Under the pieces are notes generated by a model. The model made no database searches. It saw only the letters and a list, made by a program, of their open reading frames with translations, and was not told the DNA's origin. The translations under genes and the position numbers were made by a program. From positions 5,085-69,084 of IMG/VR virus record IMGVR_UViG_3300050821_004652: 64,000 nucleotides of DNA; one strand, given 5' to 3'. Shown piece by piece: positions 1-64,000 of the stretch. The first letter of the stretch is position 1, and each line of letters begins with the position of its first letter. This stretch comes from a virus.

Positions 1-2
1 CC

Positions 3-242
3 ATCGACGCCGTGCGCACCACCGCCCGCCAGCTTGTGAAGGCAGGCGAGACCGCATCCGTTGAGATCGACGCGCGCGCGATCCGCGCTATCACCGAGTC
101 CCGCACCGCATTCTTGGACCTGGACGACAACGGCCAGGAAATGGCCGCCCCAGTCGTTTCAGGGCGCGCGCTGGACCTCGACCCCACATCGACCCTCGAA
201 TCGCTCCCAGCAGCCCCGCAACGCAGCCTGGAGCTTTTCTAG
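3..242 (+). CDS. Hypothetical protein, 5'-truncated
   Basis: Frame open from the window start to TAG at 240-242. Confidence 0.6.
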   Translation: MDAVRTTARQLVKAGETASVEIDARAIRAITESRTAFLDLDDNGQEMAAPVVSGRALDLDPTSTLESLPAAPQRSLELF

Positions 243-296
243 CGGCTATCGACCAATGCCGACCGCCTCAAGGGGCCGGCATTACTCGACAACCGT
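242..296. promoter_or_regulatory. Long intergenic hairpin 1
   Basis: AATGCCG 255-261 pairs with CGGCATT 277-283; TCGA/TCGA; CGG/CCG; lies just before an AGGAG RBS. Confidence 0.55.
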
Positions 297-309
297 AGGA
301 GCGAACACC

Positions 310-645
310 ATGCCATGCGATACCAGACTTAAGCCCAAGCAAACGATCTCCCAGCGTAAGGAAGAGATCACCAAAGTAATCGCGCGCCTGTCCGCCGGTC
401 TCGTTTCCGGTTCGATCAAGGTCAAACTTTCACCCCAAGGCGCCATCGCCTTCCAGGGGCTCACCGATCAGGACCGCGACGGAGTCACGGACGCTTGCGC
501 CTATCGCCGCTTGATGGCCACGGGAAGCGCCCTGGCCAAGGCGAAGGTGCAGGCCGCCCAGACCTTGCTAGGCAAGCCCGTCCTCACCCACGGTGCCCAC
601 AGTCACGACGGGGGCGCGACGTGGTACCCATCCCACAAGCACTAG
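310..645 (+). CDS. Hypothetical protein (MPCDTRLKP...)
   Basis: AGGAG RBS then ATG at 310; protein-like composition. Confidence 0.75.
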   Translation: MPCDTRLKPKQTISQRKEEITKVIARLSAGLVSGSIKVKLSPQGAIAFQGLTDQDRDGVTDACAYRRLMATGSALAKAKVQAAQTLLGKPVLTHGAHSHDGGATWYPSHKH

Positions 646-654
646 GAGGCAGCC

Positions 655-858
655 TTGCACGTATGGAAAGCAACCGCCTGGAACGGCTCCAATCCGAGCG
701 TTCACTACGCGCCCACCAAAGCCGAGGCCGCAGCCTGGATCAAAGAAGGAGACGCCGACAGTTTCGAGATCACGCAAATAACCGTTGGCCCAGGCCGGAA
801 AGGAGTCGCCGCAGTCCTCAATAATCTAATTTCCTACTATTGCCTGAACGAACACTAG
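655..858 (+). CDS. Hypothetical protein
   Basis: AGGAGG RBS, TTG start. Confidence 0.65.
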   Translation: MHVWKATAWNGSNPSVHYAPTKAEAAAWIKEGDADSFEITQITVGPGRKGVAAVLNNLISYYCLNEH

Positions 859-863
859 GAGAC

Positions 864-925
864 GCCGCACCCTGCCAGCCCCGCCGAGGCATGAAACCCT
901 CGCGCGGGGCCAAGGCAGTGCAGCA
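864..925. promoter_or_regulatory. Long intergenic hairpin 2
   Basis: CTGCC/GGCAG, GCCCCGC/GCGGGGC, CGAGG/CCTCG; ends in CAGTGCAGCAA. Confidence 0.6.
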
Positions 926-952
926 AGGACCAGCACAACAGGAGATCAACCA

Positions 953-1276
953 ATGACACCCGCCAAGAGCCTAGACGCACTCCACAACCACGCCCGCAGC
1001 TTTGTCACCCACTGGGCAAGCGACGACGGAGCGGACGACTTGCCGGCCGCCCGCGCCGCTTGTCGCGATGTGGCGAGCGCAGCGTCAGCACTCACCAAGG
1101 CGAACGACGCCGCCCGCGCCATGCTGGCCGCGCTGGAAAGTGTATTCCAAGGGATGCGAGTCGAAACACGCGGCGCCGATGGACGCCCCACCAAAGTCTA
1201 TCTAACGCTGGAATCGTGCCTACCCGTCGCACCCGCCATCGCCCAGGCGAAGGCCGCAGGGATCACCACGCCATGA
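953..1276 (+). CDS. Hypothetical protein with C-terminal AARAMLAAL...AIAQAKAAGI helical module
   Basis: AGGAG RBS; module shared with 2290..2673. Confidence 0.75.
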   Translation: MTPAKSLDALHNHARSFVTHWASDDGADDLPAARAACRDVASAASALTKANDAARAMLAALESVFQGMRVETRGADGRPTKVYLTLESCLPVAPAIAQAKAAGITTP

Positions 1277-1452
1277 CCCAGCCGGAAGAACCCACCAAGC
1301 CGCAAGCCTACGAGCAAGGCCGACAGGCGCGCCGAGATCAGCGCCCGTCGTGGGATTGCCCGTTGACCTACCCGCCACACATCCGCGCCGCATGGGGCGA
1401 GGGATGGCGCGACAGCGACGCCATGATCCGCGCCCTGGCGCCGCATCAATAA
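1273..1452 (+). CDS. Rmf/CrpP-fold small protein
   Basis: AYEQGRQARR...DCP....IRAAWGEGWR resembles the RMF pattern G-x-x-A...CPY...W-x-x-GWR; ATGA overlap. Confidence 0.6.
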   Translation: MTQPEEPTKPQAYEQGRQARRDQRPSWDCPLTYPPHIRAAWGEGWRDSDAMIRALAPHQ

Positions 1453-1487
1453 ATCCATTCCGGTTTTCCCATGGCCACACTCGCGCA

Positions 1488-1544
1488 GTGAGATCACCGG
1501 GCACGGTCGGCCCCAGCAGGACCGGTCGCACCCCGTGGACTCGC
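1488..1544. promoter_or_regulatory. Long intergenic hairpin 3
   Basis: In-register imperfect rod, 1488-1513 against 1519-1544, upstream of an AGGAG RBS. Confidence 0.5.
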
Positions 1545-1580
1545 AAAGCCACGACGACGACAACCACAGGAGAGAATCAC

Positions 1581-1787
1581 ATGACGATGTTTTATGCCCG
1601 CCTCATAAAGGGACGCGATGTTATCGAGCTAGTAGGGGAACCCACGCCGGACTCCCTGCTGGCCGCAGCCCGCAAGGCTCAAGAACTGCTGGCCAATGGC
1701 TGGACCTTCGTGCCCCAGGCCGAGCTTGCGGCCGAGGTACGGACCGCCACCATCCCCAGGCCCGGCCATTGGCCAACCGTCCAATGA
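1581..1787 (+). CDS. Hypothetical protein
   Basis: AGGAG RBS, ATG at 1581. Confidence 0.65.
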   Translation: MTMFYARLIKGRDVIELVGEPTPDSLLAAARKAQELLANGWTFVPQAELAAEVRTATIPRPGHWPTVQ

Positions 1788-1969
1788 CACGCAAAGCCGC
1801 CCTGGCCGCACTAAAGGCAGCCGCCGCCCAGGACGACCGCAAGACATGGACGCGAGTCTATGTGGAGAACCGAGTCAGCTTGCCCGTTGCGCTGCAAATG
1901 TGGCGCGAGGGACAAGCCTTCGCCCGATGGATCAAAGAACGCGACGCACAGAAGGAAACCACGCCATGA
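1784..1969 (+). CDS. Hypothetical protein
   Basis: ATGA overlaps at both ends. Confidence 0.65.
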   Translation: MTRKAALAALKAAAAQDDRKTWTRVYVENRVSLPVALQMWREGQAFARWIKERDAQKETTP

Positions 1970-2196
1970 CCACCACCAAGGGACTTTTCATTTGTACCGC
2001 TTGCGGCTCTGCCGACGTTCGCTGCGACGCCTACGCCGAATGGGACCACGACAGTCAGCAGTGGTCGCTTACGACCACATTCGACAACACCGACTGCGAA
2101 AATTGCGGCGGAGAATGTCACGTCGAATGGGTTGCGCTCGACAGCGAAAAGGCCCGCAACGGACTCGCCATGCAGGAAGCCGCCGCGGAAACCTAG
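1966..2196 (+). CDS. Zn-ribbon protein
   Basis: CTACGS...CENCGG. Confidence 0.7.
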   Translation: MTTTKGLFICTACGSADVRCDAYAEWDHDSQQWSLTTTFDNTDCENCGGECHVEWVALDSEKARNGLAMQEAAAET

Positions 2197-2266
2197 CCGC
2201 TTTGACGGTGAGGGAGAGACTCGAATCCGACTCGGTTTCGACTCTCCCGATCCGCCAGTGCAGCAA
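2196..2266. promoter_or_regulatory. Long intergenic hairpin 4
   Basis: GGGAGAG/CTCTCCC and TCGAA/TTCGA; GCCGC/GCAGC base and CAGTGCAGCAA tail as in hairpin 2. Confidence 0.6.
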
Positions 2267-2289
2267 ACCACTGGAGAAGGAAACGACAC

Positions 2290-2673
2290 ATGACAACTAC
2301 AACGAGACTCAGTGACAGAACCTGGAAGAAGCTAGACGCCGAACACGCCACCTATTGCCAGAATTGCGACTGGCAGGGACACACCGACGACCTAGACCCC
2401 ATCGCCAACGTGTGGGAACGCACGGACGAAGGAGACACAATATGGGCAGGCGACTGCCCCGAGTGTGGCGCAATGTGCTTCACCGTGGCCGAGATAGAAC
2501 GCCAGGAAAAACTACCAAACGCCGCCCGCGCCATGCTGGCCGCGCTGAAGGCAATGAACGGATATTTTCCGACCGCCCTACCAGCGCCCGGAGTACTTCC
2601 CACCGAGAAGATTTTGCGGATGCGCGCCGCCATCGCCCAAGCCGAAGCCGCCGGCATAAAGGTGCAGCCATGA
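2290..2673 (+). CDS. Zn-ribbon protein with AARAMLAAL helical module
   Basis: CQNCDW...CPECG; C-terminus similar to 953..1276. Confidence 0.75.
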   Translation: MTTTTRLSDRTWKKLDAEHATYCQNCDWQGHTDDLDPIANVWERTDEGDTIWAGDCPECGAMCFTVAEIERQEKLPNAARAMLAALKAMNGYFPTALPAPGVLPTEKILRMRAAIAQAEAAGIKVQP

Positions 2674-3116
2674 GAAAGCCACGCCCCTATGTCGTGCGCC
2701 TGGAATGGGCCTCCACGATCAGCTATTGCGACGTTGCAGTTAGCGCCCGCAATCCAGCCGAAGCCGTCCAAACCGCTTTCGAGGAATGTGACTACGATCA
2801 GCAGGACAACTATGACGACGGCGGAGAGACGTTCGCCACCGCCGTCATACCCTTTCGCACCACCGCCCAGGCCGAGGCTTGCATCGACAACCGCGCCGCA
2901 TGGGACTACGGCGGCTATGCGAACGTGCCACTAGAGCACCGCGACCCTCGCGACATTGCCTACGCTCACGAAAAGCGCGCCAACTATCTCGCCCAAGCCG
3001 CCAAGCGTGCCCGCGACTTGCTGGCCACGATCAGCCCGCAGACTTACGGAGACCTCGCAGCCCAGGTTGAGAACGAGATTCGCAAGCTGGACTATTTGTT
3101 GCAGGTGCAGCCATGA
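2670..3116 (+). CDS. Hypothetical protein
   Basis: ATGA overlap; MRKPRPYVVRLEW... Confidence 0.7.
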   Translation: MRKPRPYVVRLEWASTISYCDVAVSARNPAEAVQTAFEECDYDQQDNYDDGGETFATAVIPFRTTAQAEACIDNRAAWDYGGYANVPLEHRDPRDIAYAHEKRANYLAQAAKRARDLLATISPQTYGDLAAQVENEIRKLDYLLQVQP

Positions 3117-3352
3117 CCGCGCTCCGCTTCGTCGACCATCTTTTCCGCAGCGACGTTCGAGTCGCAATCCAACCTGACGACGCCGTAGCAGGCGCCGTCG
3201 AACAGCGCGGCCGATTCTTTTGGGCCGCCCTGGTGGATGAATCCACATGGAGCGCTTGCACCGCTCCCGAATGGATAGGGACCAGATGCACGCTTGACGC
3301 TGCGCAACGCCTTGTCGCGCGCAAATGGGGAAGGAGATTCGGCCATGAGTAA
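3113..3352 (+). CDS. Hypothetical protein
   Basis: ATGA overlap. Confidence 0.55.
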   Translation: MTALRFVDHLFRSDVRVAIQPDDAVAGAVEQRGRFFWAALVDESTWSACTAPEWIGTRCTLDAAQRLVARKWGRRFGHE

Positions 3353-3584
3353 AGGTTACGAAATCCGCGCCGCGCGCCGCGCCCGCGAACGCGAGCGAAA
3401 CCTATGCGGCGAAACGCTGGCCGAGTATCACGCCCGCGAGAACCCCGCGCGCGCCGCACCAGGGGCCGACATTCCCCGAGTCCGATGCCATGCCACTCAC
3501 GACTTGTTCGGTCCGGTTTTCGAGCATCCGGCCGCACGACAATTCAATATGGGATTCCTCCTCGGATGGAGACGCCGTGGCTAA
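3345..3584 (+). CDS. Hypothetical protein
   Basis: AAGGAG RBS, ATG at 3345. Confidence 0.55.
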   Translation: MSKGYEIRAARRARERERNLCGETLAEYHARENPARAAPGADIPRVRCHATHDLFGPVFEHPAARQFNMGFLLGWRRRG

Positions 3585-3840
3585 AATTTACGACTTCCCG
3601 ATGAAGGGACCGCCGCCCCCAACGGCGGTCCTTTTTCGTCGAACCCTTCGATCTCTTTACGGAGAACATTGGAAAGAGCGCGGCGCCCTCGCGCTCGACC
3701 TCAACTTGCGCACCGTCCGCCGCATGGCCGATGGACAGCGCCCGATCCCGCGCGACATTTGGGAAACCCTCCACCGCTTGCTCTTGGAAAAGACCAACCT
3801 CGCGCTCCTGACCCGCCGCCTGCCGGACGCGCCTCCGTAA
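3577..3840 (+). CDS. HTH (XRE-like) DNA-binding protein
   Basis: ALALDLNLRTVRRMADGQRPIP pattern; GGAG RBS, GTG start. Confidence 0.7.
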   Translation: MAKIYDFPMKGPPPPTAVLFRRTLRSLYGEHWKERGALALDLNLRTVRRMADGQRPIPRDIWETLHRLLLEKTNLALLTRRLPDAPP

Positions 3841-3918
3841 AAAGAATCCGGTTTTCCCGTGTCGATTCGGTTGTGCCGTGTCGATATGCTTGCATCAGGC
3901 CAAAAGGGAATCACTCGA

Positions 3919-4275
3919 ATGCTTAAGCCAAACCTATTCAAAAAGGGTCACGTTGACCCGAAGCCCACGACATCACGACGCGAGCTTATCGCCAGAACGC
4001 TATTCGAAAGCTGGGCAAAAAGGCACCCCGGCTGCCTCTACACATGGTCCGATATCTGCGGCATGTCGCCAATGTGGGACAAGATGCTGCTGGGCTGGAT
4101 GGAAGACGCGCACGCCGCCATCCAGGCGATCCCGTTCGAAGAAGATCTCCCCGGCCTCTTTGCCGAAGCGCGCAATCACGATGAAGATCGGTTTTGCCAT
4201 GGCTACAATGCCGGTCTCGAGAAGGCTTTCGAGATCGTCATGGCCTGGCGCAAGGCAATGATCGACGGACTTTAG
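3919..4275 (+). CDS. Hypothetical protein
   Basis: ATG after AAGGG; converges on the next gene. Confidence 0.6.
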   Translation: MLKPNLFKKGHVDPKPTTSRRELIARTLFESWAKRHPGCLYTWSDICGMSPMWDKMLLGWMEDAHAAIQAIPFEEDLPGLFAEARNHDEDRFCHGYNAGLEKAFEIVMAWRKAMIDGL

Positions 4276-4973
4276 TTGCCCAGCGCGTGATAGCCGGCCG
4301 GCGCCGCATTCGTGAACGATGCGAGCGCAAATTGCGCGGTGACAATCGCCGGCGTCGTGGGGTCGCTCACCACGACGTATGCCGGAAAGATGCTCCCGCC
4401 GCCGAGCGCGCTGATGTTTAGGCCGCCAGTGTTCGTCGCCGGATTTTGATTGGCCAAAATATCGTTGAGCCATCCGCCAGTGCCGACCCGTTCCCACAGC
4501 AGACCGAGAGTCGGATTGATCGCGAAACCAAGCACCGATCCGGCACTATAAGAGCCGATAGTCGCAATCTGCGTGCTGTTCTGTTCGACAGCGCCCGAAT
4601 GAAAGAACCCGATCGTCAGATTGGAATCGAACCCCAGCGTATTGCCAGCAGTCACGAGCATTGACGAATTTCCAACGCCGACCTGAGTGAACTGCCCAGG
4701 GTCCATTTGCGTCACGATGAGCTCGAAATAGTAATTCTTGCTGCCAACCGCGCCGACGTCCGTCCGCCCCGGATAGCCTTGCGTGGCCAGTAACGGCGCA
4801 GTCGCCACCAGCTTGTTAGGAGACAACGTGACGTTCGGATCGTGCTGCGTGGGACTCCAGGTGACCACCGTCGGCCCAGCACCACCGCTTGCCTTCACCA
4901 AGCCTTGCGGCATCCGCCCTGGTGGCAGCTTCGTAAACGGAAAAGTACCAGGAGGAAGATCCGACGCGCTCAT
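4272..4973 (-). CDS. SPRY/concanavalin-like domain protein, probably virion or receptor-binding
   Basis: VTLSPNKLVAT, KNYYFELIV, GSVLGFAI, IFPAY motifs typical of B30.2/SPRY. Confidence 0.65.
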   Translation of the reverse strand: MSASDLPPGTFPFTKLPPGRMPQGLVKASGGAGPTVVTWSPTQHDPNVTLSPNKLVATAPLLATQGYPGRTDVGAVGSKNYYFELIVTQMDPGQFTQVGVGNSSMLVTAGNTLGFDSNLTIGFFHSGAVEQNSTQIATIGSYSAGSVLGFAINPTLGLLWERVGTGGWLNDILANQNPATNTGGLNISALGGGSIFPAYVVVSDPTTPAIVTAQFALASFTNAAPAGYHALGN

Positions 4974-5449
4974 GGCTTCGCGGGAAATTCGCTCGCCATC
5001 ACCGTCTCATGGGTGAGCGGCGTATGCTTGGCATAGTCCGGTCCCTGCGTCGCCAGCACAGCACCGTAGCAGAGATCACACAACGCCATGCCGCCGATCG
5101 ACCCGTCAGGACGCGCCTTGTTCTCCACGATGACGCCGGTCGCCGCGCGCTCGCAGCGGATAGTCGGCTTTCCCGCCCGACCCCTAAGCGGCGCCTGGCA
5201 GCGCGCGATATCAATGCCGTCCCGACCGACGCGCGCAACGATCCTCGGATGAAACCGCGGGCCGCTTGACCGACCACGAAGCATCCCTTGTGAGGAAGCG
5301 GCGCGAGCAGCAACAACTTCCGGGTGTGCCTTCACCCAATCCCGCGCCCTTTTCATCGCCTCTATCTGACCAGGCGTGGGCATTCCGTAATCGTCCGGCG
5401 CCGGCGGCGAAGGCTCCTGCCCGCTTGCGTTCGTGAAGACCGCTGCCAT
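4970..5449 (-). CDS. Hypothetical protein with Cys pairs
   Basis: GGAG RBS; ATGA overlap. Confidence 0.55.
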   Translation of the reverse strand: MAAVFTNASGQEPSPPAPDDYGMPTPGQIEAMKRARDWVKAHPEVVAARAASSQGMLRGRSSGPRFHPRIVARVGRDGIDIARCQAPLRGRAGKPTIRCERAATGVIVENKARPDGSIGGMALCDLCYGAVLATQGPDYAKHTPLTHETVMASEFPAKP

Positions 5450-5459
5450 CTCCGTGCTC

Positions 5460-6905
5460 CTAAATTAGCTGCTGGGTGACAACCTCGATGAAGAGATTCC
5501 AGCCAGCACCAGGCCCGATGAAACCGGCCGCGCTGTTGCTCGCATCGACGTAAAGACCACCAGCCCCCGTGACCTTCGCCGTCACTTCACCAGTGTCCGT
5601 GTCCTCGTTGAAGGAATAGCTCCAATAGATCGCAAAGATACTGTGAGCGAGACCGCCGCCGACGGCTTGCAGCAAATAAGTCTGTCCATTGCCCGTGGAG
5701 TGCGCCGCGTCGCACCACAAAAGATTGCCGCCTCCGCCACCTGGCACCCAAACGGCGCCGTTAGTCTCCGCACCGTTGCTGCTGCAATTGTTTTCGAAAT
5801 GGCAGCCGATCACCATGCGGATACCGCTGTTGGCGAAGATGCCCGCGCTGCAATTGCCGATGAAATTCGTGGAGTAGACGAAGACTCCCGACGGCTCCTG
5901 GAAGGCCGTATCGGCCGAAAGCAGCAATCCGTAACCGTTGCCCCCCGTGTTCGAGAAGTTGCCGTTTACCCGAAGATCTCCCCCATGGATGTTGATTGAC
6001 GAAATAACACCGCCGCCAGCGCCAGAAGACGGATTGCGCAGATCGAGCCCGGAGCGAACGGCACCACGACAGAAGCATCCGTACAAGTCAGCCTCGAACA
6101 CCGCTCCATAAAACTGAATGCCATCTTGCGCGCAGCCGATCCCGGACACGTTGTAAAACTGCACGCCATAAATTCCATTGGCGTGCGAAGCACAAGAGAT
6201 GGTGATGCAGTTTTGCGCGACCGGAGTCCCACCCGTGTTCACGCCGTAGACCGTCAGATCATGGATCGCGAAACCAGCGACCTCGGTATTGGTCGGCGCA
6301 CTGTTCTGGATGGCGAATGTCAGAACGTCTTCGCTCGTATTCGTGAAGCCGGGCGAGATATGCGCGCCATGGAAATTGAACACCAGATCGTTGCCGCCGC
6401 CATTCATCGTCACCAGGATCGGCGCCGCAGCGACATAATCTCCCCAAATCCAATCGGCTCCATCGCCGTTGTCCACCGCGTTCTGCAAGAATGTTTGCAT
6501 GTTCGGAACGGGCGACGGCGGATAGCCGCCGCTGGCGTTCTGAAAAGTTGGAACCGCTCCGGCACCAGCAGAAGTGAGCACCTGGCCCGCTGTTCCTGGT
6601 GCTCCTGTCCACTGCGGCACCCCACCAGGCCCCGTCACGAGCACGTTGCCTTCGGCCGCGGCCGCCGTCACTCCTACCGGATTGGTGCCATTGCCGTACA
6701 GAATGCCGTTGAGGGTGAGCGACGACAAACCAGTGCCGCCGTTGGGAACCGACAGGACCGTCACAGGACCACCTCCGACAAAATCTGCAATCTGCTGGAG
6801 GGTGATGACTTGCTTAATCCCTCCCGCGCTGATGACCTCGAAACGCTCGTCGCCCGTGAGCTCGACGAGTTGCTGGACGCCAGGAACCTGCGGAACACTG
6901 GCCAC
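5460..6905 (-). CDS. Tail fibre/tailspike with parallel beta-helix (pectate lyase-like)
   Basis: LSVPNGGTG and GQVLTSAGAG fibre repeats, followed by Asn/Gly-rich beta-helix repeats. Confidence 0.7.
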   Translation of the reverse strand: MASVPQVPGVQQLVELTGDERFEVISAGGIKQVITLQQIADFVGGGPVTVLSVPNGGTGLSSLTLNGILYGNGTNPVGVTAAAAEGNVLVTGPGGVPQWTGAPGTAGQVLTSAGAGAVPTFQNASGGYPPSPVPNMQTFLQNAVDNGDGADWIWGDYVAAAPILVTMNGGGNDLVFNFHGAHISPGFTNTSEDVLTFAIQNSAPTNTEVAGFAIHDLTVYGVNTGGTPVAQNCITISCASHANGIYGVQFYNVSGIGCAQDGIQFYGAVFEADLYGCFCRGAVRSGLDLRNPSSGAGGGVISSINIHGGDLRVNGNFSNTGGNGYGLLLSADTAFQEPSGVFVYSTNFIGNCSAGIFANSGIRMVIGCHFENNCSSNGAETNGAVWVPGGGGGNLLWCDAAHSTGNGQTYLLQAVGGGLAHSIFAIYWSYSFNEDTDTGEVTAKVTGAGGLYVDASNSAAGFIGPGAGWNLFIEVVTQQLI

Positions 6906-6906
6906 G

Positions 6907-7215
6907 TCACGGCACCACCGGATTGAGAAGTTGCATGTTCGTGCCGTTGTACCGCATCAACCCCGTGGCGCCGACTAGCGCATCACCCGACGCTAGGGCC
7001 GTTGAAGCGCGCTTCACCAGGCCAACGGCTCCCAGACCGCTCACGTTGATAGTAGCCGCTCCCGTATTGGTGCCACCAAACTGGCAGGTATAGAGCGCCC
7101 CGGTCGTCAAAGCCGCCAGCGGCGGGCTTGGCGTCGCCACGATAGTATTGGTGCCCGTGGTCGTGCCCAGGTCACCATTTTGCATGATGTTGCCAGAAAT
7201 AGCGTTGGCGACCAT
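6907..7215 (-). CDS. Small tail-fibre-associated protein
   Basis: TNTGAATINVSGLGAV motif common in phage fibre N-termini. Confidence 0.55.
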   Translation of the reverse strand: MVANAISGNIMQNGDLGTTTGTNTIVATPSPPLAALTTGALYTCQFGGTNTGAATINVSGLGAVGLVKRASTALASGDALVGATGLMRYNGTNMQLLNPVVP

Positions 7216-7273
7216 CCAAACCCTCTACCTAATGTAGGCGGCAGTATAGCCGCAAACCCGCGATCTCCCAAGG

Positions 7274-7468
7274 CTACGGTTCAGCCGAAACCCTAGTGTA
7301 GGCGAAAAGCCGGACGCACGCCCATCGCCGGCAATACTCGCGTACCGATTCCCGATCATGGTGCCAGTCCTGCACCGGATCTTCGGCATACAGACCGCCC
7401 AGATGTCGAAAGCCGCCGCAATAGCACTCAAAGGCCGCAGCTTCGATGCGCTCTTGCACTGGCGTCAT
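7274..7468 (-). CDS. Hypothetical protein
   Basis: ATGA overlap with the upstream gene. Confidence 0.5.
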   Translation of the reverse strand: MTPVQERIEAAAFECYCGGFRHLGGLYAEDPVQDWHHDRESVREYCRRWACVRLFAYTRVSAEP

Positions 7469-8163
7469 GGCTCCGCCTGCGCCTCGTCGCCTTCAGGCAC
7501 CTCGAACCAATCGCCAGGCTCAAGATCCACCGGCGTCTTTGCAGGCGGTCCGCGCCGCATGTTCTGTACCGGGGTCGCGATTTCCTTTTTGGAATAGTGC
7601 CCGGCCAGGACATAGCCCCGGCACTCCTCCATTTGCCGCTTCCACTCTTCCGGGTGCATCTTCTCCGCGGGCCAGCCGAACGTGTCCATCCGGTCTCGAC
7701 TCACCACACCCTGGATAACCTGCAAGACTTTTTCCCCAGAGAGCCACACGCGATCGGCGCTTTCCGGCTTCCAGGCCAGGTCATCGGCTTGGCGGCGCGC
7801 CTCGATCAAGCACCAGAACGCCACACGCTGCCCGTGCACGGCACCAAGATCGTTGCCCTGGTCGATTGCCCAATTGTCCAATAGCTGGGCCCGCCGCGTC
7901 GCGTGTCCCTTGAAGTCGATCGCCGGCGTGCCCCGAAGACGATTCGGTTGTGGCAGGACCGCTTCGAAGTCCTTCGGCAACGGGAAGGGCTGCCGCGGCG
8001 TCGGAGAGAAACCAGACACCACCTCGACCCAGGCGCCGGCGAGCTCCTTGCCTTCAAACTTCTCGAGTTTTTGCCGATACGCCGGCCACGCCGCGGTCAC
8101 AGCCTCTTCGTCCAGGCCTTTGTAGACTGCGATCATCGCCGCCATCAGTTCTTTGAGCGTCAT
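7465..8163 (-). CDS. Replication-associated protein (possible helicase-loader/P-like)
   Basis: Directly follows the initiator-like gene; FPLPKDF resembles the FP-x-PA motif of such proteins. Confidence 0.45.
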   Translation of the reverse strand: MTLKELMAAMIAVYKGLDEEAVTAAWPAYRQKLEKFEGKELAGAWVEVVSGFSPTPRQPFPLPKDFEAVLPQPNRLRGTPAIDFKGHATRRAQLLDNWAIDQGNDLGAVHGQRVAFWCLIEARRQADDLAWKPESADRVWLSGEKVLQVIQGVVSRDRMDTFGWPAEKMHPEEWKRQMEECRGYVLAGHYSKKEIATPVQNMRRGPPAKTPVDLEPGDWFEVPEGDEAQAEP

Positions 8164-8606
8164 CAGTTGAGCCTATCCAACGCCGCCTTAGCCTTGGCGA
8201 TGCGCTCATCATTCCAGTTTTTCTTCGGCGCCGGCTGCACGAAGCCGCCGACCGGATCGTCGTAGACGCCTTCCAGCAGATTGCGGATCGATTTTTGTTG
8301 GAGGAAAAAATCCAGGCTGGGCCCTTTCCAAGTCTCCTCGCCGTTTTTGTACCGGCCTTTGGCCGTCGTCAGAAAAGTGCTTTTGGAGGCACGCTCTAAG
8401 GCCGTTTTCCAGCCCGCCAGGCCACCGTAGGTTTTCATGGCCCTCCGGATCGCCGTGATCCTTGCGTCATCACAGACGGTCGATTTCCGCCAGCCAACGA
8501 GCGCCGCAACCTCATTGTAGATATCGAGAACCTTCTGAATGTTTGGCGCCGGCTTGCCAGCAACCTCGAAATCCCCGCCGCCCCACATATCAAGTTGCTC
8601 TGCCAT
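8163..8606 (-). CDS. Phage replication initiator/replisome-organiser C-terminal-like protein
   Basis: WKGPSLDFFLQQKSIRNLLEGVYDD matches the W..DF.L......+LEG.Y motif. Confidence 0.65.
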   Translation of the reverse strand: MAEQLDMWGGGDFEVAGKPAPNIQKVLDIYNEVAALVGWRKSTVCDDARITAIRRAMKTYGGLAGWKTALERASKSTFLTTAKGRYKNGEETWKGPSLDFFLQQKSIRNLLEGVYDDPVGGFVQPAPKKNWNDERIAKAKAALDRLN

Positions 8607-8824
8607 CAGACCAACCCCTTTTCTTCCGCCCAGGATCTTGGCAGCGTGAGCGTGCCCTGGTTCCGCGGCGGCGCTCCACCGTCTAATTCAGCAACAGACT
8701 TTGGCACCCATTCCTTGCGCGGCGTCGACACCGACGTCGACACCAGGTAAGCGCCCTGATTTTCTTCCCCTGGATAGGTTTCCTTGTGCAACGTCACCTC
8801 GATGTCGACGAGATCGCTACGCAT
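8606..8824 (-). CDS. Hypothetical protein
   Basis: WVPKS...LTLPRSWAEEKGLV, a common small phage family. Confidence 0.7.
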   Translation of the reverse strand: MRSDLVDIEVTLHKETYPGEENQGAYLVSTSVSTPRKEWVPKSVAELDGGAPPRNQGTLTLPRSWAEEKGLV

Positions 8825-8827
8825 TCG

Positions 8828-9025
8828 TCACCCTTTCTTCGAACCATCACGATAAAGCCGTCCCTCTCGTATGCCCTTGTCCCGATCCTCCAACTCCGCC
8901 TTACGCTTCTCGAATTCCTCGCCAACCAGCTTTCGCCCTGGCAGCCCCGCGCCGCTACCTTGGAGCTCGATCATCCAATACGGGGGCTTATTCTTTTGAC
9001 CTGGTGGTCGCCCCCGCTTTGCCAT
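8828..9025 (-). CDS. Small basic protein with AT-hook-like KRGRPPG
   Basis: N-terminus MAKRGRPPG; GAGG RBS. Confidence 0.55.
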   Translation of the reverse strand: MAKRGRPPGQKNKPPYWMIELQGSGAGLPGRKLVGEEFEKRKAELEDRDKGIREGRLYRDGSKKG

Positions 9026-9052
9026 TACACAGCCTCGCGCGGATACATTACT

Positions 9053-9455
9053 GATCGTTCGACTCTGATTCTGAAAGTAAGACTCTGAAAACCTTCAGAT
9101 TCTAAGCAGCCATCGCCTCCCAGCACTCTGCACACTGTATGCAAAGACGCACGGGAGTCTGCCCAATGAGCCACCTTGGCGCTCATTCCAGATCCCAGAT
9201 CATGCAAGCCGTCTATTCGGCGCACCAGACAGGCGTAGACCCCACATGCCAGGACTGAGCAGAGGCGGGAGGGTGAGGGAGGCGGATTACGAAGGGGCCC
9301 CCGACAACTTGCACAAGGCAACGATCGTTTGTGGACGGGAGCGAACAGAACGGGCATAAATGGTTGCCCGGCTGCCACAACAGCCATCTGGACCATCGCG
9401 GTTGCCTCCGCCTTGGTCCGCAAGCGCCCTGGTTCATAGCCGGGGCGTTTGCACG
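9053..9455 (+). ncRNA. Candidate large structured non-coding RNA or ssDNA element
   Basis: Nested long-range stems plus a run of hairpins; several G-U pairs work only on the + strand; the overlapping ORF is not protein-like. Confidence 0.55.
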
Positions 9456-9461
9456 TTTGGA

Positions 9462-9713
9462 TCATGTCACAGACTCCGCCTGTGAGTCACGAGCATCGTT
9501 TAAGGGTGCCGGATTTTTCCGGAAAGGCAGCAGATAGGCATAGAGCGCGTCGCGCATCACGCGCGCCAGGGGAATACCTTTGCGCTCTGCCAGGCGCGTT
9601 GCCAGGATGAAATCGACCGGATCGAAACTCACCATCACCCGCGGCGATCGTTGCCCTCCCCGCATAGAGCCTCGAGCCGGCCGTGCATCTCGCTTACCGT
9701 TCAGCGTCGCCAT
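9462..9713 (-). CDS. Ribbon-helix-helix (CopG-like) regulator
   Basis: RVMVSFD...LAERKGIPLARVMRDALYAYL. Confidence 0.7.
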   Translation of the reverse strand: MATLNGKRDARPARGSMRGGQRSPRVMVSFDPVDFILATRLAERKGIPLARVMRDALYAYLLPFRKNPAPLNDARDSQAESVT

Positions 9714-9790
9714 TTCTAGTGCCCCCGTGCTGATTGTGGAATATATTTGGTGTCACGGGAATTTTCCCGCCTTTGCAAAGGTGTCCATCC

Positions 9791-10228
9791 ATGTGCGATT
9801 TTAGTTTGGAAGCCTTCAAGTCCGAGAAGGCCGACGTTGGTGTCAGCTACGAGCTCAAGCGGACCGTCAGCGGTTCGAAGGGCTTTTTCAAGACCTACAA
9901 CAGTCTCAACTATGCCGAAAGCTGCGCCGCCTGCGTGACCGAAGGGTCGGTGCTCCGCATCGAGATCCCCGAAGCCATGCAGTACGAGAACGGCGTCACT
10001 GCGATCGAGGACGTCATCTTCACCCAGAAAAAGCAGAGTGAAGGCTACGGCTATCGCGACGGCGTGCGCCTCGAAAACGGGAAGCAATATCTCCTCCAGG
10101 ACTTCCCCGAAGGCACCCGCGCCACTGTCCTGATGCTGGCCGATACTGCCGCACCCGAGGACAAGGCCGTCGCCTCCGACGCGCCGCCGGCCGCAGCGCC
10201 AATGTTCTACGGCGAGTACGCCGGCTGA
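9791..10228 (+). CDS. Hypothetical protein of the MCD[FY]SL family
   Basis: MCDFSL...KGF...CAACV; AAGGTG RBS. Confidence 0.7.
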   Translation: MCDFSLEAFKSEKADVGVSYELKRTVSGSKGFFKTYNSLNYAESCAACVTEGSVLRIEIPEAMQYENGVTAIEDVIFTQKKQSEGYGYRDGVRLENGKQYLLQDFPEGTRATVLMLADTAAPEDKAVASDAPPAAAPMFYGEYAG

Positions 10229-10257
10229 TTTCGTTGCCGCGTGTGGACCAACAAGGG

Positions 10258-10285
10258 AAGGCGCCCATGATCGGGCGCCTTTTCT
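10258..10285 (+). terminator. Rho-independent terminator between convergent genes
   Basis: AAGGCGCCC/GGGCGCCTT stem followed by a T run. Confidence 0.7.
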
Positions 10286-10565
10286 ATTCGGCATGGGCCA
10301 GCCGCCACACATTGTTGAGATGCGACACGCCCTTACGCTGGCCAGCTTTTTCGAACTGACCGGCGCGACGCCTTCCCTCCAGCATTACGAGAAACCGGCT
10401 ATATTCCGTGCCTGGTTTCACGCCCGCGACCTTGGCGAGCTCTGACGTCAAGGCCTCTCCTTGCCGCAATCGAGGCAGCACCCCAGCGAGCCACTTTGCC
10501 TCGATATCCGCCTTGTGGATGCGCCACCATTGGCGCTCGATGCGAGGGTCCACATAATCGCTCAT
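10284..10565 (-). CDS. Hypothetical protein, possibly winged helix
   Basis: GGAGG RBS; LTSELAKVAGVK. Confidence 0.55.
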   Translation of the reverse strand: MSDYVDPRIERQWWRIHKADIEAKWLAGVLPRLRQGEALTSELAKVAGVKPGTEYSRFLVMLEGRRRAGQFEKAGQRKGVSHLNNVWRLAHAE

Positions 10566-10602
10566 GTCGCCTCCTGGCAGATCGTCCACATAGCTCGGCC
10601 AT

Positions 10603-11121
10603 CTACTCGGCATGCCGCCACTCATCGGCTTCGATCAGCGCCACCATCGCGACGGCGCACGCATCGGCCTGGTGATCGTCAGCCACCCGGAAACCACGCG
10701 CCAGGGCCGCATTCACCATGTCGCGCTTTTTATCTTCCAGGCGCCCCCGTCCAGTCATCACCTTCTTGGCCGAAACCGATTCGACCTCCCGACATTCAAT
10801 CCCGTGCTTGGCGGCCGTCGTTTCGATCACCGCCGCCCACGTAATCTGTCCTCGCAGCACCTGTGGCGTCGTCTTGATTTTGGACGGCTTGGCATTCGGC
10901 TTGGGCGTGCGGGGAATCCACGGGCTTTCGAACACGATCAAGTCCGGTTTCCACTTAGCGATCATGCCTTCAAGCCACTTCATCAGCACCCAACCGCGCG
11001 TGCCGTAGTCATCCGGATCCCACGTCTTCGGCAGCTTGAGCGTCCCGCAGACCGGCAGATCGTCTTCGTGGAAGAGCGCCCAGCCGGTCCGCGTCGATAG
11101 ATCGAGTCCCAGGCAGATCAG
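10603..11121 (-). CDS. RuvC-like Holliday junction resolvase
   Basis: Extended frame begins (L)ICLGLDLSTRTGWA; also IVFE, KKVMTGRG and DHQADA motifs. Confidence 0.8.
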   Translation of the reverse strand: MICLGLDLSTRTGWALFHEDDLPVCGTLKLPKTWDPDDYGTRGWVLMKWLEGMIAKWKPDLIVFESPWIPRTPKPNAKPSKIKTTPQVLRGQITWAAVIETTAAKHGIECREVESVSAKKVMTGRGRLEDKKRDMVNAALARGFRVADDHQADACAVAMVALIEADEWRHAE

Positions 11122-11690
11122 GACCGCAGCCCTTCGCGAGTCACCGCCTGGCCGCGTTCGTAGTTTTCTTTCCAGCTTTCGAATTCAGCCGTACCAGGGT
11201 TGAAGGGATTGTTGTCCGGATTCTCCCCGGCCTTGCCCGCATTGAACGCCTGCAACACCGGGTCGATCTTTTCTTCCGGCGGCAGCATGTTTTGGAAGAG
11301 CGACAGTTGTTCGAGCAGTGGGCCGCCGTCGATGCGAACTAGGTCGGCCGCATCGGCGTAGTCCTGGTGAACGTGGCCCAGGTCTCGCTTGCGCTCGCGT
11401 TCCAGGATGTCGAAGCCGGCCAGCGAGAAGCCGTCCTTTTTGGCACGTTTGCGATCCTGGCTGTAGACGCTGCGCGCTTGGCGCGTCTCTTCTGAGAGCT
11501 CCGCGATCTTATCGAGCCCCTTCCGGAGATCCTTCATCCACCGCTCTTTCATCTCGTCCGACAGGCCCAGCGCCGGTCCGGGCGCGCCGTTGTCGCCCGG
11601 CCGCTTCCGCTTCGCCTTTTTCGGTAAAATCGCGATTGCCTTTCCCTTCACCTTGCCTTTCGTGTTTTTCGCACGCGCTCTGCTGGCCAT
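11118..11690 (-). CDS. GapR/DUF2312-like DNA-binding protein with Rmf-like C-terminus
   Basis: IAELSEE...KRAKKDGFS...ILERERKRD; C-terminal AFNAGKAG..NPF.PGT....W...Y..GQ. Confidence 0.55.
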   Translation of the reverse strand: MASRARAKNTKGKVKGKAIAILPKKAKRKRPGDNGAPGPALGLSDEMKERWMKDLRKGLDKIAELSEETRQARSVYSQDRKRAKKDGFSLAGFDILERERKRDLGHVHQDYADAADLVRIDGGPLLEQLSLFQNMLPPEEKIDPVLQAFNAGKAGENPDNNPFNPGTAEFESWKENYERGQAVTREGLRS

Positions 11691-11787
11691 GACTTATCCT
11701 TTCGTTGTGGACACTTACATTCTGGCTCTAATATCGCAGATGTGAAATACACATCGAATGATTCGCCCCCAGCACCAGAGACCAGGC

Positions 11788-12189
11788 CTAGCCCTTGACG
11801 TCGACCTTGGGACGAACCAATGGAATGCGCCCGCCGCCGAGGCTGGAAGGCTGAACTGCGGCGGGCGCTGCGGTGGAAGGGAGAGCACCGCAATCCGCCG
11901 GCGCGGGTACACCGGCAGATGGAAAGAGCATCTTGAGCGCATCGGCTCGAGACAGACGCTTGCTCTGCGTCAACAGTTTGTAGTGGCTTCGCTGTAGGAG
12001 CGTCATGGGTGGCAGCCCGCGGCTACCGCCCATCCTGTTCCCCATCATGCGGACGCTCGACATCATTGCGTGGCGCTTGCGCCGATAGTGCCGCAGCACG
12101 TCGACCAGCATGTCGATCGCCGCCGTACACTCCGCGATCGTTTGGCCGTCAGGCAGCCTTCGCGCCCACTCCGGTTCCGCGCCTGGCAT
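11788..12189 (-). CDS. Hypothetical protein
   Basis: GGAGG RBS, ATG at 12189. Confidence 0.5.
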   Translation of the reverse strand: MPGAEPEWARRLPDGQTIAECTAAIDMLVDVLRHYRRKRHAMMSSVRMMGNRMGGSRGLPPMTLLQRSHYKLLTQSKRLSRADALKMLFPSAGVPAPADCGALPSTAAPAAVQPSSLGGGRIPLVRPKVDVKG

Positions 12190-12388
12190 TGATCCTCCGC
12201 TTTTCGAAGACCCCAAGCCGCCACGACGGAACGCGCCCGACCCGGTGCCAATAAAGCACCGTCGCGAAAGGCACGTCGATCTCAGCAGCAAACTGTTTTA
12301 GGGCAGTCATATCCTGGCGGCCGTTGCGAACGCTGGGAAGATCTTCGATTAGGCTCGCCAGGTATTGAAGGGCTTCGCGCTCTGTCAT
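12149..12388 (-). CDS. Cro-like HTH regulator
   Basis: KQFAAEIDVPFATVLYWHRVGRVP. Confidence 0.7.
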   Translation of the reverse strand: MTEREALQYLASLIEDLPSVRNGRQDMTALKQFAAEIDVPFATVLYWHRVGRVPSWRLGVFEKRRINARRGTGVGAKAA

Positions 12389-12466
12389 GGCCGAACAATT
12401 AAGCCGAAACGAAAAAATGTCAAACGAGTTGTTGACTGATCGTTTGGGATTGCATAGAACCCCGAC
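12389..12466. promoter_or_regulatory. Divergent sigma70-type promoters with a palindromic operator
   Basis: + strand TTGACT(12432)-17 bp-TAGAAC; - strand TTGACA(12423); CAAACGA-N12-TCGTTTG at 12421-12446. Confidence 0.65.
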
Positions 12467-12649
12467 ATGACGAACAAGGACCCGCGCTACCACTGCGCTC
12501 CGCCGCCAGGCCACGATGACGTGTGGGTTGCAGGATGGTTTCCCGCAAAGCCCGTCATTCTTTCTCTCTGGAAATTTGATCCAACCATGCCGCTCACCGG
12601 CCTCGCGCTCCGCCTCTTGGCCGTGAGCAACGCCTGGAGGCATGAGTGA
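12467..12649 (+). CDS. Hypothetical protein, probably leaderless
   Basis: ATG 6 nt after the -10 box, no RBS. Confidence 0.5.
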   Translation: MTNKDPRYHCAPPPGHDDVWVAGWFPAKPVILSLWKFDPTMPLTGLALRLLAVSNAWRHE

Positions 12650-12851
12650 GCTTCAGCGTCGGCCCACTCCTCTTGCTTTGGTTCATCTTCGCAACCCCGG
12701 TCGAGTTGCCGGACGAAACGATGCCGGTGCCGCCGTCCTGGCCCGCCCAGGACAAGATGCTGCTGCCCGCAACTCTCCCCGTAGAATTCGTCCAGATCAT
12801 TGTGGACGCATAGGCACCGGCCTTCTCCGGCAATCACAGAAGGGAAACACG

Positions 12852-13613
12852 ATGAGGAAGTTTATTGGGGGCGCGTCGATTTTCTTGGCTTTAGCGGGAC
12901 CGGCCCACGCTTGGGACGATCCGCCCAAGCCGGCGCCCGCTCCGGCTGCCACCGCGATTGCTGGCGCCTCGGCCACGGCGATCAACCAGAACAATATTAG
13001 CAGCTACAACATCAATCAGAACAAGCAGCTTCAGTTCCAGGGTCAGTTTCAGAAGCAGACCGCGACCGGCGGCGTAGGGAACGGCGGCGCCGGAGGCAAC
13101 GTCACCAACAACATCACGACCGGCGGAGGCGGCGGCGCGACACCGGCAACGGCGGTCAACCCGAATGCCACGGTGAACAACAACGCCGCCGCCAGCCAGC
13201 CGGGATCGACCTACAGCACGGTTTATACCCAGAACGGCAACAGCCCCTGGAACAACCCCGCGGCCTCTGCCGTGGCGCCCAGCGTCTATGCTGCGTCGAT
13301 CTGCCAGTCCGCGATCTCCGGCGCCGCTCAGACCCCGCTCTTTGGCCTATCCTTCGGATCGGTCCAGGGACTGGACGTCTGCATCAAGATGATGATGGCC
13401 GAACAGGCGAAGACCAACGGCCGCCAGGACATGGCGACTTACTTCTACTGCCAGGCGAAGGAATGGCGGGACGCCTTCAAGGCGACCGGAACGCCGTGCC
13501 CGCAGGACGCGCCCAAGCAGACTGCCCAGGCGGTCGCGCCCATGCAGACCGCCTCGACGCTGCCGCCCAACTGTTCGATCGTGCAGCCCGGCAACTACGT
13601 CACTTGCCGCTGA
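12852..13613 (+). CDS. Exported Gly/Asn/Gln-rich protein with Cys-containing C-terminal domain
   Basis: Signal peptide MRKFIGGASIFLALAGPAHA; AAGGG RBS. Confidence 0.75.
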   Translation: MRKFIGGASIFLALAGPAHAWDDPPKPAPAPAATAIAGASATAINQNNISSYNINQNKQLQFQGQFQKQTATGGVGNGGAGGNVTNNITTGGGGGATPATAVNPNATVNNNAAASQPGSTYSTVYTQNGNSPWNNPAASAVAPSVYAASICQSAISGAAQTPLFGLSFGSVQGLDVCIKMMMAEQAKTNGRQDMATYFYCQAKEWRDAFKATGTPCPQDAPKQTAQAVAPMQTASTLPPNCSIVQPGNYVTCR

Positions 13614-13675
13614 CTTGCTCCCTTGCCTTCGGCCGCTCATCGGCCGGAGGATAGGCAACAAGCCGGAGGGTCAAC

Positions 13676-13846
13676 ATGCCAAGGACAAAGTGTTGCTGCT
13701 GGTGTGGCGAGGATCTAGGTGTCCCACACGACCGCGAGCCTGAAAGCTGCGGCAAACCCGAGTGCAATCGCGAGCTTCGCAATCAGCTACGGGAAGAACG
13801 CGAGGAAGCGCACGAACGGCTTGACCGCGATATGGGATGGGATTGA
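13676..13846 (+). CDS. Small Cys-rich protein (MPRTKCCCWCG...SCGKPECNRE)
   Basis: GGAGG RBS; read from the sequence, below the ORF-track size cutoff. Confidence 0.6.
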   Translation: MPRTKCCCWCGEDLGVPHDREPESCGKPECNRELRNQLREEREEAHERLDRDMGWD

Positions 13847-13970
13847 TGACCCACCCGGAACACGAAGACATGAAGTGCGATGGCGACGACGAGATCGACC
13901 CCGTGCTCGTGACGACGCTCATCATCGGCATTCAGCTTTGCCTCTTCTATATCGTTTGGCGGATCTTCGG

Positions 13971-14312
13971 ATGATCGAGCATTTCTGGCGCGCGAAGCTG
14001 GTGCCCGGCGGTCCATTCGTGGGAGTAAAAACCTTCCTTGGGCCGCCCCTGGTCGACGGCGAATATCTCGACCGCTCGCCCAGGTGGCAGGCGATCATCC
14101 GCAACGAGACCACGGCGCGCGCCATCCTGATGCTTGGCAACGAGAACGCGCCGGTGGAGATCGACGGCAAGAATATCCGCAGCGTCCAGGCGATCACTAA
14201 GGAAGACTACCTCTTGCTGATCCGACATTCCGAGTGGGCGACCAAGCACGCGCCGCATCTCCCCGACGCCAATCCCGAAACCCCTATCGACTGGATGAAG
14301 GTGCCACTATGA
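13971..14312 (+). CDS. Hypothetical phage protein
   Basis: RAKLVPGGPFVGV...LDRSPRWQA. Confidence 0.7.
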   Translation: MIEHFWRAKLVPGGPFVGVKTFLGPPLVDGEYLDRSPRWQAIIRNETTARAILMLGNENAPVEIDGKNIRSVQAITKEDYLLLIRHSEWATKHAPHLPDANPETPIDWMKVPL

Positions 14313-14557
14313 GCAGGCAACCAGTGGGACAGATCGAGCTACGCAGGGAAGGGCTATGGTGGGTCGGATATTACAATGGCAGCACCAGGATCGAATTAGC
14401 CCGCGTTCTCATGCACCTCGCAGAGGAAGAACCGCAGGTAAAAGAGGCCTTCGTCGAATTTATGAAAACGATGGTCGGACGAGTCATTGCGCAAGTCACA
14501 GGGAGAAATCCGACCTTTGACGCACCGCACCCAGCACCCAGAAGGAGCGAACATTGA
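14309..14557 (+). CDS. Hypothetical protein
   Basis: ATGA overlap. Confidence 0.65.
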   Translation: MSRQPVGQIELRREGLWWVGYYNGSTRIELARVLMHLAEEEPQVKEAFVEFMKTMVGRVIAQVTGRNPTFDAPHPAPRRSEH

Positions 14558-15291
14558 CCATGGCAACGATCGGCGACAACAGCGGCGAGCTTACCGAGGC
14601 TCAGAAGATCGCCGCCAACCTTGCGGAGAAATACCCGCAGATCATCGCCAGGGCGAACGAGATCCTTAACCGGCTTGAGAAGACGCCGGCGGTAATCGCC
14701 ACCAAGGACGAATCGGACAAGGTGAGCGAATTCATCCGAGTCTGCATGACGTTCGACAGCGTGGCGGACGACACCCGCGACACCGAAAAGCGTCCCTACT
14801 GGGACGCCGGCAAAGCGGTGGACGGTTTTTTCAATAACCTTCGCGCGATCGTATCCAAGGTCAGAGACGACCTGAAAGCCCGCGCCAAAGCCTACGACGT
14901 CAAGATGCTTAAGGAAGAGGAGGAACGGCGCAAAAAGGCGGCTGACCTTCTCAGGGAAGAAGCCGAAATCCTGGCCGCCAAGGCGAAAACCCCAGAGCAG
15001 GAGATGAATGCCAAGGCGACCATGATGGACGCACGGGACGCCGAAGCCGCCATCGCCGTCAAGCCGGCCGAGCTCACCCGCACGCGCACCGCTACCGGCG
15101 TCACCCGCAGCCTCACCGTGATCTGGAAACACGAAGTCACCGATCCCAAGAAGGTGCCGAAGAAGTACCTGGCACCAAGCGCCGCGCTAATCGACGCCGC
15201 CATCAAGGCCGCCACCACAGAAGACCGCAAGTGCGATCTCGAGATTCCCGGCGTCAGGATCTATCCCGACTACGATTCGCGGGTGCGCTGA
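14554..15291 (+). CDS. Coiled-coil recombination-module protein
   Basis: IGDN start, EKRPYWDAGKAVDGFF, ends EIPGVRIY; typical upstream of Bet/Erf. Confidence 0.7.
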   Translation: MTMATIGDNSGELTEAQKIAANLAEKYPQIIARANEILNRLEKTPAVIATKDESDKVSEFIRVCMTFDSVADDTRDTEKRPYWDAGKAVDGFFNNLRAIVSKVRDDLKARAKAYDVKMLKEEEERRKKAADLLREEAEILAAKAKTPEQEMNAKATMMDARDAEAAIAVKPAELTRTRTATGVTRSLTVIWKHEVTDPKKVPKKYLAPSAALIDAAIKAATTEDRKCDLEIPGVRIYPDYDSRVR

Positions 15292-15524
15292 TGCTGACAC
15301 CTTCAGCATGGCTGACCGTGCAACGGTCGGAGACCGGGGAAGATCCGGATACTGAAATCGTGATCGTGGAAATAAGGGGCTGGAACCACGGCGCCACGTT
15401 CGAATTCAAGGTGCATGAGGTTCAAGCCCTATTCGACGACCTGAAGCGCGCTCTTGAGGACTCTGTGCCGATGATGCGCCACGAAGATCTCGGCTTAACG
15501 GACCCCGATGACATACCGTTTTGA
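15291..15524 (+). CDS. Hypothetical protein with SSB-like acidic tail DDIPF
   Basis: TGATG overlap; C-terminal PDDIPF. Confidence 0.55.
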   Translation: MLTPSAWLTVQRSETGEDPDTEIVIVEIRGWNHGATFEFKVHEVQALFDDLKRALEDSVPMMRHEDLGLTDPDDIPF

Positions 15525-15741
15525 GCCATACATGCCCAAACTCGGCTTCACCAAACGCCCGCTCTGTCCGTTTTGCAGCGCGCCATGGACAGACGCCATG
15601 ATTCGCGTGTTCGACATCGACGCCCGTCACGGACGCGACAGTTACGATTTTGGCCCCGAGGACCAGCAAGCCACCGTCGACATCACCTGTACCACATGCA
15701 AGCGGCTGATCTACCGCAAGCACTACAAGGGAGATAGCTAA
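15508..15741 (+). CDS. Zn-ribbon protein
   Basis: CPFC...CTTC. Confidence 0.6.
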   Translation: MTYRFEPYMPKLGFTKRPLCPFCSAPWTDAMIRVFDIDARHGRDSYDFGPEDQQATVDITCTTCKRLIYRKHYKGDS

Positions 15742-17087
15742 TGGCCACCACGACCACGAAGACCGACCAGCAGACGAACAGCAGGCCAATGCCTCCCCCG
15801 TTGAAGCCGGCCGAGAGCAAAGGCCAGGTCGCAGTGATCGCGCCGTTGCGCATGGCATTTCCCGAAGTCTACAAGAAGGAATTCGAGATCACAGAGACCG
15901 ATTGGCGCGCGCTCACGGATGCGGTGTTCCCTGGCGCCAGGACCATCGAGGCAGTCGGGATGGCCCTGGCCTACTGCAAGAAGCGCAACCTCGACATTTT
16001 CAAGCGGCCCGTTCACATCGTTTCGATCTATAGCGCCGCGCTCAAGAAGACGGTGGAGTCCGTTTGGCCAGGCATCAACGAACTGCGCACGACGGCGATG
16101 CGAACCAACAACTACGCCGGCATGGAGAAGCCGGAGTACGGGCCGATGATCAAGAAAGTTTTCGGCGGCGGGAAAGTGAAAAGACGTAACGACCACGGCG
16201 ACGACTATTGGGCGGAGGAACCTACGATCGAGCTAGAGTTTCCCGAATGGTGTGAGATTACCGTCCATCGTTTCGTGCAAGGCCACAAGGTCACCTTCCC
16301 TGGCCCTCGCGTCTACTGGCTCGAGACCTACGCCACCAAAGGACACTTCAGCACGCTCCCAAATGATATGTGGGAGAAGCGTTCTAACGGCCAGCTAGAG
16401 AAGTGTGCCGAGGCTGCCGCCTTGCGTCGCGCCTTTCCGGAAGAGATTGGCGATGACCATGTGATCGAAGAACTCGGCGCCTTCAATCGAACGGAGCCGG
16501 TGGACATCACCGAAACCGGCAGCGTGACGGTAGGCAAAGAGACGCCACCGGAACCGACGCGCGAATCAGTCAAAAAGGAATCGGCCACCCCTACATCGGC
16601 CGATACTGGGCAAGCCGCCAAGACTTCCCCGGCGGCGGGCGGCGGCGATAGTACGGCTAAGGCAACCCCGCCCGACGCCAAACCCGAGGCCGCCGCCCAG
16701 CCCGAGATCAAACCCAAGACCGGCAAGCGCAAGACGAAGGCAAAGCCGGTCACCGATGTGGTCGACCAGAACCAGGCGGCAGGCAAAGAGACCGGCCCGG
16801 ACGATGGCGCCGCGACCGAGCAGGAACAGGCCGCAGCAGCCGGCCAGCCCGAGAAGCCGGAGCCGCTGATTTTCGAGCCCTACAAACGCGCCGGAGATTT
16901 TTTCATATTCTCCGATCCGTTCCTTGAGGATCCGAAACGCACCCCCGACGAGGCGCGCCAGTGGGAAGCCTTCTATCGCAACTACATCAAGAACATGAGC
17001 GAGCAAGGGAGTCCGGCTGCCAAGGAAGCGCTGGCAAGCACAATAGGGCTATACAGCGCCGTCCTGGCCAGGGAGAAGCCGGAATAG
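15741..17087 (+). CDS. bet: Single-strand annealing recombinase, Red-beta/RecT family
   Basis: LDIFKRPVHIV, GINELRTTAMRT..YAG, WEKR..QLEKCAEAAALRRAFPEE. Confidence 0.85.
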   Translation: MATTTTKTDQQTNSRPMPPPLKPAESKGQVAVIAPLRMAFPEVYKKEFEITETDWRALTDAVFPGARTIEAVGMALAYCKKRNLDIFKRPVHIVSIYSAALKKTVESVWPGINELRTTAMRTNNYAGMEKPEYGPMIKKVFGGGKVKRRNDHGDDYWAEEPTIELEFPEWCEITVHRFVQGHKVTFPGPRVYWLETYATKGHFSTLPNDMWEKRSNGQLEKCAEAAALRRAFPEEIGDDHVIEELGAFNRTEPVDITETGSVTVGKETPPEPTRESVKKESATPTSADTGQAAKTSPAAGGGDSTAKATPPDAKPEAAAQPEIKPKTGKRKTKAKPVTDVVDQNQAAGKETGPDDGAATEQEQAAAAGQPEKPEPLIFEPYKRAGDFFIFSDPFLEDPKRTPDEARQWEAFYRNYIKNMSEQGSPAAKEALASTIGLYSAVLAREKPE

Positions 17088-17537
17088 ATGCGTACCTGGA
17101 CGTACTGGCTCCGCGTCGAACGAGACCGCGATCTTGCCCTGAGCGCAATTTACAAGGCGAAACTCAATGACGGCTGGCAAGTCCAGCTTCGCAAGTTGCG
17201 CACCCTCGAACAGAACGCGCGCCTCCATGCCATGCTGACAGACGTGGCAGGACAGTTGCTATGGCCGCAGCCGCCCCGCAACGATGGCGAGCTCCACGAC
17301 GTCGAATGGTGGAAACGGCGGACCGAGCTAGGATGGCTCATCGACATCAACGAAAAGCCGGAAGTGATCGAATCCCTAGACGGCTCGACGTTCGCTTTGC
17401 TGCTGCCGCACACTTCTGATCTCGATACGGAGCAGATGGCATCCTACATCGAATGGCTCACCGCCTTCGGGACCATGAACGGAGTTGTATTCACCGATCC
17501 GAACGAAGGGCCACCCGTGCCGGAGGATTATCGATGA
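17088..17537 (+). CDS. ninB: NinB/YbcN-family recombination protein
   Basis: RTLEQNARLHAMLTDVA...TSDLDTEQMASYIEWLTAFG. Confidence 0.8.
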   Translation: MRTWTYWLRVERDRDLALSAIYKAKLNDGWQVQLRKLRTLEQNARLHAMLTDVAGQLLWPQPPRNDGELHDVEWWKRRTELGWLIDINEKPEVIESLDGSTFALLLPHTSDLDTEQMASYIEWLTAFGTMNGVVFTDPNEGPPVPEDYR

Positions 17538-17806
17538 GGCAAGCGCCGATCGGCAGCCTGCAACAAATGGTAATCGACGTCATGGCGCTGACAGGCGATG
17601 CCTCTGACAATGTGCCAGGCGCCCCCGGCATTGGCAAAAAGACCGCAGCCAAATTGATCCAGAGATGGGGTTCGCTCGATGCCCTGATAATCTCCGCGCG
17701 CACCGGCTATACCGACCAGGTGCTGACGCCACGGTTGGCGAAAATCATCAGCGACAATCTTGAAATGATTTTGCTGTCGCGCGAACTGGTGAGGCTTGAT
17801 CGATGA
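17534..17806 (+). CDS. Stand-alone H3TH (5'-3' exonuclease DNA-binding) domain protein
   Basis: ALTGDASDNVPGAPGIGKKTAAKLIQRWGSLD. Confidence 0.8.
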   Translation: MRQAPIGSLQQMVIDVMALTGDASDNVPGAPGIGKKTAAKLIQRWGSLDALIISARTGYTDQVLTPRLAKIISDNLEMILLSRELVRLDR

Positions 17807-17997
17807 CGACTATTACCCAAACACAATGCGACCGTTGCGGCCTACGCTCGCGCGGCAACGCCTCCCTAGAAGCAGCAGTGTGGTCACGTTTCCAGATCAT
17901 GCAAAATAATGTCCGAGCGAGTCACCGCACCGGAGATCTTTGCCCCCAATGCGCCGATGACTTACTGAAATTCCTCGATCCGCGGACGCCCCGATGA
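17803..17997 (+). CDS. Zn-finger hypothetical protein
   Basis: CDRCG...DLCPQC. Confidence 0.65.
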   Translation: MTTITQTQCDRCGLRSRGNASLEAAVWSRFQIMQNNVRASHRTGDLCPQCADDLLKFLDPRTPR

Positions 17998-18215
17998 CCG
18001 ACCGCCGCGAGGAGATCGCCCGACTGATAGCGTACTGGCATGGCGCCAAGATTACCGTCGTGAGGCAGGGTCGCGCACTGACGGTCGCAGCCCAGCGCGG
18101 CTATGATAGCGGTTGGCATTGGGAGATCGACCGCTATGTCGACGCTCACTGGAAAGAATATCTGCCGGCGGCCGAAGCAGTGATCTCGTTTATGGAGCCG
18201 GACTACGTAGGATGA
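17994..18215 (+). CDS. Hypothetical protein
   Basis: ATGA overlaps. Confidence 0.6.
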   Translation: MTDRREEIARLIAYWHGAKITVVRQGRALTVAAQRGYDSGWHWEIDRYVDAHWKEYLPAAEAVISFMEPDYVG

Positions 18216-18556
18216 TTCCCAAGACCAGCAGCCGATCGCGCGTCAAGAAAGGCCCATGGCGATCCGAGAAGTACAAGCGCTGGGTCAAGGAGAACCACGG
18301 CTGCCTGATTTGTGGCAACGAGGCGCACGACGCGCATCACATTCGAGAAATGCTTCCCAGGACCATGGGAGTCCAGAAGGGCGATATGTGGGTCGTGCCG
18401 CTTTGCGCAACGCACCACGACTTGCTTCACCGAGGCGCGATGAAATTCTGGCGAGGGTCCGCGTTTAATCCAATCGCATGGTGTGTTGCGACCTATGCGA
18501 GATGGCAGAAGGAAACCGGCCATCAGCCGCCGGCGCGTCCTTTCAGGAAGCAGTAG
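18212..18556 (+). CDS. DUF968/HNH-like nuclease
   Basis: CLICG...DAHH...PLCATHHDLLH. Confidence 0.7.
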   Translation: MIPKTSSRSRVKKGPWRSEKYKRWVKENHGCLICGNEAHDAHHIREMLPRTMGVQKGDMWVVPLCATHHDLLHRGAMKFWRGSAFNPIAWCVATYARWQKETGHQPPARPFRKQ

Positions 18557-18960
18557 ACGTAACCGTTCTGCTCACAGATGTGCGAGTGCAGCGGCGCCTT
18601 GTTGTCCTGGTCGGGCAGGATCTTTTCGTCGGGGATACGATACCAATCCCAGCGCAGCGGATAGGTGACCGCATTACCAGGGAACGGCGAGCCCTTGTAG
18701 TAGGCCCACCAATGACCGTCCTCACGGAGCTCCGCGCGCACCGGCCGGCAGTCGCCCTCGCGCGCCGTTCCACTGCAACATGAGCGGTTGCCAGGCCCAT
18801 AGGGCAGTTGCAGTTTCATGTACCAGTCGTGATTTTCCTGGTGCCCGCAATCACGCGCGCCCTCGACGCAATCCTCGCTGTAGACCGGCAGGCAATCGTA
18901 AACGGCGAACGCCATAAAAATCATCGCCAGAGCAAGGAAGGCTAAACGATTCGTCCTCAT
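18523..18960 (-). CDS. Exported Cys-rich protein
   Basis: Hydrophobic N-terminus; WY..L...SCC....DCRPV...HIC...YCF. Confidence 0.7.
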   Translation of the reverse strand: MRTNRLAFLALAMIFMAFAVYDCLPVYSEDCVEGARDCGHQENHDWYMKLQLPYGPGNRSCCSGTAREGDCRPVRAELREDGHWWAYYKGSPFPGNAVTYPLRWDWYRIPDEKILPDQDNKAPLHSHICEQNGYVYCFLKGRAGG

Positions 18961-20738
18961 TGAAATGTGCCGTTCGGATCCTGTCCGGCGCCTTGCCAAA
19001 AACTCTTATTGCCCGTCGTTTGGTTCCACCAGAAAGGCGACGTGTTGGTGCCCAGCGTATAGTGGTTCCGATCGAATTTGTTGTTGCGAGTATAAAGCGC
19101 GGTATCGCCATCATCCTCGACGGCGCCAATGCCGCCGCCGGCAGACACATCGATCGTGTTGTCATGCACCCAAAGGTTTTGCACGAGCCACGTACCGCAG
19201 CACGGCTCCTGGCCGGTGCTGCCCTGCCTGTTCTGTTGGACGAGACCAATAGCGTTGCCAGGCGACTTCGCGACGATCGTGTTGTTATAGATCTCTACCT
19301 GGCCCTGTGGCGTCGTGCTCGTAATGCCGCCAGAGGCATTGATTTGAATGGCGCTGCACCACAACCAATTGCACGTCGGCCCTTCAGCCGAAGAGGATCC
19401 GTTGTTCGAAAAGGTATTGTCGTGGATCGAGGCGTTGTAGCCAATCTCATGCTGGAGCCCGGTCCAATTGTTCTCGGACCGATTGAACGAATAGGTGATG
19501 TTGTTGTTATCGTAGTCGTCCCAAAAGCCTGGCCCATGATTGTCGTGGGTGTAGTTATAGGAGACGACAGCGCCAGTGGTTGACCATAGCTTGCCGCCGC
19601 CGCATTGATTGTTGCAGTCGTATTTGTTGGTGTAATTGTTGAAGGCAATCTCGTTGTCGAGGATCTGGATGCCCGAACCAGGGTTGGAGCCGTAGCAGAG
19701 CTCGAGATTGTGATGGCAGTAGTTGTACTGGACGAGACCGCCACCGGCGACGGCGACCCCATCGCCATCGTTCATGCGGACTTCGTTGTTGAGGATCTTC
19801 CAGCCGGTCGCGTTCTGTCCGTCGATCGCCACCACCTGGCTCCCGCCCACGTAATTCTGCACGATTAAATTCTGAACGGTGACATTCGGATTCGACGACG
19901 TGCTGGCAAAGGCATGGGTGGTCGTGCCGCCGCCATCGAGAATCGTGCCTACCACGCCGATGAAAGTGTCGCCCGACTTCGGTGTGACGCTCTGACCGGA
20001 GAATGTTCCGGCCCCCAGGCAGAACGTAGTGCCTGTGCCCGCGGCATTGACCGCAGCCTGGATATTCGCGCCGGCCGCAATCTGTGTTCCGATGCAGGAA
20101 ATGTTACCCTGCTGCCCAACCGGCGCCCGCGGTCCCACCGTCGCAGGAGGCGGCGTAGGCGCCGACGTCGACACGAAATAGCCCTGCCAAACGAACCATT
20201 GCCCGTTGTTGTTCAGGACATAGAGTTGACCGCCATTGGCCACTTCCATCGTGACGCCCGCGGCGCCTGGCGCCGCCTGATTACTGTTGAGCAGGATGAC
20301 CGATCCCCCCGGCACGCCCGAAGCACCGAAACTCCAGGTGCCCGCGATCGTGGTGAGCGTCGACGACGTTGGCGCATTGATAATGCTGCCGTCGGGAGAG
20401 ATGGTCGGAGGCGGCGTGTTCGGCGCGGATGTTTGCGTAAAGCCGCCGCTCTGCCAGATGAACCATTGTCCGGAACTGTTAAGCACATAGAGATGGCCGC
20501 CATTCGCCACTTCCATTTCAGTGCCCGCCGCTTGTGGCGCAGCCTGGACATTGTTGAGCAGGATCACGCTTCCACCGGGAACACCCGGCGCCCCAAATGA
20601 CCAGGTGCCGTCGGTTGTCACCACCGTAGGCGACGGCTGCGGCGCAGGCGGGGTGATGGTCGTGCCGTCAGGCGACACTTGAGCGAATGCCGGAAACGCA
20701 AACAGCAGCAGAGCCGCCAGGATCGACTTGAAACGCAT
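18957..20738 (-). CDS. Exported right-handed beta-helix protein with a duplicated N-terminal module
   Basis: Signal peptide MRFKSILAALLLFAFPAFA; two ~85-aa repeats; NN/HDN beta-helix repeats. Confidence 0.75.
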   Translation of the reverse strand: MRFKSILAALLLFAFPAFAQVSPDGTTITPPAPQPSPTVVTTDGTWSFGAPGVPGGSVILLNNVQAAPQAAGTEMEVANGGHLYVLNSSGQWFIWQSGGFTQTSAPNTPPPTISPDGSIINAPTSSTLTTIAGTWSFGASGVPGGSVILLNSNQAAPGAAGVTMEVANGGQLYVLNNNGQWFVWQGYFVSTSAPTPPPATVGPRAPVGQQGNISCIGTQIAAGANIQAAVNAAGTGTTFCLGAGTFSGQSVTPKSGDTFIGVVGTILDGGGTTTHAFASTSSNPNVTVQNLIVQNYVGGSQVVAIDGQNATGWKILNNEVRMNDGDGVAVAGGGLVQYNYCHHNLELCYGSNPGSGIQILDNEIAFNNYTNKYDCNNQCGGGKLWSTTGAVVSYNYTHDNHGPGFWDDYDNNNITYSFNRSENNWTGLQHEIGYNASIHDNTFSNNGSSSAEGPTCNWLWCSAIQINASGGITSTTPQGQVEIYNNTIVAKSPGNAIGLVQQNRQGSTGQEPCCGTWLVQNLWVHDNTIDVSAGGGIGAVEDDGDTALYTRNNKFDRNHYTLGTNTSPFWWNQTTGNKSFWQGAGQDPNGTFQ

Positions 20739-20740
20739 GG

Positions 20741-20953
20741 CTATCTCCCAGGCTTCCAACCGCACTTCGCGGCGCCGTAGTCGTTGTGGACCAGGATATC
20801 CCTGGCCGTGATTTCCGTCAGGACGTCGCGCTTGCTGACCAGGATCGGTCGCTGGGTAGCGCAGAACGAGTCAGTCGCTATCGGGGCGTTCCCATCGCTT
20901 GTGCAACTCGCCAGCAGGATCAGGCTCGCTATCGACACGGGTCTCCACAGCAT
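20741..20953 (-). CDS. Outer-membrane spanin (Rz1-like lipoprotein)
   Basis: Lipobox LLASC; DSFC...PI...DVLT..TARDILVHN...CGW; overlaps the i-spanin gene. Confidence 0.75.
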   Translation of the reverse strand: MLWRPVSIASLILLASCTSDGNAPIATDSFCATQRPILVSKRDVLTEITARDILVHNDYGAAKCGWKPGR

Positions 20954-21095
20954 TGTGAGTCTCCACGTCCTTGATAACCCCTCCCTGCTCCTTCGTTTGC
21001 TCAGTCTTCTCGCCGAGCTCTTCGGCAGTGCTCCCCCGTAGTTTGAGCCACAGCCCAACTACGAGGGAGATCAGTCCCGTCAAAAATCCCCACAT
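20871..21095 (-). CDS. Inner-membrane spanin (Rz-like)
   Basis: N-terminal TM followed by a helical periplasmic part. Confidence 0.65.
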   Translation of the reverse strand: MWGFLTGLISLVVGLWLKLRGSTAEELGEKTEQTKEQGGVIKDVETHNAVETRVDSEPDPAGELHKRWERPDSD

Positions 21096-21425
21096 CTATT
21101 TGACGAACTTGCCCGTGACGGCCACGCCGGCAACCATCGGCGCCGGAGCCGCCGCGCCGGCCTTGGCAGTTGCCGCCGGCTGCACCGCCGCACAGATCGC
21201 ATTGGCCACCGCTTCCGGCAATGCCAGGAGCGGATTATTGGCCGCCACGATCGCCGCCACGGACTCCACCGAAGGCAGATAACCACACAGGCCGACGGCG
21301 GCCTGCTGAATCTGGGTCTCGAAATTCAGCGTAGTTGGGTTGGTGGTCCACGCCTGGATCTGTGAGCATCCGGCCACGCCGGCAAGCGCCCACACTCCAA
21401 TCAGGATCTTCGCATTTAGACGCAT
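21096..21425 (-). CDS. Lipoprotein
   Basis: Lipobox VAGC. Confidence 0.7.
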   Translation of the reverse strand: MRLNAKILIGVWALAGVAGCSQIQAWTTNPTTLNFETQIQQAAVGLCGYLPSVESVAAIVAANNPLLALPEAVANAICAAVQPAATAKAGAAAPAPMVAGVAVTGKFVK

Positions 21426-21434
21426 CTCTCTCTC

Positions 21435-22271
21435 CTAATGTTGGAAATGACCAGTGATCGGCACGCCCGCAACCTCCGGCACGTTCGCCTGGTAGGTGCC
21501 CCAAGCGTCATTGCCGGTCGTATCCCCAAGAACCCAAGACATCGGCATCCAGAAATACCCTTCTAGACCCCATGTCGCACCCCAAGAGTTGCGCACCAGC
21601 ACCCATGTCGGCTCGAGCCCGGCGGGATTTGCCTGGGAAGTCAGGAATTCCGGACTGGCGAGGAAATTGAGATCGTAGCCGCAACCCACGACACAGTGGC
21701 CGGCAATGATCGTCGGATTGCTCGCCGGCAGCAGGATGCCGGTGCCTGCAACAAAATCATCGTCCAGGGCCTGCGGCACTTCGAATGAGAAGACGCACGA
21801 GCCTTCATTGGCGATGTAGTCGACGAGATCTTCCTGGACCGACAGTTGCACGTAGGTCTGGATAGACCTGATCGTCTGATCGGGCGCCGGCGGCGCCAGG
21901 GCGAATTTGTCGACGTCGTAAGGCCACTCCGCCTCGCTGATGATGCCGGCCTGCATGACCTTCATCATGTCGCGAGTGTAGACGCCAGAGTCGGTCGACG
22001 TCGTGCCCTCAATCCAGCGCCCGTTGTAATAGGCCGCCAGGCGCGACGCCATGAACCCTGGAAAGACTTCCGCCAGCTTGCCGGCCGCGGCGTTGCCGGT
22101 GCAGCTACCAATGTTCAGTTGGTTGAACGCCTGTGGAAAGTTGGCGCGACGATCCACTCGGCTGGGCGGCGGCGCCGCCACCAACGGCATGATCCGGGGA
22201 ACATAGCGAAAATCGCGGCCATCAGGCGGCGACCGCTTTCCTCCAAGGTGCCTGCCGTTGGGAGTGATCAT
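21435..22271 (-). CDS. Papain-family (C1A) cysteine protease
   Basis: NQLNIGSCTGNA, AGHCV..CGY, VRNSWGATWGLEGYFW. Confidence 0.9.
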   Translation of the reverse strand: MITPNGRHLGGKRSPPDGRDFRYVPRIMPLVAAPPPSRVDRRANFPQAFNQLNIGSCTGNAAAGKLAEVFPGFMASRLAAYYNGRWIEGTTSTDSGVYTRDMMKVMQAGIISEAEWPYDVDKFALAPPAPDQTIRSIQTYVQLSVQEDLVDYIANEGSCVFSFEVPQALDDDFVAGTGILLPASNPTIIAGHCVVGCGYDLNFLASPEFLTSQANPAGLEPTWVLVRNSWGATWGLEGYFWMPMSWVLGDTTGNDAWGTYQANVPEVAGVPITGHFQH

Positions 22272-22693
22272 ACCTTGGTGCCCTTCTTGGCATCCGCCTC
22301 ATTCTGGGTTTCTGTCACCACGTTAGGATGGTTGACGTTATCGAGCGCCATGGCGGCGAGCTTGCCATTGACGCCATCTTTCACCACCACGGTAGCGACG
22401 TCCGGAACCTTCTCCGCCACCGACACCTTGTCAGCGTCAGAGAGCTTGTTGAGCGCTTCTTTCTGTTCGTCCGGAGACATATGCGCGACGCCCGCCACCT
22501 TGGCCGAGTTGCGCTGCAACCAGGCGAACACGAGAGTAACGATCGTAGGCGTGAGAATGGTGGCAAGCATCAAGTCAGCCTGGACGTCCGCGCTGGCCAT
22601 GTGCCCCGAAGTGACGAGCCAGTTGGCCAATGGTCCTGATGCGCCGAACAGGCCCAACAAGATTGCGATAACCTGTTCTTTGTTCAGCCCCAC
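22268..22693 (-). CDS. Holin-like membrane protein
   Basis: Two hydrophobic segments; follows the endolysin; AGGAGG RBS, GTG start. Confidence 0.6.
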   Translation of the reverse strand: MGLNKEQVIAILLGLFGASGPLANWLVTSGHMASADVQADLMLATILTPTIVTLVFAWLQRNSAKVAGVAHMSPDEQKEALNKLSDADKVSVAEKVPDVATVVVKDGVNGKLAAMALDNVNHPNVVTETQNEADAKKGTKV

Positions 22694-22695
22694 GA

Positions 22696-23166
22696 TCAAC
22701 CTCCTAGAAGTTTTTGCAACGTAGCCCAGTTCGCCAGGTACTCTTCGACCGTCGCCGCTCCCGCGGGCGTATTGTAATAGAGCTTGTAATACTGGGCTTG
22801 GTCCTCCGGCGTCGTGGGGATCGCGCCAGGGCAGCGCCAGTAGTAGAACCGCGCCATCGCACATTCATAGTAGAGATTGCCGATCAGTTGGTTCACCGGA
22901 TCCAGGCCGGGCGCGATGAGCCCCTGCACATAGGTCCAGAATTGGCTCCTCTGCACATCGGCATAGAGCCCCTGTGCCGTTACCGGCTCGATCTCGAAAA
23001 GACCCAGCGCCGGACCGGCGCCGTATTGGTGCAGGGCGATCAGGCCACTTTCCTGCATGGCTGTCCCCATAAGCAGATCAATCGCTTGGGGAGTGTCGGG
23101 GGTCATGGCCATCACGATCGGCGCGACAACCAGGGAACGAAACTGGGATGCGTTAATGCCGCTCAT
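22696..23166 (-). CDS. Endolysin (lysozyme-like fold)
   Basis: LLMGTAMQES...GPALGLFEIEP.T...YYKLYYNT..G. Confidence 0.75.
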   Translation of the reverse strand: MSGINASQFRSLVVAPIVMAMTPDTPQAIDLLMGTAMQESGLIALHQYGAGPALGLFEIEPVTAQGLYADVQRSQFWTYVQGLIAPGLDPVNQLIGNLYYECAMARFYYWRCPGAIPTTPEDQAQYYKLYYNTPAGAATVEEYLANWATLQKLLGG

Positions 23167-23206
23167 GGGGAAAGTATATCACGGCCTGGTTGCTTTTGCG
23201 CCAGCC

Positions 23207-26200
23207 CTAAAAATCAGGCGGCTCCGCCTCGATATGCTTGAATTTATCGTGCTTCAGGGCCTGGGCCTTCTGGATAATTGTCGGATCCTTGGCGATGATC
23301 GCCCCGCGCGCCGCCTCGCGCGACTGCTTCACCGTTTCGCGGATCACCAGAGAGCGGGACTCCGGCGGGAACGTCCGCCACTGTGGCGACCGCACCATCA
23401 TATCCAGGCGTGACTTAGCCATCCGGCCGGCGATGCGGGCAAAGTCATCATGCTGCTGCGGGGTGAGCTCGACGCCGCGGATGGTGCGGGCCACCGGGCC
23501 AGGATGAAGGCCAAGTTTCACCATCTCCTGGTTTACCGGGTCCGTCCCGACATGCTGCATGTAAATCGCAGAGATACCGGCGCCGGCGAGCGCCGCGCGC
23601 GTCGGCATTTCATTGCCCCAGATATCGCGACGCGGCAGCAGATTTTCCGATTCCCACGGGATCTTGGCGCGCATCGCGTCGACCACCGTGCGCGCCTCGC
23701 GGGAATAAGGGTCGATCGCCCGAGCCTCCTGGCCCTCGCCCACCGAAAACGGGATGAACGAAGAAGCGAAATTCCGAATCCACGCCTCGCCATAGCGATC
23801 CGAATCCTCGACCGCCCGGATCAGGTCCGCCGGGCCGCGCATGAAACTCTCGTCCAAAATGTTCTGGGTGATCGCATGGCCGAAGTGCGCAGCCGCCTTC
23901 TGGAATTCGCCCTCATTCGCCAGGTGCGCCGCTTCGTACATATCGGCGCCGATGCCCATCAGCATCCCCATGGGCCCAAGACGGTGCGTGTCGTACCAGA
24001 AATCGCCAACCCGAACGCTGTGCGCCTGGTTGCCGGCGAGGCGCCACATCGCGGACTCGCGCGGATCGCTAGGCCCCGAACCGCTTGCCAGGCCTTCGGC
24101 GGCCAGGGCGCCGATCGTCACCGCGAAAGCCGTCCCCATCAGCATGCGAGCCTGCGCGCGGTCCTGGGCGATATTGCCGTTCTTACCCATGAGATCGGCC
24201 CGGAGCTCTGACGAGAAGAGACCCACCGGCGTGCGCTTGATGATCGACTGGTCGATCACGTTGCTGCTGATATGAACGAACGGGTCGACGAACTTCAGCA
24301 ACTGCGTCGGCCCCAGCAGCGGCAGATTGAATTCGTGATTAGTGAGCCGCGACAGCTTCTGCGTCCACTCGCTGCCCTGGCCCATCAGGGTCAATTCGGT
24401 CGCATTCTCCCGCGCCCTGGCCATCATGTCCGGCGGCGGATTTTGCCGAAGATCGGCCACGCGCGCATCAAAAGCCGCTCCCGTCAAACCCTCATTCGAC
24501 GCCTTGCGATAAGCCTGTGCTGCCAGGTCCATCGAATAGTTGGAGGCACGGAAGAACGAGTGAATCGCCGCCACGCCGCGCCCAGGCAGCCGGATCGTCG
24601 TGCCCGTCGGCAACATGACATCACCCACCCGCAGGTTAGGGATGGCGCCGGTCGACGAGTATTCCGTGCCGAAAAGCCCGACCTCGCCGGCAGCCCGCGC
24701 CTTCTGGAGCGCATCGCTGGCAATGAACGCATCCCGCATGCCGCGCACCACGCCGAACAGCGATCCCATGACGTCAGAAGCCTTCGCCGCTTCGTTCAGC
24801 ATCGCCGGCACCGCAAGCGTCGCGCCCGGCTGAAACGGCATCGCCATGTTGCGGGTCTCGCCTGGCAGCATGGTGGTGACGCCAGTGTTGAGAGAGTCGA
24901 GCGTGGCCTGGAGCGCGGAAGGACCGCTGCGAAGTGCCGCCCGCAGTTGGGCGCCGACCTCACCGATCCGAACCGTTTCACCCTCTCGACCAAACGCCTT
25001 CCGGATAGCGCCGATACCCGCGGCGGCTGCGGTCTCCGGACCGGCCTTCTGGATAGCCAGGATCAGGTTGCCGACTGAATAGGTCGTGTGCGTTGCAGGC
25101 CCCGAGATCAGACCGTTGATCCAGTATTCCAGGACCATGCGGCCAAACCCGCGCTTGCTGGTGTCGCGAATGAATTTAGACGTCTGCTCCGGCGTCATGT
25201 ATTGCGAACCCAATCGCGCCTCTTCCCGCATCTGAAACAGGGTGCGGCCGGTCGCCTGCTTCATAAACTCATTGAGATCGGCGCCGCCCTCTTCAGTCAT
25301 ATTCCGGAAAGCACGAAGCGCGCGGCCCGCCTCCGCCGTCGCCCCCGATAGGGTCGCCTGGATCATCTTGTGCCGGTCTCGAGCCTCGGCATAGGCCAGC
25401 ACGGCGTCATCGCCGGCGCCGTCGCGCGCAGCATCTCGCATCTTCGCCGCCACGTCGGTCGCGGATTCGATAGCCAGCCGGCGAAGTGCCACGACCTCCT
25501 CGGCATTGAACGCCTGGCCGCGCACCCACCGATCGACCAGGCCCTGTGCTCCCTCCATGCCGATCGCATCAGCCAGGTCCATCACCTGACCAGGCGTCAC
25601 GACGCCGCGGCGATCACCGATGAAATCGTTATTGGCGCGTGCCGACTGCCGCATCGCCTCGCGCACATCCTCTACGTTGGTGAGGTTTTCGAGTCGGATG
25701 TTCCCGGCTTTGTCGACGAGGGGGGATTCCTCGGATCCGAAGACGGTAGCTGGCCGGGTGGCGAGTGGAGGTTCAGCAGTTCCGCCAGCCCCTGGTCGCT
25801 GTTCGGATCCTGGTACGTTTGTGCCTTCTCTCTTAGTCTCGTCTCCGCCCCGTAGCTTCGCGCTACCATTTTCGCCCACGCCGCCGCCTCCGGGCTCAAC
25901 TGCGGCTGGCTGGCCACCTGCTCCCACTTGGCCTGGTTCTGTTGCGCCAGCGCCAACTTCTCCTCCGGCGTTAGCGGCTGCGGCTTGCTCGACTTGGGCG
26001 ACGGCTGCTTGGATTTCATTTGCCACACGCGGCGGCGGTTCGGCCACCGTCCTCTCAATTTCCGCCGCGGCGCGATCGGCAACCGCCGCCGCCTCGACCG
26101 GCTCAGTGAATTTCGCGTCGCCCGTGAGCACGTCGGCCAGGTTCGGCCCACGCTTGGTCTCCGGTGCGATCACGGTAGGCTTCGGCTCCTCCGCCAGCAT

Positions 26201-29200
26201 ACGATCGAACACCTGTCGCACATCGTCGCTGATCGGCACGCCAAGTTGCTTGATCGTCTGGTAAATCTGCATCAGCCAGTTTTTGAACTGCGCAAAGACG
26301 TTTGCCAGCCCGGCCGACGGCGCGCGGCCTTCCCGGAGATACTGTTCGAACCAGTCTGCCATTTGCTCGTGATGCTTGTTCGTGACCTCGCTGCGGTCCT
26401 TCACGCCCAGGCGATCGTAGAGCGTTTGCACGTCATCCTTGATCTGCTGCGGCGCCTCCGGATGCTCGCTGTCCCGCATCAGTTGTTCAAAGAAATCGTG
26501 GCCAGTTTCGTGAATGAACGTGGAGGCGTCCGCCGTCTTCGCCAGCGTGATGATCGGCCGGGCCTGACCCTCGATAAACCGGATGCGGCCCTTCGCCCCC
26601 TGGAATAGCTCGCCCTGCTTCCGGCCTTCAGTATCGAACAGGCCGCCCGCCGGCGGAGGCGCGTTGCCGCCCTTTTTCAGCTTCTCCGGTGCAGCGGGCT
26701 TCGCCGGCGTTGCGCCGGCAAGAGGCTCGACGCCAGGGATGAGCGTTTGTGGCAAACCTTCCTGACCGGGCTCGACCTTGAGATCGCGCGGCGTCGTGAA
26801 TTCCGCCTTGTAGCTCGGAACCTTGTAGCCGTAATTCGCGTCGGACTGCTGGTAGACGCGCCGACCCTCTTTCGTCACGAGCATGCGCTGGCCGGTGGTT
26901 TCGTTCTGATAGACCGCATCGCCAATCAGGTTGTAGCCAATCGGTACGTCTTTTCCGGGGATCACCGGCGGCAACCTATCCTGCGATGAATTGGGCCGGC
27001 GCTGCTCGAACGTGCGCTCGATCGGCACGCCGGTGGCAGGCGTCAAGAACCCTTCTCCCGACGTGCCAGGGATCACCGGATTGACCGCGCGCTCCGCCCC
27101 AAAGACACGCTGCACCGTCGTTGCCGGCGCCGCGCGAGCCTGATCGGCTTCAAAAGCCTGGACGAACCCCCGGAGATTCGCCAGGACCAGGCTGTCCTCG
27201 CCATCTTCCTTGGCGATGGCGATTCGCTCTTCCCACTGATTGTAGAGCTCCCAGGCTCGGTCCAAGGCGACGTCGCGATGTTCACCCGGCTGCCGATTAT
27301 AGATCTTGGAGAGATCTTCCAGCGCGTCCGCCGACAGATTCTCGCGCTCTTTGAGATCGTCCAACGCCGTGCCTGCATCCTTCTCAAAGGCTGCCGTGCG
27401 CGCCAGGCGGTCGCGCTCATCGCCAGAACGACGCTCCGGCACTGCCTCGCCGGCCGCTTTCGCCCGCTTGCGCTCCGCCTTGTCCGCCTTCTGGAGGCGC
27501 GTTCTTTCCTCCTGCACGACCAGATCGAAGCCATGCGCGGGCCCTGGCCCACGGACCGGCGCAGCCGCGGCAGCAGCCGGCTCCTGTACCGCCGCAACCG
27601 GCGCCGCGGGTGACACCGCAGGGGGTGTTGACGGGGCCTCGACACCCCCCGGCGTGGCCGCGGCAACCGGCGGCTCATTCCCCGTGCGATCGGGCAGCCG
27701 CTCGAGCCCGACCAGCCAGTCCATCGAATTCTCGTCTTTGGGGATCTTCACAGGCGGAGTGAATTCGTATTGCGATAGGCCGGCCCCATCCAGCAGAAAC
27801 TTCCCATCCTCGAACTGGACGACCGTCAGGCCCTTGATCGGGCCGGCATTGACCTTGGCGCCGGGAAACCATCCCTCGAAACCCTTGGGAAGGGGGGTTT
27901 CCGCAGGGGTATTTGCCGGGGCTGCCGGGGTTTCCGCAGGGGCAGCGGCAGCCGGGGCGGTCTCCGGTGCCACCGCGGCTGGCGGCGCTGTAGCGGGCTC
28001 CGTAGCCGCAGGAGCAGCCGGCGCCGGCGGCGCGCGCCGACCGCCAGGACCGCGAATATCTGCCCCCTCCGCTCGGTAGAGCTCGAGCGGCGTCCCCAGC
28101 TTGCCTTGGAACATGGCCGCTCGCGTGGCGTAACGGTCCGCCAGGAGCCTTCCGGCGTGCTGGGCCTCATCCACCGGGCGCCCGGCCGCAACAAGCTGGC
28201 GCGCCACGTCCGCCGCGATGGTGGCCTTCTGGGCGTCGATCGAGGCGCCAACCTGGATGGGCGTAGGTGAAGTCTGTTCAGTTGAACCGCGAGTGAGGCG
28301 GGTCAATTCCATCAGATTTTCCCTGGAGGGATCATCCGCGTATTTCTGCCTTGCCGCGACGAGCGCCGCGTCATCGGCGGGAGCAGTAGGCGGCGGGACC
28401 GTGCCGCTGCCGATCGCCTCCTGGGCACGTCGGTAGGCCGGGGCGATCTCATCCCGCGCCATGTCCCGCATTTGCTCGTCGACCGCCATGAACCGCTGGC
28501 GGGCTTGGGTGATCTCCGACGTGTCCTGGCCGCGACCTTCAAGGTAGGCCTGCCGGCGAGCCAGCATCTCATCACTCTCGCGTTGAACGTCGCGAATTTG
28601 CGCCTTCAGCCGGCGAGCCTCCGGTCCGCCCGCGTAACCGTTGCGCTTGGCTACCCATTCGTCGAGTTGCGCCTGGAGCGCATTTCGCCGGTCGACGAGC
28701 GGCTGGATCATCTCGTCGGTCGGATTGCTCTGGCTGTTCACCCAATTCCGTAGCTCATCCCGCTGGGCGAACAGGGCATCGTACCGCTCGAAAAGCTCTG
28801 GCTCCATCCGCCGCGCGACGGCGGTAGGATCTGGCACGGCGCTCTGCGGATTGAGCACCTGTTGTTCGACGCGCGCCGCGTCCTGCGCCGTCATTTCTGC
28901 CGTCGGATCCTGCTTCTCGGTGCCCTGAAACACGCCTTCCGTGATGCCAGGGCCCATGACCTTCGAGTCACCGACCTCTGCGATCGTCGGGAAGCGGAAA
29001 TCCTGCGGCCCCGTTAGGGATGGCCCGGCGTACCGGGACAGCGCCTCGCCTACCTGCCGAACCGGCCCGGCGCCAACCTCGCTGATTCGCTGGCCCAACC
29101 GCGTCGGTTGGTTGAAAACCACGCCGAATCCGGTGCTGATCGCTACCTTGGTCCAGTCGACGTCACCGCGCTCCGCCTCTTGGGCGAGCTCCATGCCACC

Positions 29201-29794
29201 CATGAGACCGCCGCCGAACAAGCGGCCGGTCACCGGATTGGCAAGGATGCGCTGGAGCGCCGTGGCATTCTCCGGAAGCACGGCTTTGCCCAGACCACCA
29301 GGCCGCATCGTCGCAGCGTAGGGGATCATCCCGCCGATGAACGTGCCAACCGGATGCTGTGCTTCATCGAGCCGTTGCTGGCGATCGTCCATGCCCAGCG
29401 CGTCGCGCCATGAATCGGGCATTTGCCGCAGCGCCCAGTCCTGTGCTTTGTCGATCGCCCAGCTACCACCGAACATGCCGGCGATGCCGCCCGCGATCGT
29501 GCCGCCCGCAATCGTGAACGGCTCCGCCGGGGGAAAGAGCGCACCGACCGCCGCGCCCAGACCGGCGCCCGCTTCCGCGCCCGCGGCCGCGCCGACCAGG
29601 CCGCCCGCGGCCGGCGCCGTCGATCGCACCGCGCTTCGGGCCATGGCGCCGCCCAGCGAAGCGTGGGGCGCCGCTACGCCGCCATTTGCTTTGACCAGAT
29701 CCGCAAACGGATCGTTGGGATCGGACTCGCCGTTGCCTTGGCGAACCAGATCACCAAACGGATCGTCGACCGGAGCGGCGTTAGGGTCGGCCAT
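23207..29794 (-). CDS. Large internal virion/ejection protein (2195 aa)
   Basis: Last gene of the tail module; internal TFIHETGH zincin-like motif; C-terminal PRRDIWG. Confidence 0.75.
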   Translation of the reverse strand: MADPNAAPVDDPFGDLVRQGNGESDPNDPFADLVKANGGVAAPHASLGGAMARSAVRSTAPAAGGLVGAAAGAEAGAGLGAAVGALFPPAEPFTIAGGTIAGGIAGMFGGSWAIDKAQDWALRQMPDSWRDALGMDDRQQRLDEAQHPVGTFIGGMIPYAATMRPGGLGKAVLPENATALQRILANPVTGRLFGGGLMGGMELAQEAERGDVDWTKVAISTGFGVVFNQPTRLGQRISEVGAGPVRQVGEALSRYAGPSLTGPQDFRFPTIAEVGDSKVMGPGITEGVFQGTEKQDPTAEMTAQDAARVEQQVLNPQSAVPDPTAVARRMEPELFERYDALFAQRDELRNWVNSQSNPTDEMIQPLVDRRNALQAQLDEWVAKRNGYAGGPEARRLKAQIRDVQRESDEMLARRQAYLEGRGQDTSEITQARQRFMAVDEQMRDMARDEIAPAYRRAQEAIGSGTVPPPTAPADDAALVAARQKYADDPSRENLMELTRLTRGSTEQTSPTPIQVGASIDAQKATIAADVARQLVAAGRPVDEAQHAGRLLADRYATRAAMFQGKLGTPLELYRAEGADIRGPGGRRAPPAPAAPAATEPATAPPAAVAPETAPAAAAPAETPAAPANTPAETPLPKGFEGWFPGAKVNAGPIKGLTVVQFEDGKFLLDGAGLSQYEFTPPVKIPKDENSMDWLVGLERLPDRTGNEPPVAAATPGGVEAPSTPPAVSPAAPVAAVQEPAAAAAAPVRGPGPAHGFDLVVQEERTRLQKADKAERKRAKAAGEAVPERRSGDERDRLARTAAFEKDAGTALDDLKERENLSADALEDLSKIYNRQPGEHRDVALDRAWELYNQWEERIAIAKEDGEDSLVLANLRGFVQAFEADQARAAPATTVQRVFGAERAVNPVIPGTSGEGFLTPATGVPIERTFEQRRPNSSQDRLPPVIPGKDVPIGYNLIGDAVYQNETTGQRMLVTKEGRRVYQQSDANYGYKVPSYKAEFTTPRDLKVEPGQEGLPQTLIPGVEPLAGATPAKPAAPEKLKKGGNAPPPAGGLFDTEGRKQGELFQGAKGRIRFIEGQARPIITLAKTADASTFIHETGHDFFEQLMRDSEHPEAPQQIKDDVQTLYDRLGVKDRSEVTNKHHEQMADWFEQYLREGRAPSAGLANVFAQFKNWLMQIYQTIKQLGVPISDDVRQVFDRMLAEEPKPTVIAPETKRGPNLADVLTGDAKFTEPVEAAAVADRAAAEIERTVAEPPPRVANEIQAAVAQVEQAAAANAGGEVGAGATEPGQVGAGGQPAAVEPGGGGVGENGSAKLRGGDETKREGTNVPGSEQRPGAGGTAEPPLATRPATVFGSEESPLVDKAGNIRLENLTNVEDVREAMRQSARANNDFIGDRRGVVTPGQVMDLADAIGMEGAQGLVDRWVRGQAFNAEEVVALRRLAIESATDVAAKMRDAARDGAGDDAVLAYAEARDRHKMIQATLSGATAEAGRALRAFRNMTEEGGADLNEFMKQATGRTLFQMREEARLGSQYMTPEQTSKFIRDTSKRGFGRMVLEYWINGLISGPATHTTYSVGNLILAIQKAGPETAAAAGIGAIRKAFGREGETVRIGEVGAQLRAALRSGPSALQATLDSLNTGVTTMLPGETRNMAMPFQPGATLAVPAMLNEAAKASDVMGSLFGVVRGMRDAFIASDALQKARAAGEVGLFGTEYSSTGAIPNLRVGDVMLPTGTTIRLPGRGVAAIHSFFRASNYSMDLAAQAYRKASNEGLTGAAFDARVADLRQNPPPDMMARARENATELTLMGQGSEWTQKLSRLTNHEFNLPLLGPTQLLKFVDPFVHISSNVIDQSIIKRTPVGLFSSELRADLMGKNGNIAQDRAQARMLMGTAFAVTIGALAAEGLASGSGPSDPRESAMWRLAGNQAHSVRVGDFWYDTHRLGPMGMLMGIGADMYEAAHLANEGEFQKAAAHFGHAITQNILDESFMRGPADLIRAVEDSDRYGEAWIRNFASSFIPFSVGEGQEARAIDPYSREARTVVDAMRAKIPWESENLLPRRDIWGNEMPTRAALAGAGISAIYMQHVGTDPVNQEMVKLGLHPGPVARTIRGVELTPQQHDDFARIAGRMAKSRLDMMVRSPQWRTFPPESRSLVIRETVKQSREAARGAIIAKDPTIIQKAQALKHDKFKHIEAEPPDF

Positions 29795-32577
29795 CAGTGG
29801 ACCGTGGGGGGAACATCTTTTTCCAGGAAATCGTGCAGCAGCTTATAGCGCGCTTCGGCCGTCGCCTCATCCGGGTAGGACGGGAATTTGTCCATGCCCT
29901 CTTTCCTGGCACGCTCGGCTGCCGCATCCGGCGAAATGATCTTGTTGTCCCAAACGGTCGGGATCACGTAGGTTTTCCCATCGACCTCAATCGTCGCCGC
30001 CAACAGGGAAGACGTCTTGCCGTCCGGACGCTTCACACCGCCTTGAGCCAGGTTGCCAAGGTGGTGCTGGTAGAGGTTCTTTTCCTCCGGCGTCAGGTGC
30101 AGCACCTTATCCGCCTCATACATATTCGCTTCCCGATTTACCGGAACCGTCGGCTTGGCTGGCGGCGCAGCCGCTGGCGCCGCCCCTGCCGGCGGCATTC
30201 CCGGCACGCCGCTCGGTTCGCCAGGCACCGCAGATTCCGCGGATCGCCGCTGCAAGCGATCGAGAATGTCCTTCGCGCTATAACCACCCGCCCCGAAGTG
30301 GTTGTCGAAATACTGCTGTGCCTGCGGCGTTGGATTCTGCCGCAGTCGATTGATGATCTCGGTCCACACCGGGATTGGAAACTCCTGGCCGGACGCATTG
30401 ATCGGGGGATGGCTGATCAGCGTGTTCCAGGTGTCGGTATTAATGCCCTCCGGCGGCGGCGGAATGGGGGCGCGTGGCACCACCGCAACCTCACCGCTGG
30501 CCTTGAGCTTGTCCGCTTCCATTTGAGCCTTCGGACGCATCCCGTCGACCAGCTTGTCGACGTTCTCTTGGGTGAGAAATTTCCACGGATCGCCGCCGCC
30601 CTTCATCCAGGCGTCATAGGCACTCAAAAATTGCGGCACGAATTTGCCACTAAAGATGCGCTCACCGACCGGATCCTTGAGACCGGGCATGCCGGGGATC
30701 TCACTTTCCGTCTGAAACGAAAGCCGTTTCTTGGCATAGGTCATAAGAGACTGTTGCGCTTGCGCGACGCTATGATCGTTCACGCTCCGCTGGGTTTCCT
30801 TGACGGTAGCCAAGAGGTTTTGAGCGCCGGCCAGGGTGAGGTTTCCCCCAGGCCCAGCCATGGCAAGAATATCGCTCGGTTCGGAGAGGCGATTCGGATC
30901 ACCCACGGGCAGCAGGATGCGCTTGCGCGCTTCCCAGAAGCCGTCGCCATAAACCTGTGACGCCTGCTCGACGTCGCCCTTGAGATGCTTCGTCAACGCG
31001 TCGTCCAGGGCGAGCTTCGTGTGGCCCTCGAGCCGCGGGTCGTTGGCGATCTTCTGGCGCATGGACACATCCGGAGCCGTCAGCATTTGCGTGACGTACT
31101 CGTTGGTCGCCGCGTCGTTGGCGTCCTTCTTGGCCTTCGCGTCGGCCAGCGATGCGGTTTCGGCTGCCCGATAGCGTCGCTCGATATTGCGCTCGGCAAG
31201 ATCCTTCTGCTTGTCGGTCATGCCGCTCGATTCGACCGAGTTGATCGCATTGGCTTTGGCTTTGATCGGATCAATCAGGCCCAGGCGCTGCGCTTTGTCC
31301 GCCACGTAAGTGGAGACTTTCGTGTGGTTGCCGTCTTCCTTGTCGATCACCCACGGAATAGGCGAGCCCGGAGGCGACACATTGCCGGGACCGGAGAAAT
31401 AGGCGACTGCGGTCCGCGCCCAGTCGCCATTGTATTTGTCCATGTAGTAATCGGTGATGCGGCGGCTCACCCGCGCATTGTCCGCCTTGTTGACGATGCT
31501 TTCGCCAGGCTTGGCAAACTGCGCAAACGTGCCCGGCGTGATCTGACCGATGCCTTGAGCGTTGTCGACCGACACCTTGAGCGTTCCGTCCGGATTGGTG
31601 TGCTGCCCTCCGGATTCTCCGCCGATCGTCGCCCGGCTCATCGCATCCTTGGTGACCGGCTGGCCGCCTTCCAATGGCGTGTACGGCGCCGCTATCGCAT
31701 TCGCCACGGCACCGTGAGCGAAGTCCTCGCCAATCTTCTCGTCCGCTCGTGTACGAACGTGATCGGCCAGAATGTGATAGTCGGTCCCAAGCTGGGCCTT
31801 GTACTTAGGCTCTTCGATCATGCGCTGCGCGCGCACCGGATCAGTCGCGGCGATCGACAGAATTTGCGCCTTCGTCGCTTCCTTCAAGCCAAGCTGCTTG
31901 GCCTCTTCGTACATCGCATCGCCAGGCTGCGCGCCCTGGAGTTGGGCGAGCTTCACATGCGCGCTGACGATGGCGGCGCCGGTGCTCCGGACGATATTCG
32001 GATCGTTCGGATTGGCTGACAGCATGTCGAGGTTGGTCTTGATCTCGCTCTGTGCCGTGCCGACGGCGAAGGCGTTCCCTTGCGTGTCAGCGTGCGTGCC
32101 CATTTGGCTCGAGATCACCGCACGCAGACGCCGCGAGAAGTTGTCGAATCGAAGCTGCGAATCCGGGGACCACAGATTGCCGCGCGCGTCCGTCAGCAAC
32201 TTGTCCAGCCGTTGCTCGTAATCCGCCCGCTGATCGAGCGCCGCTTTGCCCTTCAGACCGAGATAGCCAAGGTTGGGCGTACCGTCCGGATTCGGATTGT
32301 TCGGATCGCCATGAAGCAGCTTGTTCGCCGCGTCCTGGAATTGATTCGAAACGTAGTCCGCCGAGATCTCGCCCCAGTGCTCGGACGTTTGCGTAAGCTG
32401 CCGGCCGGCCCCCTGGATCTCCTGGCCCGCCTCTTGCGCAAACATCGCTGGCGTCTGGTTGACCTTCAACTCCGGCAGATTCGGCGCGCGGCCGGGCTGC
32501 AAGCGCTGATAGGGCGCCGGGACGCTTTCCGAGGGATTGCGCGTCGGGATGCCGGCGGTATCGGGATTGGTCGCCAT
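29794..32577 (-). CDS. Internal virion protein with lytic transglycosylase domain
   Basis: GESGG...AQGIGQITPGTF...AVAYFSGPG. Confidence 0.75.
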   Translation of the reverse strand: MATNPDTAGIPTRNPSESVPAPYQRLQPGRAPNLPELKVNQTPAMFAQEAGQEIQGAGRQLTQTSEHWGEISADYVSNQFQDAANKLLHGDPNNPNPDGTPNLGYLGLKGKAALDQRADYEQRLDKLLTDARGNLWSPDSQLRFDNFSRRLRAVISSQMGTHADTQGNAFAVGTAQSEIKTNLDMLSANPNDPNIVRSTGAAIVSAHVKLAQLQGAQPGDAMYEEAKQLGLKEATKAQILSIAATDPVRAQRMIEEPKYKAQLGTDYHILADHVRTRADEKIGEDFAHGAVANAIAAPYTPLEGGQPVTKDAMSRATIGGESGGQHTNPDGTLKVSVDNAQGIGQITPGTFAQFAKPGESIVNKADNARVSRRITDYYMDKYNGDWARTAVAYFSGPGNVSPPGSPIPWVIDKEDGNHTKVSTYVADKAQRLGLIDPIKAKANAINSVESSGMTDKQKDLAERNIERRYRAAETASLADAKAKKDANDAATNEYVTQMLTAPDVSMRQKIANDPRLEGHTKLALDDALTKHLKGDVEQASQVYGDGFWEARKRILLPVGDPNRLSEPSDILAMAGPGGNLTLAGAQNLLATVKETQRSVNDHSVAQAQQSLMTYAKKRLSFQTESEIPGMPGLKDPVGERIFSGKFVPQFLSAYDAWMKGGGDPWKFLTQENVDKLVDGMRPKAQMEADKLKASGEVAVVPRAPIPPPPEGINTDTWNTLISHPPINASGQEFPIPVWTEIINRLRQNPTPQAQQYFDNHFGAGGYSAKDILDRLQRRSAESAVPGEPSGVPGMPPAGAAPAAAPPAKPTVPVNREANMYEADKVLHLTPEEKNLYQHHLGNLAQGGVKRPDGKTSSLLAATIEVDGKTYVIPTVWDNKIISPDAAAERARKEGMDKFPSYPDEATAEARYKLLHDFLEKDVPPTVH

Positions 32578-32581
32578 CAGA

Positions 32582-33400
32582 TTAAACCGCGGTCAAGATG
32601 CCGCCGAGATCCGCCGGCACATAAGAGCCACCAGCGCCAGTGCCGACAGGACCGCTTGCGGTCACAGTAGGCGTCGCGCCGGAACTATCGCTGCCAAAGC
32701 CGGTGAACTTCAGAGGCAGTGACGAAGCACTGTTCAACAGCGACGCCACGCCCCCGATTTGCGTACCCTCCGCCGCCAGGCCAGCGCCTTGCTGGATAGC
32801 CGGAATCTCACCCTGCTCGAACGTCGCCTGCCCGTAGAGCTCTTCGGCATTGGTCGCCAGCAATTGCGATTCCGAAGTCTCAAGCCCGGCCTGTGCCTCA
32901 TATGTGCCGGCCGTGGTGTTGTAGCCCCAGTCTTGCAGCTTGGCGTCGGATAGCGCCGTTTCCGCATCGAGTTGCGCCGCCCGCGCCGCATCCGATCGCA
33001 CGGCCACCGCGGACCCGGTGTTGACGTCGATATTGTTCGCCGCGGTATTGGCCTTGATCTTGCCGACCGTTGCCGCGCCCTTCAGTCCGGTATTCGCGGC
33101 AGTGACTTCGCCCGCCTGCACCACGCGCGCGCCGGCCATTTGTGCGATCTTCGCATTGTTTTGTGCCACGACGGCCTGGTAGGCGGCCACCTGCGACTGG
33201 TATTCGGACTGGTTGCCGGCGTAGGTCGTCGCGTAGGTTTGCTCCTGCTGCTGCTCGCCCTGGAGCTCACCTTGGAGAAGCTGACCTTGCGCCTTGATAC
33301 CGGCACCGGACGCGCCCGCGGCCGCGCCGGCGATACCTGAAATCGCACTAATGCCGCTCAGACCGAGACCGATAGCAGAGGCTGTGGAGACGCCCGACAT
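32582..33400 (-). CDS. Internal virion protein (T7 gp14-like)
   Basis: Ala/Gly-rich; AYQAVVAQNNA..A, AANNIDVNTGSA. Confidence 0.7.
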   Translation of the reverse strand: MSGVSTASAIGLGLSGISAISGIAGAAAGASGAGIKAQGQLLQGELQGEQQQEQTYATTYAGNQSEYQSQVAAYQAVVAQNNAKIAQMAGARVVQAGEVTAANTGLKGAATVGKIKANTAANNIDVNTGSAVAVRSDAARAAQLDAETALSDAKLQDWGYNTTAGTYEAQAGLETSESQLLATNAEELYGQATFEQGEIPAIQQGAGLAAEGTQIGGVASLLNSASSLPLKFTGFGSDSSGATPTVTASGPVGTGAGGSYVPADLGGILTAV

Positions 33401-33402
33401 GC

Positions 33403-33861
33403 TTATTCTCCCGTGATCAGGATAGTGTTCATATCGTCGCGATGCGACGCCAGGAGATCATATTCGTCAGTGAATTCACGCTCCGCCTCTTCCACCGTTC
33501 GAACCTTTGTCGGAAACATCATCGTGAGATAGGTGTCCGCCAGCGCCACGAAGATCTGCTTGCGGCCTGCACTGGCGCACAATTCGCAGTACCCAGTGTA
33601 GCGCACCCAATCGCTTCCCAGGAAAACCACCGCATCGCCGCACAGGATCAATGACGTCGCAATTTTCATCAGGACGCCCGTGATCATAACTCCGGCCGGA
33701 ATGAAAACCGTCCGGCGATAAATGCCGTTGTGGAAGATATGCGACGTTCTGATGCCGACTTGCGGCCTTTGGCCATTCCACGCCTCGACTTCACGCACCA
33801 CGTCGATCACTTCCGGCGGCATGGCCGGAACAATCTGATTCAGGCTGACGAGATCACCCAT
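33403..33861 (-). CDS. Cupin-like phage protein
   Basis: HIFHNGIYRRTVFIPAGVMITG...AGRKQ. Confidence 0.65.
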   Translation of the reverse strand: MGDLVSLNQIVPAMPPEVIDVVREVEAWNGQRPQVGIRTSHIFHNGIYRRTVFIPAGVMITGVLMKIATSLILCGDAVVFLGSDWVRYTGYCELCASAGRKQIFVALADTYLTMMFPTKVRTVEEAEREFTDEYDLLASHRDDMNTILITGE

Positions 33862-34309
33862 ACGTCACCTGTTTAAAGAAGACCCGGTTGGTCTCCGCAT
33901 AGCCCACCCGCGGCAAGACTTCCGACAAGGCCCCACCGAATGGCGCACTCACCAGCAGCCGGCCACCGGCGTGCTGCGCTGCAATTGCTTCTGCCACCCG
34001 AAGGAGCCGCAGCCCAGCACCAGACATGCGATGCGCGCTTCCTACGAAGAATGCTTCCGTGACCGCAACCATAATGCTGTATTTCGGCAAAACCGTTGTC
34101 AGAACGAGCACGAATCCGACCAAGCGCTCATCGATCACAGAAATACGTGTGTGCAGCACTCCCATCTCGCAAAGCTGGCGATACCGGCGTGGATCGAATT
34201 GCGGCGCCGGCATGCCGGGGATACGCCCTTCTTCGGCATATTCCGCCACGAGCTCCGGATATCCGGCAAGCGCTTCTAGCTCAAGGAAAGTACATTTATG
34301 GATGGTCAT
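33854..34309 (-). CDS. GNAT-family acetyltransferase
   Basis: FFVGSAHRMSGAGLRLLRVAE. Confidence 0.75.
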   Translation of the reverse strand: MTIHKCTFLELEALAGYPELVAEYAEEGRIPGMPAPQFDPRRYRQLCEMGVLHTRISVIDERLVGFVLVLTTVLPKYSIMVAVTEAFFVGSAHRMSGAGLRLLRVAEAIAAQHAGGRLLVSAPFGGALSEVLPRVGYAETNRVFFKQVTYG

Positions 34310-34410
34310 TCTTTTTTCGCCGACTTCGGTGGCTGCGGCTTCGGCTTTGCCGGATAGAGCCCCGGCCTGCGATAGAAGCCGACCGGCGGCGCTTTGCTGG
34401 GTTTCACCAT
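34306..34410 (-). CDS. Small basic Pro/Lys-rich peptide (34 aa)
   Basis: Fills the gap, overlapping both neighbours: MVKPSKAPPVGFYRRPGLYPAKPKPQPPKSAKKE. Confidence 0.4.
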   Translation of the reverse strand: MVKPSKAPPVGFYRRPGLYPAKPKPQPPKSAKKE

Positions 34411-34952
34411 GGCAGACTCGCTTCCGAATAGCCCATTTGGATGCCTAGCCCCAAACCTGTGGGGATCAGCAGATCAGGATTCGTTTTCAGTTCCAGCACC
34501 AGGCGGCGCCGTCCGCGCGACGAGAAAGCCGGCGCACCAGGAGTAGCCGGCGGCCCGACGTAAAACCCAAGGAACGCCGCCAGGCGCAACGCTTCATCGT
34601 GGCCGTCGATCACGGTCGTTTCCAGCACCCGCTTGGACGCCATCATCGCGTCGAGTTGCCGGCGCGTCTCACGAAGAAACGCCACCGGATACTCCGCGCC
34701 CTTGTTCGAGATCACCAGCCAAACGTAACCGCACGGCTCCAACCATCCTCCGGTCACCCCGAATAGCGCACCGATCTCTCCATCGATCATCCAGGTCCGC
34801 TTGAATTCCGACAGGTTGAACAAATGGATGAGCCGATGGTGCATGCTGGCGCCCGTGCGTTCCAGCGCCTCGCGCTGTTGCGGCCGCAGCCGGCGGCTGA
34901 TCTGACCGCAATGGTACCTTTTGGCGGGAATTATCTCGAACCGGGGGCTCAT
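34404..34952 (-). CDS. T7 gp13-like (GNAT-fold) virion assembly protein
   Basis: LRPQQREAL...ALFGV...YVWL...ALRLAAFLGF; position after the nozzle gene. Confidence 0.6.
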   Translation of the reverse strand: MSPRFEIIPAKRYHCGQISRRLRPQQREALERTGASMHHRLIHLFNLSEFKRTWMIDGEIGALFGVTGGWLEPCGYVWLVISNKGAEYPVAFLRETRRQLDAMMASKRVLETTVIDGHDEALRLAAFLGFYVGPPATPGAPAFSSRGRRRLVLELKTNPDLLIPTGLGLGIQMGYSEASLPW

Positions 34953-37900
34953 TGTGCCGGCATATTACCCTGTTTTCCGGGCGGCGGCTCCTTTAGCTGG
35001 GGCTCGTCTCCCGGCCAGTCCTCCGGAATGATCGAAAGGCAATTCATCGGCAGCGGGTTGCTTTGCTGCAACGCCACCTGGCCCTTGGTGTCATAGCCGC
35101 CCGGCATGATGATCCGGACGTCGCCAGTCCAAAGCGGAACCACGGTGGACCCGAAGGACGGCGAGGCCTTGTCCGGCACCGGCGCGAGATTGGTCCAGGC
35201 AGGCGCAATCTGTGGCGGACTGAGAGTGGACCCGTCCGGCTGGTTCGCCCCCATCATAAAGCTGCGGGACTGCTCCATGCGCGCCGTCACTGCGGGAATC
35301 TTCTTCCGCTGGCCCTGGCCCGTCGGGCTCTGCCCCGCTTCCAGGTAAAGCGACTGAAGCTGGGCAGTAAAGCCCAAGCCGACCACGACATTCGAAGCGG
35401 GCGTTGCCAGCGTAATCTCGCCCTGCGGCGTCACCACTTGCGGCGGGATCACGATACCGTCGGCCACGCCGGTCACCGTGGCCCCGCGCAGATGAATCAG
35501 CCCCTCGATGGTCGACGTCGGCGTCGTGAGCGTCCAATCGCCGGCGGGGATCGGCATGATCTCGCCGTTGGTGTTCGGCACCGTGAGCACGAACGGTTGC
35601 AGGATGTTCGCAATCGCCTCCGTGGGACTCGGCGCGCCCGTAATCACCGCGCTGCCTCCCGCCGCGCGCACCACATCACCAATGGCATTCAGGAAGAAGC
35701 CGGGGTTGGAAGTGAGCGTGACCGTGTTGAGCAAGGTCACGATGCCTTCGAAGCCACTGCCGCCCTCACTGCCCGCCGGATCGAAGGTCACAATCTGCGG
35801 GCTCACATAGCCGGCGCCGCCCGCGATGCTCACGCCCGTGATCACGCCGCCTACAATCGTCGGCGTCAGCACCGCTCCCGTGCCCGGTCCCTCGCCATTA
35901 TTGTCGACCAGAGACATTTGCGTGCCGCTCGAGTAACCCTGGCCGCCGGCCACGACAGTGACGGCCGTCGGCGTTCCGGATCCGGTGGCGGAGCTTATCG
36001 TCAGAACGCCATCCGGAGTTGGTTGAACGAGCGCCAGGCCGCAATCGACGCACCATGCTTCATCGATCGTGTTCCACAGACGATTATCCATGCGCTCGAT
36101 CATGTAGGCGGTATTCGTGCCGATCTCGCGCTGGACCGCCAGATAAAGCGCGTCGACCGGCGGCTCGGTGATCGAGCTCACGCTGACCACTAGGCCATTC
36201 GTGTCATGCCGCGCCCAGGCGGCAATTTGCTCCGGCTTGACGTAGGTGAGGCTCAACAGGATGCCATCGTTCCGTTGCGCCCAGAGGATTTTGTACGGCT
36301 CTTCCGTCCAGGCCCATTGCTCGATCTGGTAGGTCTGGAAGAGATGCGCCGAGTTAAGCGTGAGATCCGACCCGGTGTAGATGTTCTGGTAGAACTGGTA
36401 GGCCAGGTCGCGAACGATTGCGCCCTTCGCCTGCACATACAGAATGTCGTAGTCGATCTTGATCGGCGGCACGAGATTGGAGCAGCCGTTGAACGCCTGT
36501 GGCTGGGCCTGCTGATTGGATGGCGTGATTGGCTGCGGATTGAGCGAACTACCGCCGGTGCCCGTCAATTGCCACGCCTCGCGGCCTGTCAGCACCACCA
36601 GGCCGCCCGGCATGTCGACCATGAACTGGATGCCGTCAACCTGGACCGACCAGGGCGCGCCGGTGATCGCATCGCTGTCCAGCGTGGGCACCGAGACATC
36701 AAAATTCGTGAAAGAGCCCGGCTGGCTCATCACGTACTGATCAGGCTGATTGATCGAGTTGGCGTAGACCCGCCGCTCTTGGGCATAGGCGACCGTGCTC
36801 GGATAGTCATTCACCGTCGGCCAGGGATTCGTAAATTGCGGGGGAGTCGTCGTGTAGTCCGGCACGATGCCACCCGAATCATAGAAAGCGTTTCCGTTGA
36901 CGATGCTCGCCACGAAGCCGTAGGGCTGCCCCGCGGGAATTCCCGTGAACTGCAAAGGCTGGGTCTTATAGACGTTGTATGTGAGCACCCCCGGCAGTGT
37001 CGTCCACACGAAGGTGATCGTGCCGGGCGTTGTTTCGATATCGACCAGCCCAGGTCCACTCGTAGCGCCCGCCGGCAGACTTTCCGACAGATCGGCCGGA
37101 TTGACCACGGTCACCTGGTAGCCATAGGCCGTGTTGCCGTTCCCGGTGAAGCCAATGCCGACGATGCCAGGCGGCCCGATCGTGGGACCGGGAATCACCG
37201 CATGGAAAGTCCAGCTTGTGTCGGAGTGCCGCGTCAGGTCATAGGGCGGGTAAATCGAAAGCGTGTCCTGGTTCAAGCAGCAGATCGACATGACGTCGGC
37301 CGACTGGGTGAATTTCAGCCATGCAAGGTCCGCTTCAGCATAGGGCGATGCGGTCGTGTAGATGCGCGCCGCCTGGCCGCCTCCCAGATAGGTTCCAAAC
37401 GCCGTTGCGTCGATCGCATTGCCATAGACGTCGTTCAGCGTGAAGGTCGCCCCGGAGACATTCTCCACCACGAAGACCTGGTTGTTGACTTCGGTCTCTC
37501 CCAGGACAAGCGTGATCTCGATCCAGTCGCCATTGCTGTAGGGCGCGGTCGACGTAATGATCGTGACATTGAACGTCACCCCGACACCGCTTCCGGTGCT
37601 CGACGAAACCGAAACCGGATTCGTCGGATCGACTGTATAGCTGCCCGCATTGGCAACCGAGACCGCGTTCACTCCCATGATGGCATTCGAGAAGCTGGCG
37701 CCAAGACCGCTGCCCGATGTGCTGGCCTGCGTGAAGGTGAAACTCGCCGGATTGGTGGTAAAGACGCCGGCATTGGTGATCGCGAATGTCAGCACGCCTA
37801 GCTGGACATTGAGTTGCGCGCCTGTCAGGCCGCCCCCTGTCACCGGCTCCGCCGATGGCGTCGTAGGATTGACGGTGTAGGATCCCGCCACCGTGATGCT

Positions 37901-38638
37901 ATTTACCGCGGTGATGATGCCACCGGCGATCGTCACCGATGCCTGAAACTTCGTCCCGGTGCCAGTCGTGCCCGTAACCGTCGCAAGTCCGTTGGTGCCG
38001 CCCGTGCCCGCAGCATGGATAGTCGCCGCCACCACTTGTGTCGTGATGACCGTCAGGATAGCCGCGGTCGACTGGACGCCGCCCGTGAGGTGAAGCGTGT
38101 CACCTGGTGCATAGACCCCGTTGCCGGCATTGAACAACGCCAGAGATAGAATCTTGGTGTTGGTCACCGCCAGGATGGCCGGCGCCGAGAACGAACCGCC
38201 TGCCAGCGTCAGTTGATCGCCCGGCGCGTAGGAAGCCGTCACACCCCCATTGTTCGGCGTCGCGGCTGACACGCCGTTGATCAGCATGGTGACGATGGCT
38301 GGATTGCCATTCGTGATATTGGCAATCGGCAACGATGGCTCGGTCACATAGGCGCCATTGGCAATGACGCGCATGTAGAAGTTGCCGAATTCGAGCTCGA
38401 GCCCCTGGCTGATCGAAAACTGGAATGGAATCAGACGAGGCGGAAGGGTGCGGCCGGTCTGTTTGGAGAATCCGACGAAGGCCGTTCCACCTCGGCTATA
38501 GGCGCCCCCGGAATACTTCGGCCACATATTGCGCATGGTCGCGGCGCCGACCTTGTTGCGCGCAAGATCCTGGCGACCGAACAGGCCGGGTGAGATCTCG
38601 CCTAGAGTCCATGCGGGCTGCTGAAACGGGAACGCCAT
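34949..38638 (-). CDS. Tail nozzle/tubular protein B with inserted repeat domains
   Basis: GEISPGLFGRQDL, RLIPFQFS, QSADVM, YPSTVAYAQERR, AWARHDT. Confidence 0.85.
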   Translation of the reverse strand: MAFPFQQPAWTLGEISPGLFGRQDLARNKVGAATMRNMWPKYSGGAYSRGGTAFVGFSKQTGRTLPPRLIPFQFSISQGLELEFGNFYMRVIANGAYVTEPSLPIANITNGNPAIVTMLINGVSAATPNNGGVTASYAPGDQLTLAGGSFSAPAILAVTNTKILSLALFNAGNGVYAPGDTLHLTGGVQSTAAILTVITTQVVAATIHAAGTGGTNGLATVTGTTGTGTKFQASVTIAGGIITAVNSITVAGSYTVNPTTPSAEPVTGGGLTGAQLNVQLGVLTFAITNAGVFTTNPASFTFTQASTSGSGLGASFSNAIMGVNAVSVANAGSYTVDPTNPVSVSSSTGSGVGVTFNVTIITSTAPYSNGDWIEITLVLGETEVNNQVFVVENVSGATFTLNDVYGNAIDATAFGTYLGGGQAARIYTTASPYAEADLAWLKFTQSADVMSICCLNQDTLSIYPPYDLTRHSDTSWTFHAVIPGPTIGPPGIVGIGFTGNGNTAYGYQVTVVNPADLSESLPAGATSGPGLVDIETTPGTITFVWTTLPGVLTYNVYKTQPLQFTGIPAGQPYGFVASIVNGNAFYDSGGIVPDYTTTPPQFTNPWPTVNDYPSTVAYAQERRVYANSINQPDQYVMSQPGSFTNFDVSVPTLDSDAITGAPWSVQVDGIQFMVDMPGGLVVLTGREAWQLTGTGGSSLNPQPITPSNQQAQPQAFNGCSNLVPPIKIDYDILYVQAKGAIVRDLAYQFYQNIYTGSDLTLNSAHLFQTYQIEQWAWTEEPYKILWAQRNDGILLSLTYVKPEQIAAWARHDTNGLVVSVSSITEPPVDALYLAVQREIGTNTAYMIERMDNRLWNTIDEAWCVDCGLALVQPTPDGVLTISSATGSGTPTAVTVVAGGQGYSSGTQMSLVDNNGEGPGTGAVLTPTIVGGVITGVSIAGGAGYVSPQIVTFDPAGSEGGSGFEGIVTLLNTVTLTSNPGFFLNAIGDVVRAAGGSAVITGAPSPTEAIANILQPFVLTVPNTNGEIMPIPAGDWTLTTPTSTIEGLIHLRGATVTGVADGIVIPPQVVTPQGEITLATPASNVVVGLGFTAQLQSLYLEAGQSPTGQGQRKKIPAVTARMEQSRSFMMGANQPDGSTLSPPQIAPAWTNLAPVPDKASPSFGSTVVPLWTGDVRIIMPGGYDTKGQVALQQSNPLPMNCLSIIPEDWPGDEPQLKEPPPGKQGNMPAQ

Positions 38639-38646
38639 CGACCATC

Positions 38647-39549
38647 CTAGAAGCTGGAGCCATCGCTAAACCCGACACTCCCTGACCAGCCGCCGCCCCA
38701 GCACCCCCATGTCGCCCCATCGGAGGACCAGTCGCCGCCGATGCCGTTGCCCCCCAGCGTGTTTCGAAACCGCATCCAATCTACCTGAATATCGGAGCTC
38801 ACCGTCATCTCATTGCCGTCCGCGATCCGCGCTTCCGTGATCTTGGCCTTGGCGATGGCGATCTGATCCTTGCGAACCGCCAGGCCCAGCTTGGGGTTTT
38901 TGCTCGACCACAGCGGCCAGCATACCTCGCTCGCCAGATAGGCGATCATGGCCGAAGTAAAGAGTTGGTCCCACAGTGAGGGATAGGTCGCGTCGAAGGT
39001 ATAAACCAGCGAGGCATTCTGCACGTTGGAGAGAATTACCGTGCTGCCGATCGGGCTCGAGCCGTGCGTCGGCTGATAGGGCACCGCCACCGGCTGCGAA
39101 AAATTCGGGTCGTTGGTCACGAGGAACTGTGATGGCCGGATGGGTTGCCAGAGGATCGCCGGATTGCCGCCCGTCGTGGGAGGAACATTCGGGTTGGGCG
39201 GCTGGATGTTGCCCGGCGGCACGCCCGGATTCTGGTAAGGCTTCCACGGGATGTAGCGGATCCTTTGACAGTCTGTCGGGTAGGCATATTCGTACTGGAA
39301 ATTCGTACCCGGCACCTGGGTGCCTACGTTTGGCGTCACGCCAGAAGAGTCGGCCAGCAGAAACAACGGCACCTGTTTCCGGGCAAATCCCCATGGCGCC
39401 CCGCGAAGAAGATCCTCTCGGCAACGACCATAGGCGCGCAACAGCAGGTTTGCTTCACGGCCGCCCTGCTCGAGATTGCCCAACTCCATGTTGTAGCCAC
39501 AGGCATCGAGCGCGAGGTTGGCAACGTCTACGGGATAGCCGATCGTCAT
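38647..39549 (-). CDS. Tail adaptor/tubular protein A paralogue 1
   Basis: VANLALD, WGFARK, YEYAYPTDC, WDQLF. Confidence 0.75.
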   Translation of the reverse strand: MTIGYPVDVANLALDACGYNMELGNLEQGGREANLLLRAYGRCREDLLRGAPWGFARKQVPLFLLADSSGVTPNVGTQVPGTNFQYEYAYPTDCQRIRYIPWKPYQNPGVPPGNIQPPNPNVPPTTGGNPAILWQPIRPSQFLVTNDPNFSQPVAVPYQPTHGSSPIGSTVILSNVQNASLVYTFDATYPSLWDQLFTSAMIAYLASEVCWPLWSSKNPKLGLAVRKDQIAIAKAKITEARIADGNEMTVSSDIQVDWMRFRNTLGGNGIGGDWSSDGATWGCWGGGWSGSVGFSDGSSF

Positions 39550-40157
39550 CGCTGCTCCAACTCGCTGGTCGCCTGCTCACCGGCCGCCTGCGGAATGGTG
39601 GTGCGATTGGAATCGGCGCCCGTCAATTCCGGCCCGAGGAGCGCTGCCAGGCGGATCGCCAGCGCGTCGGTGAAGGCCACATCCCACGTCGTGGGGTCGG
39701 TGATGCGCGCCGTGAAGGAGGCTTGCGCGTTCTGCACGTTCGATAGCAGCACCCGTTGTGGCGGGGTGAATCTCGGATCGTTGTACTCCGAGAACGGATA
39801 GAACTGCGGGTCCGGGTTGAAGAGGAAATTCGGCTGCGGCTGGATGATCCGAATCTTGAGAGCATTCGAGGGAAACGCATACTCGAACGCCCATCCCGCC
39901 GGCGGCATCGACACCGGATCCCACGGGTAGCCGGCGGTCGGCACAAACTTCAGCAGTGTCAGCGCAGCCGTTTGCTCGGCAAAATCATAGTCGTATTCCC
40001 GCAGCATCTGATCGCGAGTCTGACCGTAGATATCGAGGATGCTACTGGCGTGATCGGAACCATCGAACAGCGAGCCCACGCGCAGCTTGAAGCCCATGCG
40101 AACGAGTGCCGCATTGGCGACTTCCGCAGGATTTTTGAGGCTGGTCGTGATGGCCAT
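39546..40157 (-). CDS. Tail adaptor/tubular protein A paralogue 2
   Basis: VANAALV, YDFAEQ, FEYAFPSN, WDVAFTDALAIRLA. Confidence 0.75.
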   Translation of the reverse strand: MAITTSLKNPAEVANAALVRMGFKLRVGSLFDGSDHASSILDIYGQTRDQMLREYDYDFAEQTAALTLLKFVPTAGYPWDPVSMPPAGWAFEYAFPSNALKIRIIQPQPNFLFNPDPQFYPFSEYNDPRFTPPQRVLLSNVQNAQASFTARITDPTTWDVAFTDALAIRLAALLGPELTGADSNRTTIPQAAGEQATSELEQR

Positions 40158-40735
40158 CAGCCCTGCCTCGTTTCATTCGCTTTGGCCGCCGCCACGGACG
40201 ACTGGAGGAAGGACTGTTCGGTATCAGGCCGGCCGGACAACGACATCGCGAGCTTCGACGCCAGCATGCGAGTGACGCTCTCGGTGAACAGCGCATCCCA
40301 TACCGATTCTGTCGGATTGTTGTTCAGCACGAGTTGAGCGCCGACGACGTTGGTCCAGATCACCTTGGACTGCACGCCGGAGACCAGGTTGTTGCCCACC
40401 GTCCACACTGTCGGCAGCGGATCGTTCGGATCGGTATTCGACGGATCGAGCAGTTGCCAGATCTCCACGGCAAAGGGCGGATAGAGATATTCCAGCGTCA
40501 GGCCAGGCAGGAACGAGACCGGACTGTTCGCCGTGAGTGTCGGCGTAAAAATCCTTCGCGCGAAGTCCCAGCCGAATTCACGCTCGACGGCCTGGACCGT
40601 GGGCCCATAGATCGTCGCCAGCGCAACGCCGGCTGGAGAGGAATCGAACGTCGGCGCAAAGCCGGTCACTGCCGGGGTATTGTCCCCCATCAGATCGATG
40701 GCGATATTCGCGACCTGGTTCGACGTAAGAGCCAT
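40157..40735 (-). CDS. Tail adaptor/tubular protein A paralogue 3
   Basis: VANIAID, WDFARR, LEYLYP, WDALFTESVTRMLA. Confidence 0.75.
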   Translation of the reverse strand: MALTSNQVANIAIDLMGDNTPAVTGFAPTFDSSPAGVALATIYGPTVQAVEREFGWDFARRIFTPTLTANSPVSFLPGLTLEYLYPPFAVEIWQLLDPSNTDPNDPLPTVWTVGNNLVSGVQSKVIWTNVVGAQLVLNNNPTESVWDALFTESVTRMLASKLAMSLSGRPDTEQSFLQSSVAAAKANETRQG

Positions 40736-42184
40736 CTACTGGATCCGGCACATCATGTTCATAAGGACGGTCGGCTGCACGATGTTGAAAGCCGCGGACC
40801 CAAAAGTGCCGCTGCCGAAAACGCTGATCGACACGTTGCCGGTGATCGGCGTCGTGTTCGTGGTGGCCGAGATCGATCCCGTCGTCAGGGCATTGAAGTC
40901 GGCGCCCGCCGCGGCCGGCGCGCTGCCGGACCATCCACCGGACGTGCTGCCCGTTTGTCCGGACCCAAGGTTGATAAAATTCGTGCCGCTGGAGGTAAGA
41001 CCAAGCGAGGTAGTCGCACTATTCTGCTGCGTGCCGCCCGTGGCTCCAAGCGTCGTACCGTTCGGCGTCATGCTGGCGTTCGTCAGACGATTCGCCGCCG
41101 TGCCGCCCATGTTGTCGAGACCGGCGATCACGCGCCCGCGAGCATCCGGTAAATTGAAAGTGGTGCTGCCATCGCCTGCCCCATAGGTCGTGCCGTAGAC
41201 CGCAAAGGCCGCCGCAAAGGTCGTGCGTGAGATCGCCTGGCCATACGCCAGCGCCCAGGACGCCGGCGCCGTGTTGCCCGCGAAGGGAACGCAAATGCCG
41301 ATCGGAAACGTGATCGCCTGGTTCACATAGGCAGTCGTGGCCACCAGGGTACTGTTGTCATTGGCTGCTTGCGTGACCGCAGTCGTGGCGCTTCCCAGAG
41401 TGCCAGCGGTGATCGCCGGCGATGAGAACGTGCCCCCGGTCACCGTAGGCGTGGAGATCGTCGGGCTCGAGATCGTGCCCCCCGTGATCGTCGGGCTGGT
41501 GAGCGTCTTGTTGGTGAGCGTGTCCGTCGTGGTGCGGCCGACAATCGTGTCTGTCGCATTCGGCAGCGTCCAGATACCGGAAGCGGTCGCCGGAACGGAA
41601 ATCGTCGTGGTGCCACTCGACGAACCGGAAAGCTGGAGCTCGCCCTGACAATCCTTGACCACCGAACCGTTGACGCTGTTCCAGCAAACGACGTCGTTCA
41701 CGATGCTGGTCATGGGCCCGACGACGCCGCCGGAGACCGTGAACGGGAAAGCATAGCTCGTCCCGTTCAGGTTGATGACCATGCCCTGCGGGCTCGCCCC
41801 GCCAAACGGATTGTAGGCAATGACGCCCTGGCCGTTGACGTTGGCGGAAAACGACAGCGCGTGGCCGCCGCCGACGTTGGTGCTGGGCGCGTCCTGAATC
41901 TGGAATACCGTGCCCAATTGCCCGGTGCCCTGGCCCGCGAATGGAGCAGTGCCCGTGCCTTGCGCCGTGATGTTGAGCTCGGAGAGGCCAATGCCCAGGC
42001 CGCCGCCGCCGGCAGGCCCCGCATCGCGGACGATCGGCTGAGTGCCGGATCCCGACTGGTTGTAGGTCGGAGCGTGCCCGGAAACCCAAGGCCCGGACTG
42101 GAGCACCGAGGACTGGCCACATGCAACGCCCGGAAGTGCCAACGCCAAAAAGGCGATGGCGTTGAGCAACGAACGAGCGGACAT
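40736..42184 (-). CDS. Tail fibre with tail-collar domain and signal-peptide-like N-terminus
   Basis: TDTLTNKTLT repeats; GQAISRTTFA..YGTTYGAGDGSTTFNLPDARGR collar; GAGGAG RBS before MSARSLLNAIAFLALALPGVACG. Confidence 0.8.
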   Translation of the reverse strand: MSARSLLNAIAFLALALPGVACGQSSVLQSGPWVSGHAPTYNQSGSGTQPIVRDAGPAGGGGLGIGLSELNITAQGTGTAPFAGQGTGQLGTVFQIQDAPSTNVGGGHALSFSANVNGQGVIAYNPFGGASPQGMVINLNGTSYAFPFTVSGGVVGPMTSIVNDVVCWNSVNGSVVKDCQGELQLSGSSSGTTTISVPATASGIWTLPNATDTIVGRTTTDTLTNKTLTSPTITGGTISSPTISTPTVTGGTFSSPAITAGTLGSATTAVTQAANDNSTLVATTAYVNQAITFPIGICVPFAGNTAPASWALAYGQAISRTTFAAAFAVYGTTYGAGDGSTTFNLPDARGRVIAGLDNMGGTAANRLTNASMTPNGTTLGATGGTQQNSATTSLGLTSSGTNFINLGSGQTGSTSGGWSGSAPAAAGADFNALTTGSISATTNTTPITGNVSISVFGSGTFGSAAFNIVQPTVLMNMMCRIQ

Positions 42185-42188
42185 GAAA

Positions 42189-42494
42189 CTACTCCTCTTC
42201 GGTGTCCTCATTCTCGACGCGCATTTTCTGTAGCTGGATCTCGACCCGACAGGAACTGCCGTATTCGCCATCGCTTGCAGAAACGCTCGTCACTACGCCA
42301 AAGGCGCGTAGGTCGATGGTATCCCCGACCGACGGCATCTCCAAATCCAGCTTCTCCATTTCCTTCTCGCAGAAGGAAATCCGGGTGCCATAGGGATAGA
42401 CCGGACCTTTGGGGCGCGACGGCATCGACGGATAGGTGTCGACGACATCTTCGTCATTCATCTCAAGATCGACCATCGGACCTTTGAAACTCAT
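42189..42494 (-). CDS. Capsid staple protein (epsilon15 gp10-like)
   Basis: YPYGTRISF...KLDL..PSVGD...VTSVS...VEIQLQKM. Confidence 0.7.
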   Translation of the reverse strand: MSFKGPMVDLEMNDEDVVDTYPSMPSRPKGPVYPYGTRISFCEKEMEKLDLEMPSVGDTIDLRAFGVVTSVSASDGEYGSSCRVEIQLQKMRVENEDTEEE

Positions 42495-42496
42495 GG

Positions 42497-42736
42497 CTAC
42501 CTCTCGATTTCGTCATCGCCTTTGGGACCTTGCTTGCCGAGATTGATAACCGGCAGCTTTTTCCCTTTGGCAACGTCATCCATCAGTTTCTTATTGGCCG
42601 CCCGCTCGGCATCCGTTGGCTCCTTGCGATCCTTGCTGTCCTTGTCCTGATCGCTTTCGTCTTCGTCATCCGCTCCCTGCATCGCCGCCAGCTTCAGGCT
42701 ACGCGGGTTATCATAGAGCTTCGATTGCTTTGCCAC
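42497..42736 (-). CDS. Small charged protein with N-terminal SKLYDNPRS motif
   Basis: GTG start; motif shared with the scaffold C-terminus. Confidence 0.6.
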   Translation of the reverse strand: MAKQSKLYDNPRSLKLAAMQGADDEDESDQDKDSKDRKEPTDAERAANKKLMDDVAKGKKLPVINLGKQGPKGDDEIER

Positions 42737-42738
42737 CT

Positions 42739-43164
42739 TCAGGCCGCCGCAGGAGCGGCCGCCGGGGCGGCGCCAGCCTCAGCAACAGGCGCCGGCGCAG
42801 GAGTCGCGGCGCCCCCACCGGCTTCCTCCGAGACCGCGCCCGGCCCGGCCGCCATTTCGGTGGCATGCTTGGACGCCATGGCATCGTGCTCATCCTGGTG
42901 GCGCTTGTGCATCTTGTCGTGCTCGGCCTTGTGGTTGCCGTGCATGTCGCGCCGCTCGGTGCGGTGACGCTCGTGCATCTCCTCCCGCTCCTGCTTATGG
43001 CGCTCGTGATGCCCCTTCTCTTCGGGCTTCGCCTCTTTGCCCTTGTCCGTGGGCTCGGGCGCCTTACCCTTTTCCTCGACCTTTTTCAGGGCAGGCTCTT
43101 GCGCCTTGTGCTCGCCGCGGGCCTTTTTCGAGGCGTCGCTGTCGTACATTTTCTCGCGGGCCAT
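42739..43164 (-). CDS. His-rich 11-residue-repeat protein with N-terminal REKMYD motif
   Basis: HERHKQEREEM-HERHRTERRDM-HGNHKAEHDKM-HKRHQDEHDAM. Confidence 0.7.
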   Translation of the reverse strand: MAREKMYDSDASKKARGEHKAQEPALKKVEEKGKAPEPTDKGKEAKPEEKGHHERHKQEREEMHERHRTERRDMHGNHKAEHDKMHKRHQDEHDAMASKHATEMAAGPGAVSEEAGGGAATPAPAPVAEAGAAPAAAPAAA

Positions 43165-43166
43165 GA

Positions 43167-43397
43167 TCAATGCTCCGGGTGATGTCGCTGAGAACGCGGG
43201 TGAGGATACATCTTCTTCCGCCGGTGAGCCATTTTCTCAAAGGTCAACGCCAGGCGAGCTCGCTTGCCCTCTTTGCCGGGGGCGTCCTTTTCCTTCTCGG
43301 CATGCTCATGGACCGACTCGCCCGCCTTTTCGGCCGACTTGGTGAAGGAACCCTCTTTCAGGTGCGCCTTCTGAATCCACTTTTTGCCCTTCGCCAT
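43167..43397 (-). CDS. Small basic protein with C-terminal RRKKMYPHPRS
   Basis: GAGGAG RBS; KKWIQKA..K.G...KRARLALT. Confidence 0.7.
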   Translation of the reverse strand: MAKGKKWIQKAHLKEGSFTKSAEKAGESVHEHAEKEKDAPGKEGKRARLALTFEKMAHRRKKMYPHPRSQRHHPEH

Positions 43398-43434
43398 CGG
43401 AACGCTCCTCGAGGCTACGTCGCCCAGCGTCGAA

Positions 43435-43653
43435 CTAGGCATCGTGCTTGCGATGGGCGAAAGCGCCGCGGATCTTGCTATGGAACCAGCCACCAACAGA
43501 ATCCGCGGCTACGCCCTCGTGATAAGTCTCCGCCGGCACGCCGTCATAGGAATAGAGGCCGCCGCCCTTGAACCGAATCCAAAGCGTCGTGCCCTCATGG
43601 CCCATCGCCTGGATATTCTTGCTCTGCACGGGGGTGAGATGCGGAATTTTCAC
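43435..43653 (-). CDS. KTSC domain protein
   Basis: VQSKNIQAMG...LWIRFKGGGLYSYDGVP...SVGGWFHSKIRG. Confidence 0.8.
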   Translation of the reverse strand: MKIPHLTPVQSKNIQAMGHEGTTLWIRFKGGGLYSYDGVPAETYHEGVAADSVGGWFHSKIRGAFAHRKHDA

Positions 43654-43850
43654 TTCGTCGACCTCGGATGATCGTACATCTTCTCGCGCCGGTGCATCTT
43701 GTTGGCGTGCTTGTTGGCGGTCGCAATCGCGATACCTTCAGGCACGCCCTCTTTCAACATGGCGTTCGCCATCTCGGAAGCCTTGGCCGCCGACTTGCCC
43801 TTCAGCTTCTTATTGTGCCGCTTGGCAAATTCTTCCGGCGTCCAAGGCAT
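43650..43850 (-). CDS. Small protein (MPWT...ANAMLKEGVPEGIAIATA) with C-terminal RREKMYDHPRS
   Basis: TGATG overlap; resembles the YdaT/DUF2188-like N-terminus. Confidence 0.7.
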   Translation of the reverse strand: MPWTPEEFAKRHNKKLKGKSAAKASEMANAMLKEGVPEGIAIATANKHANKMHRREKMYDHPRSTK

Positions 43851-44338
43851 CAGGTGGTGCGGATCCACACCGCCAGAGGCGCATTGAACATCCAGCAATA
43901 CTTCGTGTTGGCGGTCAACGCGGTGACAGTGCCCAGGCCGAACGCCGCGAAAGCCTGTCCGGTATTGGCCGTCATCGTGACCGCAGTCTGCGTCTGACTA
44001 TCCTCCACGCACACGCGCTGCCCGTCGCCCGGTGAGGCCGGCATCGTGATGGTCCCGGTCGCGAGCGTGCCCGCCGGATTGAGATAGAGGAAGCTGACAA
44101 ACTTCGGAACCGTGATCGTGAACGCGGTGAGCGGCACCTGGTAGGAATACTGCTCGATACCGGCGACGCCACCCGGAGGCGCGTACACGGCTTGAGCGCT
44201 CGGAGCGCTCAACGGCACAACCTGTACCGAGTCGGTCTGACTGATGGCCCCGATCTGCGGCACAGGAACGCCCTGCGCGAGTGCCCAGCCGGCAAAAGCC
44301 AGGAGCGCGCCGGTAGCGAGGATAGCGAGCTTCTTCAT
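43850..44338 (-). CDS. Virion-like beta protein with signal peptide
   Basis: MKKLAILATGALLAFAGWALA; LNPAGTLATGTITMPASPGDGQ. Confidence 0.7.
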   Translation of the reverse strand: MKKLAILATGALLAFAGWALAQGVPVPQIGAISQTDSVQVVPLSAPSAQAVYAPPGGVAGIEQYSYQVPLTAFTITVPKFVSFLYLNPAGTLATGTITMPASPGDGQRVCVEDSQTQTAVTMTANTGQAFAAFGLGTVTALTANTKYCWMFNAPLAVWIRTT

Positions 44339-44349
44339 ATGACGATCTC

Positions 44350-45063
44350 CTAGTTGAGGATCAGGTAGTTGTAGGTACTGGTGTCGGACGCCGTGCCGGA
44401 CACGGTAAAGCCAGTGCCAGGCGTGATGGTCAAGACGTGCGGCGAGGCGCCGACAGTACCACCCACCGTCTTGAGGGTGAAAATGATCACCGAGTTGGCC
44501 GTGACGCGCGAGTCGGTCACGGTCACCGCGCCACCGCCCGTCAGTGCGACATAGGTGCCGCTCGGCGCCGTCGGCATCGACTGGTAGAGCCCGACCATCG
44601 TAATCGCGCTCAGGCTCGTCAGGGTGACCAGGAAGACAACCATGCTGTTGCTCTGCACGGTGTTGATTCCGGACACAGTGACGCCAGTGCCGCCGGCGAT
44701 CGTGGCCGTCGCGTTGGTCGTGTTTTCGTAGAAGTAGAGGAAACTTTGACCGACATAGGGGTTGGGGATTCCGGCGATGATGTGCGCCGCGGTGTCGGTC
44801 GTGTCCGTGAATGCCGTGTTGCTCTGCGAGCCGCCGCGCTGGGTAACCTTGCCGACAATGCCAGCCGCCGTGATCGTACCAGCGCCTACGGTGTTGAGCG
44901 CGGTGATAACGGGTGTTCCGCCATTGGCACCAAGGAAGAACTGATCGAGGGTCGACAGCGCCACGATGCAGGAAACTTCTCCCGCAAAGATCGGCAACGA
45001 CATCGAGCCCAGAAGCTGAGCGAAGGTGAGATTTTTGGCGCCGGGGACAGGAGCAATGGCCAT
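44350..45063 (-). CDS. Putative head decoration/virion protein
   Basis: Thr/Gly-rich; TDTTDTAAHII; lies in the head cluster. Confidence 0.6.
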   Translation of the reverse strand: MAIAPVPGAKNLTFAQLLGSMSLPIFAGEVSCIVALSTLDQFFLGANGGTPVITALNTVGAGTITAAGIVGKVTQRGGSQSNTAFTDTTDTAAHIIAGIPNPYVGQSFLYFYENTTNATATIAGGTGVTVSGINTVQSNSMVVFLVTLTSLSAITMVGLYQSMPTAPSGTYVALTGGGAVTVTDSRVTANSVIIFTLKTVGGTVGASPHVLTITPGTGFTVSGTASDTSTYNYLILN

Positions 45064-45071
45064 GGGAACCT

Positions 45072-45965
45072 CTATGAAATAGCTGGTGTTTGCAGCGATA
45101 CGCTCGCCTGGCCCGTCGTCGACATGCGGTATCTTACTGTGGTGTTCGCGACGCCGGTATAGGCAAGGCAGTTGAGGCGATAGAGCATCCCGGCTTCGGG
45201 ATCACCGAACGACAGCGAAAGCGGCTTCGTCAACGCCCACTGCGCTTCCGTTCCATCGCCGCCCAGGCCGCAGGCGATCCAGTGCTTGCCGCCGTCGAAG
45301 CTGCGCTCGAGTTGCAGGGTGAGGTTGATCGGAGTCGCCGGCCCCATGATGACGCCCGTCGAATCGGCGCCTGACACGCCGATCGCATTTCCCGTCGGCG
45401 CGAACTCTATCAGCACCGGGCCGCCCGCGGCTGGCGGCGGCGCGGACGTGGCGGCCGCCGAAGCAGTCAGCGTAAACGTCGTGTTGCTGGCAGCAAGAAT
45501 GGTGGTGCCCGAAGGGAAATACGGGCTGTTCAGGATCGTGGCGCCGATCAGCGTCGTGAGATCGGCCGGCTGGGTCGGACCGCCGGTGATCGGCGGCGGG
45601 ATGCTGATCGTGGCGGATCCGTTGGTGATATTCCCCGCCCAGAACTGCGGCATGAAGGCCGCCACAAGCGATGCGGTGCCCCCGCCCGAGAAAACCGTCG
45701 CGCCAGGCGGGATGTTCGCGCCCACCAGGGTGTCACCGTTGGAAACGCTCGTGCCGCTCGCGGCCGTGATCGATGTCGATCCTTTGGTCGTGGTGAGCGT
45801 GTCGGAGAGCTCGCCCCACACGACGACGTTCATCGGCCCCCACGCGGTAAAGGCAGCGGACGGCCCGACGCCCGCGAACGTCCCTACGATCAGGGCGTTC
45901 GCGCGATCCGGCGAGCCGACGTTCTTGTTGGAACCGCTGACCCCAGCTAGTGAGGGAATTCCCAT
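45072..45965 (-). CDS. Putative virion structural protein
   Basis: LQLERSFDGG..W...EAGMLYRLNC. Confidence 0.6.
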   Translation of the reverse strand: MGIPSLAGVSGSNKNVGSPDRANALIVGTFAGVGPSAAFTAWGPMNVVVWGELSDTLTTTKGSTSITAASGTSVSNGDTLVGANIPPGATVFSGGGTASLVAAFMPQFWAGNITNGSATISIPPPITGGPTQPADLTTLIGATILNSPYFPSGTTILAASNTTFTLTASAAATSAPPPAAGGPVLIEFAPTGNAIGVSGADSTGVIMGPATPINLTLQLERSFDGGKHWIACGLGGDGTEAQWALTKPLSLSFGDPEAGMLYRLNCLAYTGVANTTVRYRMSTTGQASVSLQTPAIS

Positions 45966-45968
45966 GAA

Positions 45969-46724
45969 CTACGAGACGCCTTTCGGGGCATTGGTGATCG
46001 CCTTGCGGGCAACCGTGCCCAGCACCGCGACCTCCGCCTGTGTGTGATCGTTCACGCCGACGATGCCAAGATCGTCGCTGAAATTCGGCTCTGCCGCCAC
46101 ATGCTGCCGCTTGGGCGGATCGCCCTTCACGACAAGGCCCTTGGCGGTGACCCACAAGGGGCGCGTGTCGGCGGTCGGCACGAAGACGGAGTGGCCGCCG
46201 GTAGTCGCCTTCCACGCGGCAAAGATCGCCTTGGCCACATCGTTGATGGGGACCATCGCGTCATTCGGCACGCCCGTGTAGAAAATCTCCACCGAGACGG
46301 CCACCTTGTCGACGAGGCGATAGGGCTCGATGAACCGTTCGTTGAGATAGACCTTGGAGATCAGCTTGTACTCCGGCCTGGTCGCGCCCTCCTGGTGAGC
46401 CGCCGTCAGGAGCTTGTCCATGCGCTCCGCTGCCGCCTCGCGCGCAGCAACCTCCTCCGGAGAGAGCGGCTTGCGATGCTGGCCCTGCTGACCGATCGCC
46501 GCCATGTTCATCGACAGCTTGCTCAACACCTGTTCGAGCAGATCGACGGCATTGGTGCTGACCGCGAGGCCCGCAGGCGGCTCCGCAGGCGCCCCTTCCG
46601 GCGCGGGTGTAACCGCAGCGAACATTTCCGCCTTGAACTGCTCCATGGCGGCTTTGACACGCGCGTTGACCGCCTCCTCGAACTCAGGCGTTTCGATTAC
46701 CTTCTTGCGACCAGGACTGGTCAT
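45969..46724 (-). CDS. Hypothetical head-module protein
   Basis: AAGGAG RBS; long ORF. Confidence 0.7.
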   Translation of the reverse strand: MTSPGRKKVIETPEFEEAVNARVKAAMEQFKAEMFAAVTPAPEGAPAEPPAGLAVSTNAVDLLEQVLSKLSMNMAAIGQQGQHRKPLSPEEVAAREAAAERMDKLLTAAHQEGATRPEYKLISKVYLNERFIEPYRLVDKVAVSVEIFYTGVPNDAMVPINDVAKAIFAAWKATTGGHSVFVPTADTRPLWVTAKGLVVKGDPPKRQHVAAEPNFSDDLGIVGVNDHTQAEVAVLGTVARKAITNAPKGVS

Positions 46725-46760
46725 AGCTGCTCCTTGTGCGCCAGAGAGCGGCGCGGAAGT

Positions 46761-47303
46761 TTAACCCTTCACCGCGAAGTTGGCGGCGGCGAACTTGTTG
46801 TTGAGCGTGGGCGTGCTCATGGTGACCATCGACCAGGCGATCGTGCCCGCCGTGAATGTGGCCGACGGCGTGAACAACAGGCTGATGAAGCGTGGATTGA
46901 AACCGTCCGGATATTCCGGCGGCCAGTCGAAGCGGCCAATGAAGCCGGAATTCGCCGGTCCATTGGCCACAAGCTGCGCAACGGTATAGGCCGGCGACTG
47001 GACGAAGGTCTGCCAGGGGCCGGGAATGCCGCCGCCGGCGTCGATAGCGCCCTGCACCGCGATGGTGAGAGTGCCGCTGCCGGCAAAGGTCGTACCGATG
47101 GCGGAGATGAGCAGCGGCCGTTCGCGGCCGACACCCAAGTCCGCTCCGAACACGGACGCATTGCCGATGATGGTGCCCGCAACCGGCGCCGTCACGCCAA
47201 TGCCCAGGCCGAGCTCGTCATAGATATTCGAGCGGACCGCGGCGCTGGTGATGGCGAGGTTCGAGCCATAGGGCAGGAAGTTGACGAGTGAGTCGGTGAG
47301 CAT
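46761..47303 (-). CDS. Capsid cement protein (Bbp16-like)
   Basis: MLTDSL..F...AITSAAVRSNIYD...RFISL...TFTAGTI; follows the capsid gene. Confidence 0.7.
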   Translation of the reverse strand: MLTDSLVNFLPYGSNLAITSAAVRSNIYDELGLGIGVTAPVAGTIIGNASVFGADLGVGRERPLLISAIGTTFAGSGTLTIAVQGAIDAGGGIPGPWQTFVQSPAYTVAQLVANGPANSGFIGRFDWPPEYPDGFNPRFISLLFTPSATFTAGTIAWSMVTMSTPTLNNKFAAANFAVKG

Positions 47304-47339
47304 GTGCGCTTTCTCCTAGAGAACTGGATACGACGGCCC

Positions 47340-48389
47340 TTACGTCAGGGCGCCTTCAGTGTTGGTAAGCTGATCGACCACCTTGATCGGAATGCCGCGG
47401 TACCCGGTGATCGGCATGCCCGCATAGTCTTTCATCTCGAGCAGGACGTTGCGATCACGAATCGCCTGGATGTCGAGCGCATGACGGAGCGTGCGGTTCA
47501 TGTAGAAGACCGGATGCACTCCATAATCCGCCAGCGGCGCGTCCGTCTTGTCGACGCCCGAAGTGGTGCGGGAGAGCTTCGGGAACAGCAGGAGCATTTG
47601 CCCCATGACCACGAAGAGATCTGGCGGCGTCGGGCCGAACAGGCCGACAGAGCCGGTGGTGGTGTCGAGGTTGGCGTAGCGCACGCCGTAGCGCCAATCC
47701 TTCGGGCAGAGACCGGCCTGCTGACGGAACCAGGAGGTGTACGCCTCGAAACGGTTGCCGAGAGAGTCGAAGCCGGGCGTGACGTCGCCCTTGTCCTCCA
47801 TATCCAGGCCCGCCTTGGACCCTTCCGGGAAAACGCCGGTGATGGTCTCCGGACCCCAGCCAAGCAGCCACATCGAGCAGTTGGACGAACCTGTTCCGCC
47901 GCCGTTCAGCACGTTGGTCGCGTTCTGGGCGTTGGCGGCATTGATGGTGTTGTAGAATGGGCTGAAGCCCATGAATTCGATCGGCGTGAGTGACGTGTTG
48001 CCGTAGAAGAACGTCTGGACGATCGTCTGCGACATGCCTTCCAGGAAGGCCGCATCTTCCGTCTCGCGGAAGCGCTGGAGATCGCCGGAGTGCTCGCCCA
48101 GCGCGCGGTCCACCTGGCTGTAATCCTCGAGCATGCCCATGTCGATGCGCGCCTTCGCGGTGGTCGACTTCGAATAGGGCACGCCCATGTTGTACGAGCG
48201 CCAGGAGCCCGCCGGGATCGACGTCCGGAAGACGAATTCATGCGTGGTTCGGCCGTTCGCCTTCACCCACGGAATGTCGTCATAGAAATCGTTGCACTGA
48301 GACAGCATCTCCGCGATCTCGGGGATCTTGCCCTCCGGATCGAGGCGGGAAGCAACGTCGACCATCGTCGGCCATGAACCAGTCGCCAT
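47340..48389 (-). CDS. Major capsid protein (Bbp17/epsilon15 gp7-like, HK97 fold)
   Basis: IAEMLSQCN..DDIPW, EDAAFLEGMSQ, DWRYGVRYAN, YRGIPIKVVDQLTNTE. Confidence 0.9.
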   Translation of the reverse strand: MATGSWPTMVDVASRLDPEGKIPEIAEMLSQCNDFYDDIPWVKANGRTTHEFVFRTSIPAGSWRSYNMGVPYSKSTTAKARIDMGMLEDYSQVDRALGEHSGDLQRFRETEDAAFLEGMSQTIVQTFFYGNTSLTPIEFMGFSPFYNTINAANAQNATNVLNGGGTGSSNCSMWLLGWGPETITGVFPEGSKAGLDMEDKGDVTPGFDSLGNRFEAYTSWFRQQAGLCPKDWRYGVRYANLDTTTGSVGLFGPTPPDLFVVMGQMLLLFPKLSRTTSGVDKTDAPLADYGVHPVFYMNRTLRHALDIQAIRDRNVLLEMKDYAGMPITGYRGIPIKVVDQLTNTEGALT

Positions 48390-48411
48390 TTCAAACTCTC
48401 CTGTTCAGAAA

Positions 48412-49326
48412 CTAGCTTTTCGCCTTTTGAGAAGAAGGATGGTTGTAGATCAGGTCACGACGGCTCACGTTCGGGCCGCGTCCGTTGTCTTTCGGCACGC
48501 CGATCTCCGCCGACGGCACCGGAGGCTCGTCAAGAAACCGCGCCACGTTGTGAAGCATGCGCCACATGACCGGATGATCGCCGGAGCCGGTGACGCGGAA
48601 AAATTCGGAGGCAGCCTTCAGGTCCGCCGCGTAGCGCTTGGTGCCAGGCTTGGCAGAGCTCACCAGCAGATCACGCATGCGCGCGACGGCCTGCTTGGTG
48701 GTTTCGTACCCGTTGCCGCCAAGCTCCGGATCGGCCTGGATCTCTTTCTGCCAGGCCGCGCGAGTGTCGTTGAACTGCTTGTGCTGATGCTGGCCGACTT
48801 GCGCGGCGTAGTCCTTGATCGCCTGCAAATGAAAATCAATCAGCGGCTGGACGTTCGACGGATCGGCGCGGAAATTGTCCAGCGTTTCGTGAAGCTGGGT
48901 GCGGCGCTCGTCCGGCAGCGTCAGGAGATTTTCTGGGATCTCGTATTTGTATTCGACTTTGGGAAGCTCTGCCGGCTTAGGCGGCTCCGCCGGCGGCGCT
49001 TCCGTCGGTTTGTCGTCCGCCTTGACTTCAGCCGGCTTGACCTCGGCGGGTTTGACCTCGGCAGGCTTCTCTTCCGGCTTGACCTCGCCAGGCGCATCGA
49101 CGGTCTCGAGCAGCGACGGTGTTTCGACAACCGTCTTGGGCTCTTCGGCGACTACAGGCGCCGGTGCGACAGGCGGCGCGGCAGGCGGAGTCTCGACGAC
49201 CACCGGCGCAGGCGCAGCAGCCACGACCGCCGGTGCGGGCGCAGCGCTTTCGGCCGGAATGCTCGCAGGCGGAACCGCGGCGACCGGGACCGGGGCGTCG
49301 GCGTCCACTTTGGCCGGATCAGGCAT
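48412..49326 (-). CDS. Capsid scaffolding protein
   Basis: Pro/Ala/Glu-rich N-terminus, W...IQADPELGG, GDHP..R; directly upstream of the capsid gene. Confidence 0.8.
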   Translation of the reverse strand: MPDPAKVDADAPVPVAAVPPASIPAESAAPAPAVVAAAPAPVVVETPPAAPPVAPAPVVAEEPKTVVETPSLLETVDAPGEVKPEEKPAEVKPAEVKPAEVKADDKPTEAPPAEPPKPAELPKVEYKYEIPENLLTLPDERRTQLHETLDNFRADPSNVQPLIDFHLQAIKDYAAQVGQHQHKQFNDTRAAWQKEIQADPELGGNGYETTKQAVARMRDLLVSSAKPGTKRYAADLKAASEFFRVTGSGDHPVMWRMLHNVARFLDEPPVPSAEIGVPKDNGRGPNVSRRDLIYNHPSSQKAKS

Positions 49327-49700
49327 CAGATCACTACCTCAGCAAATCGGGGATCATTTTCGTGGAGCATATCCATGACGCCCTTCGGCTCGCGGAAGTG
49401 CCACAGTTGATAGAGGCGCTGGCCGATCTGCTGTTCGCCCAGGTGCAGCCACGAGGCGAGCGGATCTGGCGCGCCCGCCGGGCTCGAGCCGAAGATGGTC
49501 TCGAACGTGTGGCACTCGGCCAGGATGCTCCACAGGAAGCGGCGGCCGGCTTCGCTCGCCAGCACCAGCCTGAAAAATTCGCGGTCCTCCCGCTGCTTGC
49601 GCTTGATCTTCGACTCGCGACGCTTGCGCTGGGTCTCGTCGACAGCAGAGGCGACAGGCTCGGTCGACTCCAGGTCATCGCCTTCGGTCGGATCACTCAT
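49326..49700 (-). CDS. Bbp19-like protein
   Basis: VLASEAGRRFLWSIL...GEQQIG. Confidence 0.7.
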   Translation of the reverse strand: MSDPTEGDDLESTEPVASAVDETQRKRRESKIKRKQREDREFFRLVLASEAGRRFLWSILAECHTFETIFGSSPAGAPDPLASWLHLGEQQIGQRLYQLWHFREPKGVMDMLHENDPRFAEVVI

Positions 49701-50161
49701 TGGAGGATGAACCCCTTCGGAACGGCGACCTTGCGGTTCTCCGGCCGGTACGGCAGTTGATCGGGCAGGATCAGTCCCGTCTTGCCGGTGGCGCGGTCCT
49801 TCAGTTCCTGTGCAGCCTTGCGCGCGAGCAGCAGGACTTCGGCGCACTTCAGGAACATCGGCCCCCTGCTGCGGAAGCGAAGCCAGTCCCCGCACTTCTT
49901 GTGAGTATCGATCGCGAACCGACCGATCGGCAGCCAGCGAGTATCGCCGCGCCACGCTGCGGCCTGCCGGCAGGCCCCCTCGACCAGGTGAAGTTGCTCG
50001 CGCAGCTTGACGTAGCGCTGCCCCTTGATGCGATTTTCCTGAGTTGCCAATGCCTTACAATGATCTGCCGCCTCTCCGAGAGAGGTGATCAGCCGGTCGA
50101 AGATCTCGACTTCTGTAAGGTTGGACACGGCAATCACTATGATGGCCGCGGGGAGACTCAC
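49697..50161 (-). CDS. Hypothetical protein (start may be GTG at 50128)
   Basis: ATGA overlap downstream. Confidence 0.6.
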   Translation of the reverse strand: MSLPAAIIVIAVSNLTEVEIFDRLITSLGEAADHCKALATQENRIKGQRYVKLREQLHLVEGACRQAAAWRGDTRWLPIGRFAIDTHKKCGDWLRFRSRGPMFLKCAEVLLLARKAAQELKDRATGKTGLILPDQLPYRPENRKVAVPKGFILQ

Positions 50162-50226
50162 ACAATGGGCGGTACAAACGGTGTTAAAACCCGGTTATAA
50201 TCCGCGCACCGGCGCACCGGAGAAAA

Positions 50227-50442
50227 ATGACGCAAAATAGTCCATACCTCTCCCGCAAGCAGGCAGCAGCCTATCTTCGCAGTCAGGGGATCGCGGTTTC
50301 CCCCGGCACCCTGGCTCAATGGGGCCTGAAAAAGCGACAAGGAGAAGGGCCGCCATACAAGCGCTTCAAGAACGGTCTCGCGCTCTACACTCGAGAGGAT
50401 CTGGACGAATGGCGCGACAAGAATCTCCGACCGGTTGGGTGA
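50227..50442 (+). CDS. AlpA/excisionase-like HTH protein
   Basis: YLSRKQAAAYL...TLAQW...GPPY...LYTREDLDEW; TATAAT at 50196. Confidence 0.8.
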   Translation: MTQNSPYLSRKQAAAYLRSQGIAVSPGTLAQWGLKKRQGEGPPYKRFKNGLALYTREDLDEWRDKNLRPVG

Positions 50443-50705
50443 ACGCCTACCGCTCCAACTCCGACACCGACGACCTGGTTTCCAAGCCGGCCTGGGATCC
50501 GGACACCTACCAGGCGCGCACCGCCTCCCCGCTCATGGCCGCCCTGGACCAGATGCCCAAGGCCTACCGCGAGCTCCTGGACGACATCGACGTGCATACC
50601 GTGTGGAAAGCCTTCCGGCGTGGCGTGCCCCCAAAGGTCGTCCGGATGCTTAAGGCCGCGGAAACCGTAGGCTGGGCAAAAGGCAATCGACCAGGCCCCA
50701 GATGA
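50439..50705 (+). CDS. Hypothetical protein
   Basis: GTGA overlap. Confidence 0.5.
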   Translation: MNAYRSNSDTDDLVSKPAWDPDTYQARTASPLMAALDQMPKAYRELLDDIDVHTVWKAFRRGVPPKVVRMLKAAETVGWAKGNRPGPR

Positions 50706-50889
50706 TGTAGAGCACGGCGATCAGCAGGAACGCCCACAGGACGATGTTGATCACCTGTGCAAGCAGGCTGCCCGGCCCGCCGAATTGGGCCAGCACCGCG
50801 GGGATCACCAGCCGGATGATGGCGTAGAGCGCGCCAATGCCGACCAGCCAGATCATCAGCGTAAAGAAGAAGGCGACTGAAAAGCACAT
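50650..50889 (-). CDS. Small two-TM membrane protein
   Basis: GGAG RBS; two hydrophobic helices. Confidence 0.7.
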   Translation of the reverse strand: MCFSVAFFFTLMIWLVGIGALYAIIRLVIPAVLAQFGGPGSLLAQVINIVLWAFLLIAVLYIIWGLVDCLLPSLRFPRP

Positions 50890-50957
50890 GGCGGACACTC
50901 CCGTGTGTTGAGGGAACGCCGGGGAAATCCCGTAGTTCCGTGATATAACCGATAGGC

Positions 50958-51323
50958 ATGGTCCTCCGCCATGCTCTTGCCGCCCTGGTGCTCCTCCTCG
51001 GAGCGTGCGCGGCCACAACCCCGATCGCCTACAGCGACGCCTTCGACACAGCCGGCAATCGCCTCCCGATCGCCTGCCTGGACCTTGGCGACGTGCGTGT
51101 TTCGGTGGTGCTGCTTTCCCACCAGGCGATGCAGGCCAGGCTCCACAAGGACGGGTGGTCGCTTCTCGGACAATGGCGCACGCCGCGCGATCCGAAGGCC
51201 AGCGACGGCACCATTTATCTCGACCGGGATCTCGAGCCGGCCATCTTCTACGACGCCATGCGCCACGAAATGTGCCACGCCAAGATGTTCAAGACGCGCG
51301 GCGATCCGAATTGGCACCCCTAG
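50958..51323 (+). CDS. Lipoprotein with HExxH zincin-like motif
   Basis: LLGAC lipobox; MRHEMCH. Confidence 0.65.
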   Translation: MVLRHALAALVLLLGACAATTPIAYSDAFDTAGNRLPIACLDLGDVRVSVVLLSHQAMQARLHKDGWSLLGQWRTPRDPKASDGTIYLDRDLEPAIFYDAMRHEMCHAKMFKTRGDPNWHP

Positions 51324-51449
51324 ACGCGGAAACGCCGCCCGGAGGGGGGTCCGAGCGGCATCCGCAAAGCCCAATCACAGAAGGAAACGACAACGACCAG
51401 GGAGGATCGTGGCCTGATTATACGCCAGTTCCTGGCCGACGCAACCGGC

Positions 51450-51767
51450 TTAGGCCGGCGTGCCGGGGACCAGCGCGATCGACGTGAGTACAGGCGCAGG
51501 CACGGCCACGGTGACTGCCAGCGTCGCAGAAAAACTCTTGCCGCCGACGGCCAACGACACGCCGACATTCGTGGTGCCGGCCGCGACGCCGGTCTCGACG
51601 GCAGTCTGCCCATTCGCGCCGACCACCAGGGTGCCGATCGTGTTGTCGCTGTTCGACCAGGTAGGCGCCGCATCCGGCGTCGGAGGCGGCGACATGACGT
51701 TGCCGTTCTGATCGAGGTACTGAATCGCAATCGGTAGGGCCTGACCGACATTCATCGTTGCTGCCAT
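51450..51767 (-). CDS. Ig-like small protein (may start upstream near 51880)
   Basis: GAGGAG RBS; DQNGN, TWSNSD, beta-rich. Confidence 0.65.
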   Translation of the reverse strand: MAATMNVGQALPIAIQYLDQNGNVMSPPPTPDAAPTWSNSDNTIGTLVVGANGQTAVETGVAAGTTNVGVSLAVGGKSFSATLAVTVAVPAPVLTSIALVPGTPA

Positions 51768-51911
51768 GTGAATCTCCTCGCCATGGATAAGAAGGACGGA
51801 AAAGTTGCCCACCACCAGCCGAACAAGGATGGGATGCTCACGGTGATGGTGCCAGCGCTTCCAGTGGAAGTTTCGCATACAGGCAAACATATGCCTCTCA
51901 TGTTGCATTTG

Positions 51912-51955
51912 CAAAAAGGACCCCGCCGGGAAGGACCGCCCGACGGGGCCAAAAG
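51912..51955 (-). terminator. Rho-independent terminator after the portal gene
   Basis: GGCCCCGTCGGG...CCCGGCGGGGTC followed by TTTTT on the - strand. Confidence 0.65.
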
Positions 51956-51991
51956 ACGCGCTCACCGAATGAGGAAATGAGCGCGCCCCCT

Positions 51992-53845
51992 CTAACGTCC
52001 TTTCGGGAACGCTCCGGAACCGGCAATCGCATCGAGCGCCGACCCATTGTTGAGCGAGGTTTCCGAAAGAGTCTTCGCAGCCTGGACGGCGGCCATCGCA
52101 TTGCCAGGCGCCGTCGCCGCGGTATGCGCCTGCTGCGTGGCCTGTGCCCGCGCCTGATCGTGCTGCTGCACCTGATCATCCGTGAACAGAATGTGCGTCC
52201 GCATGTGGGTAGCCTTGGCGTAGTCCTTGGCCCACTGATCGAGGTTCACGGTGCGCAGCGGATCCGGCAGCGTAGCCGCCTTCGCGGCGCTGGAGGCGGC
52301 GCCCATCGCAGCCAGGAAATCCTTCAGCGACACCGCATCCGAAGCCTGCATCGCCAGGCGCATGATCGACTGATATTCGATCTTGAACGTGCGCCCTTGG
52401 AGCGATGCCGGCATGTCCGGGATCATTCCGCGGCGCTGGCAGATCGCGAAGATGCGATTGATCGCCGGCGTTGCGACTTCGGTCTCATGGAGCTCGACCA
52501 GGGGCCCAAGCTGCTGCAAGCGCTCGAGATCGCGCTTGGTAAGCTCTAGCTCATTCTTCGGCTGCACGCCTTCCATACGCGAGATCGCCAGGAAGACGTC
52601 GACGAAGAGGCATTTTTCAGTGCGCAGGTTCACCGCCGCAATGTCGGCCGTGATGCCCTGGAGCCATACGGGATTCGGCTCGAACAGCGCCCAGAAGCCT
52701 TTCTTGCCGCCCGCCGTGTTCATGTAGGTGATGCGGGCCGGCATGATCGACGCGGGCTCGTTCTTCAATTCGGGGTCCGCGCCCATCGGCGGGCGCACGC
52801 CCTTTTCGATGAATTCGGCCTTGCGCAGCGATTCTAGCTGGACCTGTTTCGCATCACCCAGCGCGTCCATGCAGAACGACCGGCCATAGGGGTCGTTGCC
52901 GACCAGGCCGCCGCGCGCCACGACGAAGGGCTGCTCATGGAAACCGCGGATCGACAGCGGCTGGCTCCCCATGTCGCCCTTGACCCAGTAGACCTCGCGA
53001 AAGGGAAACAGCCTGGAGACCGGATAACGGTCCGTCTTCTGCCCCTTCGGTCCCATCAGCGGGTAGTTGGGCTCGATGATGTGGCAGATCACGACCTCGG
53101 TATCCATCGTGCCATCGTCGAACATCTTCTGGATCGACTGGGTGCATTTTTCGTAGCCGAACCATTCGACCGTTTGCAGGATCGTGAAGGTGTAGTCCCG
53201 GTGCAAGGTGTTGGTGTTGAGGCGCGAACCGCTGCCCAGCGTGTACTCGCCAGGGCACGGCAGGTAGACCCGGATCACGTCTTCCTTGTCTTCGTAGATG
53301 ATCGGCGGCGACGTCCCGAACACTGTCTCGTCCTGGAACATTTGCGCCATTTGCACGAAGAAATTGCTCTGGTGCATCACGGTGTCGATGACATCGTAGA
53401 CGCGCTCGAGCCAGGTCTTGCCGTCTGCCGGAATATCGTCGGTCTCCATGCCGACAATGCCCACGCCGAACCATTTGCGCGATGGCGACATGAGCCCCGT
53501 CCACAGCCCGGAGGCACATACCCGGACCGCCTGTAGGCCGGTCGAATCGATGATGGCTTCGTTGACCGGCCGTCCGCGCCACATGCGATTCGCGACGATC
53601 GTCAGCCACTGCCAGCGCCGCGGCATGAAGAATTCGGCCAGCACCTGCCAGTGCAGGAGCCAGGACCAGCGCCAGGTGATCAGCGCGCGCCGGCGCCGTT
53701 CGACGTGATTGTAGAGAAGCGGCCACCAGGAAGCGACAAGCTGCGGCAGGACGTTGCTCTGCACCGGCATATTCGCCAGCGAGGACGAGTCGACGTCCTG
53801 GTAAGCGGCGTGAGCCTCTTCGCGGAGTGAAGCGCCGTCGGGCAT
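51992..53845 (-). CDS. Portal protein (head-tail connector, Bbp21/T7 gp8-like)
   Basis: IIDSTG..A....ASGL...L.SPSRKWF, SNF, YGRS..MDALGD. Confidence 0.9.
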   Translation of the reverse strand: MPDGASLREEAHAAYQDVDSSSLANMPVQSNVLPQLVASWWPLLYNHVERRRRALITWRWSWLLHWQVLAEFFMPRRWQWLTIVANRMWRGRPVNEAIIDSTGLQAVRVCASGLWTGLMSPSRKWFGVGIVGMETDDIPADGKTWLERVYDVIDTVMHQSNFFVQMAQMFQDETVFGTSPPIIYEDKEDVIRVYLPCPGEYTLGSGSRLNTNTLHRDYTFTILQTVEWFGYEKCTQSIQKMFDDGTMDTEVVICHIIEPNYPLMGPKGQKTDRYPVSRLFPFREVYWVKGDMGSQPLSIRGFHEQPFVVARGGLVGNDPYGRSFCMDALGDAKQVQLESLRKAEFIEKGVRPPMGADPELKNEPASIMPARITYMNTAGGKKGFWALFEPNPVWLQGITADIAAVNLRTEKCLFVDVFLAISRMEGVQPKNELELTKRDLERLQQLGPLVELHETEVATPAINRIFAICQRRGMIPDMPASLQGRTFKIEYQSIMRLAMQASDAVSLKDFLAAMGAASSAAKAATLPDPLRTVNLDQWAKDYAKATHMRTHILFTDDQVQQHDQARAQATQQAHTAATAPGNAMAAVQAAKTLSETSLNNGSALDAIAGSGAFPKGR

Positions 53846-54174
53846 CAGACCGTCCCGGAGAGTGTCTTAGCTCCACCCGTAGTCGACGGCGGCGGCGCCC
53901 CTTGTGGGCTCGTGTCGACGGTATTGGCGTAGCCGGCAACGGCGCCGGCGGCGGCTGCGGCGCTCGCCTTGACGGCCTGGGCGGCAGCGGTCGGTCCCGC
54001 GCTCGCCAGGGTAGGCGGCGGCTGCGGGGCAGCCGGCGCGGGAGGAGGCGCCGGAGGCGGCGTGATCTGCTGCGGCGGGGGAGGAGGCGGCGGCGCAGAG
54101 AAATTGAACGCACCGCCACCGCCGGAGCCGCCACCGCCGAACAGGGAACCGATACCGCTGAAAACCGCGCTCAT
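53845..54174 (-). CDS. Pro/Ala-rich small virion protein
   Basis: Typical gene upstream of portal, ending KTLSG. Confidence 0.65.
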   Translation of the reverse strand: MSAVFSGIGSLFGGGGSGGGGAFNFSAPPPPPPPQQITPPPAPPPAPAAPQPPPTLASAGPTAAAQAVKASAAAAAGAVAGYANTVDTSPQGAPPPSTTGGAKTLSGTV

Positions 54175-54383
54175 CAGCGCCTCGTATGGAGTTTGTCGGC
54201 TTCGAATTCGGTGCAGACGAACAACATGACCTCGCGCCGCCTGATGAATTTCCGGCTCACCACGTCGAAAACCTCTCGCCGGCAGCGGGGATTGCTGAAA
54301 TCCGTCATCCACATGATGGCGATCAACCCGTCGGGGTTTTGCTTGGCAGAGACAATGCCCTCAAAGCGGTCCAGGTCGATCAT
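54174..54383 (-). CDS. Hypothetical protein
   Basis: TGATG overlap. Confidence 0.5.
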   Translation of the reverse strand: MIDLDRFEGIVSAKQNPDGLIAIMWMTDFSNPRCRREVFDVVSRKFIRRREVMLFVCTEFEADKLHTRR

Positions 54384-54386
54384 GCT

Positions 54387-55907
54387 CTACCGATAGGGAT
54401 TGTAATCGTCCTTTGCACCATATCCGGAATCCAGGCCCCTCTCAACGTCAGTGAAAGCGCGGTAATCGCCCTGCATCGCGGTATAGGCCGGCTTCCGCGT
54501 GCGCGCTTTGGGCGTGACCTTCTCGGCAAACGTGAGCGCCAGGGCATCCGCTTCGTCGGGAGAAAACCCGAGTTTTTCGCGAATTTGCTCCTTGTCCTCG
54601 AGAATCAGCTTGTCGGTGTTTTTCTTCCGGAGAAACGTCGTCTTCGTCAGCGCCTGCATGAGCTCGATCGAGCCTTCGGTCTCCTCCGGGGGCAACGCGC
54701 CGCCTTCGTTTTTCACCCAGTTAGCCAGCAGAAAATACATTTCCGCCCGCCTGTTGTAGTAGCGATCGTCCTGGTGGGCCTTGCTGTTGAACGCAACCGG
54801 AATCGGCTGCTTACCGAGCACCACAAGCTGGTCGATCCACGGGAATCCGTGGCCGCCGGTGGCGTCGACGAAAACGGCGTCGGCCTCAAATTCATCCCAG
54901 ATGCGCGACGTGATCGAGGCGCCGGCAACGCCGTTCGCCACGTTGCGGTAGCGGTGCATTGGAAACGCCTGGAGACCTTGCCGGGGGAAGATCACCGAAG
55001 CGTCCAGGCCCTCGCGCGCCACGTCGACCCCGAGCACCTTGGCCATGCCGTACAGGTCATGCGGCCGATAGTGGCGCTTCATCGCCGCCTTCACGTCATC
55101 CTCGGAGAGCAGCGAGTTGATGGTGCCGTCCGGGAATTTCCCGAGCACGTTCACCATGACCCAAGGATTATCCCGCCCATACCGGCGGATCTGCGACCGT
55201 GCCCATTCAGGGCTGACGCGCGGTGCGCGCATCGGATCGTCCGGGTCGGCCGTGATTTCCCGCACCGCCCAGCGACCATTTTCGTGAACGCCCTTGCGAT
55301 CCTTGGCAGCGGCATAGAGCGCACCGTCGAGATCGGTCGGATTGCCGGCCATCACAAGATGGCCTTCCTTGCACGACGACAGGGCCGCTTCCGCGGTCAC
55401 CACCACCGACTGCGGAATGCCGCCGCCTTCGTCGATCAGGAACAGGATGTAATCCGCGTGCAGGCCGGCAAGGGTGTCCGCCTGGCTCTTGTTGTCACCC
55501 GTCTTCGGCCATGTCCGGGCCGACATGAACCAGGTCTCCGGCCGCGACTTATAAAAGATCCGGGTGGTGGTCCACTGGAATAGCTGGGTGAGCATCGTGC
55601 TTTCCCGCTGCCACTTCGCCATTTCCTTCCACAGACCGTCGCGAAGGTTGTCGCCCGAGATCGACGTCGCCGCGATGTTCGGCTCATCCCGCGTGGCCAG
55701 GAAATTCCAGCCCAGCCAGGCCAAGCACGTCGTCTTGCCGGGGCCCTTGCAGGCCTGCATGGCGATCATCGGCTCATGCGGGAACAGGCGCAGGATTTCG
55801 TCCTGCCACGCGTCGGGCTCGACTTTGAAGTGATCGCGAACGAAGAGATCGGGCCGCTCTGCCCAGCGTTGGAAATCACCGATCAGTTGGGCGCGGGTGC
55901 GACTCAC
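54387..55907 (-). CDS. terL: Terminase large subunit
   Basis: Walker A ACKGPGKT, Walker B LIDE, GNP, nuclease GVDVAREG.D, SPDEADALALTF. Confidence 0.93.
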   Translation of the reverse strand: MSRTRAQLIGDFQRWAERPDLFVRDHFKVEPDAWQDEILRLFPHEPMIAMQACKGPGKTTCLAWLGWNFLATRDEPNIAATSISGDNLRDGLWKEMAKWQRESTMLTQLFQWTTTRIFYKSRPETWFMSARTWPKTGDNKSQADTLAGLHADYILFLIDEGGGIPQSVVVTAEAALSSCKEGHLVMAGNPTDLDGALYAAAKDRKGVHENGRWAVREITADPDDPMRAPRVSPEWARSQIRRYGRDNPWVMVNVLGKFPDGTINSLLSEDDVKAAMKRHYRPHDLYGMAKVLGVDVAREGLDASVIFPRQGLQAFPMHRYRNVANGVAGASITSRIWDEFEADAVFVDATGGHGFPWIDQLVVLGKQPIPVAFNSKAHQDDRYYNRRAEMYFLLANWVKNEGGALPPEETEGSIELMQALTKTTFLRKKNTDKLILEDKEQIREKLGFSPDEADALALTFAEKVTPKARTRKPAYTAMQGDYRAFTDVERGLDSGYGAKDDYNPYR

Positions 55908-56089
55908 TTGACGACGGCCTTGGGTGTCTGGAGACGGACCATCGCGCGGTGGACCTTTTCCTGGTCCGTAAACATCCAGGGCGAGATCAAGTCGGCATAG
56001 CGATTGATGCGCCACTCCTGGAGCAGCTTTATCGCGCGGCGGTTTTCCTCAAGAAGCTCTTCGCGGGTCGGGGCCGAGGCGTTTTCCAT
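55904..56089 (-). CDS. Hypothetical protein
   Basis: GTGA overlap with terL. Confidence 0.5.
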   Translation of the reverse strand: MENASAPTREELLEENRRAIKLLQEWRINRYADLISPWMFTDQEKVHRAMVRLQTPKAVVK

Positions 56090-56101
56090 CCCGGCACTAT
56101 A

Positions 56102-56293
56102 TCACCGCATCTCTCGAAATAAATTGCCCTTACGCCACCAGGTGGCGCTTAGATAGGCCAGCCACCAGGAGAGGGAGCGCTGGTAGTAGTCCTCATTCGC
56201 GCAGCGCCGCGCCTCTCGCACACGCGCCAGCATACACTTGCCGGCGGCGTCCCTGCGATCTTCCAAGGCCGTTCGATAGCTAATCCTAACCAT
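56102..56293 (-). CDS. Hypothetical protein
   Basis: Packed in the operon. Confidence 0.45.
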   Translation of the reverse strand: MVRISYRTALEDRRDAAGKCMLARVREARRCANEDYYQRSLSWWLAYLSATWWRKGNLFREMR

Positions 56294-56471
56294 CCAGATA
56301 CCTTTTGCGCTGGAAACTCTCGATCTCGGTGGCGATCCGAAGATACTCCGGGTCGACGATCGTTTCGTAATTCACCGGCGGCGTGGCAACGGACAGGCGC
56401 CGGAACGCGGCACCGTTTTCCTTCCACCAGGCCTCGAATTCCTCGACGCTACGCCAGGGTCCAGCTTTCAT
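56286..56471 (-). CDS. Hypothetical protein
   Basis: ATGA overlap. Confidence 0.5.
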   Translation of the reverse strand: MKAGPWRSVEEFEAWWKENGAAFRRLSVATPPVNYETIVDPEYLRIATEIESFQRKRYLDG

Positions 56472-56848
56472 GTGCGGAGATCCTTCCAAAAGATGATCAT
56501 GCCCTCGAATTTCTCGATTCGCCCGTGATGCAGGCGCCAGAACGCCTTTAGACGCAGCCAGTTGTCGAAGCCATCCTTGCGCGCGAAATCATCAAGCTGG
56601 CCGCGGAACGCAAACTCACTGCCGTCCCACAGGCCGATCACGTTATCGGAAAAACGCAGCGTGATCGGCAGAGCATCCACGCACGTCGCGCGCCCCAGGA
56701 GGCGACACTGTTTCGATCTCATGCCGGTGTAGAGTTGCAATTCCTCGCCCTCGCGAGCGTGCCGCTTCCGGTGCGCCCGGATCGTCTGTGTCTTGCCGCC
56801 CATCAGGATCGGGTCAGCAAACATCTTCTGGAAGGAATAGGCGACCAC
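56468..56848 (-). CDS. ASCH domain protein
   Basis: FADPILMGGKTQTIR...LQLYTGMR...FARKDGF. Confidence 0.75.
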   Translation of the reverse strand: MVAYSFQKMFADPILMGGKTQTIRAHRKRHAREGEELQLYTGMRSKQCRLLGRATCVDALPITLRFSDNVIGLWDGSEFAFRGQLDDFARKDGFDNWLRLKAFWRLHHGRIEKFEGMIIFWKDLRT

Positions 56849-57078
56849 TACTTCGGCCACCGATACTGGCGATGCCGGCGGCGTTGGATATTCTCGCAGG
56901 AGAGCTTGTCGCGCTCCGCACGAGCCGCCATCCACTCGCGCCACAGGCCGTGCGAGGCTTCATCGCCGCGGAAGACGCGCCCATGGTTCCCGCTGCGATA
57001 GAACGACTGGGACTCGACGTAGGAGCGGTAGCGCTCCCACGCCGCCTTTTCGGCCATGACCTCCGGCGCGGCCGTCAT
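56848..57078 (-). CDS. Hypothetical protein
   Basis: Overlapping start and stop codons at both ends. Confidence 0.5.
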   Translation of the reverse strand: MTAAPEVMAEKAAWERYRSYVESQSFYRSGNHGRVFRGDEASHGLWREWMAARAERDKLSCENIQRRRHRQYRWPK

Positions 57079-57344
57079 CCGGTGATGCCCTTCACCGCCC
57101 ACATGACGGCCTCTTCCATCTTGGTTCGGGCCAGGCTGGTTTCGCGGCTGGCCTTGCAGTAGCGATCCAGGATCAAGAGAAAGTTTGCGCCTGTGTCCTT
57201 GACGATAAGCATGGCCGTTTTTTCTTCGTCCGTCAGGACGCGGTACTGATGGCGCATCGTATTGTTGGCGGTGCGCTTGTCCGACGCAGAATCGACCATC
57301 TCTGGTGCGCGCGGATCGCCGCCGATATCCGTTGGCTCTGGCAT
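57075..57344 (-). CDS. acb2: Acb2/Tad1-family cyclic-nucleotide sponge (anti-CBASS/Thoeris)
   Basis: YRVLTDEEK....KDTG..F...SRETSLARTKMEEAVMWAVKGIT resembles Acb2 YRDLSQEE...KELG..F and the Tad1-like C-terminal helix. Confidence 0.65.
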   Translation of the reverse strand: MPEPTDIGGDPRAPEMVDSASDKRTANNTMRHQYRVLTDEEKTAMLIVKDTGANFLLILDRYCKASRETSLARTKMEEAVMWAVKGITG

Positions 57345-57356
57345 GGTTTGACCTCC

Positions 57357-57674
57357 TTAAACAGATCGTTCGCCGTTGGGATTCGTATCGGGTGTCGCGC
57401 CATCACCGGCCAATGGCGTGTACCCATCGAGGAACGCTTTGCGGGGCGAGATGGATTCGTAGCCATCTTCGTAGACGACATAAAAATCACCCGGCACAGG
57501 CAGCCCGCGAGCGAAGACAGCAGGCTTGATCAGCTTGGGTGCATAGCCGGCCTCCATAAAGACCAGAAGCAGGTCCGTGTAAGCCGGCCGCACCTCTTTG
57601 ATCTCGAGCGCATGCACTTTCTTGTGGCACTGGTAGAGCGGCATCTCCATGGCAACTTGGTCTTCGCTCATCAT
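57357..57674 (-). CDS. Conserved phage protein next to the Acb2-like gene
   Basis: MPLYQCHKKVHAL...GDFYVVYEDGYESISPRKAFLDGY. Confidence 0.65.
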   Translation of the reverse strand: MMSEDQVAMEMPLYQCHKKVHALEIKEVRPAYTDLLLVFMEAGYAPKLIKPAVFARGLPVPGDFYVVYEDGYESISPRKAFLDGYTPLAGDGATPDTNPNGERSV

Positions 57675-57856
57675 TTCCTCCTAATGGTCCGCCAGGATTT
57701 CGTCGATCGCTTCGTCCCAATCATAGTCCGAGACGCAGCGAGGCTTTTCAACGCGCAATGCCTCCATGACATTGCGCGCAGCTTCACGGCGCGCGGCCGG
57801 CGTGATGTGGTCGTGGAAGTAGGGCGCGAGCGCCACCATGACGCGCTGTAGCCGGG

Positions 57857-58534
57857 TCACGCTGATAGTTCCTTGTAGGCGGCTTCGCGGGCCAGGTTGA
57901 GTTGCAAGAGCGCACCTTCATCGGCGGCGGCCTGCTTGGCCGCAGCGCGATACATCAGGTCAACGTCCGCACGGGTTACCACGGCCCCCGGCTTGAATCC
58001 CAGCATGCCACGCCACGGCGCACGATTGTCGGCGCCAGGCGGCGGCAGCGCATCGTAGCCGGCGAAGGCTTGGTCAAGGGTGCCCACGCCATAGCGGTCG
58101 ACGCGGCGGATGGCGTCGATATGGTTGGCAATCGCGGCCATATTGCCAGCGACAGAGATCCACTTGTCGCAAGCGAGCACGCGATCCTTGCCTTTCAATT
58201 CGAAATAGACGGCAACGCCAGGATCAGCCGGCGCCGTGCGATCAGCACGGGGCTCGCCGTAGCGGGTGAGCTCCATGTTGGTTGACACAACGATGCTCTG
58301 CGCACCCAGGAATTCAAGCTGCTGGGCCAGCCGCCCGCGCGCCGTGGGCAAGGTAACCGTCTTGCTGCCCTTCACCTGTTTAGTGACGCGCTGGAATCTG
58401 CCGTCCACTGTCTCGTAGTTCGAACGCTCCACCATGGCGCCCTCGCGGAAACTCACCGGCTCGCGATTATTTGCCGGCGTGCGCTTCCAGCCGTGCGGCC
58501 AGGACAGCGGATAGCGGGTGACCTCTTCGCTCAT
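57857..58534 (-). CDS. Phage J-domain-family protein with a degenerate J domain
   Basis: YPLSWP.GWKRT, DPGVAVYF, ACDKW, RYGVG, AFAGY.ALP; the HPD motif is absent. Confidence 0.7.
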   Translation of the reverse strand: MSEEVTRYPLSWPHGWKRTPANNREPVSFREGAMVERSNYETVDGRFQRVTKQVKGSKTVTLPTARGRLAQQLEFLGAQSIVVSTNMELTRYGEPRADRTAPADPGVAVYFELKGKDRVLACDKWISVAGNMAAIANHIDAIRRVDRYGVGTLDQAFAGYDALPPPGADNRAPWRGMLGFKPGAVVTRADVDLMYRAAAKQAAADEGALLQLNLAREAAYKELSA

Positions 58535-59274
58535 GGAAACTCCAGCCATTCACGGGTGCCAAGGGTGCGACCGGGGCGATAGCCGCCCCACTGCTTGAAG
58601 TGGAACGGCACGTTGTAGCCGACGCAGGCGTCGCGGGCATATTCGAACCAGGCCGGGTCGGGCTCGCGATAGCCGGGACCACTCTCGCCGCCGGCGATCA
58701 GCCAGTCGATGCAGCGGGCGCGTTCCGGATCCATCCAATCATCCCAGAACACCGCGGACAGCGCCGGTTCGTAGGAGACGAAGGTTGGAAAGCCCATTTC
58801 CTTGATCTGCCGCAGCTTCGGCATCCGAATGTCCGCCATGTCCTGATTTTCGATGGTGAAGCCGATCCGGATGTTCTGTTCGGTGCCCGTCGTATGCTGC
58901 CTGAGATATTTGCGCACCAGCGCGTGACGCTTCGACAGCAGCAGCCAGTCCAAATGCGGCGTCATCGAAATCAGCGCGAACAAGTCGGCCCGCCAGCCCT
59001 CCGGCACTTCGACGTCGGCCCAGTCGCCCATCGACAGCGAGAAGACTCGCTTGCGCACGCCCTTCCATTTCGCCTGCTTGTCCCACATCAAGGGCTTGCG
59101 CCAGTTCTCCGCCGACGTCCGCAGGCGCGGCACGCCCGATCCCCATTCAACGCGCTTCCATCGGTGCGCCAGGGTTTCGGCATAGCAATGGTCGCAGCCG
59201 GGCGACACGTTGGTGCATCCCCACCACGGATTGAACGTGTGGTCGCACCAGGAGATAGCGGTTTCAGTGCCCAT
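58531..59274 (-). CDS. Gp37/Gp68 (DUF5131) radical-SAM-like protein
   Basis: TAISWCDHTFNPWWGCTNVSPGCDHCYA, GGESG, FKQWGG. Confidence 0.9.
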   Translation of the reverse strand: MGTETAISWCDHTFNPWWGCTNVSPGCDHCYAETLAHRWKRVEWGSGVPRLRTSAENWRKPLMWDKQAKWKGVRKRVFSLSMGDWADVEVPEGWRADLFALISMTPHLDWLLLSKRHALVRKYLRQHTTGTEQNIRIGFTIENQDMADIRMPKLRQIKEMGFPTFVSYEPALSAVFWDDWMDPERARCIDWLIAGGESGPGYREPDPAWFEYARDACVGYNVPFHFKQWGGYRPGRTLGTREWLEFP

Positions 59275-59282
59275 CGGTTCTC

Positions 59283-59807
59283 CTATTTCGACCGCGCATC
59301 CAGCATCGCCTTGTAAATCCGGGCCACTGCCCGGTGCGGATTGATCACGCGAATCTTGCCGTCTTCGATCACGACCATCCGACTCACAACGTCGTGGAGC
59401 ACTGCGGCGCCGGCAGCAAACATCGATTCGCCAACCAGATACTCCTCGCCGTGGTAATGGAGCTTGATGCCACCGCCCATGAACGCCGCGGGCTCATCCT
59501 TCGGCGGCCAGAGCTTTTCCCAATAGTAGAGCGGCCTACCATCGTGCCTTGTCAGGGCGCCATGCTCCACCGTCGCCGTGTCGACGCCGGCTTGCTCAAG
59601 CATTGCGCGATCCCATTCAGAGCGAGAAGGCGCGACGGTCGGGTGATAGCACCACCTCGACAGGACGTGGAATCCTTCGCCAACAAACTCCGTGGTGTAA
59701 GGAGCCATATCCAGAAATCGATCTGGATCACGATAGCGAGTGCCACCCAGGTCGTGGCTTTCGAACGTCACCGGCGAGCCGTCGATCATCCTCGCGCGCA
59801 TCCTCAT
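59283..59807 (-). CDS. Hypothetical protein
   Basis: Packed ORF. Confidence 0.55.
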   Translation of the reverse strand: MRMRARMIDGSPVTFESHDLGGTRYRDPDRFLDMAPYTTEFVGEGFHVLSRWCYHPTVAPSRSEWDRAMLEQAGVDTATVEHGALTRHDGRPLYYWEKLWPPKDEPAAFMGGGIKLHYHGEEYLVGESMFAAGAAVLHDVVSRMVVIEDGKIRVINPHRAVARIYKAMLDARSK

Positions 59808-60046
59808 GAATCGCGCCTTATCATCGTCTTTGCTGCGGACTCCGCATTCTCTATGAATTTCGGATTTTTCAGAAGCTCCTCTACCTCATCGGACATGCAG
59901 GAGCCGGTCACCATCGGGATCACCTGGCCGGGTGCGACCTTCACAGCGAGGATCATCCGATATCCGGCGATCTTGCCGGAATTGGCATAGGGCGCGAGGA
60001 CCGTTGCGATGTCCAGGCACAGTTCCTCTATTTCTCTATTCGTCAT
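59804..60046 (-). CDS. Hypothetical protein
   Basis: Overlapping start and stop codons. Confidence 0.55.
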   Translation of the reverse strand: MTNREIEELCLDIATVLAPYANSGKIAGYRMILAVKVAPGQVIPMVTGSCMSDEVEELLKNPKFIENAESAAKTMIRRDS

Positions 60047-60234
60047 CACGTTTCCATCCCCTTGCGCATCAACAGGCGGGCGGCGTCCGCCTTGCTCTTG
60101 GCGGCGCCGATTTCGACCATGCGATCGAGCTCGAGCATGATGTCCGCCGGCACGCTGATCGCCAGCGGTTCCATGTTGTTGCTGGAGCGGCGCGTGCCCG
60201 GCTGGCCGCGGCCAATTCCTTGCGGGTCCGTCAT
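60046..60234 (-). CDS. Ribbon-helix-helix protein
   Basis: LAISVPADIMLELDRMVEIGAAKSKADAARLLM. Confidence 0.65.
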   Translation of the reverse strand: MTDPQGIGRGQPGTRRSSNNMEPLAISVPADIMLELDRMVEIGAAKSKADAARLLMRKGMET

Positions 60235-60533
60235 GGCGCATCCTTCAGCACGACGTCGATCATGGCCGTCCAAATCTCGTCCGTCGAAAATCGTCGGTTC
60301 ATTCCTGTCACCGGATCATTCCAAACGTCATGGCCGGCCACTTCCATCGCCTCGGTAGGCTCGCGCAGCACCTTGAGCGCGGCGGCCATCGCCTTAATGC
60401 AGATCGTCCGGTCCGCCTCGAAAAACTCCTCCCACGCAAACCAAGCGTCACTTGCCGCGTTGGGATGCCGAAGCCTCGCCAACCGCAGGTTTTCTTGGTA
60501 GGCGCCCTTCGCCATCGCTTCGAGCATCGTCAT
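60231..60533 (-). CDS. Hypothetical phage protein
   Basis: GGAGG RBS; LREPTEAM...IWTAMID. Confidence 0.65.
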   Translation of the reverse strand: MTMLEAMAKGAYQENLRLARLRHPNAASDAWFAWEEFFEADRTICIKAMAAALKVLREPTEAMEVAGHDVWNDPVTGMNRRFSTDEIWTAMIDVVLKDAP

Positions 60534-60681
60534 GGGCGCCTCCATGGACGCGCGTTGATGTTCGGCCACGCCGGCGGCCACCAGCCGCGACAGACCATCC
60601 GCACGAACCACCGGCGGCAGCCGAGCCACCGTACCCAGGCCGGCTCGTTGCAGACAAACACGAAGCCGCTGCGCTTTTCGA

Positions 60682-60885
60682 TCACGACGGCTCCTTTAGT
60701 CCGAGTTTCGCCAATTCGGCTTCGATGTAAGAGCGGACCGCGCGCACGACGACGACCAGCACTTCATCCGGCACGAGGCAGCCCTGCCCGCTTCCTTCCA
60801 TGCCGATACGGGTGACCTTGTTGGCATTCAGGAAGGCGAGGAAACCGGACAGGGCGCCGGCGCGCTGCATTTCGTCCAGCGTCAT
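60682..60885 (-). CDS. Small protein, LxxLGVxE family copy A
   Basis: Ends EAELAKLGLKEPS. Confidence 0.6.
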   Translation of the reverse strand: MTLDEMQRAGALSGFLAFLNANKVTRIGMEGSGQGCLVPDEVLVVVVRAVRSYIEAELAKLGLKEPS

Positions 60886-61079
60886 GGCTGCTCCTTGGCC
60901 TTCTTGATGGCTGCTTGCATCGCGTCGAGAACCGCACTCGGCTCGCCCTTCACCACCACATTCTGGCGATAGACGCTTTCCGCAAGTTCCAGCGCCGCCA
61001 GCAGCTCGTCGCGGATGGCGCGCAGGCGTTGGTACTCACTGAGAAGAACCGTCTCGCGCCCGTCGTCATAGGTGCTCAT
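60882..61079 (-). CDS. Small protein with ELLAAL...AAIKKA helical module
   Basis: ATGA overlaps. Confidence 0.6.
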   Translation of the reverse strand: MSTYDDGRETVLLSEYQRLRAIRDELLAALELAESVYRQNVVVKGEPSAVLDAMQAAIKKAKEQP

Positions 61080-61297
61080 GTCGGCCAGTCCTTGTACGGG
61101 CGGGTATAGGCCGGCTGCTCCTTCACCCGGTAAATCACCGTGTTCTCGCGCTTCCAGTCTTCCAGCGTCGTCACCCGGCGGACCAGGACGTCGATGTTGT
61201 TGTTGGCGACGTCCATGCAGGCCGACAGGTAGCGCACCCAGCCCGCCAGGATGAACACGGCACAAACCAGCGCCACGATGCAGATCGCCGTCGTCAT
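61076..61297 (-). CDS. Small membrane protein
   Basis: N-terminal TM. Confidence 0.55.
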   Translation of the reverse strand: MTTAICIVALVCAVFILAGWVRYLSACMDVANNNIDVLVRRVTTLEDWKRENTVIYRVKEQPAYTRPYKDWPT

Positions 61298-61500
61298 TCT
61301 CGCACTCCAATCTCCGCCAACCGGGCCAAGATGTAGCCTTCGCCCGCCTCCAGCATGACGATCACGGTTCCGAGCGGCAGCACCGACGGCGGCAGGCGCA
61401 CGAGATCCATGTCGTTTCCCGTGAGTGCCTTCTGCTGCATGCGGACTTCATCGAGCGCCACGACGAGCGGCGCCGCCTTGCGAACCTGGTCCGGGGTCAA
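61294..61500 (-). CDS. Small protein, LxxLGVxE family copy B
   Basis: Ends LARLAEIGVRE. Confidence 0.6.
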   Translation of the reverse strand: MTPDQVRKAAPLVVALDEVRMQQKALTGNDMDLVRLPPSVLPLGTVIVMLEAGEGYILARLAEIGVRE

Positions 61501-61826
61501 TTGCGGGTCTCCTTGAGATCGTCTTCCGTGAACGGCTCGTGCTCCTTACCGGGCGCGACGATGATTTCGTCGAGGATCTTTCGAAACACCGCCCGGTGCT
61601 CCTCCAAGTCCGTCGCCGTGGCTTCCAGGTAGGCCGGCACGAAGAGGTTGTCTTCAGCGCGCACCAGCACATAGATCCGGTAGGCCGCCACATTTCCGGT
61701 CTCGCCGGTCGACAGGCTATCGAGCGCCTTGGCGACCGCCCGGACCGCATTGTTGCGGATGGCGACCACGCGCGGCTTTTCCGCTTCCGTGAACCCGCTC
61801 CGCTCGAGCCGCGCTTTCTTACTCAT
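61497..61826 (-). CDS. Hypothetical protein
   Basis: GAGGGG RBS. Confidence 0.6.
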   Translation of the reverse strand: MSKKARLERSGFTEAEKPRVVAIRNNAVRAVAKALDSLSTGETGNVAAYRIYVLVRAEDNLFVPAYLEATATDLEEHRAVFRKILDEIIVAPGKEHEPFTEDDLKETRN

Positions 61827-62098
61827 TTTTCCCCCTCTGCGAAGGCCCTCACCGCCCGCGCCATAAAATCCACCGGGAAGGTCGACCCCCAACCCCACCG
61901 GCGTGGGTGGCTCGCATACTTCCCGTAGAACATCACCGTTCGAAATCGCGTCCCTGCGTTGGGGCCGTCCCCGTCGTGGAAGATTTCGAGCGCCGGCGAG
62001 AAACCCTTCTTTCTCGGCAAAAACCGGATCTCAGCGCCATTCTTCTCGGCCCACTTCCGGAGCTTCCAGAACGTCGCAGGGGTCGGCGGCTGGCTCAT
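61823..62098 (-). CDS. Hypothetical protein
   Basis: ATGA overlaps. Confidence 0.55.
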   Translation of the reverse strand: MSQPPTPATFWKLRKWAEKNGAEIRFLPRKKGFSPALEIFHDGDGPNAGTRFRTVMFYGKYASHPRRWGWGSTFPVDFMARAVRAFAEGEK

Positions 62099-62376
62099 TG
62101 CGCGCCGCCCGACGTCCGCGGCCCGTGCTTGATCAGCCGTGTCACCTCTATCGTGACGGCTCGCGCCTCCGCCGTGAGCGCGATGTGCAGCGTCTGCGCA
62201 TCGTTGGCCTTTTTCGACCGCGCCGCCCAGCGTGCTACGCGCTTGTCGGCATAGGCCTGGATCGCCGCCAGCGTGTCCCGTGCACGGGCCAATTCCGCCA
62301 GCGCCGCGTCCCGCTCCGCCGTCAGCCGCGCCACGTCGATCTCGGTAATCGCGATCATCCTAATACCCGTAGCCAA
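62095..62376 (-). CDS. Hypothetical coiled-coil protein
   Basis: Packed ORF; start uncertain. Confidence 0.5.
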   Translation of the reverse strand: MATGIRMIAITEIDVARLTAERDAALAELARARDTLAAIQAYADKRVARWAARSKKANDAQTLHIALTAEARAVTIEVTRLIKHGPRTSGGAQ

Positions 62377-62620
62377 CAGGCTTGTTTGAGCAAACGCAGT
62401 AGTTTTTGCGCCAGTCGCACGACGGCTGGTCGGGCGGCTCGTCTTTGCAGCACACCGTCAGCCGGCCGCTCTGGTCCGGCTTGCAGGTGATCTTGTTTTC
62501 GGCGTGCGCCGGCACCAAAGCCAGGGCCACCGCCAGGGCGATACCGCACCACGCGCCGCGGGCCCCGGCCACCAGATACCCGACCCACGCAAACACCATC
62601 GGCGTCGCAAAAAGCGTCAT
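62360..62620 (-). CDS. Exported or membrane Cys-rich small protein
   Basis: Hydrophobic N-terminus ending PAHA; six Cys after it. Confidence 0.55.
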   Translation of the reverse strand: MTLFATPMVFAWVGYLVAGARGAWCGIALAVALALVPAHAENKITCKPDQSGRLTVCCKDEPPDQPSCDWRKNYCVCSNKPVGYGY

Positions 62621-62805
62621 AGCGGCGGCTCCAAGTTGCCGGTCGCGGACGGTGCTACCCGCTCCGAGTGCCGGTGAATATCTCGCCCGATCCATCGAAG
62701 AAGCTCGTTCGTTTTTTCCACGCCGGCTTTGATATCAGCCAGGTAGCGCACCTGGAGCCACGCCCAGAGCGTCATAAACAGGAGAACCCAATCGGCGTCG
62801 GTCAT
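62617..62805 (-). CDS. Small membrane protein
   Basis: GGAGG RBS; N-terminal TM. Confidence 0.5.
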   Translation of the reverse strand: MTDADWVLLFMTLWAWLQVRYLADIKAGVEKTNELLRWIGRDIHRHSERVAPSATGNLEPPL

Positions 62806-63245
62806 GCTGGCCTCCCCGGCACCGGCCGCCAGTGCGTCGGCCAGATGCGAAAAGGAAGCGTCCCCGCACCAAGACGGCAGAACCAGCCCTCCGGCAAAAC
62901 TTCGTCCGACAAACCTGCCGGCCCCCACCAGCAGTCAGGCCAGCGGCACCCTGCGCCGCCTTCTCTTTCGGCCGACCCCCACAGGTCTACCACCCCATCT
63001 TGCGGCGCCGTCTCCACCGGCCGCCAGCCCTTCTTTACCCGCCGCTCCAACCGTGCAATTTCCTCCTGGAGAACCCGCATCGTCCCGCGGTCCAATTCCC
63101 CGTCTCGAGCCGCCCCGAGAAGAACCCAGAAGTCCGCCTCGAGAATCCGTCCCTCAATCGACGTTACCGGACCACCAGACCCCATCTTGTGCGTCGGGCA
63201 GATCGTCGGCCGAACCCGCGCCTCGATCTCGTCGATGGTGCTCAC
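62802..63245 (-). CDS. DUF551-like protein
   Basis: WRPVETAPQDG..VDLW...PTHWRP. Confidence 0.65.
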   Translation of the reverse strand: MSTIDEIEARVRPTICPTHKMGSGGPVTSIEGRILEADFWVLLGAARDGELDRGTMRVLQEEIARLERRVKKGWRPVETAPQDGVVDLWGSAEREGGAGCRWPDCWWGPAGLSDEVLPEGWFCRLGAGTLPFRIWPTHWRPVPGRPA

Positions 63246-63712
63246 TTGGACGGCTCCTCGACCCCGAGCTCCCGAAGACGCGCCAGCGCCAGGACACGCC
63301 CGGTTTCCAGCATCGCCTTCCCGATCGCCGGGAACGTATCCAATATCACCGGGAAAACCCCGTCCTCCTCAAGCTCCTGATCGACCTGCGCGTCGATATC
63401 CTTCAGCATCTCCAGCAGATCGGCCGCCTCGCAGATCTCCGCCGCCTTCATCTTGATAGCCGCCATTTGCCCGCCTCCCTGTCCCAAGGTGTCGATGATC
63501 ACCGGCCACGCGCAACTGTCGTTCCTGTCCACGGGAAGCCCCCTGAACCACCGGGACGCCCAATCCGGATCGCGCCAACCTCGCGCCTTCAGAAGCGCCA
63601 CATATTCCGCCAGATGCTGCCCGTTCATCGCGACCCGCATCCGGGCGATCACATCGCGCGGCAAAAGATTGACCTGTTGGCTCAGCCCGACCAGCCACTC
63701 CGGCACGCTCAT
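63242..63712 (-). CDS. Hypothetical protein ending in LxxLGVxE family copy C (alternative start 63466)
   Basis: Ends LARLRELGVEEPSK; internal GGAGG RBS. Confidence 0.55.
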   Translation of the reverse strand: MSVPEWLVGLSQQVNLLPRDVIARMRVAMNGQHLAEYVALLKARGWRDPDWASRWFRGLPVDRNDSCAWPVIIDTLGQGGGQMAAIKMKAAEICEAADLLEMLKDIDAQVDQELEEDGVFPVILDTFPAIGKAMLETGRVLALARLRELGVEEPSK

Positions 63713-63900
63713 TTCCCCGCCTCTCGAAACTTCTGCCCGACCATCGTCAGATGGTTCGCCACCGGCGATCCTCGCGGCACCATCATCAGCGGAACCAGCA
63801 CCGAGACCGGCAAGCCCAATTCCGTCGTGCCGTTCCACACCCGGCACTCCACGCCCTCGAACAGCGCAATCTCGCCGGTGCTCTCGATCATCAGCCTCAT
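63709..63900 (-). CDS. Hypothetical protein
   Basis: MRLMIEST...CRVWNGTT..G. Confidence 0.6.
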   Translation of the reverse strand: MRLMIESTGEIALFEGVECRVWNGTTELGLPVSVLVPLMMVPRGSPVANHLTMVGQKFREAGK

Positions 63901-64000
63901 TTCAACCCCCGCTCGATCAGCGCCCGAATCGCCGCCGCCGTCGACCGCAAACCCTCCTCCCGACGAAACTCCTCAATCCGAACCTCCAGCACCGCCGCCG
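63897..64000 (-). CDS. RHH-like protein, 5'-truncated
   Basis: ...RIEEFRREEGLRSTAAAIRALIERGLK*. Confidence 0.5.
   Translation of the reverse strand, partial: AAVLEVRIEEFRREEGLRSTAAAIRALIERGLK

Follow-up and report, generated by a model that had tools for sequence, protein, structure and literature searches.

To our knowledge, a detailed picture of how tailed phages choose the minor proteins carried in their heads is available only for a small number of systems, including T4. The capsid targeting sequence of T4 is a short terminal peptide by which small proteins that have nothing else in common reach the prohead, to be injected later along with the DNA; the signal is N-terminal, is aimed at the scaffold core and is removed by the prohead protease. 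Encapsulins, whose shell has the HK97 fold, load cargo proteins of unrelated kinds by means of short peptides, in most cases at the C-terminus, that bind the inner shell surface. For phage 80alpha, a published account (eLife 2017, PMC5644958) describes a C-terminal RIIK “helix-and-hook” that is common to the scaffold and to CpmB of SaPI1; both bind the coat N-arm alike, CpmB uses the scaffold's site on the HK97-fold coat protein, and the termini of the two proteins can be swapped. For epsilon15, a 2022 re-analysis (PMC9207676) has the 111-aa gp10 as putatively identified by virion proteomics and considers its assignment to the outer “staple” capsid density, into which gp10 does not fit, to be probably wrong. 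The capsid proteins of BPP-1 are uncleaved (PMC3863775).

The window analysed here is a 64,000-nucleotide stretch of a viral record of 69,084 bases, and its minus strand carries all of the genes concerned: those of a putative scaffold, of the major capsid protein (MCP) and of a cluster of small proteins that bear a common terminal peptide, or tag (Table 1). Our main proposition, which we consider somewhat better than an even bet, is that this peptide is a portable coat-binding signal that would recruit small proteins into the procapsid. The MCP also matches PDB chains (3j4u_A, 6e-71; 3j40_A, 4e-60). The 304-aa protein is probably the scaffold, to judge from its gene position and predicted architecture. 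In the head module its ORF is the immediate upstream neighbour of the MCP gene, is always preceded by a Bbp19-like gene (PF25181, E 5e-6) and has a helical and disordered layout without an enzyme fold: a disordered Pro/Ala-rich N-terminal half, a helical bundle (residues 139-266), a Pro-rich linker and the terminal Tyr peptide. The AF2 model (pLDDT 74 overall) has residues 1-135 disordered and helices 139-266 at pLDDT >90, and searches gave neither a PDB fold match at E<=0.001 nor a Pfam family. The homologous position is annotated “protease” in BPP-1 (bbp18) and epsilon15 (gp6), and the records of relatives label the homologs likewise; for the 304-aa protein we found no fold or motif in favour of this label (phrog_458, GenBank records). 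The Tyr294 column is invariant in 40 of 40 aligned scaffolds, a count that is not independent because only rows with a Tyr among the final 30 residues had been admitted.

Table 1. Head-gene features of the window and the evidence for each (positions in the window).
Feature	Position	Strand	Evidence
Putative scaffolding protein, 304 aa	48412..49326	-	phrog_458, E 2e-9
C-terminal tail of the putative scaffold, SRRDLIYNHPSSQKAKS, bearing the common motif	48415..48465	-	regex match
Major capsid protein, HK97 fold of epsilon15 gp7 / BPP-1 Bbp17 type	47340..48389	-	PF20911 GP7, E 1e-96
p82, 66 aa, basic (pI 10.1), tag ...HRREKMYDHPRSTK at the very C-end; MYDHPRS 43659-43679	43650..43850	-	regex match
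p76, 76 aa, basic (pI 10.2), C-proximal tag ...HRRKKMYPHPRSQRHHPEH; MYPHPRS 43191-43211	43167..43397	-	phrog_20603, E 3e-8
p141, 141 aa, His-rich, N-terminal tag MAREKMYDSDASKK; MYDSDAS 43129-43149	42739..43164	-	regex match
p79, 79 aa, acidic orphan, N-terminal tag (V->M)AKQSKLYDNPRSLK; LYDNPRS 42698-42718	42497..42736	-	regex match
gp10-like protein, 101 aa, no Tyr tail, acidic-run end	42189..42494	-	PF21628, 31.0 bits vs gathering cutoff 27, E 3.3e-7

All five peptides, the scaffold tail and those of the four small proteins, lie where a sequence-only reading of this DNA had placed them. The regular expression [MLI]Y[DNP][HNS][PD][RSA]S matches exactly these five in the six frames of both the window and the whole record, and all 5 matches of the 69-kb genome fall in the head-gene neighbourhood. 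Residue shuffles yield a mean of 0.007 and a maximum of 1 match (n=300), a figure that is inflated because the expression was composed after the five peptides had been seen; the independent test of the motif is the related loci, not shuffles of its own window. Within the window alone, the scaffold tail resembles the tags only modestly: its 10-mer has a BLOSUM score of 26 against the p82 and p76 tags, the best unrelated matches reaching 24, and what tail and tags share is limited to hydrophobicity and the residues Tyr, His, Pro and Ser.

The small proteins themselves are otherwise unrelated, as had been claimed, with p82 and p76 cross-matching only at E 2e-3. The p82 family occurs in 11 of 32 loci, its MPW start and its Tyr being invariant in all 11 rows, and a homolog of its core from a Methanosarcina virus (51 aa) is without the tag. 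The p76 family occurs in 22 of the 32, with the basic...Tyr motif at the C-end in 20; the p76 peptide of the window had been read as the C-terminus itself, and it does lie near that end, but not at its extreme because seven residues follow the Ser. The ATG of p141 has GGAG 9 nt upstream, and among 25 family matches at E<=1e-4 the basic...Tyr motif is near the N-end in 24. The least certain gene of the four is p79: it starts at a GTG 2 nt past the p141 stop with no clear ribosome-binding site, a search of the 32 loci found no homologs (the 1 match being p79 itself), and its likeness to the N-tagged ORFs of one relative (L002) is confined to the tag and an acidic stretch. In the manner of cargo-type peptides, the four tags are short conserved terminal peptides on unrelated proteins with genes near the shell gene.

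The tag pattern recurs in about 30 related uncultured phages, and three of the four small proteins (the p82, p76 and p141 families) are conserved, each keeping its basic-run/hydrophobic/Tyr peptide at the same end. A wider expression for the relatives, [MLIVF]Y[DNTK][HN][PA].[SK], applied to 93 non-redundant related loci, gave 94 matches in coding-strand ORFs (507,549 residues) versus 0 in opposite-strand ORFs (439,036 residues). These matches are terminal in 93 of 94 cases (76 at <=12 residues from the C-end, 17 N-proximal and 1 internal). The motif stands 2 to about 13 residues away from the chain end, or 15-40 residues in from an N-end. With the tag masked, the tagged ORFs form 12 groups: the scaffold (39 loci), the p76 family (19), the N-proximally tagged p141 family (14), the p82 family (9), a fifth small family (6) and seven single-locus groups, namely five small ORFs with a tag, p79 among them, a fragment in L120 that is probably a scaffold end, and the one internal match, which is probably due to chance. 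At least five unrelated protein families bear the motif, N-terminally in some of them and C-terminally in others, and a motif able to stand at either terminus of several unrelated small proteins is found in the window and its relatives alike. The small tagged genes keep a fixed order beside the head genes.

It had also been proposed that the tags co-vary with the scaffold tail in relatives, and this largely holds: the tags are conserved and terminal and resemble the tail of the scaffold encoded with them, but four genomes break the tracking. In the 27 genomes compared, similarity of tags to the own-genome scaffold tail was 14.8 against a null of 8.5 (z 4.6, 0 of 10,000 permutations) and in the 13 with non-canonical tails z was 3.7 (0 of 10,000); the signal is weak in the 10 canonical genomes (z 2.2, p 0.025). 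Permutations of this kind leave shared ancestry in place. The tag calls in relatives depend partly on the choice of the anchoring Tyr. L022, for example, has DIYKSNRE on the scaffold, LQYKSKG on p76 and MARLQYKGKD on p141, L080 has GFYTKNAA, SYYTKG, SFYSKE and SLYSRKP as its tails and tags, and L027 has SPLYTHPTSQ and SPLYTHPTSH. The codons for the identical 9-residue peptide of L027 differ at 7 of the 9 positions, with a like pattern in L004, L022, L106 and the window, and such differing codons for the same peptide rule out gene conversion as the source of the likeness. The exceptions are L054, L064, L068 and L087, whose scaffold tails have diverged past the Tyr while the small proteins retain the YDHPxS form: DIYSQTRT or DIYDQTRA versus LYDHP[RKS]S in the first three, and MLYENTNF versus KLYDHPRSK, KIYDHESS and KLHDHPRSS in L087. 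On the MCP tree L054, L064 and L068 are nested among YDHPRS phages with branch lengths of about 0.01-0.03; therefore the scaffold tail can change past the Tyr with an almost unchanged coat protein. Judged from these alignments, scaffold tail and tags change together within a genome, without common codons and with clear exceptions.

An equivalent pairing is found in the cultured epsilon15/BPP-1-like phages, whose MCPs are about 30-40% identical to that of the window. Among 15 examined, 9 have a PF21628 gp10-like protein, and in all nine it ends in a copy of the tail of its own scaffold; the scaffold and gp10-like tails are SAFYPKK and DAFYPDGEDD in epsilon15, SAAEVLYGK and SAAETLYGNGGE in phiV10, and ARRLYAASNMNP and AQRLYGASSMSA in BPP-1. 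For 7 non-redundant cultured phages, the observed tail similarity was reached in 6 of 5040 permutations, and the own scaffold was the best match in 5 of the 7. The gp10-like protein of the window also matches PDB 3j40_N (phmmer E 1.4e-5), but here the tail is borne by the genes just upstream of the gp10-like gene and not by the protein itself. The canonical tag is present in 0 of 26 gp10-like homologs of the window's clade and an acidic end in 24; in this clade the family either lost a scaffold-like tail or never had one.

We suggest that the common peptide represents a short linear motif of flexible chain ends, made up of a basic run, a hydrophobic residue, the invariant Tyr and a polar part (here D/N-H-P-x-S). 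On the scaffold it would most likely be the contact by which this protein is held against the inside of the coat-protein shell. If p82, p76, p141 and p79 dock at the same coat-protein site during procapsid assembly, they would be enclosed; after scaffold exit they could remain as internal proteins, and the two very basic ones might accompany the DNA or undergo injection. We infer both that the coat protein is the peptide's partner and that the tagged proteins end inside proheads or virions. The MCP is acidic (pI 4.9) and the tags come after basic runs, which would fit electrostatic steering. A complex prediction for the MCP with p82 (alignments of 38 and 11 rows, respectively) scored 0.37 against 0.00 for the best of 3 controls, this being a single prediction without a reported interface; its runs had a contact agreement of at least 81% and a partner pLDDT of at least 78. 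In calibration 58 of the 80 solved complexes attained the mark, as did 2 of the 110 mismatched pairs; at scores <=0.60 it was attained by only 7 of the 80 and by both of the passing mismatches, counts that are approximate for MCP-p82 because our own alignments were used. We take this predicted complex as weak support for a binding of p82 by the MCP.

Another possibility is that coat binding at the scaffold's site is real and that the small proteins nonetheless regulate assembly instead of being cargo: they would compete with the scaffold, tuning scaffold occupancy, scaffold exit or capsid geometry, and leave together with it. There is the precedent of SaPI1 CpmB on 80alpha capsids, the tags are often nearer the consensus than the scaffold's own tail (L054, L064, L068), as would suit competitors, and the fixed gene order beside the head genes agrees with such a role. 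However, three to five tagged proteins per genome, variously basic, His-rich and acidic, exceed the needs of a simple competitor, and epsilon15 gp10 is putatively reported in mature virions; we regard the regulator role as rather unlikely. About equally improbable, in our judgement, is that the peptide's partner is some different assembly protein of the phage and not the coat protein, be it the portal, the Bbp19-like product of the gene just upstream or the scaffold, with its tail self-associating and the tags co-assembling into the scaffold core like T4 internal proteins. Concerted evolution points to a common partner and not to its identity, the scaffold tails of L054, L064 and L068 changed with almost no MCP change, the portal gene of L002 is flanked by three N-tagged small genes, and the Bbp19-like gene (PF25181) is always found ahead of the scaffold gene. 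Yet the C-end of the P22 scaffold binds the coat protein; so does that of the 80alpha scaffold in the solved case, and the MCP-p82 prediction stands, if weakly, above all three controls.

A host-directed motif, such as a chaperone or protease-adaptor site or a degron that times folding or removal, would have variants that follow the host and not the capsid. A host partner would also shift all copies of one genome together, and the motif does lie in disordered termini, as degrons do. Nevertheless, its distance of 2 to about 13 residues from the chain end, or 15-40 from the N-end, is unlike that of end-dependent degrons, and its restriction to the head-gene neighbourhood (5/5 matches in the 69-kb genome) tells against a host target, which we find quite improbable. 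Finally, the peptides might have no common function, being leftovers of old duplications or chance products of basic low-complexity ends. The motif is indeed short, and the weak p82/p76 cross-matches (E 2e-3) could be read in this way, but the 94 versus 0 matches between strands (93 of 94 terminal), the occurrence on unrelated folds at opposite ends, the derived variants common within genomes with differing codons and the independent recurrence in 9 of 9 cultured phages with a gp10-like protein make this explanation very improbable indeed.

The portable coat-binding peptide may be only one instance of something more general, although we put this wider reading at slightly less than an even chance. 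In the epsilon15/BPP-1-like podoviruses the last 10-15 residues of the scaffold would constitute a general, evolvable capsid address that any small protein may acquire, at either end, for enclosure in the procapsid; gp10/Bbp20 would be so labelled in epsilon15, phiV10 and BPP-1, with gp10 internal rather than an outer “staple”, and in the window's clade the label would have spread to at least five small families. If true, this would be a simple general answer to how minor proteins are selected in a large group of phages, two of which are structural models, and would give a testable account of the location of epsilon15 gp10, whose outer-density assignment has been questioned. It would also name the small basic and His-rich proteins as candidates for injection. 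A short natural peptide could then be used for loading foreign proteins into these HK97-fold capsids; a linear 10-15-residue peptide common to scaffold and cargo and effective at either terminus would be a compact packing tag.

With respect to the known systems, the proposed signal differs from that of T4 in that it copies the scaffold's own tail, and no prohead protease family was found among the head-module ORFs scanned that could provide a T4-type removal of the signal. Encapsulins work without scaffold, portal or DNA, whereas the motif here is unrelated to theirs in sequence and is common to the scaffold. The likeness to 80alpha and CpmB is that a second protein bears the C-terminal peptide by which the scaffold binds, or here would bind, the coat. 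CpmB, however, is satellite-encoded and redirects capsid size, while here three to five small proteins of the phage's own genome carry the putative coat-binding peptide at either end; the RIIK motif was not found at the C-ends of the tails here, which read basic/hydrophobic/Tyr/polar, and only the logic is common to the two. The P22 scaffold C-terminal domain in engineered virus-like particles is alike in that a coat-binding end fused to a foreign protein encloses cargo; that loading system was engineered around a folded helix-turn-helix domain, in contrast to the natural linear peptide of about 10-15 residues proposed here. The epsilon15 gp10 family (PF21628), finally, has a member in the window itself and bears a scaffold-like tail in 9 of 9 cultured relatives.

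The source record of 69,084 bases, of which the window covers 64 kb, is rated complete by CheckV. Between window positions 39.5 and 56 kb lies a head and tail module, encoded on the minus strand and of the type seen in the podoviruses epsilon15 and BPP-1. Those two phages have just one tail-tubular-A-like gene where the window has two, and they are without the five ORFs, the 237-aa protein included, that lie between the major capsid protein (MCP) and the small tagged genes.

Features of the head and tail module of the window
Feature	Position	Strand	Match or remark
542-aa ORF	54387-56015	minus	large-terminase position of relatives; without Pfam match
Portal	51992-53845	minus	phrog_332, 4e-94
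71-aa ORF	50227-50442	plus	helix-turn-helix match PF12728 HTH_17, E 1.6e-4, under Pfam cut-off; opposite strand within head module, between portal and scaffold genes
Bbp19-like gene	49326-49955	minus	PF25181
304-aa protein (putative scaffold)	48412-49326	minus	
MCP	47340-48389	minus	PF20911 GP7, 1e-96; PDB 3j4u and 3j40
Five more ORFs	between MCP and small tagged genes	minus	
237-aa protein (one of the five)	44350-45063	minus	C-end resembles K1 capsule lyase C-terminal domain (PF24146, E 2e-11); also phrog_673, labelled head scaffolding protein, E 1e-8
p82	43650-43850	minus	tag at C-end
KTSC-domain protein	43435-43653	minus	PF13619, E 3e-13; between p82 and p76; untagged; homolog in only 3/32 loci
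p76	43167-43397	minus	tag at C-end
p141	42739-43164	minus	tag at N-end
p79	42497-42736	minus	tag at N-end
gp10-like gene	42189-42494	minus	PF21628
Two adjacent paralogous tail-protein (tail-tubular-A-like) genes	39546-40157 and 40157-40735	minus	phrog_394, E 7e-27 and 2e-10
Tail fibre	within 39.5-56 kb	minus	

In the AF2 model of the 304-aa protein, the N-terminal half is disordered, residues 139-266 form a confident helical bundle and, at the C-end, a linker leads to a short helix that covers the tag and is modelled with low confidence. This predicted architecture fits a scaffold, with no known scaffold confirmed by fold (Foldseek of the model against the PDB gave no match at E<=0.001). The protein in this position (epsilon15 gp6, BPP-1 bbp18 and relatives) is widely labelled 'protease' or 'peptidase' in GenBank and PHROG, a label that the epsilon15 record derives from similarity to a 'putative endoprotease' in a Salmonella genome. 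We found nothing in support of that identity and, since the model is a helical bundle without a protease fold, the label is probably an annotation error passed on from record to record. The tag as a prohead-protease cleavage site was also rejected: no protease was found among the scanned head-module ORFs of the window, and PMC3863775 describes the BPP-1 capsid proteins as uncleaved. The 54 non-redundant scaffold tails compared follow one scheme: after a Pro-rich linker come NG-x-x-P, several basic residues, one that is hydrophobic, the Tyr and a variable end (among them YDHPRS, YDNPRS, YTHPSS, YKSNRE, YAQRGVN, YPSM, YSQTRT, YENTNF and YTKNAA); in 40 aligned scaffolds, rows that had been pre-filtered for Tyr, the Tyr column shows no variation.

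The scaffold tail and its four copies all lie where the sequence-only reading had placed them, except that the tag of p76, although at the C-end, does not form its last residues, seven more following it. A regular expression drawn from the five peptides matches at these five places only, in six frames of both the window and the whole record, against a mean of 0.007 matches in 300 shuffles, a comparison that is inflated because the expression was written post hoc. The p141 gene starts at an ATG with GGAG 9 nt upstream; the start of p79 is a GTG that follows the p141 stop by 2 nt, without a clear ribosome-binding site, and p79 has no homolog among the related loci searched. Within the window the likeness of scaffold tail and tags is modest (score 26 versus 24 for unrelated peptides), and the window data alone make a case for a shared peptide that is at best suggestive.

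Pfam searches with p82, p76 and p79 found nothing, and, apart from unnamed viral clusters, an Atlas search returned just one lead, to ChaB for p82, which at 0.83 falls short of the Atlas bar. Against 50,697 phage records, tblastn gave no match for the scaffold at E<=1e-5 and one weak match each for p76 and p82 (Thermus phage TSP4 and Methanosarcina virus MetMV, respectively), the Methanosarcina-virus homolog of the p82 core being untagged. That collection holds no close cultured relative, the best MCP identity being about 40%. When species genomes were searched with the MCP, the single match was a short locus, L001, a 3.8-kb contig of an uncultured Hyphomicrobiales MAG with an MCP 72% identical; taken with the 58-67% G+C of the window, this hints at alphaproteobacterial hosts.

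MCP scans of viral, metagenome and genome collections gave 122 loci with 47-87% MCP identity, 93 after de-duplication. In these 93, a regular expression slightly wider than the window version has 94 matches in coding-strand ORFs versus none in opposite-strand ORFs of similar total length; 76 lie no more than 12 residues from the C-end, 17 are N-proximal and one, probably a chance match, is internal. Grouping of the tagged ORFs after masking of the tag gave 12 groups. Five span more than one locus: the scaffold, in 39 loci, and the small families of p76 (19 loci), p141 (14, N-proximal) and p82 (9), with one further small family (6). The other seven groups have one locus each; five are tagged small ORFs, p79 included, one (L120) is probably a scaffold end and one is the internal match. 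The proposal that the motif sits at either terminus of unrelated small proteins is thus borne out in relatives. In the 32 loci that extend 3 kb or more past the MCP on its downstream side, homologs of p82, p76 and p141 occur in 11, 22 and 28, and at E<=1e-4 the basic...Tyr peptide is kept at the expected end in 11/11, 20/22 and 24/25, respectively, the Tyr being invariant in the p82 alignment. From these counts of families, positions and conservation we infer that the tag is an old feature kept by selection, that it is terminal, and that unrelated proteins carry it at one end or the other. The Tyr is 2 to about 13 residues away from the chain end, and the p141 family has the motif 5-40 residues in from the N-end; the signal therefore does not include the free terminus.

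The closest relative, L002 (MCP 86% identical), has three small ORFs with N-terminal tags at 2733-5545 (MADRAKLYDHPRS.., (V)IDRAKLYDNARS.. and MSRREKLYDAPAS..), which sit on either side of the portal gene and not downstream of the head genes; a common C-terminal ..YWR[PR]K....PTS end occurs in two.

The sequence-only reading also raised the tracking of the scaffold tail by the tags in relatives, which holds often, derived states included, and fails in four loci. Thus L022 combines a scaffold ending DIYKSNRE with LQYKSKG in p76 and MARLQYKGKD in p141; comparable sets are GFYTKNAA, SYYTKG, SFYSKE and SLYSRKP (L080), SPLYTHPTSQ and SPLYTHPTSH (L027), SRMYDHPSSQ, SRMYDHPSSN (twice) and SRMYDHASSK (once) (L004), SIYKHASSS and SLYKHPSSE (L106), and LRDTYDHARSQ, LRDHYDKSKK and MAKLRDHYEKG (L067). 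When genome labels were shuffled, a procedure that leaves shared phylogeny in the statistic, the likeness of 56 tags to their own scaffold tails in all 27 genomes had a z of 4.6, reached by 0/10,000 permutations, and z was 4.8 for the 23 genomes left after close kin were collapsed. Restriction to the 13 genomes with non-canonical tails, meant to exclude a mere fast-clade versus slow-clade effect, gave a z of 3.7 (0/10,000), and the 10 canonical genomes alone gave 2.2 (p 0.025). Recent gene conversion was rejected as the cause: the matching L027 peptides differ in their codons at 7/9 positions, and the likeness is kept at the level of the peptide. In the discordant loci L054, L064 and L068 the scaffold tails are DIYSQTRT or DIYDQTRA and the small proteins still have LYDHP[RKS]S; L087 has the same mismatch. 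On a quick MCP tree the first three are nested among YDHPRS phages with branch lengths of about 0.01-0.03, so scaffold residues after the Tyr can change with almost no change in the coat protein. The tree has about 10 changes of the canonical tail class, at least 4 of them forced by well-supported branches. The common core of the peptide is only basic, hydrophobic and Tyr.

The head modules of 15 cultured phages were compared: epsilon15, phiV10, BPP-1, Jess A, Ab31, KL4, Acinetobacter 4316, HU1, Klebsiella ST11-OXA245phi3.2, CP2, Vibrio 1.021.A, Octadecabacter BD1, Nsp-JY18, AF and BcepC6B. Nine encode a PF21628 gp10-like protein (epsilon15 gp10, BPP-1 Bbp20), all nine above the Pfam cut-off, and in 9/9 its C-end resembles that of the protein whose gene immediately precedes the MCP gene. 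Among seven non-redundant phages this similarity was reached by 6/5040 permutations, and the own scaffold was the best match of the gp10-like end in five. In the six phages without the gene, no tagged protein was seen among the small ORFs inspected by eye.

C-terminal ends of scaffold-position and gp10-like proteins in cultured phages
Phage	Scaffold end	gp10-like end
epsilon15	..SAFYPKK	..DAFYPDGEDD
phiV10	..SAAEVLYGK	..SAAETLYGNGGE
Klebsiella phage	..SAAEVLYGK	..TAAQTLYGEGGE
BPP-1	..ARRLYAASNMNP	..AQRLYGASSMSA
Jess A	..AKSLYPNSNHN	..AAKLYKDTD
KL4 and BcepC6B	..RAAKLYDKS	..RAAKFYANTPTT
CP2	..NRMYPDM	..ARMYADDPSMKD
Vibrio 1.021.A	..DRVSLLYPNDKTA	..DRAEQLYGPKS

Burkholderia phage KL4 gp61 (L129:2600-2974; 124 aa, not gp10-like) ends ..LLKQRLYDAA, close to the KL4 scaffold end, so cultured phages may also carry more than one tagged protein. 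In the clade of the window, the gp10-like protein lacks a tail of this kind: the canonical tag is found in 0/26 homologs and an acidic-run end in 24/26; several of these acidic ends finish with Tyr. The tagged genes of the window lie just upstream of the gp10-like gene, which throughout the clade always follows the gene for the His-rich, N-tagged p141. The basic tagged proteins might be partners of this acidic gp10-like tail.

According to PMC9207676, the 111-aa gp10 was putatively identified by proteomics in infectious epsilon15 particles and was placed in the outer 'staple' density because there was no other candidate; in AlphaFold models the 130-aa protein fits this density and gp10 does not. 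A tail-bearing member of the tag system may therefore be present in virions, and an internal location of gp10, via the scaffold's binding site, would account for these data. PMC3863775 identifies Bbp16 as the outer cement protein of BPP-1, and the PDB holds no further gp10-like chain.

The best-supported account is that the peptide would be the coat-binding end of the scaffold and that the small proteins would use it to be enclosed in the capsid. A complex prediction for MCP and p82, run on custom alignments with no interface given, supports this weakly: it scored 0.37 (best of 3 controls 0.00), with at least 81% contact agreement between runs and a partner pLDDT of at least 78. The mark applied is reached by 58/80 solved complexes versus 2/110 mismatched pairs; at scores of 0.60 or below it is reached by just 7/80 solved complexes and by both of the passing mismatches. 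With custom alignments these frequencies apply only approximately. Among the rivals, one keeps the same binding and makes the small proteins regulatory instead of cargo, and another gives the peptide a different phage partner, be it the portal, the Bbp19-like protein or the scaffold itself. The peptide could also be a host-factor motif or a degron, or the likeness could be one of chance or ancestry.

In literature listings from a library without many subscription papers, and in passages of PMC9207676, PMC3863775, PMC5644958 and PMC4819975, no account was found of gp10, Bbp20 or any other small protein with a tail like that of the scaffold. Capsid-targeting peptides and scaffold-tail mimicry are already known. 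What appears to be new is that the scaffold tail is copied on small proteins of the same phage, which belong to several families and have the copy at one end or the other, that the copies evolve in concert with it, and that the rule extends to epsilon15 and BPP-1. The direct precedent (PMC5644958) is the scaffold of 80alpha and CpmB of SaPI1: a RIIK motif at the C-end is common to both, both dock on the N-arm of the coat protein in the same helix-and-hook form, and their termini can be exchanged.
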